Origin: Acidobacteriota bacterium
GTDB taxonomy: Bacteria; Acidobacteriota; UBA6911; RPQK01; JAJDTT01
Assembly (NCBI GenBank): GCA_965209055.1
Contig: OZ242374.1
Span: 288,001 to 352,000, forward strand
Direction: 5' to 3'
DNA: 64,000 nt
Shown here in pieces: positions 1 to 64,000 of this stretch; within the stretch, counting starts at the first letter, position 1, and each line of letters starts with the position of its first letter. A model generated the notes under the pieces. It saw nothing but the letters and a program-made list of their open reading frames with translations, searched no databases and was not told the DNA's origin. The translations under genes and the position numbers were made by a program.

Positions 1-2
1 AT

Positions 3-1247
3 CGGAGGCGTCGTGATTTGGCCGCCTTCGTACCGCGCGTCGACCGAAACGAAGCCGTCCAACCGGAGTACTGCGCGGCTGATGCCGGTTCGGTGACTGG
101 AAGACTCGGAATCCAACTGGGAGTCATGGTCCCGGTTGGACCCGTTGTAATAGATCCAAATTTCATCACCCATGCGGACGGGGTGGGGCAGGGCCCAGAC
201 CCGGGCCGAGTCAAAGCTTCCAGGCGGACCCATTCGAAGGAAGGCCTCCCTGTTGCCGACCCTCCGGAATTGTTTCCCGTCCCGGCTCACCAATAGGCGC
301 ACGTCCATGGCGCTGGGACCCAGTCCGGACACGGGAGGCCTCGGTTTCCAATGCCAGAAGGCTTGGGCCAGCATGACGTAGACCTGATCCGCTTCTTCGT
401 ACCGGAAGACGTCGGCGCCGTAGTAGTCCACCGGCGGCTGGCCCGTGGGCGTGGCATGGGTCGCCCGGTCGACAGCGTCGGGCCCCACCACGATGCTCTG
501 ATTGGTCCAATGGAGGAGATCCGGGGATTCCAGCCGGCGGACCGAACGAAAATTCCGGTTCCGGTCGTCGAACTGGGTCCAGTACCGGGTGAACAGGAGG
601 TAACGTGACGACGGCGGATCCCAGAAGATGATGCTCTGGGTGTCCCAGCCGCCTGGACCCGGGTCCAACTTGGCAAACAGCTTCCATCGAATGCCGTCCG
701 GCGAGGTGTGAAGATGGAGTTCGGCGGACGGGTAGACCTTGGCTTGCGTCTTGTACCGGTGTTCCGGCGGAGCGTAGGGATCGATCCAGACGGACGAGCC
801 ACCGACCTTGCCGGGGATCACGATATTGTTCTGGCGGGACCCGCCCGAATCGTGAAGTCCCAGCCGTGGTTTGACGAACGACAATCCGTCTTCGGACTCG
901 GCGTAGCAGACTCTCAACACGTCCGGAAAGCGGTCTTCGCCGTACTGGCGCTGGTCGTACCAGAGGCGAGTCTTTCCGTTTTCCCTGAGCACGCTGGAGT
1001 AGAGGCCGATGGAGCCGCCCCGGCCGGGGCCTTCCCAGGTCTGGTCCGGCTTCAGCAGGATTCTCCGGTCCTGCCAGGGAGGGTTCATGGTGAGCCGGAC
1101 TCCGTGACTCGATTCGATGAAACGCTCATCCACAAACAGTTGCTTGCGGGTACCCACGTCGATGGTCTCGGGTGCGGCGCGGAGGCCGGCGCCTGCCAAT
1201 AGCAAGAGGAGCAGCGTGGGATAGGATCTCGCCAGTTTCAGGGACAA
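3..1247 (-). CDS. Secreted beta-propeller glycoside-hydrolase-like protein (GH32/GH130-like), 3' end runs off the window
   Basis: Absent from the ORF track because it has no stop in the window. Hand translation gives a TTG start at 1247 after AGAGGA, a signal peptide (PTLLLLLLAGAGLRA), KQLFVDE, CYAESEDG and RLDGFVSV, the same motifs as the paralogs at 21783 and 27482. Confidence 0.75.
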   Translation of the reverse strand, partial: MSLKLARSYPTLLLLLLAGAGLRAAPETIDVGTRKQLFVDERFIESSHGVRLTMNPPWQDRRILLKPDQTWEGPGRGGSIGLYSSVLRENGKTRLWYDQRQYGEDRFPDVLRVCYAESEDGLSFVKPRLGLHDSGGSRQNNIVIPGKVGGSSVWIDPYAPPEHRYKTQAKVYPSAELHLHTSPDGIRWKLFAKLDPGPGGWDTQSIIFWDPPSSRYLLFTRYWTQFDDRNRNFRSVRRLESPDLLHWTNQSIVVGPDAVDRATHATPTGQPPVDYYGADVFRYEEADQVYVMLAQAFWHWKPRPPVSGLGPSAMDVRLLVSRDGKQFRRVGNREAFLRMGPPGSFDSARVWALPHPVRMGDEIWIYYNGSNRDHDSQLDSESSSHRTGISRAVLRLDGFVSVDARYEGGQITTPP

Positions 1248-1538
1248 CGGTCGTCCTCTGTTACCAAGTCGAAAGGGTCGCGACGAACGGCGGATTTCAT
1301 CATCGTACAGTGTGTCCCCTATTGCAAAGCCGCGATGAGGAGCGGACTCTCACGTGCGTCGAGCCGACCCGTGTGGACAGGTTCCCCGTGATGTGTGGCG
1401 TCGGAGAGGGTCTGTTATCCTTGTGTGCACATCAGGTCACAATTCATGTCGCGCATTTCACTTTTCGAATCAAGAGAGGCGCCGGCAGCGCCGCGCCGGT
1501 TCAAGATCCCGCCCTCAATTTACCCAGGGAGATTCCAC

Positions 1539-4500
1539 ATGATGAAATCGGTGCCCGACTACTTTCTCTTCCCGGCCCTACTGGTGGCGGTCCTCTTCGC
1601 CATGCCGTATTCCCACGCTCAATCGAGCAGTCTGAGCGGAGTCGTCACCGACGAGACCGGCGGCGTGCTTCCCGGCGTCGAGATTTCGATCGTGAACGAG
1701 GCCAACGGGCTCCAGCGAACGGTCATCTCCACCGATGAGGGACTTTACGTCTTTCCGCAGCTCCCTCCCGGCTCCTACACGCTGTCGGCGATACAGCCGG
1801 GCTTCAATCCGGTGACCGTCGAAGACATCATGTTGCTCGTCAACACCAACCTCGAGATTCCCGTGAATTTCGCCGTCGAGGCGCTCACCGAGTCCGTCAC
1901 GGTCTCCGCCGCGGCCAGACAACTGAACACCACCGATGCTTCGGTGGGGAATGCGTTCGGAACCAAGCCGATCGGACAGTTGCCGCTCAATGCGCGAAAT
2001 CCAGCCGGGCTGCTTTCGCTGCAAGCCGGGGTCACGTTCCTGACCGCGGACCCGCTGGACGCCCAGTTATCGGGAGACATCCGGAACGGAACCGTCAACG
2101 GAGCTCAGAGCGACCAGTCGAACGTCACGCTTGACGGGGTCGACGTAAACGACCAGAACGGCCGCCTGCCCTTTACCAGCGTCCTTCGCAACACGCTGGA
2201 TTCGATCCAGGAATTCCGGGTGGTGACGACCACGGCGAACGCCGACCAGGGCCGCTCGTCAGGCGCGCAAGTATCGCTGGTGACCAAGAGCGGGACCAAC
2301 GACATCCACGGGTCGCTCTATGAATACCACCGGAACACGGTCACGGCGGCGAACGATTTCTTCAACAACCGGGCCGGCGTCGATCGTCCGAAGCTCATTC
2401 GGAACGTCTTCGGCGCCTCTGTCGGAGGGCCCATCAAAAAGGATCGATTCTTCTACTTCCTCAATTACGAAGGCCGCCGGGACGCCAGTGAGGGCAGCGC
2501 GGTGCGGCGGGTGCCAACGGCCTCCATGCGTAACGGAATCGTCCGGTACAAGACCGTCGGCGGGGAGGTCCAGACCCTCAGCCCGGAATTCATCCGCACC
2601 AGGATCGATCCGCTGGGGACCGGTCCCAATTCGGCCACGCTCGACTATTTCAGGTCCTTTCCCGAGCCTAACGACACCACCGTCGGAGATGGTCTCAACA
2701 CGGCCGGGTACCGGTTCACGGCCTCGACACCCCTGGTCTGGAACACGCTCATCTCGAAGCTGGATTGGAACGCGGATGGAACCGGGTCACACCGCATGTT
2801 CCTGCGCTTCAACTATCAGAACGACCGGATCACCAGTCTGCCCCAGTTTCCCGGCCAGCCTCCGAACACGGAGACGGCGGACACCAGCCGCGGGTTTGCG
2901 GTCGGGTACGACGGTTCCTTCGGACCCAACGTCATCGGCACCTTCCGCTATGGCTTCACTGGCCAGAAGTTGAACTTTTCGGGAGTCCAGTCGGCATCCC
3001 GGGCAAGTATCGGAGACAGCATCATCGACGATATCGAGGGGTCGACGACACCCCGGGACAGCTACTTGCCGACGCAGACCGCCGGGGCGGACTTCTCGGT
3101 GATCCGCGGTTCGCACACCCTCCAGTTCGGCGGCGTGCTGTTCTCGGTCCGGAACCAACGTGAGAGCTACGGCAACAGCTTTCACTTCGCGAAACAGGCT
3201 GCCTGGGCGTTCGCCGACGGCCCCGCCGTATTCGACACGCCGCTTCCCGCGGCCCCCGCCAACCCCGGTGTCTACCGGGAGACCATGGCGACCGCTCTGG
3301 GGGTCCTCAACTTCTTCGACGCAAATTACAACTACGACCTGCAAGGCAATCCGTTGCCCTTCGGAGAGCCCGTCAGCCGGACTTTCGGAGCGGAGCAGTT
3401 TGAACTCTATGCGCAGGACATCTGGCGCGTAAAACCCGGCTTGACGGTCACGGCCGGCCTGCGTTGGTCGATGATGCCGCCGGTGCGGGAAGTGAATGGA
3501 CTGCAGGTGAGCATCACCCCGGGTCTCGACGAGTACATTGCGCGCCGTCTGGACCTGGCGGCCAACGGCCGGCCCACCCGCGACGCCGGGGCCATCGGCT
3601 TCGTGCCGGCGGACGACCCGCGAGGCGGCCCGCTGTGGACCACCCACTACAAGAATTTCTCCCCCCGGCTTGCCGTGGCCTACTCCCCGGACTTTGCCGA
3701 CGGTTTTCTGGGCAAGCTGTTCGGCGGCCTGGGCCGGACATCGATCCGGGCCGGGGCGGGCATCTTCTACAGCAGCTTCGGGATGGGCATCATGCAGATG
3801 CTCGACCGGAACGCGTTCGGCCTCACCAGCAAGGTGACCAACCAGATCGCCACGGTGGCGGGTTCGCCTCGCTTCACCGGTCTTTCCACTCCCCCTGCGG
3901 CAGGGATTCTGCCTCCGCCGCCGGGAGGGCCCGGCACGCCGAACCCGACCGGACTGGGATGGAGCCAGGGAGTCGACTCCAGCGTGCGGCCTCCCTACAC
4001 CATCAACCCCACCTTTTCTCTGGCCCGCGAGTTCGACGGAGGATTTCTGCTCGAGGTCGGCTATGTGGGCCGGTTGGGCCGCAGACTGCTGGTCAACGAC
4101 ACCGCCTCGGCCCAGTACGTCAACTTCAAGGACCCGGTGTCCGGCGCGTATCTGCTGGATGCGCTCCAGGATCTGGAACTCATGGTCCGGCGCGGAACGC
4201 CGACCGAGTCCGTGCCGGCAATTCCGTTCTTTGAAAACCTCTATTCCGGCGCGGCTACCGCGGACGTATCCGCGACTCAAGCCGTCTACGACGTCATCCG
4301 GGCCAGCAGTCCCGACACCGGAACGGCCATGTACTACATTGACTACGCCTGCGCCCCGTTCTGCAGCGATCTGGGGGCGGGCGCGTTCATGAATCCCCAG
4401 TTCTGGGCCTTCGACGCGCTCCGGTCTTTCGGGACCTCGACCTACCACTCGATGCAGGTGTCGCTGCGCAAAGCCTTCTCCAGCGGGTTCCAATTCCACC

Positions 4501-5252
4501 TGAACTACACCTTGTCCAAGTCCATGGACCTGGTCTCCGTCGGCGCGCGCCGCGGCGTCGGTGAACGGTTCGGTCAGATTCCGGGAGACACCTACTGGTC
4601 TGCGTTCAGCGTCATCAACTCCTGGGACCGGGAGTCGCAGCGGGCCGTTTCCGACTTCGACATGCGCCACCAATGGAACGCCAACTGGGTGGCCGAGTTG
4701 CCCATCGGCCAAGGGAAGGCCCTGCTTCCCGACTTGGGGCCGGCAGGACAGGCTGTGCTCGGCGGCTGGCAGGTCAGCGGCCTGATGCGCCTGACGTCGG
4801 GCCTGCCGCTGAGCGTGCTGAACGGCTTGGCGTGGCCGACCTGTTATTGCTATCAGCACTTTGCGGAAGTCGACGGAGCGCTACCGGAGCAGACGAACAC
4901 CAAGAACGCGAGGCTGATCGGAGGGGGCAGCGGACCCAATGTATTCAGCGATCCGGCGGCGGCCCTGGCGTCTTTCAGACAGGTCCTGCCCGGCGAAGTC
5001 GGGCAGCGCAACAACCTGCGCGGCGATGGAATATTCTCCATCGACATGGCCATCGGAAAGCGCTTTCCCCTGCCCTTCGAGGGTCAAAGCATTCAGTTTC
5101 GGGCCGAGGCCTTCAACCTGACCAACAGCGTCCGGTTCAACGCCGACGTCTGGGAGACTCTCTCCTTCACTTTTCCGGGGAGCTTCGGGAACTACTCTTC
5201 GGTGATGATTCCACCGCGGGTGATGCAGTTCGGTCTGCGCTACGAGTTTTAA
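1539..5252 (+). CDS. TonB-dependent receptor with N-terminal carboxypeptidase-regulatory-like domain (Oar-like, Acidobacteria type)
   Basis: Signal peptide, SGVVTDETGGVLPGV domain, plug motif TKSGTNDIHGSLYEY and C-terminal QFGLRYEF. ATG at 1539 follows AGGGAGA. Confidence 0.92.
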   Translation: MMKSVPDYFLFPALLVAVLFAMPYSHAQSSSLSGVVTDETGGVLPGVEISIVNEANGLQRTVISTDEGLYVFPQLPPGSYTLSAIQPGFNPVTVEDIMLLVNTNLEIPVNFAVEALTESVTVSAAARQLNTTDASVGNAFGTKPIGQLPLNARNPAGLLSLQAGVTFLTADPLDAQLSGDIRNGTVNGAQSDQSNVTLDGVDVNDQNGRLPFTSVLRNTLDSIQEFRVVTTTANADQGRSSGAQVSLVTKSGTNDIHGSLYEYHRNTVTAANDFFNNRAGVDRPKLIRNVFGASVGGPIKKDRFFYFLNYEGRRDASEGSAVRRVPTASMRNGIVRYKTVGGEVQTLSPEFIRTRIDPLGTGPNSATLDYFRSFPEPNDTTVGDGLNTAGYRFTASTPLVWNTLISKLDWNADGTGSHRMFLRFNYQNDRITSLPQFPGQPPNTETADTSRGFAVGYDGSFGPNVIGTFRYGFTGQKLNFSGVQSASRASIGDSIIDDIEGSTTPRDSYLPTQTAGADFSVIRGSHTLQFGGVLFSVRNQRESYGNSFHFAKQAAWAFADGPAVFDTPLPAAPANPGVYRETMATALGVLNFFDANYNYDLQGNPLPFGEPVSRTFGAEQFELYAQDIWRVKPGLTVTAGLRWSMMPPVREVNGLQVSITPGLDEYIARRLDLAANGRPTRDAGAIGFVPADDPRGGPLWTTHYKNFSPRLAVAYSPDFADGFLGKLFGGLGRTSIRAGAGIFYSSFGMGIMQMLDRNAFGLTSKVTNQIATVAGSPRFTGLSTPPAAGILPPPPGGPGTPNPTGLGWSQGVDSSVRPPYTINPTFSLAREFDGGFLLEVGYVGRLGRRLLVNDTASAQYVNFKDPVSGAYLLDALQDLELMVRRGTPTESVPAIPFFENLYSGAATADVSATQAVYDVIRASSPDTGTAMYYIDYACAPFCSDLGAGAFMNPQFWAFDALRSFGTSTYHSMQVSLRKAFSSGFQFHLNYTLSKSMDLVSVGARRGVGERFGQIPGDTYWSAFSVINSWDRESQRAVSDFDMRHQWNANWVAELPIGQGKALLPDLGPAGQAVLGGWQVSGLMRLTSGLPLSVLNGLAWPTCYCYQHFAEVDGALPEQTNTKNARLIGGGSGPNVFSDPAAALASFRQVLPGEVGQRNNLRGDGIFSIDMAIGKRFPLPFEGQSIQFRAEAFNLTNSVRFNADVWETLSFTFPGSFGNYSSVMIPPRVMQFGLRYEF

Positions 5253-5283
5253 CATAGCCACATCGAAGCCGGCGAAAAGCAAG

Positions 5284-7644
5284 ATGTCCCCGGTCATGGA
5301 GAGCCATTCCCGGATCCGGTCCCTGTTGGTTTGCTCCGTCCTCTTGACCTGCTGGTTCGGCTGGGGTGATCAACTGGCCGCCCAGACCGAAGAATCGGCC
5401 CGGATCGAGTTTTTCGAGCGCCGGGTGCGCCCCCTCCTGGCGAAGCACTGCTTCGCCTGCCACGGAGACGCCATCGAACAACCCCAGGGAAATCTGAAGG
5501 TCGACGGGCGTGCGGAACTCTTGAAGGGCGGCAATCGCGGACCCGCCGTCGTTCCCCACCGGCCCGACGAGAGTCTGCTGATCCAGGCCGTGCGGGGGGA
5601 GCCGATTCAGATGCCGCCCGGAGGCAGGCTCAAGGAGCGGGAAGTCGCCGACCTGGTGGAGTGGGTCCGGCTGGGCGCACCCTGGCCCGAGGCACAGGCG
5701 GCCGCATCCCCGCCGGTTGCCGAAGGGGACGAGCCGGACTGGGAAAAGATCCGCGCCGGCCACTGGGCCTGGGCACCGGTCCGAAAGCCGGCGCCTCCCA
5801 AGATGCCGGCGGAGTCCTGGATTCGGAATCCCATCGATTCCTTCGTCCTGGCGAAACTGGAATCGGCGGGACTGGAGCCGGCTCCGGCGGCGGACTCCCG
5901 CACCCTGGTCCGAAGGATGCACCTGGATCTGGTCGGTCTGCCTCCCACGCCGGAAGAGGTGGCTGAATTCGTGAGCGCGTTTGGCCGGGACCGGCGAGGA
6001 GCCGTCGAGCAGAAGATCACCGAGCTTCTGGGCTCCGTCCGCTACGGCGAACGTTGGGCTCGCCATTGGTTGGACGTGGCGCGGTACAGCGACGGATTCG
6101 GCGGATTCCTGGATCGGCGGAACCGGGAACTGACCCAGGCCTGGCGCTACCGGGACTGGGTCGTCTCCGCCTTCAACCACGACCTGCCCTACGACCGTTT
6201 CGTCAAGCTCCAGATCAGCGGCGACCTCGTAGGGGAGACCGAGGATGCCGTGGCCACCGGATTTTTCGCCCTGGGACCGTACTATACGTCCGACGGCGGC
6301 GACCCCGACAGCGTAGCCCAAGCCCGGGGCGAGACCCTGGACGACCGGATCGACACTCTGACTCGCGGCTTCATGGCGGTCACGGTTTCCTGCGCCCGCT
6401 GTCACGACCACAAGTTCGATCCCATTCCCCAGCAGGACTACTACTCCCTGGCCGGCATCTTCGACAACACCGTGACCAGTGAGCTGCCCCTGGTCCCGGA
6501 GGGGGTGGTCGATGCCTATGAGGCCCACCAGGAGAAGATCAAGGCGCTGCAGGAAAAACAGAGGGACATCGGGGCTCTGGCCCGGGAGGAGATGAGGGAC
6601 CAGTCTCCCGAAGAGAAAGAGCTGATCAAGCAGTTGAAGGCGGAGGTCGAGAAACTCAAGGAGGAGGCGCCGGCCAAGTACGATTTCCTGCAAGTGCTGG
6701 CCGAGGCGGGGAATCAGGACATGCCTCTGGCCGTTCGGGGCAATCTGCGAACACCGGGGGATATGGCGCCGCGGCGTTTCCTGAGGGTCCTGTCCGGGAC
6801 CGGCACCGACCGGTTCAACCAGGGGAGCGGGCGGGTCGAACTGGCCGAGGCCGTGGCCAGCTCGTCCAATCCGCTGACGGCGCGGGTGATGGTCAATCGG
6901 GTCTGGATGCATCATTTCGGCAAGGCGCTGGTCCGGTCGCCCGGCAACTTCGGGACGCTGGGCCGGAATCCGACCCATGGGCAGATGCTGGACTGGCTGG
7001 CTGCCGGTTTCATGGAGTCGAATTGGTCGATCAAGTCGCTGCACCGGCTGATCATGACTTCCGCCACCTATCAGATGAGCAGCCGGTTCGATGCCCGGGC
7101 CTTTGCCGTCGACAGCGACAACGAACTGCTCTGGCGCATGAACCCCCGCAGAATGGACGTGGAATCGTGGCGGGACTCCCTGCTGGCCGTGACCCGGGAG
7201 TTGGACCTGGAGGTGGGCGGCCCGCCGGTGGACGACATCACCGGCAGCAATCGGCGCACGCTCTACGCCAAGGTCAGCCGCAACGGCGACCAGTCCGGTT
7301 CCGACCAGTTCCTGCGGCTCTTCGATTTCCCCATCATGAGGGCCACCGTCCCCGAGCGGAGCGCCAGCATCGTCCCGCAACAGTTTCTTTTCCTGATGAA
7401 CAGCCCGTTCATGGTGGATCGGGCCAAGGCGCTCTCCAAGAGGCTCGAGAGCGAGTCCGCCGATGACTCGGAGAGAATCGGCCATGCCTACCGGCTCCTG
7501 TTCGGCCGGTTCCCGACCGAGGAGGAAACCCTCATGGGCCTCCGGTTCTTGCAATCCGATTCCCCGTCCGGTTCCGAACTGACTCCCTGGGAGCGCTACG
7601 GCCAAGTCCTCATGAGCTCCAACGAGTTCATGTACGTGCGGTAG
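5284..7644 (+). CDS. Planctomycete cytochrome c / DUF1549 / DUF1553 (PSCyt1-PSCyt2-PSD1) protein
   Basis: FFERRVRPLLAKHCFACH, YGERWARHWLDVARY, CARCHDHKFDPI, NPLTARVMVNRVWMHHFG. Confidence 0.93.
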   Translation: MSPVMESHSRIRSLLVCSVLLTCWFGWGDQLAAQTEESARIEFFERRVRPLLAKHCFACHGDAIEQPQGNLKVDGRAELLKGGNRGPAVVPHRPDESLLIQAVRGEPIQMPPGGRLKEREVADLVEWVRLGAPWPEAQAAASPPVAEGDEPDWEKIRAGHWAWAPVRKPAPPKMPAESWIRNPIDSFVLAKLESAGLEPAPAADSRTLVRRMHLDLVGLPPTPEEVAEFVSAFGRDRRGAVEQKITELLGSVRYGERWARHWLDVARYSDGFGGFLDRRNRELTQAWRYRDWVVSAFNHDLPYDRFVKLQISGDLVGETEDAVATGFFALGPYYTSDGGDPDSVAQARGETLDDRIDTLTRGFMAVTVSCARCHDHKFDPIPQQDYYSLAGIFDNTVTSELPLVPEGVVDAYEAHQEKIKALQEKQRDIGALAREEMRDQSPEEKELIKQLKAEVEKLKEEAPAKYDFLQVLAEAGNQDMPLAVRGNLRTPGDMAPRRFLRVLSGTGTDRFNQGSGRVELAEAVASSSNPLTARVMVNRVWMHHFGKALVRSPGNFGTLGRNPTHGQMLDWLAAGFMESNWSIKSLHRLIMTSATYQMSSRFDARAFAVDSDNELLWRMNPRRMDVESWRDSLLAVTRELDLEVGGPPVDDITGSNRRTLYAKVSRNGDQSGSDQFLRLFDFPIMRATVPERSASIVPQQFLFLMNSPFMVDRAKALSKRLESESADDSERIGHAYRLLFGRFPTEEETLMGLRFLQSDSPSGSELTPWERYGQVLMSSNEFMYVR

Positions 7645-7752
7645 CCTCTCGCCGAGAGTCCTTCGGCGGCAATCTCTCCTTTTGAAACGTTCTCACTTCC
7701 TTGATCGGACGACCAAAGTGACAGGAAAATCCTCGATCCATCAACGGTCATG

Positions 7753-7786
7753 TTGTCTTAATGATTAAATCATGCTATTAGCATGA
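7753..7786 (+). promoter_or_regulatory. Sigma70-like promoter with overlapping operator palindrome for the vapBC pair
   Basis: TTGTCT (7753-7758), 17-bp spacer, TATTAG (7776-7781). Perfect palindrome TCATGCTA-T-TAGCATGA at 7770-7786. ATG at 7790 has no Shine-Dalgarno. Confidence 0.6.
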
Positions 7787-7789
7787 CAA

Positions 7790-8020
7790 ATGAATCTGCA
7801 AGTCAAGAATGTTCCGTCTACACTGCATGAACGCCTGCGGCGCCATGCCAATTCCCTCAACTGCACCATGAGCGATGTCGTGCTCTCCGCGATCGAGCAC
7901 GAGTTGGCCCGCCACGAGTGGCGCAAGCGCCATGCGGACCGACCAGGAGTTGATTTGGGCGTGTCTGCGGCATCACTACTTGAAGCCGTACGGGGAGCCC
8001 GTTCCGAGGAGCTGGGGTGA
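7790..8020 (+). CDS. Ribbon-helix-helix antitoxin (FitA/VapB-like)
   Basis: MNLQVKNVPSTLHERLRRHA fits an RHH pattern; the stop overlaps the toxin start (GTGA). Confidence 0.85.
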   Translation: MNLQVKNVPSTLHERLRRHANSLNCTMSDVVLSAIEHELARHEWRKRHADRPGVDLGVSAASLLEAVRGARSEELG

Positions 8021-8418
8021 CGCGTTACGTCGTGGATGCCTCGGCGGCATTCGAGTACCTGTTGAAGACCGCTCTGGGTGAAAGCCTTGCACCCGTGATG
8101 GACGGCGCGTTTCTGGCGGCTCCCGAGTTAATGGACGCCGAGGTGCTCGCAGTCCTGCGCCGGGCTGTTCTGAAAGGACACCTTGAAGAGCGTCGCGCCC
8201 GGATGGCTGTTCAGGACTTGGTCGTCTGGCCGGTCGAGCGGATTCCTCACCGCGTCCTGATCGAGTTGGCCTGGGAGCATCGGTACAACCTGAGCGCCTA
8301 CGATTCGTTCTATGTGGCGGCTGCTCGCTGCTACGGCGCCCCACTGTTGACAGCGGACGGTCCTTTGTCCCGTGCCCCCGGGATCGGTGTGCCTGTCCAC
8401 AATGTTCGTTGCAGTTGA
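8017..8418 (+). CDS. vapC: PIN-domain toxin (VapC family)
   Basis: YVVDASA...E...LSAYDSFYVAAA...LLTAD acidic PIN motifs. Confidence 0.92.
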   Translation: MTRYVVDASAAFEYLLKTALGESLAPVMDGAFLAAPELMDAEVLAVLRRAVLKGHLEERRARMAVQDLVVWPVERIPHRVLIELAWEHRYNLSAYDSFYVAAARCYGAPLLTADGPLSRAPGIGVPVHNVRCS

Positions 8419-8490
8419 TTCAGGCCATGGTCCCGTGGCTACGACGCCAGGACTGTCCCCTTTTTCTGGTGGCTCGGGAGAACCAGGGAT

Positions 8491-8574
8491 GAAGGGGTAC
8501 CCCTTGTGGGTGCCCTCTTTCGTTCCTGCATCTATCGACGGTCCGGGGAGGGCGGCCACAAGGTCCGCCCCTTC
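8491..8574. repeat. Inverted REP-like doublet (BIME/REPIN-like)
   Basis: GAAGGGGTACCCCTTGTGGGTGCCCT (8491-8516) and, on the minus strand, GAAGGGGCGGACCTTGTGGCCGCCCT (8574-8549). Each is an imperfect hairpin with a 5' tetranucleotide. Confidence 0.7.
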
Positions 8575-8629
8575 CGATGTGGGCGAGATCGTGAAATAAT
8601 AAACGCAAAGCATTCAGGAGTTCGAAGCC

Positions 8630-10072
8630 ATGTTCCACCCCTTGCAACCACCGCCGTTGGACCGCCGCGACATGCTGCACCGGCTGGGTGCGGGATTCGG
8701 CGTCCTGGGTCTGGCGGGCGTCCTGGCTGACGAGCGTGTTCTGGGGACCGGGGATTCGGGAGCGCCGCTCTCGGCAACGGGTTCGCCGCTGGCGCCCAGG
8801 GCGCCCCATTTCGCTCCCCGGGCCAAGCACGTGATCCAGCTCTTCATGCCGGGCGGGCCCTCCCAGGTGGACACCTTCGACTACAAGCCGGAGATCCGGA
8901 AGTACCAGGGACAGCGTCCCGCCATCGTGGACCGGAAATCCCTTCGGAACACCAAGAACGGGCTCTTTCCGTCGCCTTTCGGATTCAAGCGGTATGGCGA
9001 GTGCGGCAAGTGGGTCAGCGACATTTTCCCGCGCGTGGGTGAGTGCGTCGACGACATCTGCTTCGTTCACTCCATGCACACGAACATACCGGAGCACGCC
9101 GGGGCCATCCTGATGATGAACCTGGGCCACCTGCAGCCCAGCCGGCCCAGCATGGGTTCCTGGCTGGTCTACGGACTGGGTTCCGACAACCAGGATCTTC
9201 CCGGGTTCGTGGCCATGAGCCCCCGGGGCCAGCCGCGTGGAAAGCTGGCGAACTGGGGGAACTCCTTCCTCCCCGGGGCGTATGCCGGAACCTACGTGAA
9301 CCTGCACGAGATGAAGCCGGACCGGATCTTGAGGGACCTCAAGAACAACTGGCTGCCCCGGACCGAACAGCGCCAGCAGGTCGATCTCCTGACCCGCCTC
9401 AACCGGCTCGACCTGGAGCGGCAGCAACGGGACCAGAACCTGGAGAGCAGCATCCAGGCCATGGAGATGGCCTTCCGGATGCAGTTTGCCGCCCCGGAGG
9501 CGTTCGACCTCTCCCAAGAGAGCAAGGCCACTCGGGAACTCTACGGCGACACCGAGTATGCCAAGGGCTGCCTGCTGGCCCGGCGTCTGGTGGAGCGGGG
9601 AGTGCGGATGGTTCAGATCTCCCACTCCATCGACCACTACGACATCGCGTGGGATACGGGGCACAGCGACATCGCCGGTGGTCACAAGAAGCTGGCCGAT
9701 GCCTGCGACCGGGGGATCGCGGCCCTGATCAAAGATCTGAAACAGCGGGGCATGCTGGACGAGACCCTGGTGATCTGGGGCGGGGAGTTCGGCCGGGCGC
9801 CCACTTCGGAAGGGCAAAAGGGACGGGACCACGACCACTACGGCTTCACGGTCTGGATGGCCGGCGGCGGCGTCAAGGGAGGCTTCAGCTACGGCGCCAC
9901 CGACCAGTTCGGTCTCACGGCGGTGGAGAACCGCGTGCACGTCCATGACCTCCACGCCACCATCCTGCATCTCATGGGCATCGACCACGAGCGGCTCACC
10001 TACCGCTATTCGGGCCGTGACTTCCGCCTGACCGACGTGCACGGGAAGGTGGTCCACGACATCATCGCGTGA
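8630..10072 (+). CDS. DUF1501 domain protein with Tat-like N-terminus
   Basis: DRRDML, AKHVIQLFMPGGPSQVDTFDYKP, CLLARRLVERGVR, WGGEFGR, HVHDLHATILHLMG. Confidence 0.93.
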   Translation: MFHPLQPPPLDRRDMLHRLGAGFGVLGLAGVLADERVLGTGDSGAPLSATGSPLAPRAPHFAPRAKHVIQLFMPGGPSQVDTFDYKPEIRKYQGQRPAIVDRKSLRNTKNGLFPSPFGFKRYGECGKWVSDIFPRVGECVDDICFVHSMHTNIPEHAGAILMMNLGHLQPSRPSMGSWLVYGLGSDNQDLPGFVAMSPRGQPRGKLANWGNSFLPGAYAGTYVNLHEMKPDRILRDLKNNWLPRTEQRQQVDLLTRLNRLDLERQQRDQNLESSIQAMEMAFRMQFAAPEAFDLSQESKATRELYGDTEYAKGCLLARRLVERGVRMVQISHSIDHYDIAWDTGHSDIAGGHKKLADACDRGIAALIKDLKQRGMLDETLVIWGGEFGRAPTSEGQKGRDHDHYGFTVWMAGGGVKGGFSYGATDQFGLTAVENRVHVHDLHATILHLMGIDHERLTYRYSGRDFRLTDVHGKVVHDIIA

Positions 10073-10116
10073 GCGCCCGCGGCGGCCGCTGCCGCGGTTT
10101 TCCCACGGAGTTGGCA

Positions 10117-11259
10117 ATGGTCGCTGACACGGATCGCAGGAACTTTCTCAAGACTCTGGGAGCCGCCGCCGGAACGGCCGCCCTGGGCCTGTCCAAGGCC
10201 GGGTGCGCGCCGCCGCCGGACGCCGGTCCGGAACGTCCCTCCCACCTGGTGAGGTTCGGACACACCGACCTGTGGGTCTCCCGGCTGTGCCAGGGAACCG
10301 CGTTCCGGAGCCATCTCTCCCGACGGGGGGACAGCAAAGAGGCCCACGATTTCTTGAGCCACTGCATCGACGTGGGGATCAACTTCTTCGATACGGCCGA
10401 GGCCTATGGGTCGGGCGAGTCGGAGATCGCCCTGGGCCACGGAATTGCGGGCCGCCGGCACGAGGTGGTGATCTCCACCAAGGCCAATCCGCGCGTCGAT
10501 GGTGAGAGGATCGCCGTCACCGAGCCGATCCTGAGAACCCGGGTGGAAGGCAGTCTCAAGCGCCTGGGAACCGACTACATCGATCTCTATTTCCTCCACG
10601 CCGCAGACCGGAAGACTCCCTCCTTTCATGACGAGAAGCCGGGCCGGGATGTTCCGACGCGGGCTCATATGGAGGAGATCGCCGCCGCCATGACCGCCCT
10701 GGTCGAGTCGGGCAAGATCCGCTATTGGGGGGTTTCCAATCACCTGCCCAGGCAGGTGGAGGAACTCTTGGAATCGGGGAATCAACCCGGCACGGCTCCC
10801 TTGGCGGGGCTGCAGGACTATTTCACCATCGTGGCCGGAGATCGCAGAAGCCTCATGGTCGACGGGCTGTTCCCCTTGATTCGGCGCGGAAACCTGGGAC
10901 TCATGGCCTTCAGCCCCTTGGGAGGGGGCAGTCTCGTGCCGGGACGGGAGGTCCCTGACGGATCCGCTCTCATGGACGTGGTGACGGTCCTGGACGAGGT
11001 GGCAGGGGAGCTGGGGGTCACCCGGCCCCAGGTCTGCGTCGCCTGGGTGGCCGCCCATTCCGAGGTGGCCAGCGTTCTCTCGGGCGCGGAAAAACCGGAG
11101 CACGTCGAGGAAAACCTCAAGGGGACCGAATTGACTCTGCCGGCCCCGGTCATGGCCAAGCTCAACGCCGCGGCGGAAGCCTACGCGGTCCGAACGATCC
11201 AAGAGAAGGCGGCGTTCCACCGATTCGGCGACCGCTCCGGCCGGCCGGCGCCGGCGTAA
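10117..11259 (+). CDS. Aldo/keto reductase with twin-arginine signal
   Basis: DRRNFLK signal; GINFFDTAEAYGSGESE, SLKRLGTDYIDLYFLH, GKIRYWGVSN. Confidence 0.88.
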   Translation: MVADTDRRNFLKTLGAAAGTAALGLSKAGCAPPPDAGPERPSHLVRFGHTDLWVSRLCQGTAFRSHLSRRGDSKEAHDFLSHCIDVGINFFDTAEAYGSGESEIALGHGIAGRRHEVVISTKANPRVDGERIAVTEPILRTRVEGSLKRLGTDYIDLYFLHAADRKTPSFHDEKPGRDVPTRAHMEEIAAAMTALVESGKIRYWGVSNHLPRQVEELLESGNQPGTAPLAGLQDYFTIVAGDRRSLMVDGLFPLIRRGNLGLMAFSPLGGGSLVPGREVPDGSALMDVVTVLDEVAGELGVTRPQVCVAWVAAHSEVASVLSGAEKPEHVEENLKGTELTLPAPVMAKLNAAAEAYAVRTIQEKAAFHRFGDRSGRPAPA

Positions 11260-11292
11260 ACCGGCACCCGCCCTGACTTTCTCAACGGCAGC

Positions 11293-12456
11293 TCACGAGA
11301 CCCGCCACCGGACCACGCCCATGTGGTAGCGCTGGTGCATGGGGATCTGCTGGCAGTAGTAGGCGGTGACGATGGTGCCGTCCTTCAGTTGCACGCTGGA
11401 GGGGTAGCCGCCGTCGACGCCCCCCGGCCGCGTGTTCGCCCGGCGCACCGTCGTGTTGAAGAGGACTCGCGGCGCGCGCCAGGTCAGGCCCTCGTCGCGG
11501 CTGATCCGGGCGAAGACCCCCAACATTCCCCGCAGCCGGGAACCATAGGTGAGCAGGATCCCCCCGTCCTGCAATCGGATGAGGTTGGCCGGCATCTGTC
11601 CCGGAAGGGATGCGGGGCCCAGATGCTTCCAGGTCTGTCCGGCATCTTCCGAGACCGAGATGTGGGTATGACTGTTCCGGTGGGTCCGGGTGGCGGCCAG
11701 GAGCCGGGTTCCGCCGGTGACGAGCAGGGTCGACTCGTTGAAGTCGTCCACGCCGATGGGGCGGGGGTTGCCCCAGGTGCGCCCGTCGTCGTCGCTGTAG
11801 AAGATCCAGGCCGTATTGTGCCGGATGTGGTCGCCCGTGTAGCCCGTAACGGCCAGGCGGCCGTCGGGCAGGGCGACGATGTCGCCGAAGGGAATGACGT
11901 GATCCGCGCCGGGGGGCAGTTCCAGGCTGCTCCGGCAGGTCCAGGTCCTGAGGCCGTCGGTGGACCGGCAGACCACCGATTGCAGGACGGGCCTCATCTT
12001 GGTGACCGGATCGGGAGGCGCCACCTTGGAACCGCTGCAGAGGACCACGAAAGAGCCCTTTGGAGTGAGGCCGGCCGCCAGGTCCTTCCGGTTGGTCCCC
12101 GGTTCGTTGGGGGCCGGGGCGCTCACAAAGCTCCACATGCGGCCTCCGTCAACGCTTCTCCAGCACTCGGCGGCTCCGTCGCAGAAGCCGTGGCAGGGAC
12201 TCCCGAAGATGGTGGCGACGATGGAATCGTCGGGCATGAGGGTCAGGTTGGGCCAGGCGCACTTGTTGTCGATGGCGACGAAGCGCTCCACCCGGTCCAT
12301 GTGGACGAGGTGGCCGGTATCGCCGCTCTCGGCCGATGCCGGCGCCGGTGCTCCAAAGGCTGGCGCCTTCGCCGTTCCGACCCCGGCCAGCCCCAGGAGG
12401 GACGAGCCCACCATCCCGCGGCGGGTGAGCGTTCGGGCACGGAAGTGTCGTTTCAT
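11293..12456 (-). CDS. Sialidase-family (BNR/Asp-box) protein, Tat-exported
   Basis: TRRGMV signal; Asp-boxes SVDGGRMW, STDGLRTW, SDDDGRTW, SEDAGQTW, SRDEGLTW; GYPSSVQL. Confidence 0.85.
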   Translation of the reverse strand: MKRHFRARTLTRRGMVGSSLLGLAGVGTAKAPAFGAPAPASAESGDTGHLVHMDRVERFVAIDNKCAWPNLTLMPDDSIVATIFGSPCHGFCDGAAECWRSVDGGRMWSFVSAPAPNEPGTNRKDLAAGLTPKGSFVVLCSGSKVAPPDPVTKMRPVLQSVVCRSTDGLRTWTCRSSLELPPGADHVIPFGDIVALPDGRLAVTGYTGDHIRHNTAWIFYSDDDGRTWGNPRPIGVDDFNESTLLVTGGTRLLAATRTHRNSHTHISVSEDAGQTWKHLGPASLPGQMPANLIRLQDGGILLTYGSRLRGMLGVFARISRDEGLTWRAPRVLFNTTVRRANTRPGGVDGGYPSSVQLKDGTIVTAYYCQQIPMHQRYHMGVVRWRVS

Positions 12457-12482
12457 GCTGAACCTCCGGTGGAAAATGCGGA

Positions 12483-13562
12483 CTAACGGCGGCCGAGTCC
12501 GAACTCGCTCCCCATGGTGACGACCTTGCCGTCCCGGAAGTGCACCTCGATGAACTTGGAGCTGGCGAAGGGGCGGCCGTTATCGTCCCTGAAGATTCCC
12601 ACACGTTTCTTGGTTCTGGCGTCGTAGATGTCGGGGGCGTGGGAATAGGCGTATTTGCCGTCCAGGCTGAAGGTGACCCAGCCGTGGCCTCCCATGGAGA
12701 GATTCACGTGGCCCATCTCCCGGGGCGGCATCCGGGTGGCGTCGAAGTAGAAGAGCTTCCGGCCCGCCTGGTCGCTGATCCACAGTTCCTTGTGGTCCGG
12801 TGTCAGACCGGCGCCGTGGGTCCGATGGCGAATCTTCTCCTTGCCGGCGAAGACCCGGTGCAGGAGCTTGCCCTGTTTCAGATCGACCACGTCGAACCCG
12901 ACGTGCTTCCCCAGGCAGACGAAGGCCACGCTGTGGTCGCGGGTGACGGTGTACGGAAAGATCATGTACTCGCCCACGTCCGGGATCTGGCGGACGATGC
13001 TGTCGTCCCGAATGTCGAACATGGTCAGCATGGTCCGGGTTCCCAGGAAGACGTGCCGTCCGTCCAGGCCCACGATGCTGTTGTGGGCGTTGGGGCCCAC
13101 GGGGATCCGCTTGATGAATTCCCCGTTCCGGGCATTGATCACGACGAAGCCGGCGTCTTCCTCCGTGTACCAGAATCCGGTGGGAGCGTAGATCTTCTTG
13201 CCGTCCAGGGTGATGGAGGAACGGTCGCAACATCCCGGCGCAAAGGTGTTCTCCCACAGGATCTTCTCCGTCTCCAGGTCGAAAGCGCCCAGGCGGTGGT
13301 TGGTCGTGGAGTAATAGACGGAGTGGTTGACCAGGCTCCCGGTGAAGCCTCGAAGCCCTTCCTGGAAGATGGGGACGTGGATCCTCCGGACGAACTTGTG
13401 GCCGTTGTCGATATCGAAGATGAGGATTCCGGTGCCGGAGCGGCCTTGCACCTGAGCTCCGTCCGGTGTGCTCATGTACAGGTAGCGCCGGGTCTCGGAT
13501 TGGCCCGGGAGCATGGTCCCGAGGGCCAGAATAATTGCAACGATGGAAGTCAGGCGTGACAT
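12483..13562 (-). CDS. Secreted YncE-like beta-propeller protein
   Basis: Signal peptide MSRLTSIVAIILALG; repeated blades (TLDGKKIY, GLDGRHVF, TPDHKELW, SLDGKYAY). Confidence 0.7.
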   Translation of the reverse strand: MSRLTSIVAIILALGTMLPGQSETRRYLYMSTPDGAQVQGRSGTGILIFDIDNGHKFVRRIHVPIFQEGLRGFTGSLVNHSVYYSTTNHRLGAFDLETEKILWENTFAPGCCDRSSITLDGKKIYAPTGFWYTEEDAGFVVINARNGEFIKRIPVGPNAHNSIVGLDGRHVFLGTRTMLTMFDIRDDSIVRQIPDVGEYMIFPYTVTRDHSVAFVCLGKHVGFDVVDLKQGKLLHRVFAGKEKIRHRTHGAGLTPDHKELWISDQAGRKLFYFDATRMPPREMGHVNLSMGGHGWVTFSLDGKYAYSHAPDIYDARTKKRVGIFRDDNGRPFASSKFIEVHFRDGKVVTMGSEFGLGRR

Positions 13563-13743
13563 GGCCGGAATTCTACTTCTCCGGTCCGGAGACTGTCCAT
13601 CCGGGCCAGGATGCCAAGCCGCGCACGATGAATCTTGTCCATTTGCCCGCCTCAGGACTGCGCCGTAGTAAACTGGTGGGATTGACGCGACTCTTTTCGC
13701 TGCCGCGGCCGACGAAGCGGAATTCAGGCAGGAGGAATTTCCC

Positions 13744-14841
13744 GTGAATAGTTTGGTGGGACAACCCCGGGAGGCGCTGGACACGCCGGCGCTGATGGTG
13801 GATCTGGATGTTCTTCAGCGCAACATCGACCGCATGACGGGGACCATCATTCGCGACGCCAAGGTGGGCTGGCGGCCCCATACCAAAGCCATGAAGACGC
13901 CGGCCCTGGCGAAACTGTGCCTTGAAGCGGGGGCCCACGGCATCACCTGCGCCAAGCTGGGGGAGGCCGAGGTCATGGCTGACGTCGGCATCCGCGACAT
14001 CCTGGTGGCCAACCAGATCGCGGGTCCGACGAAGATCGACCGTCTGGTCGACGTCTGCCGCCGGGCCGACGTGATGGTCTGTGTGGACCAGTTCGAAAAC
14101 GTCCGGGAGATCGACCGCGCCGCCGCAGCCAGGGGCGTTCGTCCCCGGGTCCTGATCGAGGTGGACGTGGGAATGCAGCGCGCCGGAGTCCTGCCGGGAG
14201 ATCCCAGCATCTCCCTGGCCCGCCGGATCGCCCGGTTGCGGCACGTCCGCTTCGCCGGGTTGCAGACCTGGGAGGCCCATGCGCTGTTCGAACCGGACAT
14301 GGGCAAGAAGAAACGGATGATCGAGGAGGCGTTGGGGAAGCTGACGGGCACGGCCCAGGCCATCCGGGATTCGGGGATTCCGGTGGAGATCGTCAGTTGC
14401 GGCGGCACCGGGACCTACTGGATCAGCGCTTTCGTTCCCGGCGTCACGGAGATCGAGGCGGGGGGCGGGATCTACTGCGACATCTCCTACCGCCGCCAGT
14501 TCGGCGTGGAACACGAGTTCGCGCTGACGATCCTCTCCACCGTGACCAGCCGGCCCCACCCCTCCCGCATCATCTGCGACGCCGGATTCAAGACCATGGG
14601 CCGGGTCGACGCGGATCCCGAGGTCCTGGGAGGGATCCATGCCAAGGAGTTCGTGATGTCAGCGGAGCACGGAATCATCCGGTTGGCCGAGCCCGGCGAA
14701 TCGCCCCGGGTGGGGGACAAGATCGAGATCATCCCCGGATACTCGGACTCGACGGTGTTCCTGCACGATGTCCTGTACGGAATCCGCAGCGGCCGCGTGG
14801 AGACGGCCTGGCCGCTGGTGGGCCGGGGAAAACTCCAGTAA
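13744..14841 (+). CDS. DSD1-family PLP-dependent enzyme (D-threonine aldolase / D-serine dehydratase-like)
   Basis: LDTPALMVDLD, WRPHTKAMK, GITCAKLGEAEVM, SAEHG. Confidence 0.9.
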   Translation: MNSLVGQPREALDTPALMVDLDVLQRNIDRMTGTIIRDAKVGWRPHTKAMKTPALAKLCLEAGAHGITCAKLGEAEVMADVGIRDILVANQIAGPTKIDRLVDVCRRADVMVCVDQFENVREIDRAAAARGVRPRVLIEVDVGMQRAGVLPGDPSISLARRIARLRHVRFAGLQTWEAHALFEPDMGKKKRMIEEALGKLTGTAQAIRDSGIPVEIVSCGGTGTYWISAFVPGVTEIEAGGGIYCDISYRRQFGVEHEFALTILSTVTSRPHPSRIICDAGFKTMGRVDADPEVLGGIHAKEFVMSAEHGIIRLAEPGESPRVGDKIEIIPGYSDSTVFLHDVLYGIRSGRVETAWPLVGRGKLQ

Positions 14842-14856
14842 TCGGCCGGAGTCCCA

Positions 14857-16167
14857 TCAGTTCTGGCCGATGCAGAACAGGGTGTTGTTGGTCCGGACGA
14901 ACAGTTGCCCCTGGGCTGCGATCACGGTGGAGCGGACCGGGGCGTCCTCGGCATCGCCCATGGCGATGTTGTTGAGGATTTCACCATCCGCAGCGTCCAC
15001 GATCACCACGTCCCCGTCGAAATTGATCAGGTAGAGCTTGCCGTCGCCGGCCAGGGGCGAAGCCTCGTACTTGCTGCGGCCCGGCGTCTGAATCGTCCAC
15101 TTCACCTTGCCCGTCTTGGGTTCGACTCGTGAAAGGGACTTCCGCACGTCGCTCAGGACGAAGAAGTCTCCGTCGTAGTAGGCGGGGGTGGGCACGTCGG
15201 AGGTCACCGCCCGGACATCCTTGCTGACCCAGGCGATGGAGCTGTCGTCCAGCTTTCCGACCCCGCCCGTCTTGATGGCGTAGATGGGGTCCCGCTTGGG
15301 GGCGCAGGCCAGGATCACGTCCTCGTTGGCCACGGGCGACGGAACCAGGCGCCAGTGCCGGATGCGCGTGGGATTCCAGGTTCCCCAGCGCCACAGCTCC
15401 TTTCCGGTCTCCAGGTCGTGGCCGCTGAGGTCGTCGCCTCCCACCACCAGCAGCTCGCGCCGCCCGTTGTGAACGAAGGGGACCGGGGTGGTGAAGGCCT
15501 CGCGGGATTCGGCCACCGCCTGGCTGGGACGGAAGCTGCGCCACAAGGTCTCGCCGGTCTCGGGCTTCATGGCCAGGATATAGGACCGGTTCTTGCGGTC
15601 CTTCAAGCCGCGTCCCTCGATGGGGACGTCGCGCTGCAGGACCTGGAGGTAGAGCTTCCCGTCGAAGATCAGGGGGCTGGAGGCAAAGGTCCAGAAGAAC
15701 GCGAATTCGCCGTAGTCATGTCCGATGTGCCGCCGCCAGAGCTGATGTCCCGAAAAGTCGAACGCCGCCATTTCTCCGTTGCCGTAGAAGAAGACGACCA
15801 CTTTGCCGTCAGTGGTGGGCGACGGCGAGGCGTAGTAGCTCCGGGTGTCCCGGCCGATTCCCGTGGAGATTTCCCGCTGCCAGAGCAGCTTGCCGCTGGT
15901 GCGGTCAAAGCAGAGGGCGTTCAGCGAATTGGCATTCGGGTCCGTGCTGGAAACGAAGACGTGATCCTCCCAGACGGCGGGCGTGGCCGCGCTGGGTCCG
16001 GGCAGGGCGGCGCGCCAAGCGATGTTCTCGGTCGGCGACCACTGAGTGGGCAGGGCCTGCTCAGGCGTCGATCCGTTGTAGCTCGGACCCCGGAAGTGAG
16101 GCCAGTTGCCGGAGTGGAGGGGGACAGCGGTGGAGAGAATCAGCACCAGGGAAGGCAGATATTTCAT
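14857..16167 (-). CDS. PQQ-binding-like beta-propeller repeat protein
   Basis: Signal peptide, NWPHFRGP, ENIAWR and repeated xxTGKxLW blades. Confidence 0.85.
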   Translation of the reverse strand: MKYLPSLVLILSTAVPLHSGNWPHFRGPSYNGSTPEQALPTQWSPTENIAWRAALPGPSAATPAVWEDHVFVSSTDPNANSLNALCFDRTSGKLLWQREISTGIGRDTRSYYASPSPTTDGKVVVFFYGNGEMAAFDFSGHQLWRRHIGHDYGEFAFFWTFASSPLIFDGKLYLQVLQRDVPIEGRGLKDRKNRSYILAMKPETGETLWRSFRPSQAVAESREAFTTPVPFVHNGRRELLVVGGDDLSGHDLETGKELWRWGTWNPTRIRHWRLVPSPVANEDVILACAPKRDPIYAIKTGGVGKLDDSSIAWVSKDVRAVTSDVPTPAYYDGDFFVLSDVRKSLSRVEPKTGKVKWTIQTPGRSKYEASPLAGDGKLYLINFDGDVVIVDAADGEILNNIAMGDAEDAPVRSTVIAAQGQLFVRTNNTLFCIGQN

Positions 16168-16270
16168 GGTTTTGAACTCCGAAGTCGTTGGGTCGGAACA
16201 CTTGCATCATAACAGCCCGCGGCAAGAGGCGTCACGGCGTGCGGCCGCGTCCGCACGCCGGAGAAGCGCA

Positions 16271-17911
16271 TCAGAACTTGTAGGCGAAGAGCTTGGCCTG
16301 GAACATCCGGATGCGGAATGCCGCCGTCTCCCCGATCCCGGAGAGATCGCTCTTGCCCTTCCAGGTCACGACCCGGTCGGACTCGTCGCCCGTCAACCGG
16401 TCGGACTCGGCGAAGGTGAAGCCCTCGATGGGGGGCAGATCGGCCTGATTCATGGAGGGGCTCCTGGTCATCAGCTCCACGCTGATCCAGCCGCCCGGAG
16501 CGCAGCGGTAGTTCAACCGCAGTTCGTTGCCGTGCCGGTAGATGGTGGGAATCGTGAACCGGCCTTCGCTCTCCGCCTCGATCCCGATGAAGCGATGCGG
16601 TTGCCACAGCATGTAACGGATCTGAATGGGCCGGCCCTGGGGGAAGAGATGGTCGTGTCCGTAGACGTTGTGGAGGCTGGACATTCCCGTGTAGGGCACG
16701 GCCCAGCGGCCGTCGGGAAGCTCCAGCATGCCGTTGCGCCAGGTGTGCACCTGGCAATCGTCCCCGCTGCCCGGCGGGCCCACGGTGTGGATGGGCCGCC
16801 GCTCGGGCCGGATCCAGAAGAGGCCGTCGCGGCTGAAGGCGATCTGGGTGTCCACGTGGTCGTTTTGCTGGTGGTAGACGGGAATGACCATGACGTGGAG
16901 ATCGGTGCGACCCGGATAGGGGAAGTAGTTGGCTCCGTAAAAGGAGATGTCCAGGTCGTCCAGGGCATCGGGCGCCAGAATCAGCTTGGGGGCGGGCCAG
17001 GATCTGAAGTCCTTGGTGCGCGAGAACCCGATGACGCGGCGCTGGGTCTCCTCCTCGATGCGGGCGGTCCCGATCCCCGGCATCAGCTCGGCCGTGTTGC
17101 CCATGATCTGCTGGTAGGCGATGTACTCGCCGTTGGCCTCGTCGTAGTGGGCGGAGATGCCGCCGTTGACGGGACGCATGCCCAGGGCCTTCTCCAGCGG
17201 TTTCCAGTCCCGGCCGTCCGCCGAGATCCACCCCAGGGTGCGCCCCCAGATCTCGGCTCGGGGCCCCTTGTAATCCTTCTCGTAGGTCTCCCGGTTCCAA
17301 CGCCGCATGGCCTCCTCGCCTTCCAGGGGCTGCAGCGTCGCCGGGTCGTACCAGGCCATGTCGCCCCCCATGGCCTTGAAGCGTTCCGCCGCCGGCGCCC
17401 GGGGGTCGATGAAGACGCCCGTGGCGCCCCGGATGCCGTTTCGAAGGAGGTTGTTGGCCGACGACCCGTCGAATTCGACCTGGCCCATTTCCGGACGCGT
17501 CCAGTTGTAGCCATCGGTGCTGGTGGCGTAGGCGGTGGCGTTGGCCCGGGAGCATTCGTAGATCATGTGGAGAAGCCCGCCGGCCCTCCAGATGAACAGG
17601 GGGCCGATGAACTCTCCCTGCTCCCAATCGGCCGTCGCCTCCAGGAGGGGTTCGGAGCTCTCCGCCCGTTCGACTCGGAGCTTGACCCCGATGGCGCCGT
17701 CGAAGAGCCTGAAAACACCCTGGCGGTCCATCGCCCGGTTTCCCGGAAACACGTCGGTCACGTCGACGATGGGATTCCATGCCCCGTTGTTGACCCGTAT
17801 TCGCTTGGCCCGCTTCTGGGGCTCGGTGAAGGGAGAGGTCCTGACCTTCTCCCCGGCCTCGAGTTCCGCGGTGGCGCTCACCAAGAATGCGATCAAGAAC
17901 AGCTTGGTCAT
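16271..17911 (-). CDS. Secreted beta-propeller glycoside-hydrolase-like protein
   Basis: Signal peptide MTKLFLIAFLVSA; AYATSTDGYNWTRP, AFSRDGLFW, C-terminal AKLFAYKF. Confidence 0.7.
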   Translation of the reverse strand: MTKLFLIAFLVSATAELEAGEKVRTSPFTEPQKRAKRIRVNNGAWNPIVDVTDVFPGNRAMDRQGVFRLFDGAIGVKLRVERAESSEPLLEATADWEQGEFIGPLFIWRAGGLLHMIYECSRANATAYATSTDGYNWTRPEMGQVEFDGSSANNLLRNGIRGATGVFIDPRAPAAERFKAMGGDMAWYDPATLQPLEGEEAMRRWNRETYEKDYKGPRAEIWGRTLGWISADGRDWKPLEKALGMRPVNGGISAHYDEANGEYIAYQQIMGNTAELMPGIGTARIEEETQRRVIGFSRTKDFRSWPAPKLILAPDALDDLDISFYGANYFPYPGRTDLHVMVIPVYHQQNDHVDTQIAFSRDGLFWIRPERRPIHTVGPPGSGDDCQVHTWRNGMLELPDGRWAVPYTGMSSLHNVYGHDHLFPQGRPIQIRYMLWQPHRFIGIEAESEGRFTIPTIYRHGNELRLNYRCAPGGWISVELMTRSPSMNQADLPPIEGFTFAESDRLTGDESDRVVTWKGKSDLSGIGETAAFRIRMFQAKLFAYKF

Positions 17912-17950
17912 GATTGGACCTCTCCGGAGAAACACATGAGACATGAATTG

Positions 17951-17974
17951 ATGATGGAAACCGGTTTCAATAAT
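17951..17974. promoter_or_regulatory. Palindromic operator in the divergent intergenic region upstream of the porin gene
   Basis: ATGATGGAAACCGGTTTCAATAAT, with a perfect core GAAACCGGTTTC; 20 of 24 positions are self-complementary. Confidence 0.5.
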
Positions 17975-18182
17975 ATTGCACCGTTCGGCGACTGGAAGCT
18001 GTTGGATGTTGCGAGAACAAGCGGAATGAGCGGAATGAACTGAAAGATTGGGACGCGCCGGAATACCCCGATTCCGTTGTTTGGCCTTTTTGGGAAAGCC
18101 CGAACCTCACCATAGCGATCCCCGCCAATAAGCAACTGATCTAGTCCGTGGATTTTCGTCCACAAGACACAGGGAGATTCGC

Positions 18183-19604
18183 ATGTCCTCGACGGAAAAT
18201 TCAACCACTCTCCGCCTCCATTGGAGGCCCTTGGTGACCGGAGCTTTGCTGGCGGCCTTTCTCATGCCGCTGATGGGCGCCGAAAAGCATGATCTCGAAG
18301 CCCAGATCGAAGAGTTGAGGCGCAGGCTGGACAAGCTTGAGAAGGAGAGGGCCGAGCAGGCAGAGCCTGAACCGAAGGCCGAAAAACAGGCAGCCCAGGA
18401 TAAAGAGCTGGCGGAAGTCCGCCGTCAGGTGGACATCCTCGCCACCGAAGTGGAGCGGCTCCGGAGCGGTGAACCTGAAATCGAGGTCACGGACGCCGAG
18501 GCTCGCAGCAAGGGGCTCGGTCCCGCGGCCGCTTCCATTTACCGGAAGCAACGGGGTGTGTCCATCGCGGGCTACGGCGAGATGCTCTACAACAACTTCA
18601 GTGGACGTAACGAGTCCGGAGATCCCGTCTCCAAGACCACCGAGTTCGATTTCCTGCGGTGGATCCTTTACGCCGGCTATCGTTTCAACGACCGCATCAT
18701 CTTCAACTCGGAGATCGAGATCGAGCATGGATCCACCAGCCTGGGAGGCTCCACGTCGGTCGAGTTCGCCTACCTGGACTTCCTGGTGAACGACCATTTG
18801 ACTCTTCGCGGAGGATTGCTCCTGGTCCCTATGGGCCTGGTCAACGAGCTTCATGAACCCACGGTCTTCGTGGGCGCCAATCGGCCGGAGACGGAACGCC
18901 GGATCATGCCCAGCACCTGGCGGGAGAACGGGTTCGGCTTCGTGGGATCCGCGGGGATGGTCGATTACCGGGTCTACGTGGTGAACGGCCTGCTGGGCTC
19001 GAAGTTCAGCTCCAACGGCCTGCGAGGCGGCCGGCAAAAGGGGTACAAGGCGAAGTCCTCTCACATGGCCGTGGTCACCCGAGTCGATGTGAACCCCACT
19101 CCGGGAGTCTTCTTCGGCGGCTCCTTCTACAACGGCGGCTCAGGGCAGGGACTGACCTTCGACGGACAGGACCTGGATGTAGGGACCCGGATCGGGGAGC
19201 TTCACGCTCAGATCCAGATGGAGGGCTTCGACCTGAGGGGCCTCTTTGCCCGGGCCTCCCTGGACGACGTGGCCGAGCTGAATCAGGCCCTCGGATACAC
19301 CGGAATGAACTCGGTGGGCGAGACTCAACAGGGAGGGTATCTCCAATTCGGCTACAACCTGCTTTCCCGGGTCCGGGAAGACGTGAGGCTGATGCCCTAC
19401 TACCGGGCCGAGACTCTCGACACCCAGGCGCAGGTGCCGGCCGGATACCTGCGAAACCCTGCGCGGGACCGGTCGTTTCACACCCTGGGCCTGGAACTCA
19501 AGCCGATTTCCAACATCGTGATCAAGACCGACTATCAGTGGAACCGGAACCGGTCCAAGACCGGTCTGGACCAGTTCAACGTCGCCATGGGATACAACTT
19601 TTAA
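18183..19604 (+). CDS. Outer-membrane porin with N-terminal coiled coil (OprO/P-like fold)
   Basis: Signal peptide, coiled coil, IAGYGEMLY, FNSEIEIEH, VEFAYLDF, C-terminal MGYNF. Confidence 0.8.
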   Translation: MSSTENSTTLRLHWRPLVTGALLAAFLMPLMGAEKHDLEAQIEELRRRLDKLEKERAEQAEPEPKAEKQAAQDKELAEVRRQVDILATEVERLRSGEPEIEVTDAEARSKGLGPAAASIYRKQRGVSIAGYGEMLYNNFSGRNESGDPVSKTTEFDFLRWILYAGYRFNDRIIFNSEIEIEHGSTSLGGSTSVEFAYLDFLVNDHLTLRGGLLLVPMGLVNELHEPTVFVGANRPETERRIMPSTWRENGFGFVGSAGMVDYRVYVVNGLLGSKFSSNGLRGGRQKGYKAKSSHMAVVTRVDVNPTPGVFFGGSFYNGGSGQGLTFDGQDLDVGTRIGELHAQIQMEGFDLRGLFARASLDDVAELNQALGYTGMNSVGETQQGGYLQFGYNLLSRVREDVRLMPYYRAETLDTQAQVPAGYLRNPARDRSFHTLGLELKPISNIVIKTDYQWNRNRSKTGLDQFNVAMGYNF

Positions 19605-19608
19605 GGAA

Positions 19609-19692
19609 TAGGAGGGGCGATTTCCAATCGCCCGGTCTTCGTCGCCAAGTTTGTCACACCGGAGTCCGGCGGCTTTGCTGCCGCCGTGCTCC
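19609..19692. repeat. REP-like doublet, GGAG family
   Basis: TAGGAGGGGCGATTTCCAATCGCCC at 19609-19633, plus a degenerate inverted mate CGGCGGCTTTGCTGCCGCCGTGCTCC. Confidence 0.6.
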
Positions 19693-19704
19693 CGGCGGGG
19701 AATG

Positions 19705-19778
19705 CGCGCCCGGAGGGATTCGAACCCCCGACCCACGGATTAGAAGTCCGTTGCTCTGTCCAGCTGAGCTACGGGCGC
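19705..19778 (-). tRNA. tRNA-Arg (anticodon TCT), CCA not encoded
   Basis: Minus strand GCGCCCGTAGCTCAGCTGGACAGAGCAACGGACTTCTAATCCGTGGGTCGGGGGTTCGAATCCCTCCGGGCGCG folds into a full cloverleaf with a GTTCGAATC T-loop. Confidence 0.97.
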
Positions 19779-19798
19779 ATGCTTGAATTTTTCGAACT

Positions 19799-20251
19799 TT
19801 AACAGTCCGTCTCGAAAGTCGCCACGGACGGCTGGGAGTCGCAGTTGAGGCGGCGCTGCATGAAGATCTCGGCAGGCTGGTCTCTAATGGTGAGAGCGCC
19901 GCAATCCCGGTAGCCGAGCTTGCGCCAGAAATGCTGGGCCGTAGCGGCGGCCTGGGTGGACATGACCACCAGGTCGAAGCCGCGGTCCGCCATCTGCCGT
20001 TCCCACTCCCGCACGGCCCGCGTGCCGTAACCGTGACCCCGCTCCGATTCGAGGATGACGATGAGCTCGATGAAGGGGAGCGACTCCCAGATCACGTGTG
20101 TTTTGAGGAAGCCCACCGGTTTCCCGCCGGCTTGGATGATTCGAATCCGGGACCCACGGACCTGCGCCTCCAGCGCGGCATCCGAAAGCCGCGGCCAGAG
20201 CTCTCTCAGCACCGGGAGGTCGGAAGGAACGGGACTTCGCAAACAATTCAT
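19799..20251 (-). CDS. GNAT-family N-acetyltransferase
   Basis: ERGHGYG acetyl-CoA motif; AQHFWRKLGY. Confidence 0.85.
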   Translation of the reverse strand: MNCLRSPVPSDLPVLRELWPRLSDAALEAQVRGSRIRIIQAGGKPVGFLKTHVIWESLPFIELIVILESERGHGYGTRAVREWERQMADRGFDLVVMSTQAAATAQHFWRKLGYRDCGALTIRDQPAEIFMQRRLNCDSQPSVATFETDC

Positions 20252-20387
20252 GGATGGGCCTCAAGCCGCATCGATGTTAGCACGGCGCCGGCGTCTCACA
20301 CGTTTTTCGAACGGTCCCCGCCGGGGGAACCCACCCGCGCGTTGAACACATGGTCTTCCGCTCCTATGATGGAAAGCCGCCGATGCC

Positions 20388-21089
20388 TTGCCTATGAAGA
20401 CGGAATTCAACTGGACACAGCCACGGATCGTCGTCAAGAGGACCCTCCTCTCGCAGAAACCGGCCGAGAACAGCGGCCTGATCGCGGCCGCCATCGCCAT
20501 GGTCATCCTGTTCGTGACCATTCTGGTCTGGAGGGACTCTCCCGGCCTCATGCGACTCTCGGCCGCCGTGCCCTCCCGGGTCCTGGACGAGCACGAATAT
20601 TGGCGGCTGTTTTCCGCTATGGCCGTCCATTCCGACTGGAAGCACCTGTTCTCCAATCTTCCCTTCGTGGTCTTCTTCGGCTACCTCCTATACGGCTATT
20701 TCGGGTTCGGAGTCTATCCCTTGGGCGTCGTCGTTCTGGGCGCCCTCACCAACTACCTCTCGCTACTGACCTATCCCCCCGAGGTTCACCTGGTGGGGGC
20801 ATCGGGCATGACCCACGTGATGGGCGGATTCTGGTTGACTGCCTATATCCTGGTGGAGCGGAGCCTCCCCCTGAAGAAACGGGTGCTGCGAAGCCTGGGT
20901 GTGGCTCTGATCCTCTTCCTGCCCTCGGCTGTTCAACCCGAGATCAGCTACCGGGCCCACGCCATCGGACTGTTGCTGGGCATCGTCGCGGCAGCGATCT
21001 TTTTCCAGCGGTACAAGCGCCGGATCCGGGCGGCGGAAGTGCTGGAGATCGAGGAAGATGACGACGTCTCCGGGCCGGTCGTCATGTGA
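20388..21089 (+). CDS. Rhomboid-family intramembrane serine protease
   Basis: EYWRLF, HxxxxHLFSN, GASG catalytic Ser, AHAIG catalytic His. Confidence 0.9.
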   Translation: MPMKTEFNWTQPRIVVKRTLLSQKPAENSGLIAAAIAMVILFVTILVWRDSPGLMRLSAAVPSRVLDEHEYWRLFSAMAVHSDWKHLFSNLPFVVFFGYLLYGYFGFGVYPLGVVVLGALTNYLSLLTYPPEVHLVGASGMTHVMGGFWLTAYILVERSLPLKKRVLRSLGVALILFLPSAVQPEISYRAHAIGLLLGIVAAAIFFQRYKRRIRAAEVLEIEEDDDVSGPVVM

Positions 21090-21211
21090 GCCGATAGCAA
21101 CGCAGTCCGCGCCTGTGCAGGGACGGTCGAATCCCGTGACGACTTTTGCCACGGGCTGGTATACTCGATCCATTCCTGCCTTGATTCTTCGAGGCGTGGA
21201 GAGGTACTGGA

Positions 21212-21646
21212 ATGAAGGTGATCAAGTTGGCGCAAGTGCCGCCCCCGAGTGTCAAGGTCGACGCGACGGTGCTCTCGGCCGCCATGTCCATGCGGAACGC
21301 CAGAATCGGCGCAGCCGCCGTCCTGGAGGGGGACCAGCTGGTCGGAATCTTCTCCGAACGGGATGTCATGGTGAGAGTCGTCGTGCCCCGGTTGGATCCC
21401 GAAGCCACGACCGTTCGCGATGTCATGACCACGGCCGTACAGACGGTTGGGGAAGACGCGGAAGCGGGAGAAGCCCTGGAACTCATGGTCGCCCGTCACA
21501 TCCGGCACCTGCCGGTGGTGGACTCGGAGAATCGCGTCACCGGACTCTTGTCGGTTCGCAATCTGCTCCAGCATCACATCGAGGAGTTGGCGGATCAGCT
21601 GAATTCCCTGGAAGCCTACTTCAGCGCGGACGGTCCGGGCGGGTAG
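21212..21646 (+). CDS. CBS-pair domain protein
   Basis: LVGIFSERD, VRDVMT, IRHLPVVD. Confidence 0.92.
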   Translation: MKVIKLAQVPPPSVKVDATVLSAAMSMRNARIGAAAVLEGDQLVGIFSERDVMVRVVVPRLDPEATTVRDVMTTAVQTVGEDAEAGEALELMVARHIRHLPVVDSENRVTGLLSVRNLLQHHIEELADQLNSLEAYFSADGPGG

Positions 21647-21782
21647 CCCTCTCCGGCCGGAGCCTCCCCGATCCCCGTTCCTCGCGCCTCTTTGCTCATT
21701 TTCCTTTTCTCGCGCTGGTCGACGACGTATGCTTCGGGTCGGCTTCCGAAGAAACGACGCACAGGACGCACAGGAGGAGTAG

Positions 21783-23249
21783 ATGAAAGGGCGTTTTCCA
21801 CTATCCATCGGCTTGCTGGTCCTTCTGACGCTGGGGTCGGCCGAGTCCCGTCCCTCCAGCCATGGTCAGAAAATGAAACCTCTGGACATCGGCTCCAACC
21901 TGGAACTCTTCGTCGACGATTACCTGATCGATTCCATGAAGGGAGTGCGGCTCCAGCTTCAGGAGGCGCGGCCGGCGGGGACCGTGCTCGAGTTCGACAA
22001 ACCGTGGGAGGGGACCACGTCGCTCTACCACACCGTCTTCAAGGACGGCGACCTCTACCGCATGTACTATCGCGGCAGCAGTCATGCCGGCTACACCTTT
22101 CCCAAGTTCGTGGGTCCCGGCGAGACGGTGATCCCCGAGCACGAGGAGGTGGCCTGCTACGTCGAGAGCCGCGACGGCATCACCTGGACCCGGCCGTCTC
22201 TGGGACTCATCGAGTTCGAGGGATCCAAGGACAACAACATCGTCTGGATCGGCAGGGGCAGCCACAATTTCGCTCCCTTCAAGGACGGCAACCCGGAAGC
22301 GGACCCGGCGCAGCCTTACAAGGCGTTGGCGGGCGGGCCGCTGCTGGCGCTGGCTTCGGCCGACGGTATCCGCTGGACCAAGATCCAGGAGGAGCCGGTC
22401 ATCAGCGACGGGGCGTTCGATTCGTTGAACGTGCCCTTCTGGGATCCGGTCCGGCAGCTCTACGTCGCCATCTACCGTGATTTCACGGACGGAGTCCGCA
22501 GCATGAAGTTCGCCACTTCCGAGGATTTCATCCACTGGACGAAGGGGGAGTGGGCCGACTACGGAGACGCGCCGCGGGAGCACTTTTACACCAACGCCAC
22601 CCAGCCCTATTTCCGCGCTCCCCAGATCTATCTGGCCTTTCCCAAGCGTTTCGTTCCCTGGAGGACCTACCACGACAACGCGGCGGGGGCCGGCGTCTCC
22701 GACGCCGTTTTCATGACCAGCCGCGATGGGGTGCACTGGGACCGGCGGTTCGGGGAAGCCTTCATTCGTCCGGGGCGGGATCCCAAAAACTGGGTGCATC
22801 GGACCAACATGGTCTCTTCCGGCGTCGTCCCCACGAGCGACGACGAGATCTCCCTTTACGTGGCCCGGCACTACACTTCACCCAGCGCCCACCTGGAACG
22901 AATGACGGTGCGCATGGATGGGTTCGCGTCCCTCCGCGCCGATTACCAGGGCGGGGAGATGGTGACCAAGCCCTTCGTCTTCAAGGGAGACGACCTGGTC
23001 CTGAACTTTTCCACGTCGGCCGCCGGGAGCATCCGGATCGAGGTCCAGGACATGCATGGCCACCCGGTGCCCGGGTTCGCGCTGGAGGACTCGCCCCTGA
23101 TCTTTGGAGACGAGGTCGAGCACACGGTCAAGTGGGACCGAGGCCACCCGAAGGCGAGACGGGATACCCTGAACCGGATCGCCGGCAAGCCGGTTCGGCT
23201 GAGAATCGTGATGCGGGACGCGGATCTCTACTCCCTCCGCTTCCGTTAG
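21783..23249 (+). CDS. Secreted beta-propeller glycoside-hydrolase-like protein (GH32-like)
   Basis: Signal peptide; ELFVDDYLI, YVESRDGITW, MTSRDGVHW, RMDGFASL, DADLYSLRF. Confidence 0.75.
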   Translation: MKGRFPLSIGLLVLLTLGSAESRPSSHGQKMKPLDIGSNLELFVDDYLIDSMKGVRLQLQEARPAGTVLEFDKPWEGTTSLYHTVFKDGDLYRMYYRGSSHAGYTFPKFVGPGETVIPEHEEVACYVESRDGITWTRPSLGLIEFEGSKDNNIVWIGRGSHNFAPFKDGNPEADPAQPYKALAGGPLLALASADGIRWTKIQEEPVISDGAFDSLNVPFWDPVRQLYVAIYRDFTDGVRSMKFATSEDFIHWTKGEWADYGDAPREHFYTNATQPYFRAPQIYLAFPKRFVPWRTYHDNAAGAGVSDAVFMTSRDGVHWDRRFGEAFIRPGRDPKNWVHRTNMVSSGVVPTSDDEISLYVARHYTSPSAHLERMTVRMDGFASLRADYQGGEMVTKPFVFKGDDLVLNFSTSAAGSIRIEVQDMHGHPVPGFALEDSPLIFGDEVEHTVKWDRGHPKARRDTLNRIAGKPVRLRIVMRDADLYSLRFR

Positions 23250-23328
23250 TCTGAAACGTTCCGCCAGACGCCGGGTCGGGCGCAGCGGCGCCGTAATTTG
23301 GGATATGGACCGGTAAGGAGAAAAAGCC

Positions 23329-24747
23329 ATGAGAATGTTCGTACAAGGTGAGTGGACCGAGACCCCGCAACTGATCGAAGTCAGGAATCCTTACGACGAC
23401 TCGGTGGTGGACACCGTCCCCAAGGCCGGGGCCGCCGACGTGGACGCGGCCTTGGCGGGCGCCGTCGAGGGGGCCCGCGTGATGCGGAACATGCCCGCTT
23501 ACGACCGGTCGCGAATCCTGACCAGGGCGGCGGACATCATGGAGGAGCGGACCGAGGAACTGGCCCGGACCATCAGCTCCGAGGAGGGCAAGATTCTGGC
23601 GGAAGCACGGATCGAAGCGGTACGCGCGGCCGAGATCATCCGGCTCTCGGGAGAGGAGGCCAAGAGGATCACCGGGGAGGTGCTCCCTCTGGACGCGGCG
23701 CCCGGTTGCGCCGGACGCCTCGGCTTCACGCTCCGGGTGCCCTGCGGCGTGGTGGCGGCCATCACGCCGTTCAACTTTCCGTTGCACCTGGTCTGCCACA
23801 AGGTGGGCCCCGGACTGGCCGGCGGCAACGCCGTCGTGGTCAAGCCGGCCACCGACACGCCCTTGTCCGCCCTCAAGCTGGTGGAGATCCTGCTGGAAGC
23901 GGGGACGCCGCCCCAGGCCCTGGCCTGCCTGACGGGTCCCGGCAGCGAGGTGGGCGACTTTCTCTCGGGCGACCCTCGAGTCCGCAAGATCAGCTTCACC
24001 GGCAGCTACGAAGTGGGGGACCATATCTGCCGGGTGGCCGGAATGAAGAAGGTCACCATGGAACTGGGGTCCAACGCCCCGCTGTTGGTGATGGACGACG
24101 CCGATCTGGACAAGGTGGCCGCGGCCACGGTGGCCACCGGATACGCCAACGCGGGACAGGTCTGCATCTCGGCCCAGCGGGTTCTGGCAGCGGACCGGAT
24201 CTACGACGATTTCCTGGATCGTCTCAAGACGGGCGTCGAGAACATTCGCATCGGAGATCAGCTCCAGGACGGGACCACCATGGGGCCGCTGGTTCGGGAA
24301 TCGGACGCCATCCGCGTGTCCAACTGGATTCAGGAAGCCGCGAACGGGGGGGCCCGCCTGCTCACCGGAGGAGCCCGCAACGGAGCCCTGGTGGAACCGG
24401 CCATCCTGGCCGACGTGGACCCGGCCATGAAGATCAGTTGCGATGAGCTCTTCGGCCCCGCCGTGGCCGTGAATCGTTTCGACGACATCGACCAAGCCAT
24501 CGACATGGCCAACGACACCCGCTACGGCCTGTCGGCGGCCATCTTCACCCAGGACATCGACCGGGCCCTGCGATTCGCCCAGGAGGTGGACAGCGGCAAC
24601 CTGCACATCAACTGGGGCACCCAGTGGAGGGCCGACCTCATGCCCTACGGAGGCCTCAAGGACAGCGGCATGGGCAAGGAAGGCCCCCGTTACGCCGTGG
24701 AAGAGATGACCGAGTCCAAGATGGTCGTCGTCCACCTGGACAGCTAG
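23329..24747 (+). CDS. NAD(P)-dependent aldehyde dehydrogenase
   Basis: AITPFNFP, ISFTGS, MELGSN, NAGQVCIS, ELFGP. Confidence 0.95.
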   Translation: MRMFVQGEWTETPQLIEVRNPYDDSVVDTVPKAGAADVDAALAGAVEGARVMRNMPAYDRSRILTRAADIMEERTEELARTISSEEGKILAEARIEAVRAAEIIRLSGEEAKRITGEVLPLDAAPGCAGRLGFTLRVPCGVVAAITPFNFPLHLVCHKVGPGLAGGNAVVVKPATDTPLSALKLVEILLEAGTPPQALACLTGPGSEVGDFLSGDPRVRKISFTGSYEVGDHICRVAGMKKVTMELGSNAPLLVMDDADLDKVAAATVATGYANAGQVCISAQRVLAADRIYDDFLDRLKTGVENIRIGDQLQDGTTMGPLVRESDAIRVSNWIQEAANGGARLLTGGARNGALVEPAILADVDPAMKISCDELFGPAVAVNRFDDIDQAIDMANDTRYGLSAAIFTQDIDRALRFAQEVDSGNLHINWGTQWRADLMPYGGLKDSGMGKEGPRYAVEEMTESKMVVVHLDS

Positions 24748-24758
24748 GAGCGCCGACT

Positions 24759-24816
24759 GGAGCGGCGACTTCCCAGTCGCCGAAAGGGGGGATAGGGAGG
24801 ACGCAGTCCCCCCTTT
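24759..24816. repeat. REP-like hairpin (GGAG family) followed by an AAAGGGGGG...CCCCCCTTT hairpin
   Basis: GGAGCGGCGACTTCCCAGTCGCCG at 24759-24782, between convergent genes. Confidence 0.6.
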
Positions 24817-24849
24817 ACGATTTCCTGCCCCTACAATATCCCAGCAATG

Positions 24850-25182
24850 TCACAGACTCCCGGAATGTGACATCGGCACATCCGGACCAGTGCGAGGTTT
24901 CGGTGTAACGGACAACTGGACTCCAAGCGCACCAAGGACCTTCATAACAGTTCCGATCCGAGGATTGCGTTCACCGGACAATGCTTTGTACAAGCTTTGA
25001 CGTGCCAAGTTGGTCTTTGCAGCGATCAAAGTCATGCCGTTGGCACGAGCGACATTGCCAAGGGCCTTAACGAAGAACTCGGAATCGTTTTCTTCGAGAG
25101 CCGCCTTCAGGTACTCAATGACCACCTCATCGTTATTGAGAAACTCAGCGCTGTCCCAAGGCGAATAAGTCTCCTTGCTCAT
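24850..25182 (-). CDS. Addiction-module antidote protein (HI1420-like HTH antitoxin)
   Basis: WDSAEFL...YLKAALE...ALGNVARANGM...RQSLYKALSGERNP. Confidence 0.9.
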   Translation of the reverse strand: MSKETYSPWDSAEFLNNDEVVIEYLKAALEENDSEFFVKALGNVARANGMTLIAAKTNLARQSLYKALSGERNPRIGTVMKVLGALGVQLSVTPKPRTGPDVPMSHSGSL

Positions 25183-25191
25183 GATCCCTCC

Positions 25192-25485
25192 TCAGAGTTC
25201 GCCCGCCATTTGATGGGCCCGCCGTATGTCTCGGGTCTGGCTCGACTTGGCACCCCCGCACAGCAAAATCACCACCTTCATCTTCCGGATCGTGTAGTAG
25301 ACTCGGTAGCCCTTGCCGACGGGAATGCGCATCTCGCTGACGCCCTTGCCCACGGTTCTGTGATCACCGAAATTGCCTTCCTCGATACGATCGATCCGAA
25401 CGATAATTCGTGCTTGGGCGCGCTTGTCGCGTAGTCCCTTCAACCAACGGAGAAAGGTCGTACTTCTGACGACCAAGAAACCCAC
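25192..25485 (-). CDS. RelE/ParE-superfamily addiction-module killer protein (HI1419-like)
   Basis: FLRWLKGLRD, GNFGD, GVSEMRIPVGKGYRVYY, LLCGG. The GTG start at 25485 is inferred from promoter position. Confidence 0.9.
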   Translation of the reverse strand: MGFLVVRSTTFLRWLKGLRDKRAQARIIVRIDRIEEGNFGDHRTVGKGVSEMRIPVGKGYRVYYTIRKMKVVILLCGGAKSSQTRDIRRAHQMAGEL

Positions 25486-25490
25486 GTAGC

Positions 25491-25520
25491 GATTGTCTCC
25501 AATTGGAGACAATCAGTCAA
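25491..25520 (-). promoter_or_regulatory. Promoter with perfect 24-bp operator palindrome for the TA pair
   Basis: Minus strand TTGACT, 17-bp spacer, GACAAT, then GTG after a 6-nt gap. Palindrome GATTGTCTCCAATTGGAGACAATC at 25491-25514. Confidence 0.75.
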
Positions 25521-25566
25521 GAAGCTCGACCCTGCCAGAGCTGTGACCCGGTCGTTGCGCGACTCA

Positions 25567-27423
25567 CTACCTCAGCCGGAGTTGAATGCCCGCATAGACC
25601 AGGCGCGGAATGCCCAATGACGGCAGCGGCGTCAGCCGCACCACGTAATCCCGGTCCAAAAGATTCTCCACGGCCAGAAAGATTTCCAACGATTCGCCCA
25701 GCGGTCTTCGTACGCTGGCGCCCAGGAGGAAGAAGCGCTCCAGAACCATGGTGTTGCGATCGTCCTCGAACTGGTCCCCGACCCATCTTCCCTGGAGCGA
25801 GGCCGTGAACGGCCCCTCGTAACGGACCTCCGCCGTGAGCTGATGGCGGGGGACCTGCGGCAGCCGCAGACCCGTTTCCGTCACCTCGGTCCGGGCGTAG
25901 AGATAGCCCATCCGCAGGCTCCAGGGCAGATCTCCCTGCAGCCCCGTCTCCAGCTCCAGACCCCGGACCCGCACCTGCCCCAGATTCTGCCGCTGCCGCT
26001 GAATGAACCGGGGACCCACGGAAATCGTGGCGTTCCCCACCGGGTCCCGGAGCGAGTTCCAGAAGCCGTTGATCCGGACCAGCACGGCGCCTGACGGATG
26101 CAAATCCGCTCCCAGCTCTCCCCCCCAGAGGTGCTCCTCGCCCAGATCGGGATTCTCGGCGGTGAGGACGTTGCCCACCCGGAAGGGGCGATAGAGCTCG
26201 TTCAGCGTGGGAGCCCGGAATCCGCGGTAGGCCGAGCTGCGCAGGGTCAGCCACCGGGCGCCCCGCAACAGGATGCCCAGGCGGGGATTCAGCGAGGTCT
26301 CGGTGGTGCGGCCCTGCCACCAGTCCGTCCGGGCTCCGATCTGCAGGTCCAGCCGGTTGTGGGCGGGAACGGTCTGCTGGACGAAGAGGCCGGCCAAGTT
26401 CTGCGCCCGGTCCTGCCAACTGACTCGTCTCCAATCGGTTCCCACCAGCAGTTGTCCCCGCGGATTCCAGGTCAGCGACCCGCCAGTGCCCAGCGTGGGA
26501 AACTCCTGCCGGGCGGTCACGAATTCCTGGGAGCGGTCGGGAAGAATACGGGAGAAGGTGTTCTTGAAGAGGCCCGACTGGACGTAGAAGCGGCTCTGCC
26601 ACGTATCGCCCTCGACTCCCGTCTCCAGGAGAGCGATCCGGGAATTGTTCTGCTGGAGATGAGTCCCGTTGCTGCGCCGTTCCCGAAAAGTGTTGACGCC
26701 GACGTGGAACCGCTTGTAGGAGACCCGGCCGAAGAAGGTCTCGAACCGGCTGTTGGCCGGAGTGTCCACCTCTCCCCGGAGCGCCTCGTCGATGATGAAG
26801 AACCCGTCGGTGTCCAGGACCCGCGCTGAGGCCAGGTATCCCCAGTCTCCCACTTGGTCCGACGCGGCCAGATCCAGGTCGGCGTAGCGGTGATCCCCCA
26901 GCACGCCCCGGACGTCCAACCGGCGCTGGTTTCGGGCCGGACGAAGCTGGATGGTTCCTCCCAACCCGGTGCTCCCGTACAGCGGACTCGTGGCTCCCCG
27001 GACCACCTCCACGCTGTCCAGGGCCGTGCGGGGAATCCGGTTCCAGTAGACCCATCCGCCGAAGGGATCGTTCCAGGGGATGCCGTCGAACAGGACCAGC
27101 GTGCGGCTGGTTCCTGAGGGGCCGATGCCCCGCAAGGAGACGCCCTGGGTCGTGGGATGGGAGATCATGCTGCTGCTGCGCCGAAAGAGGCTGAATCCGG
27201 GGACCTGGCGCAGAGCGTCGTCCAGGACCAGGGCGGGAGACTCGCGAAGATCCTCCCGGGAAAGGACGGTGACCAGAGCGGTGCTCTCGAGGAGAGGCTG
27301 CTCCTGCCGGCTGGCCGTGACGACGACGGTCTCGTGAGAACCCTTCGGCGTCTCCTCTTCTGACGGTTCCTTCTCCTGAGGAGGAGTCAGGAGAGCGAAC
27401 AGAGCCAACGGTAGCCAGAGCAT
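25567..27423 (-). CDS. TonB-dependent receptor (short type)
   Basis: TonB box ETVVVTAS, plug LDDALRQVPG, VEVVRG, FRAPTLNELY, VENLLDRDY. Confidence 0.9.
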   Translation of the reverse strand: MLWLPLALFALLTPPQEKEPSEEETPKGSHETVVVTASRQEQPLLESTALVTVLSREDLRESPALVLDDALRQVPGFSLFRRSSSMISHPTTQGVSLRGIGPSGTSRTLVLFDGIPWNDPFGGWVYWNRIPRTALDSVEVVRGATSPLYGSTGLGGTIQLRPARNQRRLDVRGVLGDHRYADLDLAASDQVGDWGYLASARVLDTDGFFIIDEALRGEVDTPANSRFETFFGRVSYKRFHVGVNTFRERRSNGTHLQQNNSRIALLETGVEGDTWQSRFYVQSGLFKNTFSRILPDRSQEFVTARQEFPTLGTGGSLTWNPRGQLLVGTDWRRVSWQDRAQNLAGLFVQQTVPAHNRLDLQIGARTDWWQGRTTETSLNPRLGILLRGARWLTLRSSAYRGFRAPTLNELYRPFRVGNVLTAENPDLGEEHLWGGELGADLHPSGAVLVRINGFWNSLRDPVGNATISVGPRFIQRQRQNLGQVRVRGLELETGLQGDLPWSLRMGYLYARTEVTETGLRLPQVPRHQLTAEVRYEGPFTASLQGRWVGDQFEDDRNTMVLERFFLLGASVRRPLGESLEIFLAVENLLDRDYVVRLTPLPSLGIPRLVYAGIQLRLR

Positions 27424-27481
27424 GGGAACGCCGGAAGATTCTGAATTCTAGGTGGACCCTTTTGTACGCTCGTCTGCGTGG

Positions 27482-28942
27482 TCAATCGGACTTCACCTGA
27501 AAGGCGTAAAGGTCCGTGTCCCGCAAATGGAATCGAATTCGCAGGCCGGCCTCCCGTCGAGGGACCAGATCCGCTCCGTTCCCCCAGGTGACGGCGTGGC
27601 GCAACGAGTCGCCGCGGACCGGATTGCACTGTCGCGCCCCGTATCCGGGAATCACGTTGCCGTCCTGGTCCAGGATCTCCGCCCGGAGTTCGCCCTCCAC
27701 CCGGGCATTGACCGTCAACCGGCCGCCGGGAGTCTGCAGGAGCTTTGTGGTGACCGACCCTTCCCTCGGCGCCGTCAGCGAGACGAATCCGTCCAGCCGC
27801 ATGGTGGCCAGGCCGGTGGCCCTCTGGATCCGCCGGCCGTCCCGGACCCAGCCCTCTTTCACCTTCCGGATGGCGGCCACGGTGTAGGGCATGTTCTCGC
27901 CCCAGTAGTAGCACCAGATCCGCTCGCCGTGCACCACGGGAGCCACCGGGATGCTGAGCTTGCTGTCCCAGGCCGGATCCTCTCCCCGCTCCAGCACGAA
28001 CGACCCGGGAAAGGGCCGGCTCCAGTGGACCCCGTCCCGGCTCACGGCCAGCTCGGCCGCCGCCGCGACGAACTCCTTCGTCCCTCTTTGGAAGACCCAG
28101 AGCCAGCCCAGGTAGAGGTCCTCGTAAAGGAACGCGGCCAGTCCCTTGAAGTGGAGATCGGGTTCTTCGGCTGCTGGCGCCATCACCGTCTCGGGCTCCG
28201 ACCAGGTGACGAAGTCGGCACTGACGGCCCGTCCGACCGTATTCTGTGCGGCGCGCATCCGCACGTAGAAGACGTAGCGCCGGATGCGCGGATCCCAGCC
28301 CAGCAGGTTGCCGTTATGAGGCCGCCGGAACCACGGCTTCCCGTCGCCGTTGAGCTTCCAGTGGACTCCGTCGGCCGAATAGGCCTTGGTGATGGCCGGC
28401 TGTCCGTCGAAGACGTCCACGTAGGTCATCTTGAACCGGCGCTGGGGATCCGGATCGTGGAGGTCCTTGATGACGTTGGCCCGCCTCATCCAGTTGACGC
28501 CCCGGGGAATGAGATTGTTGTCACTGGAACCCTCCCAATCCACTTGACCCAGGTTCGGCTTGCTCCAGTCGGCGCCGTCCTTGGAAACGGCGTAGGCCAC
28601 CTTGTACCGGAACCCGCCCGGCGCCCCCTCTTCCATGTGGGAGGCCATGTACCACATCTTGAACTCGCCGGTCTCCCGATCGAATAGGACGGCCCTCCCG
28701 TTGGGTGAGATCAGCCACCGTTCCCAGGGACGGTCCCCCACCAGGACCGGATTGCCGGGATGACGTTCCAGCCGGTTCAGCCGGCGGGTCACTCCCCGGG
28801 TGGACTCCACGACATGGTCGTCGATGAAAAGCTGTTTCCGTGGGCCGATCTCGACACCGGCAGCGTGGGAACCGGGCAGGATGGAGGTGACGGAGGCGGC
28901 GAGGATCAACACCGTCAGCATGACTTTCATTCGAGAAGACAT
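27482..28942 (-). CDS. Secreted beta-propeller glycoside-hydrolase-like protein (GH32-like)
   Basis: KQLFIDD, YAVSKDG, AVSRDGVHW, MRLDGFVSL, DLYAFQV. Confidence 0.75.
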   Translation of the reverse strand: MSSRMKVMLTVLILAASVTSILPGSHAAGVEIGPRKQLFIDDHVVESTRGVTRRLNRLERHPGNPVLVGDRPWERWLISPNGRAVLFDRETGEFKMWYMASHMEEGAPGGFRYKVAYAVSKDGADWSKPNLGQVDWEGSSDNNLIPRGVNWMRRANVIKDLHDPDPQRRFKMTYVDVFDGQPAITKAYSADGVHWKLNGDGKPWFRRPHNGNLLGWDPRIRRYVFYVRMRAAQNTVGRAVSADFVTWSEPETVMAPAAEEPDLHFKGLAAFLYEDLYLGWLWVFQRGTKEFVAAAAELAVSRDGVHWSRPFPGSFVLERGEDPAWDSKLSIPVAPVVHGERIWCYYWGENMPYTVAAIRKVKEGWVRDGRRIQRATGLATMRLDGFVSLTAPREGSVTTKLLQTPGGRLTVNARVEGELRAEILDQDGNVIPGYGARQCNPVRGDSLRHAVTWGNGADLVPRREAGLRIRFHLRDTDLYAFQVKSD

Positions 28943-29043
28943 GTGGAAACCCTCCGTGACGCGCCTGTTCCGGCTCGGCCGAAGTCTACCACCGCTCCGT
29001 CACCGGGGTGATAAGATGCCCGGGCGGAGGGCACGGGAGTCGC

Positions 29044-29991
29044 ATGAAATTCGGAGTCGCCGTGACCACTTCGGTCACGCCGGCAGTCACCGCTGGAGCT
29101 CAGGCCGAATACGTCCGGAGAATGGCCGGGGCCATCGAGGACGCCGGATTCGACTCGGTCTGGGTCAGCGACCGGACCCTGTTCCCGGCGGATCTGGCCC
29201 GGCGCTACCCGGACCGGTTCGGTCCCGGCAGGGCCAGTCCCGAAGCTCAGAACGTCCTGGAGTCCCTGGCCACCCTCAGCTTCGTGGGGGGATCCACCCG
29301 CCGGTTGCGCCTGGGCGTCAGCGTCCTGGTCCTTCCTTTCCGGAATCCCCTCTTGAACGCGAAGATGATCACCACTCTGGACGTCCTCTCCGGCGGCCGC
29401 GTGATCTACGGTGTGGGCGTGGGTTGGATGCCGGAAGAATTCGCCTCCATGGGCGCGCCCTACCACAGGCGGGGAGCGGTCACCGACGAGCATATCGAGA
29501 TCTTCAAGGGCGCCTGCGCCCAAGACGTCCCGGAGTACCGGGGAAAGCACTTCCGCACCTCGGGGATGGTCTTTTTCCCGCGGCCGGTGCAGGAACCGCA
29601 TCCCCCCATCTGGGTGGGAGGGAATTCCCGCTTCGCCCTGCGCCGGAGCGTCCGTCTGGGGGATGCCTGGCACGGGATCCGGCTCTCTCCCCGCCAGGTC
29701 GGGGAGGCCCGGCGGGACCTGGCTCGAATCTGCCGCGCAGAGGACCGCGACCCGCGGACGGTGGGCGTCACCCTGAGACATACGCTGGTGCTGGGGGACG
29801 CCCGCTTCAACGGCAACGGAGATCGGCTCCACCTGACCGGCACCGCGGCGCAAGTCCGCGACGACATCCGCCGCTATGGCGAAGCGGGACTCGACTACCT
29901 GGTCCTCTCGGTGGATGCTCCGAGCACCCGGGAGACCCTGGATGCGGTCCGCCGGTTCGCGGACGAGATTCTGAGCGAAGAACAGGAGTGA
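29044..29991 (+). CDS. LLM-class flavin (possibly F420)-dependent oxidoreductase
   Basis: GFDSVWVSD, TLDVLSGGRVIYGVGVGW, PRPVQEPHPPIWVGG. Confidence 0.88.
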   Translation: MKFGVAVTTSVTPAVTAGAQAEYVRRMAGAIEDAGFDSVWVSDRTLFPADLARRYPDRFGPGRASPEAQNVLESLATLSFVGGSTRRLRLGVSVLVLPFRNPLLNAKMITTLDVLSGGRVIYGVGVGWMPEEFASMGAPYHRRGAVTDEHIEIFKGACAQDVPEYRGKHFRTSGMVFFPRPVQEPHPPIWVGGNSRFALRRSVRLGDAWHGIRLSPRQVGEARRDLARICRAEDRDPRTVGVTLRHTLVLGDARFNGNGDRLHLTGTAAQVRDDIRRYGEAGLDYLVLSVDAPSTRETLDAVRRFADEILSEEQE

Positions 29992-29998
29992 TGAAGTC

Positions 29999-31351
29999 AT
30001 GAAGAGATTTTCACCTTGGACGATGGTACTGCTCCTGCTCGTAGCGGAGGCCGTTGCCGGTCAGAGGCCGTCCGGTTGGAGAGCGGGGGTGGCCAGTGTG
30101 CCAATCACGCCCAAGGAACCCATCTGGCTGGCGGGCTACGGATCCCGGGAACGGCCTTCGGGGGAGGTCCTGCAGGACATCCACGCCAAGGCCCTGGCCC
30201 TGGAGGATGAGACCGGTGCAGTCACCGTCCTGGTGACCATCGACCTGCTGGGATTCAGCCGCCTTCTCTCGGACCAGGTCGCGGAGCGGGCCTGGCAGGA
30301 GTTCGGGCTGAGCCGGGACCGCCTCGGCCTCAACTTCTCCCACACCCACAGCGGACCCGTCACCGGGGAGGTCCTGCGCCCGGCCTACCCGTTGGAAGAG
30401 GAGCACCTCCAGGTTATCCGCAGTTACACCCGTCGCGTCCTGGACGAAATCGTGAAGGTGATCGGCCAGTCCGTGGAAAGGCTCTCGCCGGCCCGGCTCT
30501 CCTTCGGTCAGGGGTCGGCCGGATTCGCCGTCAATCGCCGCCGGGTGCGGACCGGGAAACGCCATCTGCCCGGCCCGGTGGACCACGATGTCCCGGTCCT
30601 GGCCGTGCGTGGCGCCGACGGCGGGTTGCGGGCCGTGGTCTTCGGATACGCCTGCCACGCCACGGTCCTGTCCGGCCACCAGATCAACGGAGACTGGCCC
30701 GGGTTCGCCCAGGAATCGGTCCAGGAGAAGCATCCCGGCGCCACCGCCCTGTTCGTCACCGGTTGCGGAGCCGACGCCAACCCCTTGCCCCGCCGGTCGG
30801 TGGAGATGGCCCGGCATTACGGCCAGATCCTGGCCTACGCCGTGGACCTGGTGCTGGGCACAGAGATGGCGCCGGTCCGGGGACCGCTCAGGAGCGCCTT
30901 CGAGCGGGTGGCGATCCCCTTCAGCAAGCCCCCTTCCCGCCGTGAGCTGGAAGCCCGGGTCGGACGGGATACGGGAATGGCCAGGCGCCACGCCCAGTTC
31001 CTCCTGGGCAGAATCGAGCGGGAGGGGAGACTGCCCGACAGCTATCCGTACCCGATTCAGGTCTGGCAGTTCGGGAAAGACCTCACCCTGATCCATCTGG
31101 CGGGCGAGGTGGTGGTCGACTATTCCCTGCGGCTCAAGGCGGCCCACGGATGGGACAGGGTCTGGGTGGCCGGCTACTCCAACGAGGTCTTCGCCTACAT
31201 CCCGTCCCTGAGGGTACTCAAGGAGGGCGGCTATGAAGGCGCGGGCGCCATGCTTCCGTATGGGCAATCGGGTCCCTTCGGGGCGCCGGTGGAAGAGATC
31301 ATCGTGGAAAAGGTGGACGAACTCGTGAACCGCGGAGCGGCGGCTTTCTAG
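29999..31351 (+). CDS. Neutral/alkaline non-lysosomal ceramidase N-terminal-domain protein
   Basis: Signal peptide; IWLAGYG, SHTHSGP, YACHAT, GCGADANP, GEVVVDY. Confidence 0.82.
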   Translation: MKRFSPWTMVLLLLVAEAVAGQRPSGWRAGVASVPITPKEPIWLAGYGSRERPSGEVLQDIHAKALALEDETGAVTVLVTIDLLGFSRLLSDQVAERAWQEFGLSRDRLGLNFSHTHSGPVTGEVLRPAYPLEEEHLQVIRSYTRRVLDEIVKVIGQSVERLSPARLSFGQGSAGFAVNRRRVRTGKRHLPGPVDHDVPVLAVRGADGGLRAVVFGYACHATVLSGHQINGDWPGFAQESVQEKHPGATALFVTGCGADANPLPRRSVEMARHYGQILAYAVDLVLGTEMAPVRGPLRSAFERVAIPFSKPPSRRELEARVGRDTGMARRHAQFLLGRIEREGRLPDSYPYPIQVWQFGKDLTLIHLAGEVVVDYSLRLKAAHGWDRVWVAGYSNEVFAYIPSLRVLKEGGYEGAGAMLPYGQSGPFGAPVEEIIVEKVDELVNRGAAAF

Positions 31352-31360
31352 CCGCCGAAC

Positions 31361-31441
31361 AGGAACGGCGATTTCCAATCGCCGAACTCCCGGCGCAGCC
31401 ATGGCGCAGCATAGAATGGGCGATCTGAAATCCCTCTCTCC
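31361..31441. repeat. REP-like inverted doublet (GGAG family)
   Basis: AGGAACGGCGATTTCCAATCGCCGAACTCC and an inverted mate GGGCGATCTGAAATCCCTCTCTCC. Confidence 0.6.
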
Positions 31442-31482
31442 AGGTCGCCCCTCCATACCAGGGCGGTAGAATCGGATCATCC

Positions 31483-33993
31483 GTGAAGCCGAGCTCAATT
31501 CTCTTTCGCAGCAACCGTTGCATCATCCTGTTTGCCGTGGCCGCTTTAGGCGCCTGCCGCCCGGGGTCCGAGACCGGTCCGTCCCCAGGACCGCCGGACC
31601 TCGAAAAGCGGGAGCTCCGTCCCGGGCTGGCCGCCCGCTACGAAGACGGACGGCATCGCGTTCACTTGGTGACGCCGGCTCCCCATTTCTACCTGGAGGA
31701 AGGAGAGTCCCTGCATCCTTCTCTGGAACCCGGTTTTCAAGCCGAATGGACGGGCATCCTTTCGATTTTTCAGACGGGCCGCTATCGCTTCGAGGGCGGC
31801 GGCCAGTTGGAGGTCGGCGGCAAGGAGATCGGAGGCGAAGCCGTCACCCTGGCGCCGGGACGGCATCGCATTCGACTCAGGTTTCGCCGTTTGCCGGGGC
31901 CGGCCCAACTCCGGCTGCTCTGGGAATCGGAGCATTTTCCGCTGGAGCCGGTCCCGTCCCGGGTCCTGTTCCACGAATCGGAAAGCGCGCCCGGTTGGGA
32001 CCAGGGCCGGGTCGAACGGGGCCGGGACCTGGTGGAGAACCTGGGATGCGTCAATTGCCACGCAAGCGGGTCCGAATCCCTGGATCACCGCCGCGGACCC
32101 GGCCTGCACGCCGCCGCTCGCCTGGACCCTGCGTGGCTCCGCCGTTGGCTGCTTGATCCCGCAGCGGTCCGGCCCGAAGCGACCATGCCGGCGCTGCTGG
32201 ACGAGGCGGAAGCCAGGGACGTCACGGCCTACCTCGCTTCGCGGCCGGTCACCGGCCCGCCGGACCGGGTCCCGGACCGGCCGGCCGTGGACACCGCCCG
32301 GGGACGCGGCCTCTACGCCTCATTGGGGTGCGCCGCATGCCACACGCCGGAGAGTCATGCCCTGGACGGCATCGGGTCCAAGATGTCCGCCGCCGGTTTG
32401 GCCGCCTACCTGAAGGACCCCTCCCGCCACCATCCCGAAAGCCTCATGCCTTCACTGCATCTGGATGACACGGAGGCGTCTCGTATTGCCGCCTACCTGA
32501 CCGATCCGGTACCGGATTCTCCGGAAGAGCCGCTGACGGGCGGCGACGCGGGTCGTGGAGAGGAGCTGATCCGGTCCCGGGGATGTCTCTCCTGTCACCG
32601 GATGGAAGACCGGGAACAACCCGCCGCTCCGGATCGCGGGCCGGCCGTGACCCATCTCTCCCTCGATGGAGGATGTCTGGCGGAAAACCCTGGTCCCACC
32701 CTTCCCCGGTACCGGCTGGATGGAGAACAGCGGCAGGCGATTCGAGAATTCATTCGCGTTCAACAACGATTCCCCGATGTCAGTCCCGCGCCGGTCTACG
32801 ACTTCTACCGGCGGATCCGCCGGCTTCGCTGCACCGCCTGTCACGTCATGGACCACTTCGAAGGCGGGCAGCTGGCCGGGGCGCCGGTCTTGACTGGAGC
32901 GGGAGAAAAGCTGCGGCTCGAATTCCTGAAGGAGGCGCTCCTGGGCAGGGTCGGCCTGCGGAGTTGGATTCCCCTGCGCATGCCCCGGTTTTCCCGAGAC
33001 CAGGTGGAGCCGCTGATCCACGGGTTCGCCAAGGCTTCGGGCCTCGACCCATCGGCTCCCGCCGTGGAGTCGGTGGTGTCCCAGCAGGATACGAACAAGG
33101 GCCTGACGCTGTTGGGGAAGGACACGGAGGGGAAGAGCCTGGGCTGCATCGGCTGTCATGACTGGGCGGACTACCGGGCGCAGGGGGAGCGGGCGCCCCA
33201 GTTGGCCCGGGCCGCGGATCGCCTCCGCTATCCGTGGTACCGGCGTTTCATGTTGAATCCGGCCCGGATCCTTTCCGGGACGTCAATGCCGGAGCACTTC
33301 ACGGACATCGCGCCGGAGGAGAGGGACGTGAGCATCCGGAGGATCTGGGGAGCCCTCGGCGTCGGCTCGGGCGGCCGGTTCCTCCCCGGTCTGGATCCGG
33401 CGCCCGATCCCTGGACCGCCGAAGCCCGCCCGGATCCTTCCCAAGGGGCCCTCATGGTCCGGACCGTCATGCCGGAGGCGACTCCGGCGGCCATCGCCGT
33501 GGGCCTGCCCGGCGGCCTCTCCTACTGCTTCGACGCCGGCGCGCAACGTCTTCTGTATGCCTGGAGGGGGGCGTTCCTCGACCTCGAGGCCACCCTGCAG
33601 CGGAAGACCGGTGACGATGGGTTCACTCTGACCCCCCGGATCCCGGGGACGCGCTTTTTCCGGTCGACCCGTTTCCCGTTCCGGCTGGCGGATTCCGGAC
33701 GCATTCCTGAAACGCGTTTCAAGGGCTACCGCCTGCGGGACGGCGTCCCGGAATTCCAATACTCGGTGGGCGGAGCGGAGGTCTTCGAACTCATTCGCCC
33801 CAGCGAAACGAATGACGGGTTCCGCTGGCGGTTCCGGATCGAACGGGTCCAGGTTCCGCTTCGTTTCGACGCGGGCCTCGAAGGTCCGGTTCGAATCTCG
33901 GCGAGCCGGGGTGCCGTGGAGAAGGGCAACGTTCGGATTCGCATCGACGGGGACGCCCGATTCGAAATCCTGGTCGGGAGCCAAAGGAAATGA
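31483..33993 (+). CDS. Multiheme (5 x CxxCH) c-type cytochrome lipoprotein with PA14-like N-terminal domain
   Basis: Lipobox LGAC; FQAEWTG...GRYRF; heme motifs CVNCH, CAACH, CLSCH, CTACH, CIGCH. Confidence 0.8.
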   Translation: MKPSSILFRSNRCIILFAVAALGACRPGSETGPSPGPPDLEKRELRPGLAARYEDGRHRVHLVTPAPHFYLEEGESLHPSLEPGFQAEWTGILSIFQTGRYRFEGGGQLEVGGKEIGGEAVTLAPGRHRIRLRFRRLPGPAQLRLLWESEHFPLEPVPSRVLFHESESAPGWDQGRVERGRDLVENLGCVNCHASGSESLDHRRGPGLHAAARLDPAWLRRWLLDPAAVRPEATMPALLDEAEARDVTAYLASRPVTGPPDRVPDRPAVDTARGRGLYASLGCAACHTPESHALDGIGSKMSAAGLAAYLKDPSRHHPESLMPSLHLDDTEASRIAAYLTDPVPDSPEEPLTGGDAGRGEELIRSRGCLSCHRMEDREQPAAPDRGPAVTHLSLDGGCLAENPGPTLPRYRLDGEQRQAIREFIRVQQRFPDVSPAPVYDFYRRIRRLRCTACHVMDHFEGGQLAGAPVLTGAGEKLRLEFLKEALLGRVGLRSWIPLRMPRFSRDQVEPLIHGFAKASGLDPSAPAVESVVSQQDTNKGLTLLGKDTEGKSLGCIGCHDWADYRAQGERAPQLARAADRLRYPWYRRFMLNPARILSGTSMPEHFTDIAPEERDVSIRRIWGALGVGSGGRFLPGLDPAPDPWTAEARPDPSQGALMVRTVMPEATPAAIAVGLPGGLSYCFDAGAQRLLYAWRGAFLDLEATLQRKTGDDGFTLTPRIPGTRFFRSTRFPFRLADSGRIPETRFKGYRLRDGVPEFQYSVGGAEVFELIRPSETNDGFRWRFRIERVQVPLRFDAGLEGPVRISASRGAVEKGNVRIRIDGDARFEILVGSQRK

Positions 33994-35516
33994 GAGAGAC
34001 CGGCGCCCTGCTCCTGCTCTGGCTGGCGGCGGCGTGGATCGTTCCATGCTCCGCCTTGGCGCAGGTTCCCCGGGAGAGCTACCGGATCGAGACCGTAGAG
34101 ACCCCGCCGGGAGTGGCGCCGGAGGTGGGCGGGATCGATTTCGACCGGCGCGGCCGGCTGGTGGCCTGCTTTCGCCGCGGGGGCCTCTTCCGGCGGGATC
34201 CGGACTCGGGCCGCTGGAGCCGGTTCGCCACCGGACTCCAGGTCCCCCTGGGAATCGTCGCGGGGAAGCCGGGGGAATACTTCGTGGCCCAGCAGTCCGA
34301 GTTGACGCGGATCGTCGACACCGATGGCGATGGCCGGGCCGATCACTACCAGACCCTCAGCGATGAATGGGGGATTTCGGGCAACTACCACGAGTATGCC
34401 TACGGGCTGGTCCGGGACGGCGAAGGGAACTTCTACGTGGGGTTGGGACTGGCCTCGGGTTCGAGCCGGCACAAGTTCTCGGGCCGGGGGCCGGCGACGA
34501 CCAGGAGCCTGGTCGCCGAGAACCCCAAGCCTGGAACGGTGCGGCGGTTGCGCCACAATTCACCCGTTTCCTACCGGGGCTGGGTGATCAAGATCACCCC
34601 CGGAGGAAAATTCGTGCCCTTCGCCTCCGGTTTCCGGCAGCCCAACGGCCTGGGGTTCAACCGGGAGGGGGCGCTGTTCGCCACCGACAATCAGGGGGGC
34701 TGGATCGGGACGTCTCCCCTTCATCATGTCACGCCCGGATCGTTCTATGGACACCCCTCCTCGCTGAATTGGCATCCGGACTTCCAGGGCATCAATCCTG
34801 TGGACATCGAGGTGGAGAACTTGGCGCGCCGGCGCAAGCCGCCGGCCGTCCAGATTCCTCAGAACGACATGGCCGGTTCCCTGGGACAGCCCTTGGAGGA
34901 CCGCACCGGAGGCCGGTTCGGTCCGTATGCGGGCCAGGTGTTCATCGCCGACTGGACCTATCCCCGGATTCACCGGGTCTTTCTGGAAAAAGTGGAAGGG
35001 ACCTGGCAGGGGGCCTGCTTCCCGTTCATCGAGGGGCGCGGGTTGCGCAAGGGAAACATGCGCCTGGCCTTCTCTCCGAAGGGAGATCTCTACGTGGCGC
35101 AGACCTCACGGATCTGGGGAATCGGAGAGGGATTGCAGCGGATGGCCTGGACGGGAAAGATCCCCCTGGACATTCAGGAGATGCGCCTGACCGAATCGGG
35201 GTTCGACCTCGTATTCACCAAGCCGGTGGACCCGGACACCGCGGCGCTCGCCGACGACTACTCCCTGTTCCACTACTACTACCGTTACCACGGGGAGTAC
35301 GGGTCTCCCAAGACGGATGTGACGCCGGTCCGGATCGAGAAAGTGTCCCTATCCGACGCTGGACGCCGGGTTTCGCTCCACCTTTCGGATCCGTTGTTGA
35401 CGGGACGGGTCTACGAACTGCGTCCGGGGCAGGGAATTCGTTCCCAAGACGGCGAACCCCTGGTGACCAAGCTGGCCGCCTATACGGTGAACCGGCTCCG
35501 TGTGGGTGCCGAGTGA
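33990..35516 (+). CDS. Secreted beta-propeller protein (sorbosone-dehydrogenase-like / 'large multifunctional secreted protein' type)
   Basis: ELTRIVDTDGDGRAD, NYHEYAYG, SGFRQPNG, TDNQGGW. Overlaps the cytochrome stop (ATGA). Confidence 0.75.
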   Translation: MRETGALLLLWLAAAWIVPCSALAQVPRESYRIETVETPPGVAPEVGGIDFDRRGRLVACFRRGGLFRRDPDSGRWSRFATGLQVPLGIVAGKPGEYFVAQQSELTRIVDTDGDGRADHYQTLSDEWGISGNYHEYAYGLVRDGEGNFYVGLGLASGSSRHKFSGRGPATTRSLVAENPKPGTVRRLRHNSPVSYRGWVIKITPGGKFVPFASGFRQPNGLGFNREGALFATDNQGGWIGTSPLHHVTPGSFYGHPSSLNWHPDFQGINPVDIEVENLARRRKPPAVQIPQNDMAGSLGQPLEDRTGGRFGPYAGQVFIADWTYPRIHRVFLEKVEGTWQGACFPFIEGRGLRKGNMRLAFSPKGDLYVAQTSRIWGIGEGLQRMAWTGKIPLDIQEMRLTESGFDLVFTKPVDPDTAALADDYSLFHYYYRYHGEYGSPKTDVTPVRIEKVSLSDAGRRVSLHLSDPLLTGRVYELRPGQGIRSQDGEPLVTKLAAYTVNRLRVGAE

Positions 35517-35540
35517 GGCAGAGCTTCCCATTTGTTCTGC

Positions 35541-35563
35541 TTCGGAATATCCGATATTCTGAA
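35541..35563. promoter_or_regulatory. Operator-like palindrome upstream of the AbrB/PIN TA pair
   Basis: TTCGGAATATC-C-GATATTCTGAA (one mismatch). Confidence 0.55.
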
Positions 35564-35608
35564 TATACGTAAAGTCAACGTCTGCAGGTTCGGAAAGGGA
35601 GGGTTGGA

Positions 35609-35860
35609 ATGCAGGAAACGTTGGTCGTGTCCAGTCGTGGCCAGATCACTCTGCCGGCTGTATTGCGGAAGCGCTTTGGAATCAAACGTGGTGATGTCCT
35701 GATCCTGGAAGATCGTGGCAATGAAATCGTACTCAAACCTGGTGTGGTGCTCGAGGTCGAGTATTTCAGCGACGAACAAATCGCCGAGTGGGACGCCGCG
35801 GACGTGCTTTCAGACGAGGAGCGGGCCCGCATCCTCGATAAATTCAGCGGATCGGAATGA
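35609..35860 (+). CDS. AbrB/MazE/SpoVT-family antitoxin
   Basis: VSSRGQITLPAVLRKRFGIKRGD. Confidence 0.9.
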   Translation: MQETLVVSSRGQITLPAVLRKRFGIKRGDVLILEDRGNEIVLKPGVVLEVEYFSDEQIAEWDAADVLSDEERARILDKFSGSE

Positions 35861-36261
35861 GGCTATTTCTTGACGCCAATGTTCTGTTTACTGCGGCACA
35901 CAATCCTCGGGGGAAAGCCGCACTGGTGATAGAGCTCTCCAGGCAAGGGCATTGGGAGATCTCTTCCAGTGCATACGCAATAGAGGAGGCCCGGCGAAAT
36001 CTGGAACGGAAACTTCCCGAGTTCGTGCGGAACCTGGACGCGTTCTCGGATGTTCTGCAAATTGCTCCTCATGCGGTCGGACTTGAGTTTCCCCATTGGC
36101 TCCCAACGAAGGACCAACCCATTTTTCTGGCAGCCGTCACGTGTCGGGCCACCCACCTGCTGACCGGGGACCTAAAGGACTTTGGTGCGTTCATGAACCA
36201 ACCGGAAAAAACCTCCGGTATTCGAATCCAAACGGTGGCCAGTTTCCTCGATCGTCTTTGA
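35857..36261 (+). CDS. PIN-domain toxin
   Basis: LFLDANVLF, EEA, KDQPIFLAA, LLTGDLKDF; ATGA overlap with the antitoxin. Confidence 0.88.
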   Translation: MRLFLDANVLFTAAHNPRGKAALVIELSRQGHWEISSSAYAIEEARRNLERKLPEFVRNLDAFSDVLQIAPHAVGLEFPHWLPTKDQPIFLAAVTCRATHLLTGDLKDFGAFMNQPEKTSGIRIQTVASFLDRL

Positions 36262-36353
36262 ATCCAGCCGGGCTGAGCGATTCGCCTAATGCCTTGATCG
36301 ATCGACAGACGCGAGATGCCGGACGAGCCTCGGTGGCCTGCCTTCGGTGCCGG

Positions 36354-36932
36354 CTATTGGGTCTCGCCCGCCCGGCCGGTCACGGAGGCAGTCGAGGGCT
36401 CGGACCAGGATCGGACGTATTCCCTCTGTTCCCGGGTTTCCGGCGATCTGGGGTGATAGTCGTTTTTTTCCATTCCCCGCCACCACTCGGCGATCCGCCT
36501 CAGGGCTTCGCCGCCCGTCCTCCCGTGCCGGACCAGCCAGCAGCCCACCGTGGTCCCGGTTCGTCCCACGCCGCCCCAGCAGTGAACGTAAACCGTCTTG
36601 CCATCGCCGAGAGCGGCGTCGACGGCGTCGAGGATCTTGACCATCCGCTGCGGGGAAGAGGGGACGTTCAGGTCGACGATGGGATGCCGCTCCCATCCGA
36701 TTTCGAGGCCGCGTCGACGGGCCTCCCCGGCGATGATTCCGGAGTACGGCTCCAGCTCACCCTGCTCCGTCAGGTCGATGAAGTGGTCGATTCCCGCATC
36801 CAGCAGCTTGCGGACTTTTTCGGCCGCCCAGGCCCGGTCCCAATGGCCAGGGTACTCTCCCGCCGCGAAACGGCCTGGCCGAATCCAGTAGCTGTTCTCC
36901 ATGGGACGGTCTTGGCCGTCGTCGATGGACAT
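36354..36932 (-). CDS. Dual-specificity / tyrosine phosphatase family protein
   Basis: VYVHCWGGVGRTG (HCX5R); SPETREQ. Confidence 0.9.
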   Translation of the reverse strand: MSIDDGQDRPMENSYWIRPGRFAAGEYPGHWDRAWAAEKVRKLLDAGIDHFIDLTEQGELEPYSGIIAGEARRRGLEIGWERHPIVDLNVPSSPQRMVKILDAVDAALGDGKTVYVHCWGGVGRTGTTVGCWLVRHGRTGGEALRRIAEWWRGMEKNDYHPRSPETREQREYVRSWSEPSTASVTGRAGETQ

Positions 36933-36957
36933 TCCCGATGACCTCCTCTGCCGCCGG

Positions 36958-37515
36958 TCAGGGCCAGAGCCAGCCGAAGGTTCCGGCCGTCAGGAGGGAG
37001 TAGATCGCGCCGTCGAACATGGTTCGCAGCGTGGCGCCCCAGCCCCGGTGCCACCAGATGGCGCTCTGCAGGATCGCCAGCGAGTAGCCGGCAAATGCGA
37101 CCACGCTGACCATCTTGAAGACGGCCATGTAGTCGGCGCCGGGTCCGATGTGCAGTCCGGCGGCATAGCCGGCGAAGACTCCGACGAGCACGCAGTAGGC
37201 GAACCACAGGGCGAGGCTCTTGCCCATGTTCACGGGCCGGTTGGAAAGCACCGTCACCAGGGCAACCGGTCCCCTGTTGGTCTTCTCGACGAATTCCGGC
37301 GAGTTCATTTCCTTGGGGTCCGCGGCGTGCGGAATGCAGTAGTCGCCCGGCGGGATCTTGAACGGCCGGAGGGCATCCATCACCGCGGCCTCGTCGGGAA
37401 CCGGTCCCACGTCCGACCTGTGATACCGAAGCACCATGTGAATGATGGAGCTGACGATGAAGACCAGCACCGCCGAAAGCAGCACCGGCAGCCAGAGGGA
37501 AACGACCGAAACCAT
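36958..37515 (-). CDS. Conserved integral membrane protein (about 4 TM segments)
   Basis: MVSVVSLWLPVLLSAVLVFIVSSIIHM...GTFGWLWP; GAGGAGG Shine-Dalgarno before the ATG at 37515. Confidence 0.75.
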   Translation of the reverse strand: MVSVVSLWLPVLLSAVLVFIVSSIIHMVLRYHRSDVGPVPDEAAVMDALRPFKIPPGDYCIPHAADPKEMNSPEFVEKTNRGPVALVTVLSNRPVNMGKSLALWFAYCVLVGVFAGYAAGLHIGPGADYMAVFKMVSVVAFAGYSLAILQSAIWWHRGWGATLRTMFDGAIYSLLTAGTFGWLWP

Positions 37516-37562
37516 ATCGACCTCCTCTCGGTCCGGATTTGTCCTGATCGGCCGACGACCGA

Positions 37563-39200
37563 TCAGTAGAGAACGCTCACCAGTATGTCCTTCAAGCGCG
37601 GCGCCGGGCCGGCCGGGACAAGAATGCGGAAGTGATTGTATCCCGTCTGCAATTGGGTGGGCGAGATGGAATAGCGGAGTTCGTCCTGGACCCTCTCCGC
37701 AGCTTCCAACCGATGACCATTCACTGATATCCGAACTGGCGTCTCCGGGTCCAGGCTTTCCAGTTGCACGCGTGCCTGCACGTTGGGACGGTTGCCGATG
37801 ACCGCGTGGTTCAGCGACCGGTCGGCCAGGTACATGGGGACGGTGTAGGTCATGCCCGGCTCCAGCAACAGTGGGGAAAGTGGAGAAACAGGCTTCTGCG
37901 CCTTGTATTGTTCGAAGTCGTGGATGTACCGCTTGAAGGATTCCCGTCCCACCGGGTCCAGGCTGTAGAGCTTGTCCAGCCTCTCCAGGCCATTCGGGTC
38001 TCCGAGTTCGCGGTATTTCCGGTCGTGGTCCTCGTCGGGAAAGAGATTGAAGAGGTAGATCCCGTCCGCCCCCTGTTTCCAGGCCGTCAGGGCCTGCGCC
38101 CGGAAGGACTCCAGTGATTCGCGTTCTTCTCCCATCATGGACCTGCGGATACATGGGTAGACGGGAACGCCGTAACGGTGAGCGAGCCGGATGGTCTCCT
38201 CCCAGGGCGCCAGAGCCACCTCGCCGATGATCACCAGATCGACCAGGTCTTCACGGAGCCAGGTCACCAGGTCCAGACCCATGTCGTGGTTCAGTTCGGG
38301 CGAGTCCATGACCCGGACTGCGATCAGCAGGGGCCGTCCCCGCTCCCGGGCCCGGGCGTCGGCCATCCGGCGGACGCGACGCATCAGCCGGGTCATGGAA
38401 TCCGTTTCTGTCTGCGTGACCGGTTCTCCCCAGGCGTAGGTCTTGAAATAGGGAGGATGGCGCCAAAAATCGAGTTCCAGGCCGTCCAGGTCGTAGTTGG
38501 AGGCCATCTCCTCCAACACCTGGAAGGTCATGTTCCGGATCGGCTTCCAACTGAAATCGGCGCCGGACCAGTAGCCGTAGGGCGGCGGCTTCCGGGAGGA
38601 ACCGAAAAGAGTGCGAGAGTGTTTCCGCTTGAACTTGGAACCCAGGACCGAGAACCGGTCGCTGCTGTCGTGCACGTCGTTCATGCGCAGGGTGGCGAAG
38701 ATCTCGACTCCCTCTTTCCTGCAGTATTCCGTCACGATCTCCAACGGGTCCGTCCCCTGTTCGGCGAATTCACCGACCGGGTTCCGAAATCCCTCTCTCG
38801 GGAGATCCCGAACCAGGAGCTCGGCGACTTCGCTGCGATGGGTGTAGGCGCCGATGCTCTGGGTGGTGCAGTAGAAGATGGAATCGACCTGGGTTCCCAT
38901 GACGGGGATGGTGCGCCGCTCCAGTAGATTTTGCGGCGTGGCCGGCAGGTCCGAGGGAAAGAAGAGAGCATCGTCTCCGTCGTTGTTGAAGATGAGGCGC
39001 CGCTTGCGCCACCGGGCCCTGTGCCTGAGATCGTCGATCTCCCCGGTGCCGGAAACCGTGTCTTTTTCGGCAGGTTTTTCCATTCCCGGCGACGAAGCCG
39101 CCGGAGAGCAACCCAGGATCGGAACCAGCAGCAGAGCCGCCGCGGCGATGCGGGGCCCAATATGAAGCAATCTCATGAGAACCGGGGTGAATTCTCTCAT
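37563..39200 (-). CDS. TIM-barrel glycoside-hydrolase-like lipoprotein (GHL10-like)
   Basis: Lipobox ILGC; RLIFNNDG, LRMNDVH, YDLDGLELDF, GADGIYLFN. The start is uncertain. Confidence 0.7.
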   Translation of the reverse strand: MREFTPVLMRLLHIGPRIAAAALLLVPILGCSPAASSPGMEKPAEKDTVSGTGEIDDLRHRARWRKRRLIFNNDGDDALFFPSDLPATPQNLLERRTIPVMGTQVDSIFYCTTQSIGAYTHRSEVAELLVRDLPREGFRNPVGEFAEQGTDPLEIVTEYCRKEGVEIFATLRMNDVHDSSDRFSVLGSKFKRKHSRTLFGSSRKPPPYGYWSGADFSWKPIRNMTFQVLEEMASNYDLDGLELDFWRHPPYFKTYAWGEPVTQTETDSMTRLMRRVRRMADARARERGRPLLIAVRVMDSPELNHDMGLDLVTWLREDLVDLVIIGEVALAPWEETIRLAHRYGVPVYPCIRRSMMGEERESLESFRAQALTAWKQGADGIYLFNLFPDEDHDRKYRELGDPNGLERLDKLYSLDPVGRESFKRYIHDFEQYKAQKPVSPLSPLLLEPGMTYTVPMYLADRSLNHAVIGNRPNVQARVQLESLDPETPVRISVNGHRLEAAERVQDELRYSISPTQLQTGYNHFRILVPAGPAPRLKDILVSVLY

Positions 39201-39292
39201 TTTTGTGCGCCCCGGGACTACGGAATGAGTTTTGCGGCCGCAGTCGGTAGTAAACTGGGCGTGAAGACCACGGTACCCGGAGTCTGTTTGCA

Positions 39293-41464
39293 ATGAGAAT
39301 ATCCCCCGTTCTTCCGGTCCTGGTGGCCTGTTTGCTGCCGCAGGCCGGCTGCGGGCCGTCGAGCGAGGCGGACCCGTCCGACTGGCCGGTCTACCTGGGG
39401 GACGCCGCGGCCTCCCACTTTTCCCCGTTGGATCAGATCAACCGGAACAACGTGCACCGGCTCCAGGTCGCCTGGACCTACAACACCGGGGACAAGTCCG
39501 AGTTCAGCCAGATCCAATGCAATCCCCTCGTCGTCGGGGGCCGCCTGTTCGCCACCTCGCCGCAGTTGAAGGCCTTCTGCCTGGATGCGGCCACAGGCCG
39601 GGAGATCTGGGTCTACGATCCGGTCGAGGAGGCGGGGCTCAGCACGCTGGGCGTGAATCGGGGCCTCGTCCACTGGGAACGCGGGTCCGGGGCGAGGATC
39701 TTCCATACCGCCGGAAATCTCCTCTTCGCCCTGGACGCCGCAACCGGGCTCCCGGTCCCCACCTTTGGGGACAATGGCCGAATCGACCTGAGGTTCGGCT
39801 TGGGCCTGGAAGACCCGGAAAAGTTCTGGGTCGTCTCCACCTCGCCGCCGGCCCTGTTCCGGGACATCCTCATTGTCGGCAGCCGGGTGGGGGAGGGTCC
39901 CGGAGCCGCCGCGCCCGGTCACATCCGTGGCATCGACGCCCGCACCGGCCGGATCCGGTGGACCTTCCACACGATTCCCAGGCCGGGCCAGGACGGATAC
40001 GAGACCTGGCCGCCGGACGCCTGGACCTACGCCGGCGGCGCCAACTCCTGGGCGGGGATGACGGTCGACGAGAAGCGCGGAATCGTCTTCGCCTCCACCG
40101 GATCGCCCTCCTTCGACTTCTGGGGCGGCGACCGGAAGGGAAAGAACCTCTACGGCGACTGCGTCCTGGCCATCGACGCCGTTACGGGCAAGCTCCGCTG
40201 GCACTACCAGACCCTGCACCACGACCTCTGGGACCGGGACCTGCCCGCTCCTCCCAACCTGGTCACACTGGAGCGGGAGGGCAAGAGGATCGATGCCGTC
40301 GCCCAGGTCACCAAGTTGGGAGTCGTCTTCGTTTTGGACCGGGACACCGGCGAACCTCTTTTTCCGGTGGAAGAGAGGCCGGTTCCCGCGTCGGATCTGG
40401 AAGGGGAGCAGGCGTGGCCCACGCAGCCGTTTCCCCTCAAGCCGCCCCCTTTCTCCCGCCTGTCCTTCACCGAGGCGGACGTTACGGACCTCTCCCCGCG
40501 CGCCCGCCAGGCCGTGCTGGAACGTTTTCGCCAGGTGCGCACGGGCCACATCTTCGAGCCCCCCAGCACGCAGGGGACGCTGGTCTTTCCCGGGTTCAAC
40601 GGCGGCGCCGAATGGGGCGGCGCGGCCTTCGACGCCTCCCGCGGCCGGTTGTACGTCAACTCCAGCGAGATCCCGTGGATTCTGACCATGATCCCGACCA
40701 AGGATCGCCAGCTTCCGGAGCCGTCGGTTGGATCCCGCGTCTACCAGGTCCACTGCGCCGGCTGCCATGGGGACCGCCGGCAAGGGAGTCCGCGCGGCAA
40801 CAGTCCACCCCTCCCCTTGGAGCAGGTCTATCCCCGAAAGGAGACCCGGGACCTGATACGGCTGGGAATCGGCCGGATGGATGCCATGCCCCAGCTCAAT
40901 GACTCGGAGCTGGATGCGGTGGTCGATTTTCTCGCCGGCGCCGATGCCGACAACGTCCCGCCCTGGGCCGTTACGGAAGGCGAGGTTCCCTACACTTTCT
41001 CCGGATACAATCATTTCCTGGATCCCGACGGATACCCGGCCATCAAGCCTCCGTGGGGCCAGTTGACGGCCATCGATCTCAACGCGGGGACCATTGCCTG
41101 GCAGGTGACGCTGGGCCTGTACGACGAACTGATGGAGCGTGGGATTCCACCCACTGGAACCGAGAATTTCGGCGGTCCCGTGGTCACCGCCGGCGGCCTG
41201 CTCTTCATCGGAGCCACCGCCGACGAGCGGTTCCGGGCGTTCGACACCGATAGTGGAGGGATCGTCTGGGAGGCCCGGCTTCCGGCAGGGGGCTACGCCA
41301 CTCCCGCCAGCTACGCGATTCGGGGCCGGCAGTACGTGGTCATTGCCGCCGGTGGAGGAAAAATGGGCACCCCGCCCGGAGATGCCTATGTGGCCTTCGC
41401 GCTGCCCGAGGCAACCGAAACCCGCAAGCGGGCTAGCGGCGGACCAGCCTCACGAAACCCTTGA
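39293..41464 (+). CDS. PQQ-dependent glucose/quinate-type dehydrogenase with inserted cytochrome c domain
   Basis: DWPVYLG, SPLDQIN, GGANSW, HHDLWDRD, PPWGQLTAIDL, GGPVVTAGG; internal CAGCH. Confidence 0.9.
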   Translation: MRISPVLPVLVACLLPQAGCGPSSEADPSDWPVYLGDAAASHFSPLDQINRNNVHRLQVAWTYNTGDKSEFSQIQCNPLVVGGRLFATSPQLKAFCLDAATGREIWVYDPVEEAGLSTLGVNRGLVHWERGSGARIFHTAGNLLFALDAATGLPVPTFGDNGRIDLRFGLGLEDPEKFWVVSTSPPALFRDILIVGSRVGEGPGAAAPGHIRGIDARTGRIRWTFHTIPRPGQDGYETWPPDAWTYAGGANSWAGMTVDEKRGIVFASTGSPSFDFWGGDRKGKNLYGDCVLAIDAVTGKLRWHYQTLHHDLWDRDLPAPPNLVTLEREGKRIDAVAQVTKLGVVFVLDRDTGEPLFPVEERPVPASDLEGEQAWPTQPFPLKPPPFSRLSFTEADVTDLSPRARQAVLERFRQVRTGHIFEPPSTQGTLVFPGFNGGAEWGGAAFDASRGRLYVNSSEIPWILTMIPTKDRQLPEPSVGSRVYQVHCAGCHGDRRQGSPRGNSPPLPLEQVYPRKETRDLIRLGIGRMDAMPQLNDSELDAVVDFLAGADADNVPPWAVTEGEVPYTFSGYNHFLDPDGYPAIKPPWGQLTAIDLNAGTIAWQVTLGLYDELMERGIPPTGTENFGGPVVTAGGLLFIGATADERFRAFDTDSGGIVWEARLPAGGYATPASYAIRGRQYVVIAAGGGKMGTPPGDAYVAFALPEATETRKRASGGPASRNP

Positions 41465-42197
41465 AGCCTTGTCCCTTGAGTTTTCTCAGGCGCTTGTCCG
41501 CCGCCTCTTTCGTTCCGCCCGCAACGACGACCCGGTAGAGTCTCGAACTCCCACGCCGAAACGGCCTCACCTCGACGCGGTGCCCCTTCTGCTTGGCGGC
41601 CCAGGCCAGAGTCTTCGCGTTCGCTTCAATCTTGAAGACTCCGATCTGAATTTCGTACGCACCCCTCGCCGGCGCGGGTCTCGACTCGGCGGTGCGGCTA
41701 CTCCGTTTCGGGCGTTTTCGCTTTCCATCGGGACCGTCGATGACGGTGAGGCGGACTCGAACCGTGCCCGCTCCGATCATCTGGATCTCCGACGCGGCGG
41801 CTCTGGAAAGATCGATGATGTACCGGGCGGTAAACGGCCCCCGGTCGTTGATCCGGACCTGTGTGGACCTTCCGTTCCGGAGATTCCGGACGTTGACCCA
41901 GGTGCCGAACGGCAGCCGCGTATGGGCGGCGGTCATCTTGTTCATGTCGTAGGTCTCGCCGTTGCTGGTCTGGCGCCCGTGGTAGGGATGCCCGTACCAA
42001 CTGGCGATGCCGACCTCGGACCACCCTCTCTTGGCTTCCACGGGCGGCGGGAGCTTGATTTTCTTGCGCCCGCCGCACCCACTGAGGGCGACAACGGCCG
42101 CCAGCAGAGCGCAGAGCCGGACGCCCGGAATCGCCGGATTCCGTCGGAGAGTTCCGGGTGGTGGCGAGGTTCGGCCCGGTGCGTGCTGTGTTACCAT
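41433..42197 (-). CDS. rlpA: Septal ring lytic transglycosylase RlpA (DPBB + SPOR)
   Basis: Lipobox LSGC; GIASWYG, TAAHTRLPFGT, VRINDRGPF, IIDLS; C-terminal SPOR domain. The start is uncertain. Confidence 0.9.
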   Translation of the reverse strand: MVTQHAPGRTSPPPGTLRRNPAIPGVRLCALLAAVVALSGCGGRKKIKLPPPVEAKRGWSEVGIASWYGHPYHGRQTSNGETYDMNKMTAAHTRLPFGTWVNVRNLRNGRSTQVRINDRGPFTARYIIDLSRAAASEIQMIGAGTVRVRLTVIDGPDGKRKRPKRSSRTAESRPAPARGAYEIQIGVFKIEANAKTLAWAAKQKGHRVEVRPFRRGSSRLYRVVVAGGTKEAADKRLRKLKGQGFKGFVRLVRR

Positions 42198-42422
42198 TCT
42201 TTTCTTCGTGCTGGAGCAGATGCCGCTGGTCGATGACCTCAATGGATGTTGGGGGTCGGAAATCGCCGGATCGACGATTTGCCCGCCTCGCAACCTGCCG
42301 GTGACTCGGTCCGCCGGAACCACTCCAGTTCCGGAACCGGTGAGACACATGCTGAATTCGAGAGAAATCTACTGGACGACCCCGACGTTCCGGGCCCCTC
42401 TTCCGGTCGCCAGGGTCCCAAG

Positions 42423-43580
42423 ATGAACCGGGTGAGCAAGGACCTGGAAATCACGCTCGGGATCGAGGAGGAATTTTTTCTCGTCGACCCCGAGACCCGA
42501 GACCTGGTTGCCGATCCCGATCCGGCCATCTACGACGCCTGCGAGCGGAATCGAGGGCCGCACAAGGTGGTGACCGAGTTCCTCCGCTCCCAGATCGAGA
42601 CCAACACCCGGGTCTGCGCTTCCGTCGCAGAAGTCCGTGAGGCGTTGGTGGAGACCCGGCGCCTGGTGATCGAGGCCGCGTCGCAGCACGGCGCGGCGGT
42701 GCTGGCCGCGTCCACCCACCCCTTCGCGTCGTGGACGGCTCAGATGCCCACGCCCAAGAAAAGGTACGAGCGATTCGAGGTCACCTTCCAGGAGGCCGTG
42801 CGGCGGCTGCTCATCGGCGGCATGCACATCCACGCCGGCTTCGGCGATCCGGAGGAGCGGATCTGCGTCATGACCGCAATTCGCCAGTACCTGCCCCTGC
42901 TCCATGCGCTGTCCACGTCGTCCCCGTTCAACGCGGGACACCTCACTGGTTTCAAGTCGTATCGGCTCAGTCTGTTCGGTGTGCTCCCACGCACCAGCCT
43001 GCCCGCCCCCCTGTATTCCCGGGAGGAATACGACCGGCTCGTGGAGGACTACAAGCGCCTACAGTTCATCGAGGGCGCCAATGAGCTGTGGTGGGACATC
43101 CGGCCCGCCGACCTCCATCCCACGGTGGAGATGCGCATCTGCGACGTCTGTCCGCTCATCGACGATGCGGTCGGAATCGCGGCGCTCTACGCGTCGTTGA
43201 TCCGGTGGCTGCTGCGGCAGCATCGAGCCGGCGCCCTGCCCGCGGAGCCCCGCACCGAAATCATCGCCGAGAACCGCTGGCTGGCGCAGCGCTATGGAGC
43301 CTTCGCGTTCCTCGGGGACACTCGCCACGGCGGTCGCATGGACATCAACGACTATGCCCTGGGGTTGCTGGAGGAACTGGACGGCGACGCCGGCGCCCTC
43401 GGCTGCCGGGAGGAGTTGAGCCGCGTGTCCTCCATCATCCGGGAAGGCAGCGGCGCCGACCGGCAACTCGACCACTATCGCCTGGCTCGTCTGGAGGGGG
43501 CCACCAAGATGGAAGCCTTGGGTTCGGTGGTCGATCTGGTGATCGCCGAAACCCGCCACGGCGTCGACGCGGCCATTTGA
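42423..43580 (+). CDS. ybdK: Carboxylate-amine ligase (glutamate-cysteine ligase family 2)
   Basis: TLGIEEEFFLVD, GMHIHAG, ALSTSSPF, WWDIRP, TVEMRICD, ENRWLAQRYG. Confidence 0.9.
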   Translation: MNRVSKDLEITLGIEEEFFLVDPETRDLVADPDPAIYDACERNRGPHKVVTEFLRSQIETNTRVCASVAEVREALVETRRLVIEAASQHGAAVLAASTHPFASWTAQMPTPKKRYERFEVTFQEAVRRLLIGGMHIHAGFGDPEERICVMTAIRQYLPLLHALSTSSPFNAGHLTGFKSYRLSLFGVLPRTSLPAPLYSREEYDRLVEDYKRLQFIEGANELWWDIRPADLHPTVEMRICDVCPLIDDAVGIAALYASLIRWLLRQHRAGALPAEPRTEIIAENRWLAQRYGAFAFLGDTRHGGRMDINDYALGLLEELDGDAGALGCREELSRVSSIIREGSGADRQLDHYRLARLEGATKMEALGSVVDLVIAETRHGVDAAI

Positions 43581-43612
43581 GGGCGTCTGCCGGCCAGGGT
43601 CCGCCGAGCGCG

Positions 43613-44371
43613 TCAGCCGCGGCCGACGAGGGGCATCTTGGTCGCCATCACGGTCATGAACTGGACGTTGGCCTCCAGCGGCAGATCGGCCATGTAGACC
43701 ACCGCGTTGGCGATGTCCTCCACGTCCATGTAGGGCTCGACCATGACCGTCCCGTGCGCCTGCGGGAGTCCCTTCTCCGCCCTGCGGGTCATTTTCGTCA
43801 GCGCGTTTCCGATGTCGATCTGGCCGCAGGCGATGTTGTATTTTCGGCCGTCCAGGGAAGTGGACCGGGTCAGGCCGGTGATGGCGTGCTTGGTGGAGGT
43901 GTAGGGCGCCGAATTGACGCGGGGCACCTGGGCCGAGACCGAACCGTTGTTGATGATCCGCCCGCCCATGGGGTCCTGGCTCTTCATCATGCGGAACGCT
44001 TCCCGGGTGCAGAGGAAGGAGCCGGTCAGGTTGACATCGACCACGGCCTGCCACTGCTCGTAGGTCAGATCCTCCAGCAAGACCGCGGGAGCGGGAATCC
44101 CGGCGTTGTTGAAGAGCAGATCGAGCCGGCCGAAGGTTTCCCGGGTTTGCGAAAAGAGGTTCGAGACCGCTTCCGGGTCGCCGACGTCGGTGGAGACCGC
44201 CAGGGTTCGCGAGCCGCCGGTTTCCGCCAGGCGGACCGTTTCTTCCAAGGCGTCGAGCCGCCTTCCCGCCAGGACCACACTGTATCCGATACGCAGCAGA
44301 GCCCAGGTGGAGTGCCGGCCGATTCCCGATCCGGCGCCCGTGACGACGGCGATCTTTCCTTCGTTCTTCAT
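43613..44371 (-). CDS. SDR-family oxidoreductase
   Basis: [20 protein letters not shown]. Confidence 0.93.
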
Positions 44372-44453
44372 GGTCTGAGTCCTTTTTGTCTGGGAAAGTT
44401 TCCTTGTCCGTCCGGGTGGCCAAGGCCGTCCGCCCGCCCCCGGTGATCGCGAA

Positions 44454-45326
44454 TCAACCCCAACGTTCGGGCGAGATGCCGGTGGCTTCCCTCGCCATGT
44501 TGTCCGGGCGGTTCGGCAGATCGAATTCGATGTTCCGCGTGTTGAGGCTCCCGAAATACTTGCGGACGGCCGGAGGGAGACCGGCCACCTTTTCCGGATC
44601 GCGCTCCGGAACGTCGTCGATGGGCCCCGCCCAAGTGGGGCGGTAGGCGATGGCCAGCATGCGGCGAACCCGGTCGCTGTAGTTGGGAAAGTTGGCGTGA
44701 AACACTTTCTGGTTGATGACCACCGCCGAGCCGGCGCGGCAGGTCACCATCACCTCGGCACTGTGGGACAGGTAGCGGTTGTAGGGGTTGGCGTCGCGAT
44801 GCAGCGACAAATGAGAGCGTGGGATCACCTTGAATGGGGAACACTCCGGTGTCAGGTCGTCCAGGTAGTAGAGGACGCGGACCAGGCAGGGCGAGCTGGC
44901 CTGGACCCCGAATATCTTGGAGCCGTAAGGCTGGGAATCGGTATGAATGGCGATTCCCGGGTGGCCGGGCCTGGACTCGGCATATTGGCAGGAGGTGCAG
45001 ATCAACTCGTCTCCGAAGAGCTCTCTGACGAACTCCACCGTGGCCGGCAGGCCGATCACCGAGGTGGCCCGGGGCGAGTCGGTCCACTGGAGATCGGGGC
45101 AACCCCGCTGATGGGGGCTGTAATCGACTGCCGTGGTGGGCACCCTGGAGGTTTCCTCCCGGATCTCCTCCATCATTTCCTTGCTCAGCAGATCCGGAAT
45201 GACGACGAAACCCTCCAACTCGATGGACCGAAACTGTTCGGCCCGGGTCAACCCGTACCAATGGCTTTCCGGGATCCGGTTCGCCCGCTCCAGACTTTCT
45301 CGACTGTTGGTGAATGAAGTGTCCAT
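44454..45326 (-). CDS. Phytanoyl-CoA dioxygenase (PhyH) family Fe(II)/2OG enzyme, copy 3
   Basis: [13 protein letters not shown] triad, VIPRSH, FHAN. Confidence 0.85.
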
Positions 45327-45395
45327 TTCTCTAACTATCCTCTCTTCGTTCTTCCCGGCCTGATTCTATAGCTGTCGGGGCAAGTCCGGTACATT

Positions 45396-46310
45396 TCACG
45401 CGAAAAACCGCGGCGTCCCGCGCCCAAAGCCCTGGTCGGCCCCCCAGCGCCGGGGCGAAATGCCCGGGGCAGCTCTGGCCATGTTGTCCGGACGGTTCGG
45501 AAAATCGAACCTGATCTTCCTGGTGTTGAGGCTCCTGAAGTATTTGCGGACGGCCGCGGGGAGGCCGGACACCTTGTCCGGGTCGCGTTCGGGAACCTCG
45601 TCGATGGGACCCGCCCAAGCGGGGCGGTAGGCGATGGCCAGCATGCGGCGGATCCGGTCGCTGTGGTTGGGGAAATTGCCGTGAAACACCTTCTGGTTGA
45701 TGATCACCGCCGAGCCGGCGCGGCAGGTCACCATCAGCTCATCGCCGTGGGAAAGGTAGCGGTTGTAGGGGTTGGCGTCGCTGTGCAGCGACACGTGGGA
45801 GCGCGGAATCACCTTGAAGGGGGAGCACTCCGGAGTCAGGTCGTCCAGGTAGTAGAGGACGCGGACCAGGCAGGGCGAACTGGTGAGGACTCCGGACGAC
45901 TGGTTCCCGTAGGGCTGGGCATCGGTGTGAATGGAGATTCCCGGGTGGCCCGGCCTGGATTCGGCGTAAGTGCACGAGGTGCAGATCAGGTCGTCGCCCA
46001 AGAGCTCTTCCAGGAGTTCGACCGCGGCCGGCAGCGCGACGACCGAGGTGGCGTGTGGCGAGCCGGTCCATTGCACATCGGGAAAGTACCGTTGATGCTC
46101 GCTGTAGTCGACCGCCGTCGTGGGGAGCCTGGAAGTCTCCTCGCGGATCTCCTCCACCAGTTCCTTGCTCAGCAGATCAGGAATGACGACGAAACCCTCC
46201 AGCTCGATGGAACGAAACTGCCGGGCCCGGGTCAGACCGGTCCAATGGCTCTCCGGGACGCGGTTCGCCCGTTCCAGGCTTTCCCGGCTGTTGGTGAAAG
46301 AGGTGTCCAT
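45396..46310 (-). CDS. PhyH-family dioxygenase, copy 2
   Basis: Same [16 protein letters not shown] start; HTD, FHGN; short C-terminal extension. Confidence 0.85.
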   Translation of the reverse strand: MDTSFTNSRESLERANRVPESHWTGLTRARQFRSIELEGFVVIPDLLSKELVEEIREETSRLPTTAVDYSEHQRYFPDVQWTGSPHATSVVALPAAVELLEELLGDDLICTSCTYAESRPGHPGISIHTDAQPYGNQSSGVLTSSPCLVRVLYYLDDLTPECSPFKVIPRSHVSLHSDANPYNRYLSHGDELMVTCRAGSAVIINQKVFHGNFPNHSDRIRRMLAIAYRPAWAGPIDEVPERDPDKVSGLPAAVRKYFRSLNTRKIRFDFPNRPDNMARAAPGISPRRWGADQGFGRGTPRFFA

Positions 46311-46333
46311 TGCTCTACGAGTCCTGACTCGGA

Positions 46334-47206
46334 TCAGCTCCAGCGGTCGGTCGAAATGCCCGCGGCATGCCTCGCCATGTTGTCCGGACGGTTCGGCAGA
46401 TCGAACATGATTTTCCTCGTGTTGAGGCTCCTGAAGTATTTTCGGACGGCCGGAGGAAGGCCGGCCACCTTCTCCGGGTCCCGCTCCGGAACGTCGCCTG
46501 TCGGACCCGCCCAAGCGGGCCGGTAGGCAATGGCCAGCATGCGGCGGACCCGGTCGCTGTAGTTGGGGAAATTGCCGTGAAACACTCTCTGGTTGATGAT
46601 CACCGCCGAGCCGGCGCGGCAGGTCACCATCAACTCATCGTCGTGGGAGAGGTATTTGGTGTACGGGTTGGCGTCGCTGTGCAGCGACAGGTGGGAGCGT
46701 GGAATCACCTTGAAAGGGGAACGCTCCGGAGTCAGATCGTCCAGGTAGTAGAGGACGCGGACCAGGCAGGGCGAGCTGGACTGGACTCCGAAGATCTGGG
46801 ACCCGTAGGGCTGGGCGTCGGTGTGAATGGCGATTCCCGGATGGCCCGGCCCGGACTCGACGTACGAGCAGGAAGTGCAGATCAGCTCGTCGCCCAAGAG
46901 TTCTTCCAGGAACTCCACCGTGGCCGGCAGGGCAATCACCGAGGTGGCGTGGGGCGAGCCGGTCCACTGCACATCGGAAATGTATCGCTGGTGCTCGCTG
47001 TAGTCGACCGATGTGGTGGGAAGCTTGGAGGTCTCCTCGCGGATCTTCTCCATGAGTTCCTCGTCCAGCAGACTCGGAATCACGACGAAACCCTCCAACT
47101 CGAGGGAACGAAACTGCCGGGCCCGGGTCAGACTGGTCCAATGGCTCTCCGGGACGCGGTTCGCCCGCTCCAGGCTTTCCCGGCTGTTGGTGAACGAAGT
47201 GTCCAT
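46334..47206 (-). CDS. PhyH-family dioxygenase, copy 1
   Basis: Same [16 protein letters not shown] start; HTD, FHGN. Confidence 0.85.
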   Translation of the reverse strand: MDTSFTNSRESLERANRVPESHWTSLTRARQFRSLELEGFVVIPSLLDEELMEKIREETSKLPTTSVDYSEHQRYISDVQWTGSPHATSVIALPATVEFLEELLGDELICTSCSYVESGPGHPGIAIHTDAQPYGSQIFGVQSSSPCLVRVLYYLDDLTPERSPFKVIPRSHLSLHSDANPYTKYLSHDDELMVTCRAGSAVIINQRVFHGNFPNYSDRVRRMLAIAYRPAWAGPTGDVPERDPEKVAGLPPAVRKYFRSLNTRKIMFDLPNRPDNMARHAAGISTDRWS

Positions 47207-47407
47207 TGGACCCGCAGTTCCCGCCCGCCCGACATCCGGCGGTTCAAGGATCATTGCTCCGATCCGCGAACGCCTCCACGACGTTGGCGGCCTCCATTTT
47301 GCCAACGGGAAGCCGCGCCTGGCAATCTCCCCGCCGATACTCGCCGGATCCGCGGCTGACAGCAGGGACCCCATCCTTTACAATCCGCCGCTGGAGAAAG
47401 TGCCGCC

Positions 47408-48463
47408 GTGCCCCTAGTCCAAGCCGAAACCTTGCGCCGGATCGGCCACCAGTTGTTCGAGGCCGCCGGATGCGATCCCGAAGACGCCCGGGTCGTCACC
47501 CATCACCTGGTGGAGTCGAACCTCTTCGGCCACGACTCCCACGGGGTCATCCGCTACCCGGAATACATGGACGCCATCCGGACGGGGCGTTTCCAGGCCA
47601 AGGCCCAACCCAGGGTGGTGCGGGACCATCCCTCCTGCGCGGTGGTGGACGCCGCCGGCGCGCTGGGTCAGGTGGGCGCCGCCTTCGCCACCCGCCTGGC
47701 CATGGACAAGGCTTCCCGCCAGGGAGTGGCCGCGGTGGCGCTGCGGAACACGAGCCACGTGGGCCGGGTCGGGGCCTACCCGCTGATGGTGGGACGGGCC
47801 GGAATGATCGGCCAGGCCTTTGTCAACGGGGGCCGCTTCGGGAATCAGATCGCTCCCTTCGGTGGCATCGACGCGCGTCTCACCACCGATCCTCTGGCCT
47901 TCGCGGCGCCCCGGCGGGACGCGGAGCCCATCTTCCTGGACATGACCACGTCGGTGGCCGCCGAGGGCAAGGTGCGGGTCGCTTCCTACGCCGGAAAACA
48001 GGTGCCGGAAGGATGGCTCATCGATCACCATGGGCGCCCGACCACCGATCCCGACAGTTTTAGCGCCACGCCGAAAGGCGCCATTCTGCCCCTGGGAGGA
48101 ATCGCCTCTCACAAGGGCTACGGCATGAGCCTCATGGTGGAGCTTCTGGCCGGGACCTTGAGCGGCCAGGGCTGTTGTGTCGGAGAGTCGGAGATGGTCA
48201 GCAACGGCATGCTCCTGGCGGTCCACCGGATCGACCACTTCATCGACCCGGAGGACTACTACCAGGAGGTGGAGGCGCTGATCCGGTACGTGCGGTCGAG
48301 TCCTCCCGCGCCCGGCTTCAAGGAGATCCTGCTTCCGGGGGAGCCCGAGCTCCGGTCGGCCCGCCGAAGAGAAGCGGATGGAATCGACCTCGACGACAAG
48401 ACCTGGTCCCTCATCGGCGCGGACCTGGAACGCTTCGGCTTGCCCGTTCCGCCGGCCGGCTAG
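47408..48463 (+). CDS. Ldh_2-family (type 2 malate/L-lactate/sulfolactate) oxidoreductase, copy 1
   Basis: GHDSHG, HVGRVG, LDMTTS, EGK, HKGYG, LPGEPE. Confidence 0.9.
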   Translation: MPLVQAETLRRIGHQLFEAAGCDPEDARVVTHHLVESNLFGHDSHGVIRYPEYMDAIRTGRFQAKAQPRVVRDHPSCAVVDAAGALGQVGAAFATRLAMDKASRQGVAAVALRNTSHVGRVGAYPLMVGRAGMIGQAFVNGGRFGNQIAPFGGIDARLTTDPLAFAAPRRDAEPIFLDMTTSVAAEGKVRVASYAGKQVPEGWLIDHHGRPTTDPDSFSATPKGAILPLGGIASHKGYGMSLMVELLAGTLSGQGCCVGESEMVSNGMLLAVHRIDHFIDPEDYYQEVEALIRYVRSSPPAPGFKEILLPGEPELRSARRREADGIDLDDKTWSLIGADLERFGLPVPPAG

Positions 48464-48490
48464 CACTCGTCTCAGGAAAGGAATGCCCCT

Positions 48491-49534
48491 TTGCCCAGAT
48501 TTTCCCCACAGGCTCTGAGGGAACTCGGCTATCGGCTCTTCCAGGCCGCGGGTTGCCGTTCGGAGGATGCCCGGGCCGTGGTGGACCACCTGGTGGAGTC
48601 GAGCCTCTTCGGCCACGATTCCCATGGAGCCATCCGGTTCTACGAGTACGCCCAAGGGATTCGCGACGGACGCTTCAATCCCGGCGCCCGGCCCAAGGTG
48701 GTCCGGGAGCGCCCCTGCTCGGCGGTGGTGGACGGAGGAGGCGCCCTGGGACAGGTGGGCGCCGCCTTCGCGACTCGCATCGCCATGGACAAGGCTCGGG
48801 ACCATGGCATGGCGACGGTCACGCTGCGCAACACCTGTCACATCGGCCGGGTGGGCACCTATCCGTTGATGGCCGCCCGGGCCGGCTTCATGGCCCAGCT
48901 CTTCGCCAACGCCGGCCACCTGGGGGCTCAGGTGATTCCCTTCGGGGGCCGGGAAGGGCGGCTGTCCACCAATCCAATGGCCTTCGCCGCTCCCCGCCGC
49001 GGCCACGAACCGCTGCTGTTGGACATGACCACCTCGGTGGTGGCCGAAGGGAAGGTCCGCGTGGCCATCAACCGCGGCGAGTCCATCCCCGAGGGTTGGG
49101 CCGTAGACGCCCAGGGCCGTTCCACCACCGATCCGAGGCAGGTCAAATCCGATCCGCCCGGGGCGCTCCTTCCGCTGGGTGGGGTGGTGGCTCACAAGGG
49201 CTACGGCCTGTCCATGATGGTGGAAATCATGGGAGGAGCCGTGGGCGGGGAGGGCTGCGCGGCCGGCGCCCCCAAGTTCGTCAGCAACGGAGTGCTCCTG
49301 ACCGTCTACCACATCGAGCACTTCACCGGCCTGGAGACCTACTACGACGAACTGGACGCCATGATCGCCCACGTTCGGACCAGCCGCCTGGCTCCCGGGT
49401 TCCAGGAGATCCTGCTTCCCGGCGAGCCCGAATTCCGGAGCGCCCGGAGGCGGGAGGCGGAAGGCATCGAGGTGGATGACGAGACCTGGGGTCAGATCCG
49501 CCAGCAGATGGAGTATTTCGGGGTCGGAGAGTAG
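48491..49534 (+). CDS. Ldh_2-family oxidoreductase, copy 2
   Basis: Same motifs as copy 1; TTG start after AGGAAAGGA. Confidence 0.9.
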   Translation: MPRFSPQALRELGYRLFQAAGCRSEDARAVVDHLVESSLFGHDSHGAIRFYEYAQGIRDGRFNPGARPKVVRERPCSAVVDGGGALGQVGAAFATRIAMDKARDHGMATVTLRNTCHIGRVGTYPLMAARAGFMAQLFANAGHLGAQVIPFGGREGRLSTNPMAFAAPRRGHEPLLLDMTTSVVAEGKVRVAINRGESIPEGWAVDAQGRSTTDPRQVKSDPPGALLPLGGVVAHKGYGLSMMVEIMGGAVGGEGCAAGAPKFVSNGVLLTVYHIEHFTGLETYYDELDAMIAHVRTSRLAPGFQEILLPGEPEFRSARRREAEGIEVDDETWGQIRQQMEYFGVGE

Positions 49535-49539
49535 GAGGG

Positions 49540-49554
49540 GGGACTGTTAGTCCC
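49540..49554 (+). repeat. Left att core GGGACTGTTAGTCCC
   Basis: Identical to 61284-61298; self-complementary (GGGACT-GTT-AGTCCC); begins 6 nt after the Ldh_2 stop. Confidence 0.88.
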
Positions 49555-49658
49555 AACTGTCCCACAGTCAACGACTACCGAACGTTAACGTTTTCAATAT
49601 GTTACCGGGTTCTTCGCTGGACCGGTGAGGTGGTTGACTCCCTTTGTTTGACATGCTG

Positions 49659-49679
49659 AACAGGCAACAAACAGGCAGC
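49659..49679 (+). repeat. Candidate integrase arm-type sites (left)
   Basis: AACAGGCAAC-AAACAGGCAGC tandem; the 15-mer GGCAACAAACAGGCA (49663-49677) recurs at 61175-61189. Confidence 0.65.
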
Positions 49680-49778
49680 TGAATCGGTTTCTGAAAGCCG
49701 ACGTGCCCGTTTTCCCCTTCCGTTGCCTGGCTCAGAGACCTTATCAATTGGGGATTATCCAGTTGACTTGACATATTC

Positions 49779-50021
49779 CTACGGAACCTCCTGGGATTTC
49801 GTCCGATAGGACCACGTTCTGTGCTTATGACCATGACCTATCAAGGTCAGACTCACCTGGCCAATCCCGCCATTGCGACACGCCTGAACGATGACCTCTT
49901 CGCGTAGCAACTCCTCCAACTTCTGTTCCAACAGGTCATAGATCTTGGGTGCTGCCGAGTCTGTAAGTTGTTCCCTGTTCCCCGATCCGACGGTTACCAC
50001 ATCGGCATGATCGTTCATCAT
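49779..50021 (-). CDS. Hypothetical protein (80 aa)
   Basis: Purine-rich upstream sequence and a protein-like amphipathic helix (KIYDLLEQKLEELLREE); no recognisable family. Confidence 0.4.
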   Translation of the reverse strand: MMNDHADVVTVGSGNREQLTDSAAPKIYDLLEQKLEELLREEVIVQACRNGGIGQVSLTLIGHGHKHRTWSYRTKSQEVP

Positions 50022-50531
50022 CTCCTAGCCTTTCCCAAAGATTTCTTTGTGCCGAGCTGGTCTGCCGGAGGCCGAAGGTGTCCGGCTTCGAACGGCTCGG
50101 CATTCCCAAGAATCGGCATCCCCGGCAAGTGTACTACGGCACGGTGGGGAAGACCCGGCGCTACTTGGTGTTCAAACTGCCGATTGCCGTCGAGGACGAC
50201 CGGGTCGTCCTCGACGGTGTCGATCCGGAGCCTGTGGCCACCAAGGGTCTGCGCTCCTGGATAGCGGCGCACCGGCGGTGGAGGATCGCTCCGTCTCAGG
50301 TGTGATCGCGATGACCACTCTCGACCGCCGCAAAGGTTTTTGGAGACTCGTTTCGGGTGTGCGTCAAGGGGTCTCGCGCCCGATCCGGGAGTGTGAATGG
50401 GACATGGGGGGTGGATTCACAAAAAGCGGTCCCGGTGATTCACACCTCCGCTTTCCCCGATCTGTTTTCCTTTCAGTCAGTTACGGCCCCATGCCCTGGG
50501 GTCCGCGTGGCCGCTCCGGGAGATCGGAGGT

Positions 50532-50631
50532 GGACGGGAGCGACCCCCCCTTTTTGCTGCCCGGTGCGGGCGCGGGGGTGTTGCGCAATTCACATTTGCG
50601 CAACACCCCCTGGGGGGGGTCGCTCCCGTCC
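50532..50631. other. Nested perfect inverted repeats (candidate oriT, ori or structured RNA)
   Basis: 19-bp outer arms at 50532-50550 and 50613-50631; 15-bp inner arms at 50574-50588 and 50596-50610. Confidence 0.6.
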
Positions 50632-51100
50632 CAAATATCCTTGCAGGAAGGCCCGGAGAAACCCCGTCTGTGCGCTTCCACGCAAAGACCGGACCACAAA
50701 GAGAGTTGCTGACGCACCGGAGAGAGACCCCATGAAGTGTCGGTATCCGGTTCTGGTTCTGGCTGGTTTGGCGGTAGTGACCGGGCACTACCAACAATGA
50801 CCCCTTTACCGGGCCGGGAGACAATGCCGTGCAGAATCTGATCGCCTTTCAGGATCTTCCGTTCGTACCGTGATCCAGGTGTCGTATTCCGCGGTCTCGG
50901 GCATCAATGTTACGCTGGCCGGTGTTTTCCAGCAGCCAGGAAGCCGCCTTACGCTTGATGTCTCGCCAGAATCAATCGACGAACTTGGGGTAGAATTGGT
51001 CTTGGAGGCGTTCCGCGAGGTGCGAACGGACACCGCGCCTAGCCAAGCCTCTTGCGGACACTCGCAGTTCAACTGATTGTCCGGCATCCAAGGGAGGATC

Positions 51101-53713
51101 ATGGCACCGCGCGGCAGCAAGGCGAGGCGGAACATCGAGACTTACGCGCACTCCGATAAGGAACGTGTCAACAACCCGCCGGTCGGATTGGTGACACCGG
51201 AGACAGATAGAGACGCTGGCGGTCAGCCCTACGCCCACGACCCGCATCTCGACCCTCAACTCTCCTGGGCCGGCAAGGCGGAGCACACATCCTTCGACGT
51301 ACCGACGGTCTCACTGCATGTGCACGAGCGGATCGACCCGCGTACGATTATCGAAGCGGTACGCAAGCCGAACGGCACCAAACGGCAGATGTCGCTGTTC
51401 GCTTCACCAAGTGAGAACCCGCCGCTCCGCCAAGCTATCGAGTTCTACAGGCACCGCCACAACTGGACCAACCGGCTGATCGCCGGTGACAGCCTTCTGG
51501 TCATGAACAGCATGATCGAGAAGGAGGGCTTGGGAGGACACGTCCAGATGGTCTACATCGACCCGCCTTACGGAATCCGCTACGGCTCCAACTTCCAGCC
51601 TTTCGTGAACCGGCGCGACGTGAGGGACGGCCGAGATGAGGATCTTACCCATGAGCCGGAGACGATCCGTGCTTTCCGAGATACTTGGGAGCTTGGCATC
51701 CACTCCTATCTCTCGCATCTGCGGGATCGTTTGTTGCTGGCGCGTGAACTACTCCATGAAACCGGAAGCTGCTTCGTACAGATCGGCGATGAGAACGTAC
51801 ACCACGTCCGGGAGGTGCTGGACGAGGTATTTGGGACGCACAATTATGTTACGCAGATCTATTTTTCGACCACAGGTGGGTTCGCTTCGTCAACGCTGAG
51901 CAGGGTCGGCGATTACCTTGTTTGGTATGCACGCGATCGATCCCGCATCAAGTGTCATCAGCTCTTCCAGGGCAAGCCGGGAATGGATACCGGAGATGCC
52001 GCCTATAAGAATCTCGAACTGGCGGACGGATCCCGAAGGTCTATGTCACGGGAGGAGCGCAACGGTCGTGAGCCGATTCCCGACGGCGCCCGAATCTTCA
52101 CCTATGACAATCTCCAGGGTTCAGGTTCGGCGAGCATTGACACGCCCTTTGAGTTCAACGGTGAAATATTCCGGCCCAATAGAAACAACCACTGGAAGGC
52201 GGCTTGGCCGGACGGAATGGCGCGGCTCAGGGCCGCCCGCCGCATCGGTCGTGTTGGGAATACGCTCCGGTACATTCGGTATATGGAGGACAATCCGGTA
52301 AACCCGCTGACAAATTCGTGGATGGATACGTCGTTTGCGGGGTTTGCGACGAACAAAAAGTACGTTGTAGAAACCAACCCCAAGGTTGTCCAGCGCTGTA
52401 TCTTGATGACCACGGATCCCGGCGATCTGGTCTTCGATCCGACCTGCGGTAGCGGAACCAGTGCGTACGTTGCCGAGCAATGGGGGCGGCGCTGGATCAC
52501 CTGCGACACGTCTCGAGTGGCAACCGCCTTGGCCAAACAGCGTCTGATGACCGCCAAGTTCGACTACTACGATCTTGCGCAAGCGGATGAAGGAGTTGGC
52601 AGCGGCTTCAAATATAAAACCGTGCCTCATGTGACCCTCGGCTCCATCGCCAACAACCCGGACATCAGCGAGGGTATGACACGGGAGCAGATCGGTCACG
52701 CCATCACGCGGCATGCGTCGCAGAAGACACTTTACGATCAGCCTGCTACCGACCGTACCAAAGCTCGCGTGACAGGCCCGTTCACGGTCGAAGCGGTCCC
52801 CGCCCCGTCTGTGCTCCCACTCGACGACATTTCCGAGGGTGAGGTGTTGCCCGCCGACGCCTCGGTGGCGCGCACGGGGCCGACGATTCGACAAGGCGAC
52901 TGGCGCGACGAACTTCTGAAGACCGGCATTCGCGGCAAGGCTGGCCAACACGTCTCGTTCGTGCGGCTGGAGCCGTTGCCTGGCGCAAAATGGCTTCACG
53001 CCGAGGGCGAGACGAGGCTCGACGAAGCTCCGGGACAAGGTGCTCCAGACACCGCGCCTAGCTCTCGCGTAGTCGTATCGTTCGGGCCGGATCACGCACC
53101 GATGGAGCAACGTCAAGTGGCGCTCGCGATCGAGGAATCGCATCGCTTGGTTCCGAAGCCGGCGGTCATCGTCTTCGCGGCATTTCAGTTCGACCCCGAG
53201 ACGTCGAAGGACATCGACGAGACAAACTGGCCCGGCGTCACGTTGCTCAAGGCGCAGATGAACGCCGACCTACTGACCGATGACCTCAAGAAGAAACGGG
53301 CGAGTAACGAGAGCTTCTGGCTCATTGGCCAACCGGACGTGGCGCTGGAGCACATTCCGGAAGGGGAGGACGAAGGCAGATTCCAGGTCTCGGTCCGAGG
53401 ATTCGACTACTACAACACAAAGACCGGCAATGTGGAGTCCGGCGGAGCCGACCGGATCGCACTCTGGATGCTTGACCCTGACTACGACGGGCGTAGCCTG
53501 TTCCCGCACCAAGTGTTTTTCCCGATGGCCAGCGCCAAGGATGGCTGGGCTAAGCTGGCCCGGAGCCTCAAAGCCGAGATCGACGCGACACTGATGACAT
53601 CCTACCATGGGACCGTCTCCCTCCCCTTCAAGTCTGGCAAGCAGGGGCGCGTAGCGGTCAAGATCGTGGACGACCGAGGTGTCGAGAGCCTCAAGATCGT
53701 GGAATTGGAGTAG
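51101..53713 (+). CDS. mod: Type III restriction-modification DNA methyltransferase (Mod, N6-adenine beta-class)
   Basis: NRLIAGDSL, VYIDPPY, AFRDTW, DLVFDPTCGSGT; GGGAGG Shine-Dalgarno before the ATG at 51101. Confidence 0.92.
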   Translation: MAPRGSKARRNIETYAHSDKERVNNPPVGLVTPETDRDAGGQPYAHDPHLDPQLSWAGKAEHTSFDVPTVSLHVHERIDPRTIIEAVRKPNGTKRQMSLFASPSENPPLRQAIEFYRHRHNWTNRLIAGDSLLVMNSMIEKEGLGGHVQMVYIDPPYGIRYGSNFQPFVNRRDVRDGRDEDLTHEPETIRAFRDTWELGIHSYLSHLRDRLLLARELLHETGSCFVQIGDENVHHVREVLDEVFGTHNYVTQIYFSTTGGFASSTLSRVGDYLVWYARDRSRIKCHQLFQGKPGMDTGDAAYKNLELADGSRRSMSREERNGREPIPDGARIFTYDNLQGSGSASIDTPFEFNGEIFRPNRNNHWKAAWPDGMARLRAARRIGRVGNTLRYIRYMEDNPVNPLTNSWMDTSFAGFATNKKYVVETNPKVVQRCILMTTDPGDLVFDPTCGSGTSAYVAEQWGRRWITCDTSRVATALAKQRLMTAKFDYYDLAQADEGVGSGFKYKTVPHVTLGSIANNPDISEGMTREQIGHAITRHASQKTLYDQPATDRTKARVTGPFTVEAVPAPSVLPLDDISEGEVLPADASVARTGPTIRQGDWRDELLKTGIRGKAGQHVSFVRLEPLPGAKWLHAEGETRLDEAPGQGAPDTAPSSRVVVSFGPDHAPMEQRQVALAIEESHRLVPKPAVIVFAAFQFDPETSKDIDETNWPGVTLLKAQMNADLLTDDLKKKRASNESFWLIGQPDVALEHIPEGEDEGRFQVSVRGFDYYNTKTGNVESGGADRIALWMLDPDYDGRSLFPHQVFFPMASAKDGWAKLARSLKAEIDATLMTSYHGTVSLPFKSGKQGRVAVKIVDDRGVESLKIVELE

Positions 53714-53739
53714 TGGAGGCTTCAGTGCGCCCGGGGACC

Positions 53740-54078
53740 ATGACTGCCAAAGACCAAGAGCGGCTGGCTTCCCGTATCGGCCTATCCATGAATGCCATCG
53801 CCGCGTTTTGCGACCGCTGGCAAGTGGAGGAACTTTCACTATTCGGTTCCGTGCTGCGCGATGATTTTGGGTGTGACAGCGACATCGACATACTGATCCG
53901 TTTCAAGACTCATCGTGCTCCGGGGCTGTTTGGGATTGCCGGAATGGAGCGGGAGCTGGCTGAATTGCTCGACCGCAGGGTCGATTTGGTGAACCGCGCC
54001 GCCATCGAGGAGAGTCGAAACTACATTCGTCGAAAGGCGATCCTGGAATCCGCGCAGGTTGTCTATGCCGCGCGATGA
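53740..54078 (+). CDS. mntA: Minimal nucleotidyltransferase (MNT) antitoxin
   Basis: LFGSVLRDDFGCDSDIDILI (GS-X10-DXD); RRVDLV. An alternative GTG start at 53713 overlaps the mod stop. Confidence 0.88.
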   Translation: MTAKDQERLASRIGLSMNAIAAFCDRWQVEELSLFGSVLRDDFGCDSDIDILIRFKTHRAPGLFGIAGMERELAELLDRRVDLVNRAAIEESRNYIRRKAILESAQVVYAAR

Positions 54079-54409
54079 CTCAGCGTATCTGCTGGACATG
54101 CTGCTTGCCGCGCGCGACGCGGTGTCCTTCACAGTAGGCATTTCGTACGACGAATTCGTACGAGACCGGCGGACCCAACTCTCTGTTCTGAAGTCGGTGG
54201 AGATCGTGGGCGAGGCGGCCGCACATGTGAGCGATGAAGCGAAGCGGGCGCACCCGGCCATCCCCTGGCGGGAGATCGTGGGCATCCGCAACCGTCTCGT
54301 ACACGTCTACTTCGACATAGACCTGCTACTCGTCTGGAATACGGTTCGTAATGACCTCCCGGTTCTGATTGGGCAATTAGAGCCCCTAGTACCACCGGAG
54401 GCCGGATAG
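54065..54409 (+). CDS. hepT: HEPN (DUF86) ribonuclease toxin
   Basis: EIVGEAA, IPWREIVGIRNRLVHVYF (RX4HXY). Confidence 0.9.
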   Translation: MPRDDSAYLLDMLLAARDAVSFTVGISYDEFVRDRRTQLSVLKSVEIVGEAAAHVSDEAKRAHPAIPWREIVGIRNRLVHVYFDIDLLLVWNTVRNDLPVLIGQLEPLVPPEAG

Positions 54410-57219
54410 TGCCACGCTCTACCATCGACCGGCTGATCGTCAATTCTCCCTACGAGGAACCGGCACAGCATTGGAGCTACGATCGGACTACGCGCCTGTT
54501 CGATCTTGCAGATGGTCGCAGACCCGCAGGATATGTGGTGGCATCGGGAGAGTCCCGGGCGTTCGACGATCCCGGCGCGTTTCGTGAAATTCCTCTGGTC
54601 AACCGAATCCGAGAGCGGGTCAAGGCGTGGCGTGCCGCTAGCTACCCCGGCGTGACAGGGATCACGAAGCGTCTTTTGGAGTACTGGCAGGATCCCGAAG
54701 AGTTCGAGAGCCGCCGGTTTTTCTTCTGCCAGCTTGAGGCGGTCGAAACGCTCATCTGGCTCACCGAAGCGCCGTCGGCCGAACGGGTGGGTATCGATAT
54801 CCCGTCCGACAGCGGCGCGTTCACGCGGCTCTGCGCCAAGATGGCGACCGGCTCCGGCAAGACCGTCGTCATGGCCATGGTCATCGCCTGGCATGTCCTC
54901 AACAAGGTGACAAACCCCCGAGATACCCGGTTCGCCCAGAATGTCCTTGTGGTCGCCCCCGGCCTTACGGTGCGGAGCCGACTGGCCGTTCTCGGACCGT
55001 CTCATGCCGAGAACTATTACGAGGCCTTCCGCGTCGTGCCTCCGGCACTGTTCGACAAGCTGCGCCGGGGCAAGGTCGTAATCCGCAACTGGCACGCGCT
55101 CAACTGGGAGACGGACGAGCGGATCGCCCGCAAGCGTAGCGTCGACAAGCGTGGCGCTAAGAGCGACGAAGCCTATGTCCGTGACGTGCTCGGGGACATG
55201 GCGAGCGCGAGGAACATTCTGGTGGTCAACGACGAGGCGCATCATGCATGGCGAGTGCCAGCCGGAGCCAAGATCAAGGGCGTCGCCAAGGGCACCGTCG
55301 AGGAAGCGACCAAATGGGTTGGCGGGTTGGACCGCATCCACCGGGCGCGGGGTATCCTCGTCTGCTACGACTTCTCCGCGACACCCTTCGTGCCATCGGG
55401 CAAGCGGAGTTCCGAAGAAGCGCTGTTCGGCTGGATCGTGAGCGATTTTGGCTTGAACGACGCCATCGAGTCCGGCTTGGTGAAGACGCCCCGGGTCGTG
55501 ATTCGCGACGATGCGGTGCCCGACGCCAAGACCTACAAGTCCCGCCTCTACCACATCTACAACGACTCTGAGGTCAGGGATGACCTTAACCGGCCGGCCA
55601 AGCCGGCGGAACCATTGCCGGACCTAGTGACGAACGGATACTACCTGCTCGGATACGACTGGCGCGAAACCGCCAGGGAATGGGCGGCGCGTGGAAATGC
55701 TACGCCTCCCGTGATGATCACAGTTGCTAACCGCACCCAGACAGCGGCCCGGATCAAACATGCGTTCGACCGCAAGCGGGTTCACATCGACGAACTCTGC
55801 GACCCCGAGCGGACGCTACATATCGACTCGAAGGTGCTCGCGACGGCAGAAGCCGCCGAGGAGCCGATCGCCAAGGTTGCAGCCGAAGGTAGCCGAGACC
55901 ACCCCGATAAGGTCCGAGTACGCAAATTGACGAAAAAGCAGCAGGCTGAACTGTTGCGTCAGCAGGTGGATACGGTGGGTCGGCTTGGACACGCAGGAGA
56001 ACGGATTCAGAACGTAATTTCGGTCGGAATGCTCTCGGAGGGCTGGGATGCGAAGACTGTCACCCACATCATGGGCCTCCGCGCCTTCACGAGTCAGCTT
56101 CTCTGTGAGCAGGTGGTGGGACGTGGACTGCGCCGCACGTCCTACGACGTGAACCCGAAAACCAGGCTTTTCGAGCCGGAATACGTCAACGTCTTCGGCG
56201 TACCCTTCACCTTCCTGCCGCACGAGGGCGGCGGGGATGGCCCACCCCCGCCGCCGAAACCCAAGACCGCTATTGAACCCGTGAGGGACAGACAACAGCT
56301 TTTCGAGATTTCATGGCCCAATGTCGTGCGTATCAATCACACCTACCGGCCGCGTCTGTCGCTCGATTGGGACCGGATAATGCCCCTCGTGCTCGATGCC
56401 GCCCGAACCGCACAGCTCGCCGAGCTGGCGCCCACGATCGACGGCAAGCCGGACACCACGAAGATTGATTCCATAGACCTCCAAGACCTCGCCCTCGAAT
56501 TCCGCACCCAGCGCATCATCTTCGAGACTGCGCGGGACGTGTACGACCAGATTCGGGAAAACTGGCCGGGCGAACGGACATTCCTGCTCGCGCAACTTGT
56601 GCGGCTCGTCGAACAGTTCATCCGGTCCGACAAGATCGCAATTATCCCCCCACTATTCCAAGTCGACGAGCTCAAGCGCCGCCTCGTCGTCACGCTAAAC
56701 ATGACCAAGGTGGTACAACACATCTGGGAAGCGATCCGCCACGAGAACACGGAGAGGCTAGAGCCGGTCTTCGACCGGGATCAGCCGATCCGCGCCACTG
56801 GAGACATGCGCACATGGTATACGGGTAAGCCTTGCGAACCCACGGCCCACAGCCACATCAACTTCTGCGTCTTCGACAGCGCGTGGGAAGCGTCCGAGGC
56901 TTTCGTGCTTGACAACGCCCCCGAGGTGGCCACGTGGGTTAAGAACGACCATCTTGGCTTCGAAGTGTTGTACGTCCATCGAGGCGTAGTGCGGAAATAC
57001 CGTCCCGACTTCCTTATCCGTCTCACGTCGGGCGACATGCTGGTGTTAGAGACCAAGGGCCGAGACACCGACCGCGAACGGACCAAGCGCATGTTCCTCG
57101 CCGAATGGGTCGAAGCCGTAAATCAGCATGGCGGGTTTGGACGCTGGGCTTGGGATGTCTCGACGACACCTGGCGACATCTACGGCATCCTCGAACGCCA
57201 CTTGCGCGGCGCTGCCTGA
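54409..57219 (+). CDS. res: Type III restriction endonuclease Res subunit (SF2 helicase + PD-(D/E)XK nuclease)
   Basis: KMATGSGKT (Walker A), NDEAHH, FSATP, MLSEGWD, EQVVGRGLRR, YRPDFL...VLETKG. Confidence 0.92.
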   Translation: MPRSTIDRLIVNSPYEEPAQHWSYDRTTRLFDLADGRRPAGYVVASGESRAFDDPGAFREIPLVNRIRERVKAWRAASYPGVTGITKRLLEYWQDPEEFESRRFFFCQLEAVETLIWLTEAPSAERVGIDIPSDSGAFTRLCAKMATGSGKTVVMAMVIAWHVLNKVTNPRDTRFAQNVLVVAPGLTVRSRLAVLGPSHAENYYEAFRVVPPALFDKLRRGKVVIRNWHALNWETDERIARKRSVDKRGAKSDEAYVRDVLGDMASARNILVVNDEAHHAWRVPAGAKIKGVAKGTVEEATKWVGGLDRIHRARGILVCYDFSATPFVPSGKRSSEEALFGWIVSDFGLNDAIESGLVKTPRVVIRDDAVPDAKTYKSRLYHIYNDSEVRDDLNRPAKPAEPLPDLVTNGYYLLGYDWRETAREWAARGNATPPVMITVANRTQTAARIKHAFDRKRVHIDELCDPERTLHIDSKVLATAEAAEEPIAKVAAEGSRDHPDKVRVRKLTKKQQAELLRQQVDTVGRLGHAGERIQNVISVGMLSEGWDAKTVTHIMGLRAFTSQLLCEQVVGRGLRRTSYDVNPKTRLFEPEYVNVFGVPFTFLPHEGGGDGPPPPPKPKTAIEPVRDRQQLFEISWPNVVRINHTYRPRLSLDWDRIMPLVLDAARTAQLAELAPTIDGKPDTTKIDSIDLQDLALEFRTQRIIFETARDVYDQIRENWPGERTFLLAQLVRLVEQFIRSDKIAIIPPLFQVDELKRRLVVTLNMTKVVQHIWEAIRHENTERLEPVFDRDQPIRATGDMRTWYTGKPCEPTAHSHINFCVFDSAWEASEAFVLDNAPEVATWVKNDHLGFEVLYVHRGVVRKYRPDFLIRLTSGDMLVLETKGRDTDRERTKRMFLAEWVEAVNQHGGFGRWAWDVSTTPGDIYGILERHLRGAA

Positions 57220-57405
57220 CCTGTACGAGTAGCCGGGCATGAGCCAAGGACGGACCGCGACTCACAAAGCTCGTCGCTCGCGACCCTACAAGGGGTTGTC
57301 GACGTTACTTGGTCGATTGCCGGATCCGAAGGCCGTCGGCATCTCGCGGTAGGCAGATCGCAAGGGACCGCGCACCCCAACTGTGCCGCCGCTGAAGGAG
57401 GAACG

Positions 57406-57981
57406 ATGATCTACCCGAAAGAAACGCTCACCCTAAAATTGTCAATGCCCCAGGAAGCCTGGGACCATTGGAAGTGCGGCCTGGGTAGGACACCGGTAGG
57501 AGCCGTTGTCCGAGAAGGGATTGAAGAGGTCCGGACACACCCCAAGGCACTCGCGAAACTAAAGCACCAATGCAAACATGTACGCGAATCTTCGGCGGCC
57601 TTTTCGAAAGATCTGCCAGAACCATCGGAGGCGGTCGTCATTGAGATTCAACTGCCCGGTGCTGACTGGATCGAGGTCTGTCAGCTGATCGGGGAACTAG
57701 ACACAGCCTTACACGACGGGCCGGTCAGCGACCAAGAACTACTCGCGGCGGTGATACTCGAGAGCGGAAGCTGGAAACAAACCGCAAAGGCCGAGTTTCG
57801 AGCTGGGTGGTGTACAAACCAACTGATTTCCTCTTCCACTAGCGGTCTGCTGAGATTCCACCTGGGAAAGCGGGGAAAGTTCGTAGCAGCAGTAGCAGCA
57901 GGAGCCACCGTGGTGATCGCAGCGACCACTGTTGCTCAAGCCGTGGCCTTATTTTGGGGGCTGTACTGCGAGTGCGGATAG
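57406..57981 (+). CDS. Hypothetical protein with C-terminal transmembrane helix
   Basis: AAGGAGG Shine-Dalgarno; hydrophobic tail FVAAVAAGATVVIAATTVAQAVALFWGL. Confidence 0.6.
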   Translation: MIYPKETLTLKLSMPQEAWDHWKCGLGRTPVGAVVREGIEEVRTHPKALAKLKHQCKHVRESSAAFSKDLPEPSEAVVIEIQLPGADWIEVCQLIGELDTALHDGPVSDQELLAAVILESGSWKQTAKAEFRAGWCTNQLISSSTSGLLRFHLGKRGKFVAAVAAGATVVIAATTVAQAVALFWGLYCECG

Positions 57982-58132
57982 GGCGTGGTGATGACGACTG
58001 AACCGGCACGAGATCGACTGGGGGCAGAGGAGAGATGTCAATCTAACAACTCCTGACCATCATCGCTCCCTCTTCCGTTACGATCGCCACTGGACCTTCG
58101 TTACGCTCGACAGACGATGATGCAAGCCGATG

Positions 58133-59503
58133 TTACCCGCGCTTAAGTAAGAGATTCAGCTCACGTTGTACGACTACGTACGGAAGACGCCTAAGGCTGA
58201 ACCGCTCGTAAAGTGGTGACAGCAGCTCGTGGACCACCTCGGCCAGATTGGCACTCAGGGTGTCCACACCAACATTCGTCGATAGCGAAACATCGTTGTC
58301 CCGGCAAATGCCCCCGGCCCAGACGGTGTCCCGCATCGGGTTTGCCCACGCGTACAGTCGCCTCCTGCGAAGTCCGGTATACCGGGCAACAAAGGAGACC
58401 GAATGGCCGCCTATGCGATCGGCAAGATACGCAGCGTGCCGGAGTGCTTCTCCGACCCGCACAATCGGTAGCGTCGGGTCCACACAGGTGCCTGGTTGAA
58501 TCCGAGCCTCCGCTGCCCGATCACCGTCCTCCTCGTAGCCTCGAAGCAAAAAGGCGAGTCCATCGGGTGTTATGCGCCAGAAGTCGGCGTGGGCAGCATC
58601 GTGAAGGCCTCGCTGAGGTGCGCTCGGATCGTCCCCGAGCCAGCACTCTAGGGCACCGTCGCGGGCGTAGGGTTCGATCTCCGGCCGCGTTGGCACCCAC
58701 CACGGGGGCCAGCCTGTGAGACGCGGTGCATCGGCCAAAACATCCAGCAGGTCACGAAGTCCTCCGAAGAATCTTCCGCCGTCAACATGGTAGGCGAACG
58801 TAAAGAATCCGTGCGGACAACGTGCCGGGCTGTCGGGCGGGAGTCCGGCGATTCTGTTTCGCCAGATACCTTCAGACTCCGACACCCACCGATCCAGTCG
58901 GGATATTTCCGTCTGATTTCTTTCCGATGAAGGCCTGCCACTCAGCAGATCCCGGATGTGATCAAGCAGCTCATCTTGCCGCGCCCGCAAGCACCTTCCA
59001 AGTAGTTCGTCCCACTCGCGTCCATTGTCAGGTTGTGCGCTTTGCGGCCCCGGTCGGCGGATGTAGATTGTGTGTTGTCGAACTATCCGATCTTCCGGAC
59101 CGTTGCGCTTCGCGCGGATGGGAACTCGGTGACCGCCCGGAACACCAATGATCGGGTGAGTGACGCCCGAGGTGGGATGTGGGACGTAATGCACCGAACA
59201 ATGAAACGCAGGTTCTGCATAATTGTGAACGATCCCGTTCACCTTGTCCTGAGAGTAGGCGTCGAGAGTATCCGGTCGTCCATCGCCAGTCCTAAAACCG
59301 GCGTCCGTCTCTGTGAGTCCGATGATCACATGTCCCCCACCATGGTTCGCCAATGCAAGCAAGGCCTGGGCGAGTTTCGCTTTGTGTTCATTGTTCCCAG
59401 TGAGGTCCAGCCAGTTCTTGATCTCAATGTCGAGTGCTTCCTGCGGCTCGCGCAGTAGATCCGCAAGTCGATTGTGTTCTGGCGATGGCGACGTCACGCT
59501 CAT
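58133..59503 (-). CDS. Schlafen/AlbA_2-domain protein with uncharacterised C-terminal domain
   Basis: EALDIEIKNWLD...ALANHGGGHVIIG, YIRRPG; AAAGGAGG Shine-Dalgarno. Confidence 0.82.
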   Translation of the reverse strand: MSVTSPSPEHNRLADLLREPQEALDIEIKNWLDLTGNNEHKAKLAQALLALANHGGGHVIIGLTETDAGFRTGDGRPDTLDAYSQDKVNGIVHNYAEPAFHCSVHYVPHPTSGVTHPIIGVPGGHRVPIRAKRNGPEDRIVRQHTIYIRRPGPQSAQPDNGREWDELLGRCLRARQDELLDHIRDLLSGRPSSERNQTEISRLDRWVSESEGIWRNRIAGLPPDSPARCPHGFFTFAYHVDGGRFFGGLRDLLDVLADAPRLTGWPPWWVPTRPEIEPYARDGALECWLGDDPSAPQRGLHDAAHADFWRITPDGLAFLLRGYEEDGDRAAEARIQPGTCVDPTLPIVRVGEALRHAAYLADRIGGHSVSFVARYTGLRRRRLYAWANPMRDTVWAGGICRDNDVSLSTNVGVDTLSANLAEVVHELLSPLYERFSLRRLPYVVVQRELNLLLKRG

Positions 59504-59922
59504 CGAGCGAGCCTCCTTTGCAGGCGTTTCAGGTCTGTCCTGAAGCCAACCATAGCATCCCTGACACGCCCCGTCCCATCGCGAAACCGCCTGCGGCGTC
59601 GCAACGCCGTCCTTTTCATCGAGACGAGCCGCCCTTCATCGCTATCGACCTGACCCGATTATGGACTTTGCCAACAATATTTCGCGGTCCACGGGGAAGG
59701 AGCATTCCCCCGATTCGCGGTGGCTCTCGGCCTCGGCCAGCAGATCTTCAGGACCGGGGCTTCGGGATTCCACAATAATTCTCCGAGAGAAGCTGTAGAG
59801 AGCGAGTCTCAGGGAGATAGAGGAGAGTGTCTGGGTCTTACCCTTGGGAAACAATTGCGGGATGTGGATCCGAGGCCGTCCTGCATTGATGACATGCGCG
59901 CGTCCCCAGTTCCACCATCAGC

Positions 59923-60147
59923 GTGGCGACCGTGGCCCAGTACCTGGACAAGGTCATCAGCACGATTCGCAAACTTGCCGATCTGAACATCATCCAAACC
60001 AGAGCCGACATGGATACTGCCGGCCGACATCGTCGCCCTGGAGGACCTGAACGCCGACGTCGATTCTCTGGAGCCGTGGTACGATTCGCCTCACGGCGAA
60101 GAACCCGGATCCAGAAAGGAGGAGATGCATGGGCATCTACAAGGTGA
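59923..60147 (+). pseudogene. Possible degenerate excisionase (HTH_17/MerR-like)
   Basis: (IS)VATVAQYLDKVISTIRKLADLNII resembles an Xis HTH and lies directly upstream of the integrase; there is an in-frame stop at 59890. Confidence 0.35.
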
Positions 60148-61217
60148 AGGATCGCCGGGGGAGACGACGCTATGTCGTCAGCAAGTACTGGCCGAACGGA
60201 TCCGGTCGGCTCCGAATGTACGCCCCCAACTACCGGAGCGCACAGGCGCTTCAAACACGAATCGAGTCCAGCATCCTGGACGGCACCTGGAAGCAGCTCA
60301 AGGAGGAGCTCGCCGGTGGGAAACGCACCATCTGGACGGTCCGGAGCTTCTACGAGCGTTTCTTCGAGGAGTACTGCAAACCTCGCATGCGCTCCCGGCG
60401 TCGCTATGCGCTCTCGTTCAAGAGCCTCAACGCCATGGTGGGGAACATTCCCCTGAAGGAGTTCCAACGCAAGGACCTTCACCGCTACGTCGCGAAACGG
60501 AAGGGGCAGGTCCAGCCGGCCACGGTGAACCGGGACATTGCCGCCATCAGCAAGCTGTTTTCCTACGCGCTGGAGTGCGGGGAAGTGGACACGCACCCGC
60601 TGGTGAGATTCCCCAAACTCAAAGAACCCAAGAAGGTCTTCCGGCCCTTGACGGTTCAACAGTTCCGCGACCTGGTCGAGGCGATGGACAACCCTTACCT
60701 GCAAGCCATGGTTGCGGTGATCGGCGAGACGGGGATACGAAAAGGCGAAGCCTTGTCGCTCACCTGGAAACGGGTGGACCTATCCCGGAGGCTGCTATGG
60801 GTGGAATTCACCAAGAACGACGAGCCGAGGGAGATCCCGCTGTCGAAGTACGCTGCTGGATATCTGGCCGGTCTGGTTCGTTACCTGAACACCCCTTACG
60901 TCTTCGTCAACACCCGGACCGGGACGAGATGGGTGAATCCGGACAAGCCGTTGCGTCGAGCCGCCGAGCGGGTGGGGTTGAAGGTCGGGTTTCACGACCT
61001 GAGACGATTCCGGTGCAGCCATTGGCTGATGCAGGGGGTGGACGTGAGGACGGTGCAGAAGCTGATGGGTCACTCGGCGATCAGCACGACGATGCGCTAC
61101 GCGGGGTACGTCAGTTCCCATGCGCTTGCCAGCATTCGGGAGGCACAGGCTACCGAAGACTCACAAACGCGCCCGGCAACAAACAGGCAACAGCTAGGAA
61201 ATAGGAGGAATGATTAG
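60129..61217 (+). CDS. int: Tyrosine recombinase/integrase with N-terminal arm-binding-like domain
   Basis: TGIRKGEAL (R), TKN (K), FHDLRR (HxxR), LMGHS (H), TTMRY (Y); AAAGGAGG Shine-Dalgarno. Confidence 0.95.
   Translation: MGIYKVKDRRGRRRYVVSKYWPNGSGRLRMYAPNYRSAQALQTRIESSILDGTWKQLKEELAGGKRTIWTVRSFYERFFEEYCKPRMRSRRRYALSFKSLNAMVGNIPLKEFQRKDLHRYVAKRKGQVQPATVNRDIAAISKLFSYALECGEVDTHPLVRFPKLKEPKKVFRPLTVQQFRDLVEAMDNPYLQAMVAVIGETGIRKGEALSLTWKRVDLSRRLLWVEFTKNDEPREIPLSKYAAGYLAGLVRYLNTPYVFVNTRTGTRWVNPDKPLRRAAERVGLKVGFHDLRRFRCSHWLMQGVDVRTVQKLMGHSAISTTMRYAGYVSSHALASIREAQATEDSQTRPATNRQQLGNRRND
61175..61191 (+). repeat. Candidate integrase arm-type sites (right)
   Basis: GGCAACAAACAGGCAAC, matching the left-end repeat. 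Confidence 0.65.
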
Positions 61218-61283
61218 AGGAGAGAGGGGGCGTAAACCTTTGAAAATAAATGCGCTCGACCTAATCTCAGCAGGACAGAGCAC

Positions 61284-61298
61284 GGGACTGTTAGTCCC
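61284..61298 (+). repeat. Right att core GGGACTGTTAGTCCC
   Basis: Identical to 49540-49554. Confidence 0.88.
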
Positions 61299-61344
61299 CC
61301 ATTCTTCCTTTCCCCGATCCTGCTCGGGGTCACTGTTCCACTGG

Positions 61345-61400
61345 AGTTCGGCGGTAAGAAAACCGCCGCTCCAGTTCGGCGGTTAGGAAACCGCCGCCCC
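61345..61400 (-). repeat. Two tandem REP-like hairpins (GGAG family, inverted orientation)
   Basis: AGTTCGGCGGTAAGAAAACCGCCGCTCC followed by AGTTCGGCGGTTAGGAAACCGCCGCCCC. Confidence 0.7.
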
Positions 61401-64000
61401 TATGCCTTGGCCAGGGCCGGCTCCCGGTGATCCATCGGCACCGGCTCGCCTTCGATGGTCACGTCGGGCAGGGAGAAGCTCTCTTCGATCCCGGTAGCGA
61501 CCTTCTCCAGCCGAACCGCGCTCACCTTGTACTCGGGACAACCGGTGAACTCGTCCTTGGCGTCTCCCACCAGGATGTTGGTGCGGGTCTCGGGATAGTG
61601 GAAGGTCATGAAGACGGTGCCCACGTTGCTGGCCTTGGTGATCTCGGCCTTGACCCGGACCCGTCCCCGGCGGGAGATCACATCCACCAATTCCCCTTCC
61701 TCGATGCCCAGGGAGCGGGCGTCGCGGGGATGGATCCGCACTGTCTCTTCACGGGCCTTGTCCAGCTTGCTCACGGCGGTGCGGCGGGTCTGGGTGCCCA
61801 CGTTGTAGTGGAAGAGCATGCGGCCGGTGGTGAGGTAGAAGGGGAACTCGTCGTCGGGCAGCTCTCCCGGTTCCTGCCAGGGGGTGACCGTCAACTGTGC
61901 CTTGCCGCGCAGGAAGTCCCCTCCCTCATGGACGATCTCCGTTCCCGGATGGTTCTCGTCCCAGCAGGGCCACTGGAGGAAGCCCTCCTTCTCCAGCCGG
62001 TCGTAGCGGACGCCGCCCCACTTGGGAGTGAGCCGGGCGATTTCGTCCATGATCCGGCTGGGGTCGATGGAAGTCCCCGGTCCGTCGTCGAAACCCAGGT
62101 CGAACCCCATGCGGCGGGCCACCGTGTTGACCACGTCGCCGTCGGCCAGGAGGCTGCCGGGCGGCGGCGCCACTTTGCGCACGCGCTGGATCCGGCGGTC
62201 GGAGTTGGTGAAGGTGCCGTCCTTTTCCAGGAACGTGGAGCCGGGCAGCACCACGTCGGCGTACTTGGCCGTCTCGCACATGAAGATGTCCTGCACCACC
62301 AGGAAGTCCAGCTTCTCCAGGGCTCCCACCACATGGGCCGTGTCCGGGTCCGACTGGGCGATGTCTTCGGCCAGCACGTACATGGCCTTGAGAGTGCCTT
62401 CGTGGGCCGCGTCGAACATGTCGGGGATGCGCAGACCGGCGTTGTCCGGCATGGAACAACCCCAGACCGCCTCGTGCTCGGCCCGCGCCTGGGGATCGGT
62501 GGTCTGGCGGTAGTCGCTGAAGACGTTGGGCAGCGCGCCCATGTCGGATGCGCCCTGCACGTTGTTCTGTCCCCGGATGGGACAGGTTCCTGTGCCGGGC
62601 CGCCCGATGTTCCCGGTCATGACCGCCATGTTGATCATGCCGAAGACGGCGTTGGAGCCGTGTCCGGCCTCGGTCACTCCCAGACCCCACAGGATCTGGC
62701 TGGCGCCGCTGGCCGCATACATCCGGGCCGCCTTGCGAATCAGCCCGGGCTCCACCCCGCTGATCTCGCCGGCCCACTCGGGCGTGCAGGATGCCAACTC
62801 GGCCCGGAGTTCGTCGAATCCTTCGCTGTACCGGTCGATGAAGTCCTGGTCGATGAGCCCTTCCGTGAGCAGGACGTGCTGCATGGCGTTGATCACGGCC
62901 ACGTTGGAGCCGGGCTTCAACGGCAAGTGCAGGTCGGACCATCTCGCCAGCTCCGTGTTCCGGGGGTCCAGGACGATGAGCTGGCAGCCCTTGAGGACGG
63001 CCTGTTTCATCCGGGCCCCGAAGACCGGATGGGCCTCCGTGGGGTTGGCGCCCACGATCATGAGCAGCTTCGACCTCTCCACATCCTGGAAGCTGTTGGT
63101 CCCGGCCCCCGTCCCCAACGCGGCGCCCAGAGCGAAGGCGGAGGGGGAGTGGCAGACTCGTGAGCAGTTGTCCACGGAGTTGGTCCGCATGATGGTGCGG
63201 GTGAACTTCTGGGTCAGGAAATTCTCTTCGTTGGTGCAGCGGGAGGAACTGATGAAGGCGAACCCTTCCGGGCCGTACCGTTCCCGGACCTCCAGTAGAT
63301 TGCTGGCGATCAGGTCGAAGGCCTCGTCCCAGGAGGCCTCGCGGAAGTTGCCTTCGCCGTCCTTGATCAGGGGAACCCGCAGCCGGTCCTTGCTCTTCCC
63401 GAATTGATGGGCGAACCGCCCCTTGACGCAGGTGTGGCCCAGATTCGCGCTCCCCTCGGGATTCGGCTCGATGTTGACGATCTCGCCGTCCTTCATGTTC
63501 ACGTTCAGCGAACAGCCGACTCCGCAGTAGCTGCAGGTGGTGGTGACGGTCTCGTCAGGCAGGCCGTGGGCCCGGGTCTGGGTCTCCTCCAGCGCGGCCA
63601 CGGGACACTCGAACACACACTGGCCGCAACTGACGCAGTCGGCCTCCTCGAACCCGGTGTCGTTCCCCGCGATGACCTGGACGTCGTACCCGCGGCCGGA
63701 CATTCCCAGGATGAAGGAACCCTGGATCTCGTCGCAGGCCCGCACGCACCGGGCGCAGCCGATGCACTTGTCCATCTCCAGCTTGATGAAGGGATGGGTG
63801 TTGTCCATGGGGGGTGTGTGCGTGCGCGGGTTCTCGTAACGGGGAGTGCGCAGACCCACGTCCTGGGCCAGGGACTGGAGCTCGCAACGCCCGTTGGCGG
63901 TGCAGTCCAGGCATTCCAGCGGATGGTCCGAGACGATCAGCTCGGTGATGTTGCGACGCAGACGGGTGAGCAGGGGCGACCGGGTGGTGTAGACGCCGCC
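61400..64000 (-). CDS. fdhF: Formate dehydrogenase alpha subunit (Mo/W-bisPGD, Cys-type), 5' end beyond the window
   Basis: HPLECLDC...C, CIGCARCVRAC, CVSCGQC, CSYCGVGC, TCVKG, DNCSRVCH, RGQNNVQG. The frame stays open to the window edge. Confidence 0.93.
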   Translation of the reverse strand, partial: GGVYTTRSPLLTRLRRNITELIVSDHPLECLDCTANGRCELQSLAQDVGLRTPRYENPRTHTPPMDNTHPFIKLEMDKCIGCARCVRACDEIQGSFILGMSGRGYDVQVIAGNDTGFEEADCVSCGQCVFECPVAALEETQTRAHGLPDETVTTTCSYCGVGCSLNVNMKDGEIVNIEPNPEGSANLGHTCVKGRFAHQFGKSKDRLRVPLIKDGEGNFREASWDEAFDLIASNLLEVRERYGPEGFAFISSSRCTNEENFLTQKFTRTIMRTNSVDNCSRVCHSPSAFALGAALGTGAGTNSFQDVERSKLLMIVGANPTEAHPVFGARMKQAVLKGCQLIVLDPRNTELARWSDLHLPLKPGSNVAVINAMQHVLLTEGLIDQDFIDRYSEGFDELRAELASCTPEWAGEISGVEPGLIRKAARMYAASGASQILWGLGVTEAGHGSNAVFGMINMAVMTGNIGRPGTGTCPIRGQNNVQGASDMGALPNVFSDYRQTTDPQARAEHEAVWGCSMPDNAGLRIPDMFDAAHEGTLKAMYVLAEDIAQSDPDTAHVVGALEKLDFLVVQDIFMCETAKYADVVLPGSTFLEKDGTFTNSDRRIQRVRKVAPPPGSLLADGDVVNTVARRMGFDLGFDDGPGTSIDPSRIMDEIARLTPKWGGVRYDRLEKEGFLQWPCWDENHPGTEIVHEGGDFLRGKAQLTVTPWQEPGELPDDEFPFYLTTGRMLFHYNVGTQTRRTAVSKLDKAREETVRIHPRDARSLGIEEGELVDVISRRGRVRVKAEITKASNVGTVFMTFHYPETRTNILVGDAKDEFTGCPEYKVSAVRLEKVATGIEESFSLPDVTIEGEPVPMDHREPALAKA

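Follow-up and report, generated by a model that had tools for sequence, protein, structure and literature searches.

The window, the whole 64,000-nt stretch of DNA analysed (its genome is G000 below), carries at 49540-61298 an 11.7-kb island bounded by two copies of GGGACTGTTAGTCCC and lying between ldh2-like and fdhF-like genes. The features relevant to this analysis are as follows.

19704..19778, minus strand: tRNA-Arg(TCT) gene, unoccupied in G000 (ARAGORN)
48491..49534, plus strand: Ldh_2, malate/L-lactate dehydrogenase family, left host flank (Pfam Ldh_2, E 2.3e-108)
49534..49554, plus strand: attL, REP left part GGAG-GG and 15-nt repeat GGGACTGTTAGTCCC
49555..49705, plus strand: attP left arm (alignment of 20 G000 elements and the G003 element)
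50061..50652, plus strand: conserved non-coding segment of the element (homology to minimal elements)
51077..53713, plus strand: type III-like DNA methyltransferase (Mod), cargo (PADLOC MTase_III, E 6.3e-158; Pfam N6_N4_Mtase)
53713-54078, plus strand: MntA-like nucleotidyltransferase, cargo (Pfam NTP_transf_2, 9.2e-15)
54059-54409, plus strand: HepT-like RNase, cargo (Pfam HepT-like, 9.6e-27)
54409..57219, plus strand: restriction endonuclease/helicase subunit (Res), cargo (NCBIfam BPTD_3080 family restriction endonuclease, 1128.9 bits, cut-off 800; Pfam ResIII)
57406-57981, plus strand: 191-aa ORF, cargo
58133-59503, minus strand: 456-aa protein, cargo (weak Schlafen AlbA_2 match, 22.5 bits, cut-off 25.3)
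60129..61217, plus strand: tyrosine integrase, 362 aa (Pfam Phage_integrase, 93.8 bits, cut-off 27.1)
61160..61283, plus strand: attP right arm
61284..61306, plus strand: attR, second 15-nt repeat, REP right part CC and REP tail ATTCTTCC
61338..61393, plus strand: two REP hairpins of the CGGCGGT.. type, opposite to the att REP, BIME-like cluster
61400..63859, minus strand: formate dehydrogenase alpha subunit-like, right host flank (NCBIfam TIGR01591, 823.9 bits, cut-off 666.25)

The window contains the 15-mer GGGACTGTTAGTCCC exactly two times, in each case on the plus strand (49540-49554 and 61284-61298), versus 0.01 copies expected; at least two matches were obtained in none of 100 shuffles. 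GGAG-GG stands before the left copy, and its first G doubles as the final base of the TAG stop codon of ldh2 (49532-49534). After the right copy comes CC-ATTCTTCC, a tail also found after unoccupied copies of the hairpin. Joining of the outer flanks thus gives GGAG and an 8-bp stem (GGGGGACT / AGTCCCCC) around GTT. The original prediction had described the repeat pair, this extended stem, convergent flanking genes and comparison hairpins near 24759 and 19609, and all of these were confirmed; the latter hairpin, GGAG-GGGCGATT-TCC-AATCGCCC (19609-19633), lies ~70 nt downstream of tRNA-Arg(TCT). Two further hairpin copies, described as inverted, are indeed present downstream (28 nt each, 82% identical), but they are direct copies of each other, and their inversion is only with respect to the att hairpin. 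The 7-bp overlap in attL is probably CTGTTAG, centred on the hairpin loop, a placement taken from a sub-lineage whose direct repeat is only 7 bp. G+C content is 0.52-0.63 in the island versus 0.65-0.70 in the flanks.

Profile matches identify the cargo as a predicted type III-like restriction-modification system with MntA/HepT. The MntA-like and HepT-like genes (53713..54409), a type VII toxin-antitoxin pair, are placed between mod and res and scored under the cut-offs of the NCBIfam MntA and HepT models. No family was assigned to the 191-aa ORF in domain and defence profile searches. The conserved non-coding segment includes a structured module of ~280 nt (about 50360-50650), with stops in all frames and compensatory pairs; a search of the segment for 3-nt periodicity found none, and an Rfam search returned no family. 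The module may be a putative RNA or a DNA site acting in cis, such as oriT.

Alignment to solved integrases located the catalytic residues of the integrase at R204, K229, H289, R292, H298 and Y324, and the R-K-H-R-H-Y motifs were present in 26/26 paralogues. An arm-binding domain may be formed by the N-terminal ~90 aa: the language-model neighbours of this region are arm-DNA-binding domains, which is a lead only, and a Pfam search with this region gave no match. The integrase gene ends 66 nt before the right repeat. The left arm is conserved across the 20 aligned G000 elements, which cover all four att classes described below, and in a tRNA-inserted element of the congener G003. It contains a small palindrome, ACTGTCCCACAGT, adjoining the core and two ACAGGCA motifs (49660-49666 and 49671-49677); a third ACAGGCA motif (61183-61189) lies in the right arm together with a TTGAAAATAAA box. 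ACAGGCA is confined to the two arms in 5 of 6 minimal elements (the sixth, E21, has one extra reverse-strand copy), and its genome-wide density is 0.066 per kb. We consider these motifs candidate arm-type integrase sites. Positions 61252-61283 of the right arm hold a decayed copy of the 5′ half of tRNA-Arg(TCT), comprising acceptor and D arm, which continues into the core.

G000 contains 26 full-length integrase genes without stops (89-100% aa identity), which pair with conserved left and right arms to define 26 elements of 2,669-25,050 bp. In 25 of them the junctions yield direct repeats of 7-15 bp whose centre is the hairpin loop, and a GGAG-hairpin reappears when the outer flanks are joined; the 26th, E29, is truncated by the contig end. 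Four att classes were distinguished. Class A (n=9) has the 15-bp repeat; class B (n=7) uses the class A REP in the opposite orientation and has an inverted attP loop; class C (n=5) has GATTTCCAATC within GGAGGGGCGATTTCCAATCGCCC; and in class D (n=5) the repeat is as short as 7 bp (TTTCCTA or TTTCCAA). The sub-lineages thus differ in the REP variant used or in orientation on one REP. E14 belongs to class C by its attP and by the clade of its integrase, but its host REP has different arms around the same 7-bp centre. Cargo reaches about 22 kb, and defence genes were found in 13 of the 20 cargo-bearing copies. E18 and E27 are 100% identical, E13 and E29 99.6% identical, and the integrases of the cargo-bearing E10 and E16 are nearly identical; in each pair the two copies occupy sites with different flanks, which is evidence, at the level of sequence, for recent mobility. 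Since the single-contig assembly has an estimated contamination of 7.4%, a mixture of strains could in principle be the source of some near-identical copies, though their flanks differ. Conservative site-specific recombination alone does not account for 26 copies. Public short contigs, which break at the repeats, gave no direct sign of excision or of circular forms. Fourteen attR junctions were readable in other genomes; 13 were REP hybrids and one was in a tRNA. The proposal that a multi-copy REP hairpin serves as attB is therefore borne out by the 26 elements and by these 13 junctions in relatives, and integrase homologues, as it implied, do have att cores in REPs.

The hairpins might instead be the element's own termini and footprints, spread by insertion and excision, in which case REP targeting would be circular. 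The 15-mer has 37 copies in G000, and 25 of these are element ends, which fits such an origin; the other 12 are unoccupied. Among eight congeners the variant is absent from four and present as a single copy in two. However, the congener G001 (single contig, 99% complete) yielded no integrase match at E<=1e-60 and has the same hairpin in 18 copies; it thus largely represents a genome that has the variant and never carried the family. All copies examined in G001 (9/9) and G008 (10/10) were unoccupied, and each of these 19 is framed by GGAG...CC, has the usual REP tail and lacks an element arm. The hairpin targeted by class C has 79 copies (GGCGATTTCCAATCGCC, 79 occurrences). GGAG-type hairpins flank a RAYT-like gene (Y1_Tnp 30.8 bits, cut-off 23), which supports the identity of the hairpins as true REPs, and a DDE-transposase insertion sequence (IS) lies at two sites in G000 inside another, neighbouring type of REP hairpin. 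A footprint origin is thus very unlikely, and the hairpins are, as had been proposed, a repeated family of the host. The exact class D hairpin, with one intact copy versus three occupied, is rare, so the suggestion that REPs offer defence islands many landing sites, although in line with 26 elements in REP hairpins, does not apply equally to all sub-lineages.

Empty sites were found in congeners. The flanks of E13 align to locus L097 of G008 at 1202-1515 and 1501-1815, and the overlap is exactly the 15-mer; L097 is the precise orthologous empty site for E13. The flanks of E21 behave similarly in G001 and G008. The original prediction included an empty ldh2-REP-fdhF site. In six congeners nothing interrupts the ldh2-fdhF spacer (49-147 bp). 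Four of them (G002, G003, G004 and G008) have a GGAG hairpin after the ldh2 stop, but its variant differs from that of the island in every case, so the exact predicted site was not seen there. This difference also leaves room for the footprint reading at this locus, because the central bases could have come from attP. The pre-insertion site was presumably identical to the predicted one.

The tRNA vestige in the right arm points to an earlier target. Nucleotides 4-33 of tRNA-Arg match the right ends of 17 paired elements and two degenerate copies, whereas a search with the 3′ half found no match at element right ends and matched only other tRNAs. In a congener, a 47-kb element lies in a real tRNA-Arg gene with its crossover at the anticodon loop. 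tRNA-Arg(TCT) is also the insertion site of close integrase homologues in G003 (84% aa identity) and L030 (87%). The G003 attL consists of host flank, tRNA nt 1-42 and a homologous left arm, and its attR of integrase, right arm and a complete tRNA-Arg; in L030 an intact tRNA-Arg follows the integrase. Judging from these junctions, tRNA-Arg(TCT) is the probable ancestral-type target of the integrase family. The vestige in REP-inserted copies, together with the tRNA-inserted congener element, suggests that the lineage moved from the anticodon arm to look-alike REP hairpins. Insertion into a REP rather than a tRNA, as originally predicted, thus holds for all 26 copies in G000 but not for close homologues, and the arm in each REP-inserted copy keeps the tRNA 5′ half. 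Homologues inserted in tRNAs with unrelated att cores had been named as evidence against the prediction; tRNA-inserting homologues do exist, but with att cores related to those in REPs, since anticodon arm and REP hairpin are alike. The tRNA thus accounts for how REP targeting arose rather than speaking against it.

The G003 element also bears on which enzyme moves the islands. A RAYT/REP system working on REP-flanked DNA, or host Xer-type recombinases, could do so, with the resident integrase as a passenger: one copy of the RAYT-like gene is ~600 bp from E06, the att sites are dif-like palindromes, and among NCBIfam models the integrase scores best against those for Xer, though below their cut-offs. 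Each junction, however, joins one half of a REP to a half specific to the element, rather than having a whole REP per side, and the empty site has one REP. Every element, including the 2.7-kb minimal ones, has an intact integrase beside attR; integrase clades match att classes C and D; and the G003 tRNA gene was entered with the same arms and integrase. Movement by another enzyme is therefore extremely unlikely. Integration might also proceed through folded single strands, with the REP extruded, rather than duplex sites. Tyrosine recombinases act on folded single strands in integrons (attC) and CTX phage (attP), the attB and attP cores here are both foldable, and a second inverted repeat, GGACAG...CTGTCC, surrounds the core of class A attP. 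Yet ordinary direct repeats lie on both sides of every element, the tRNA-inserted member shows the duplex arrangement in its classical form, with an identity segment of 42 nt, and the integrase scored only 61.5 bits against the NCBIfam integron-integrase model (cut-off 265). No observation requires single-stranded substrates, and this route appears highly improbable.

We put the probability at roughly 0.87 that the island is a member of a family of integrative elements with a lambda-type tyrosine integrase and a tRNA anticodon-mimicking attP core, retargeted to host REPs. The attP core would mimic the tRNA anticodon stem-loop, and the original target would have been the anticodon loop of tRNA-Arg(TCT), where the 5′ 42 nt of the tRNA brought by the element would rebuild the gene on integration. 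Within the genus, the lineage would have switched to host GGAG-type REP hairpins, which share the geometry of the tRNA, a 7-bp centre between two inverted arms rich in G/C. Integrase dimers would bind core sites formed by the two arms of the hairpin, and strand exchange would take place over the 7-bp overlap centred on the loop, with orientation probably set by the asymmetric loop. Intasome assembly would rely on the candidate ACAGGCA sites of the two attP arms. Because REPs are multi-copy and intergenic, many neutral sites would be open to the element, and changes in the attP loop would retarget sub-lineages. Copy number would have risen, excision may continue today, and the cargo, mostly restriction-modification and other defence genes, would be carried along.

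A precedent for integrase islands in REP hairpins was not found in the literature searched, and four kinds of known system offer partial parallels. The anticodon-loop sublocation is a class of tRNA/tmRNA integration sites used by tyrosine-integrase islands and prophages. The enzyme family is the same, attP likewise carries the tRNA segment up to the anticodon loop, the 7-nt loop and symmetric stem likewise supply overlap and core sites, and the integrase adjoins the rebuilt tRNA, as in the G003 and L030 members at tRNA-Arg(TCT). In contrast to these islands, REP hairpins are used by 26/26 G000 copies and 13/14 readable copies elsewhere, the tRNA half in the arm is a vestige, and copy number per genome is IS-like. 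IS1397 and IS621 are among the ISs named as REP-targeting. Further REP/BIME-targeting ISs listed in PMC1525189 are ISPsy8 (IS3 family) and ISPa11, ISPpu9 and ISPpu10 (IS110 family); 10.64898/2026.03.19.712850 also names ISPpu10. Such ISs also use multi-copy extragenic palindromes as specific, presumably harmless targets, but they move by DDE or DEDD transposases (bridge RNA-guided in the IS110 family) rather than by a tyrosine integrase acting on attP and attB. PMC1525189 describes the ISs it names as plain insertion sequences that carry no cargo, in contrast to the elements here (up to about 22 kb). Unlike in the bridge-RNA IS110 family, a search for a guide-like target copy inside the elements found none. 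Integrons (attC) and IMEX (dif) likewise involve a tyrosine recombinase acting on a short imperfect palindrome, with many alternative sites in the former and a palindromic host site in the latter, comparable to the REP hairpins. The elements, however, have neither the cassette array nor the attI of integrons and, unlike IMEX, encode their own integrase. Transposon-like elements with tyrosine recombinases, such as strand-biased circularizing integrative elements, have several recombinase genes and loose target choice. They too reach several chromosomal sites and carry cargo, whereas the elements described here have one integrase and a defined, structured target family.

The 15-mer GGGACTGTTAGTCCC was found at window positions 49540-49554 and 61284-61298, with no third site in the window even when one mismatch was allowed; none of 100 shuffles of the window reached two matches. 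The 15-nt repeat of the original prediction was thereby borne out. GGAG-GG precedes the left copy, overlapping the TAG stop of the Ldh_2 gene (ldh2), and CC-ATTCTTCC lies directly 3' of the right copy. Joining of the outer flanks would give GGAG and an 8-bp stem around GTT, in agreement with the flank sequence first written, and the GGAG-type hairpins originally used for comparison are present in the window. The hairpin pair at 61338-61393 is inverted relative to the att hairpin, as had been proposed; however, its two members are direct, not inverted, copies of each other. G+C is lower within the island, and the genes on either side of it, ldh2 and fdhF (formate dehydrogenase alpha-like), are convergent.

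Features of the window island, in order from the left repeat
Following the left repeat: 1.5 kb without a convincing ORF
Type III-like methyltransferase (PADLOC MTase_III, 6.3e-158)
53713-54409: MntA/HepT pair
BPTD_3080-family restriction enzyme (1128.9 bits)
Two proteins without assigned role
Tyrosine integrase, 362 aa, ending 66 nt before the right repeat

The MntA/HepT-like toxin-antitoxin pair is located between mod and res of the type III-like R-M, and the frames overlap or abut. An 80-aa ORF (49779-50021, minus strand), whose first ~47 residues appear protein-like, lies in a stretch that is absent from minimal elements and had no significant family match (best Pfam E 0.21). For the small ORFs of the non-coding arm, Pfam gave nothing at E≤1.

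When the innermost 400 nt at either end of the island were used as queries, conserved left and right arms were found throughout the genome (G000), a single 6,077,182-bp contig of which the window is 288001-352000. The arms pair to give 26 elements (E-numbers) of 2,669-25,050 bp, and a protein search revealed 26 full-length, stop-free integrase frames with 89-100% identity, plus fragments. Six elements are minimal (2.67-3.13 kb), each composed of the integrase plus a conserved stretch of ~1.55 kb. The conserved 1.55 kb showed no codon periodicity (variable sites 60/85/74 by phase vs. 25/13/71 in integrase); the integrase is the sole coding gene of the minimal 2.7-kb element. E18 and E27 are 100% identical, E13 and E29 are 99.6% identical, and E10 and E16 (10-12 kb) have near-identical integrases; flanks differ within each of these pairs. 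The presence of near-identical pairs at differently flanked sites points to recent movement of minimal and cargo-bearing copies alike.

The G000 contig terminates (6,074,465-6,077,182) within the right arm of E29, which is not resumed at the start of the contig; at E29, a copy of the element repeat, the assembly is either broken or unclosed. Orphan left arms, integrase fragments, and copies of a non-coding module described below cluster at ~463-485, 1,582-1,609, 2,677-2,680, and 3,841-3,845 kb of G000, and probably represent elements that have decayed or accreted in tandem. In some elements, ORFs of 475 and 539 aa had no Pfam match and a composition that is not protein-like, and were treated as spurious or antisense.

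At 25 of the 26 elements, a direct repeat was seen at the junctions, and a GGAG-hairpin is restored when the outer flanks are joined; the remaining one, E29, is cut by the contig end. These findings support the proposal that the integrase uses a multi-copy REP hairpin as attB. The elements fall into four att classes according to the REP variant used and its orientation.

att classes of the 26 elements
Class A: 9 elements, including the window island; 15-bp direct repeat; target GGAGGG-[core]-CC
Class B: 7 elements; 14-bp direct repeat; class A REP in reverse, attP loop AAC, not GTT
Class C: 5 elements; 11-bp direct repeat; target GGAGGGGCGATTTCCAATCGCCC; E06 with TCT loop variant
Class D: 5 elements; 7-10-bp direct repeat; GGAGTGGGGGTTTTCCTACCCCCACT-type hairpins

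Identity in class D extends down to seven central bases, TTTCCTA or TTTCCAA. Seven bp is the size of the tyrosine-recombinase overlap region. The 7-bp identity would place strand exchange at the hairpin loop, with the hairpin arms acting as inverted core sites.

Exact copies of the class C hairpin core GGCGATTTCCAATCGCC and of the 15-mer number 79 and 37, respectively, in G000. The 37 copies of the 15-mer comprise 17 class A ends, 7 class B left ends, 1 orphan left arm, and 12 unoccupied copies. The latter are GGAG...CC sites, and five of them have a second hairpin downstream that ends in CTCC, a BIME-like arrangement. Among eight congeners (G001-G008), the 15-mer variant is present 18 times in G001, 17 times in G008, and once each in G003 and G007, and is absent from G002, G004, G005, and G006. 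All copies examined in G001 (9/9) and G008 (10/10) were unoccupied, and G001 (single contig, 99% complete) had no integrase match at E≤1e-60. GGAG or CTCC was found no more than 7 nt away from 546 of 3051 perfect hairpins with a stem of at least 7 bp, vs. 98-260 for seven control tetramers. For stems of at least 6 bp, GGAG adjacency was 11.9 per 1000 vs. 7.0-12.1 for controls; because this statistic is not discriminating, we used the exact copy number of each family together with the 7-bp statistic instead. The largest GGAG-hairpin families have 42, 41, 33, and 28 copies, and the hairpins are thus a repeated family genome-wide, as predicted. The repeat unit is longer than the hairpin: a 76-nt query (window 19605-19680) matched 85 places, 31 of them over at least 50 nt. 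In the examples seen, the hairpins lie between convergent genes, 3' of the ldh2 stop codon, and downstream of tRNA-Arg. G000 also has a RAYT-like gene, a 252-aa ORF with a Y1_Tnp score of 30.8 bits (cut-off 23) and an HUH-type PNHVHVL motif. Three family hairpins lie upstream within 180 nt of its start, and hairpins were seen on one side only; the ORF and the adjoining hairpins represent a REP-RAYT signature. The hairpins are host REPs, not element footprints.

The RAYT-like gene (locus L095:1336-2094, minus strand; G000 1,142,805-1,143,563) lies ~200 bp from attR of E06, which is inserted into the REP cluster flanking RAYT. A second REP type, GCGGGGGTTAACAACCCCCGC, occurs beside unoccupied att hairpins, and its loop is broken at two places by the same foreign end (L115:1550-3015, i.e., G000 ~781.3 kb, and G000 ~3,903.8 kb). 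The insert at ~781.3 kb encodes a DDE_Tnp_1 transposase (E 1.9e-16), indicating that a REP-targeting IS of ordinary type is present alongside the integrase elements.

Empty sites were found in congeners. The left flank plus core of E13 aligned with 1202-1515 of G008 locus L097 (96.2%), and the core plus right flank with 1501-1815 (91.4%); the two alignments share exactly one 15-mer. For E21, equivalent empty sites were present in G001 and G008. The ldh2-fdhF spacing was 49-147 bp in G001, G002, G003, G004, G006, and G008, and other inserts of ~2 kb were present there in G005 and G007. A GGAG hairpin follows the ldh2 stop in G002, G003, G004, and G008. The predicted empty ldh2-REP-fdhF site was therefore found in regard to absence of the island and presence of a REP; however, the exact pre-insertion hairpin was not, because the variant in these four genomes differs from that of the window. 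Public-read material consisted of short Logan contigs from four runs, ending at the repeats. Logan-contig joints 49554->61348, 61372, and 61376 were rejected as candidates for the empty ldh2-fdhF site; their short side is 22-24 nt, and the flanks are those of other REP sites.

Right junctions were readable at 14 loci in other genomes: 13 consist of right arm plus half REP, and one of right arm plus tRNA. The att cores of integrase homologues accordingly fall in REPs at 13 of the 14, in line with the original proposal. Close relatives of the integrase (at least 74% identity) all came from Acidobacteriota or Aminicenantes MAGs and one contig labelled Rhodothermales; below these, identity drops to 36% or less. 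Matches at E≤1e-60 number 28 in G000, 10 in G004, and 0-2 in the rest of the genus. Sequencing runs holding parts of window 48900-50100 were mostly labelled sponge metagenome and came from several studies, with three runs of one sample contributing 82% of sampled words; the host lineage is apparently sponge-associated Acidobacteriota.

The tRNA-Arg(TCT) gene of G000 (window 19704-19778, minus strand) is unoccupied. The right arm of the element resembles the first half of this tRNA: 17 paired elements and two degenerate copies have a match to its nt 4-33 at their right ends, adjoining the core. The 3' half matched other tRNAs only, and no element ends. At locus L030, an integrase (87% identical over the residues present) is followed 40 nt on by an intact tRNA-Arg(TCT). 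In G003, the flank upstream of tRNA-Arg extends to tRNA nt ~42, where a left arm homologous to that of the window island takes over; ~47 kb on, an integrase 84% identical to that of the window precedes a right arm joined to an entire tRNA-Arg, and the 42-nt repeat is present in full. The G003 member represents classical anticodon-loop integration by this integrase family. Only the G003 and L030 members have attB in a tRNA gene. The original prediction of a REP target rather than a tRNA therefore holds for the G000 copies, which are in REP hairpins, but not for these two members, and the tRNA half has been kept in the arm.

The 7-bp centres form a graded series from the tRNA through the REPs: CTTCTAA (tRNA), TTTCTAA (E06 REP), TTTCCAA (class C), TTTCCTA (class D), and CTGTTAG/CTAACAG (classes A/B), with further variants in relatives. 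The REP loop of some members is one base off the anticodon loop, and integrases with ~30% identity are also located beside tRNA genes. A quick protein tree that included relatives did not resolve the base of the family; the direction from tRNA to REP is based on the tRNA vestige in the arm, not on tree rooting. The tRNA origin adds to and strengthens the original interpretation. G002 and G006 show a difference of 2.7-2.9 kb downstream of tRNA-Arg, which was considered as a minimal element and rejected, since it has nothing in common with such elements.

The integrase scored 93.8 bits against Pfam PF00589 (cut-off 27.1), and its best solved relatives were integrase and Xer chains (E 6.9e-18). 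Catalytic residues R204, K229, H289, R292, H298, and Y324 were assigned by motif and by alignment to solved chains, and the R-K-H-R-H-Y motifs are present in all 26 paralogues. About 90 residues precede the core-binding domain. This N-terminal segment had no Pfam match even at E≤10; its language-model neighbours were Tn916 Integrase_DNA and Arm-DNA-bind, a lead only, with a score of 0.96 from only 122-144 shared features. Conservation of the left arm over ~150 nt was seen in G003 and in 20 aligned G000 elements, which represent all four classes. Each of the six minimal elements has two ACAGGCA motifs in its left arm and one or two in its right arm, all on one strand; the motif is found nowhere else in five of these elements, and E21 has one further copy on the reverse strand. 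Genome-wide density of this heptamer is 0.066 per kb. The ACAGGCA repeats are candidate arm-type sites.

A structured non-coding module of ~280 nt (window ~50360-50650; also loci L150-L179) has 39 copies in G000, with 90-99% conservation per column. It contains stops in all frames, shows no periodicity, and is present once per element in the orientation of the integrase; solo copies also occur. Within the order, the module is patchily distributed: 12 of 76 genomes have it, among them all 8 other members of the genus but none of the 6 genomes of the sister genus, and a copy in another family has 89% identity. Among 24 diverse copies, compensatory changes were found in 11 of 46 predicted pairs, vs. 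3.4 ± 1.5 for shuffled and 1-6 for slid controls; none of 500 shuffles reached 11. One-sided changes in the pairs are mostly G-U compatible on the integrase-sense strand. An Rfam search of the non-coding part gave no family at gathering score (best 27.4 bits vs. 53.1). The module may function as RNA or as a cis-acting site in the DNA, for example an oriT. A role as RNA guide was rejected: conserved non-coding parts of the 24 elements checked contain no att-core copy of at least 9 nt. A recurrent class D att-core match sits inside the integrase gene and is taken to be the LFSY codons common to other classes; single 9-10 nt matches elsewhere were found in E03/E11, E05, E06, and E25.

Cargo of the family was surveyed with crude ORF calls and Pfam E≤1e-8, except for E20. 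Defence genes (R-M, Abi, GmrSD, or CRISPR-Cas matches) were found in 13 of 20 cargo-bearing elements.

Cargo of the elements
Type I R-M: E08, E15, E22, E26
Type III-like R-M: E01
MmeI-, Eco57I-, and ISP-type enzymes: E23, E20 (E 1.8e-6), and E28
NotI + D12 methylase: E26
GmrSD: E10, E16, E14
AbiTii + Abi_alpha: E07
Cas1, Cas3-like protein, and GSU0054: E17 (L140:4712-10047 and L141:140-1771)
LRR proteins of 1182 and 1115 aa: E05 (L129:3477-7025) and E24 (L145:1768-5115)

The E17 cargo is a predicted CRISPR-Cas locus in a REP-inserted element. The large LRR proteins are the sole recognisable cargo of E05 and E24, both of class C. Other elements contain insertion sequences or nothing recognisable (E03, E04, E11, E25). 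E15 also has three more tyrosine-recombinase genes in a row, two of them overlapping (L137:6098-9942), an arrangement reminiscent of 'recombinase in trio' elements nested in cargo.

In the integrase gene tree, classes D and C form starred clades. Classes A and B, which differ only by loop inversion, interleave: E21 (class A) groups with E11 (class B), and E18/E27 (class A) with E07 (class B), both groups starred. This interleaving indicates that orientation follows the attP loop, not the protein. E14 has an integrase of the class C clade and a class C attP, yet its host hairpin has other arms and the same 7-bp centre. In a relative, sister integrases are inserted at different loops. On the basis of these findings, we tentatively propose, with a probability of roughly 0.4, that the 7-bp attP centre mainly sets the target and that mutation or inversion of the loop leads to a new REP variant or a flipped orientation. 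In this way, an integrase once specific for a tRNA would have turned into a quasi-programmable, IS-like vehicle for defence systems, with host REPs as its genome-wide landing pads and the ~280-nt module as a cis element or RNA that its mobility requires.

Lambda-type integrases are the textbook case of single-site enzymes, with tRNA genes as classic targets, and to our knowledge REPs are known as targets for transposase-type insertion sequences only. Insertion sequences of the IS3 and IS110 families that target REPs have been described (PMC1525189), as has REP targeting by ISPpu10 (preprint 10.64898/2026.03.19.712850), and REP-RAYT biology is treated in PMC3390384. A tyrosine integrase or genomic island with REPs as attB was not found in the literature searched in full text, with most subscription journals and supplements outside that search. 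Mechanistically, a known class of enzyme acts on a new class of target; the original observation is confirmed and its interpretation supported. The whole transition from tRNA to REP is present within one genus, comprising a tRNA-Arg member, near-anticodon REPs, other REP variants, and a tRNA-half fossil in all, and offers a concrete route by which site-specific integrases gain new targets. It explains how a single bacterium comes to have 26 copies of the same integrase island carrying varied R-M, Abi, GmrSD, and CRISPR-Cas cargo, and points to REP families as a factor in where defence islands build up. The system is also a possible multi-site integration tool, provided that overlap identity is what mainly determines the target.

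The window integrase scored below the cut-offs of both models for the IntI integron integrase (TIGR02249, 61.5 bits vs. 265; NF011946, 27.7 vs. 435). Elements that integrate in tRNA anticodon loops share with this family an attP containing the tRNA segment up to the loop; however, their attB in a tRNA is not shared by the G000 copies. REP-targeting ISs of the IS3 and IS110 families have a DDE/DEDD transposase, whereas the minimal element described here carries an integrase only.
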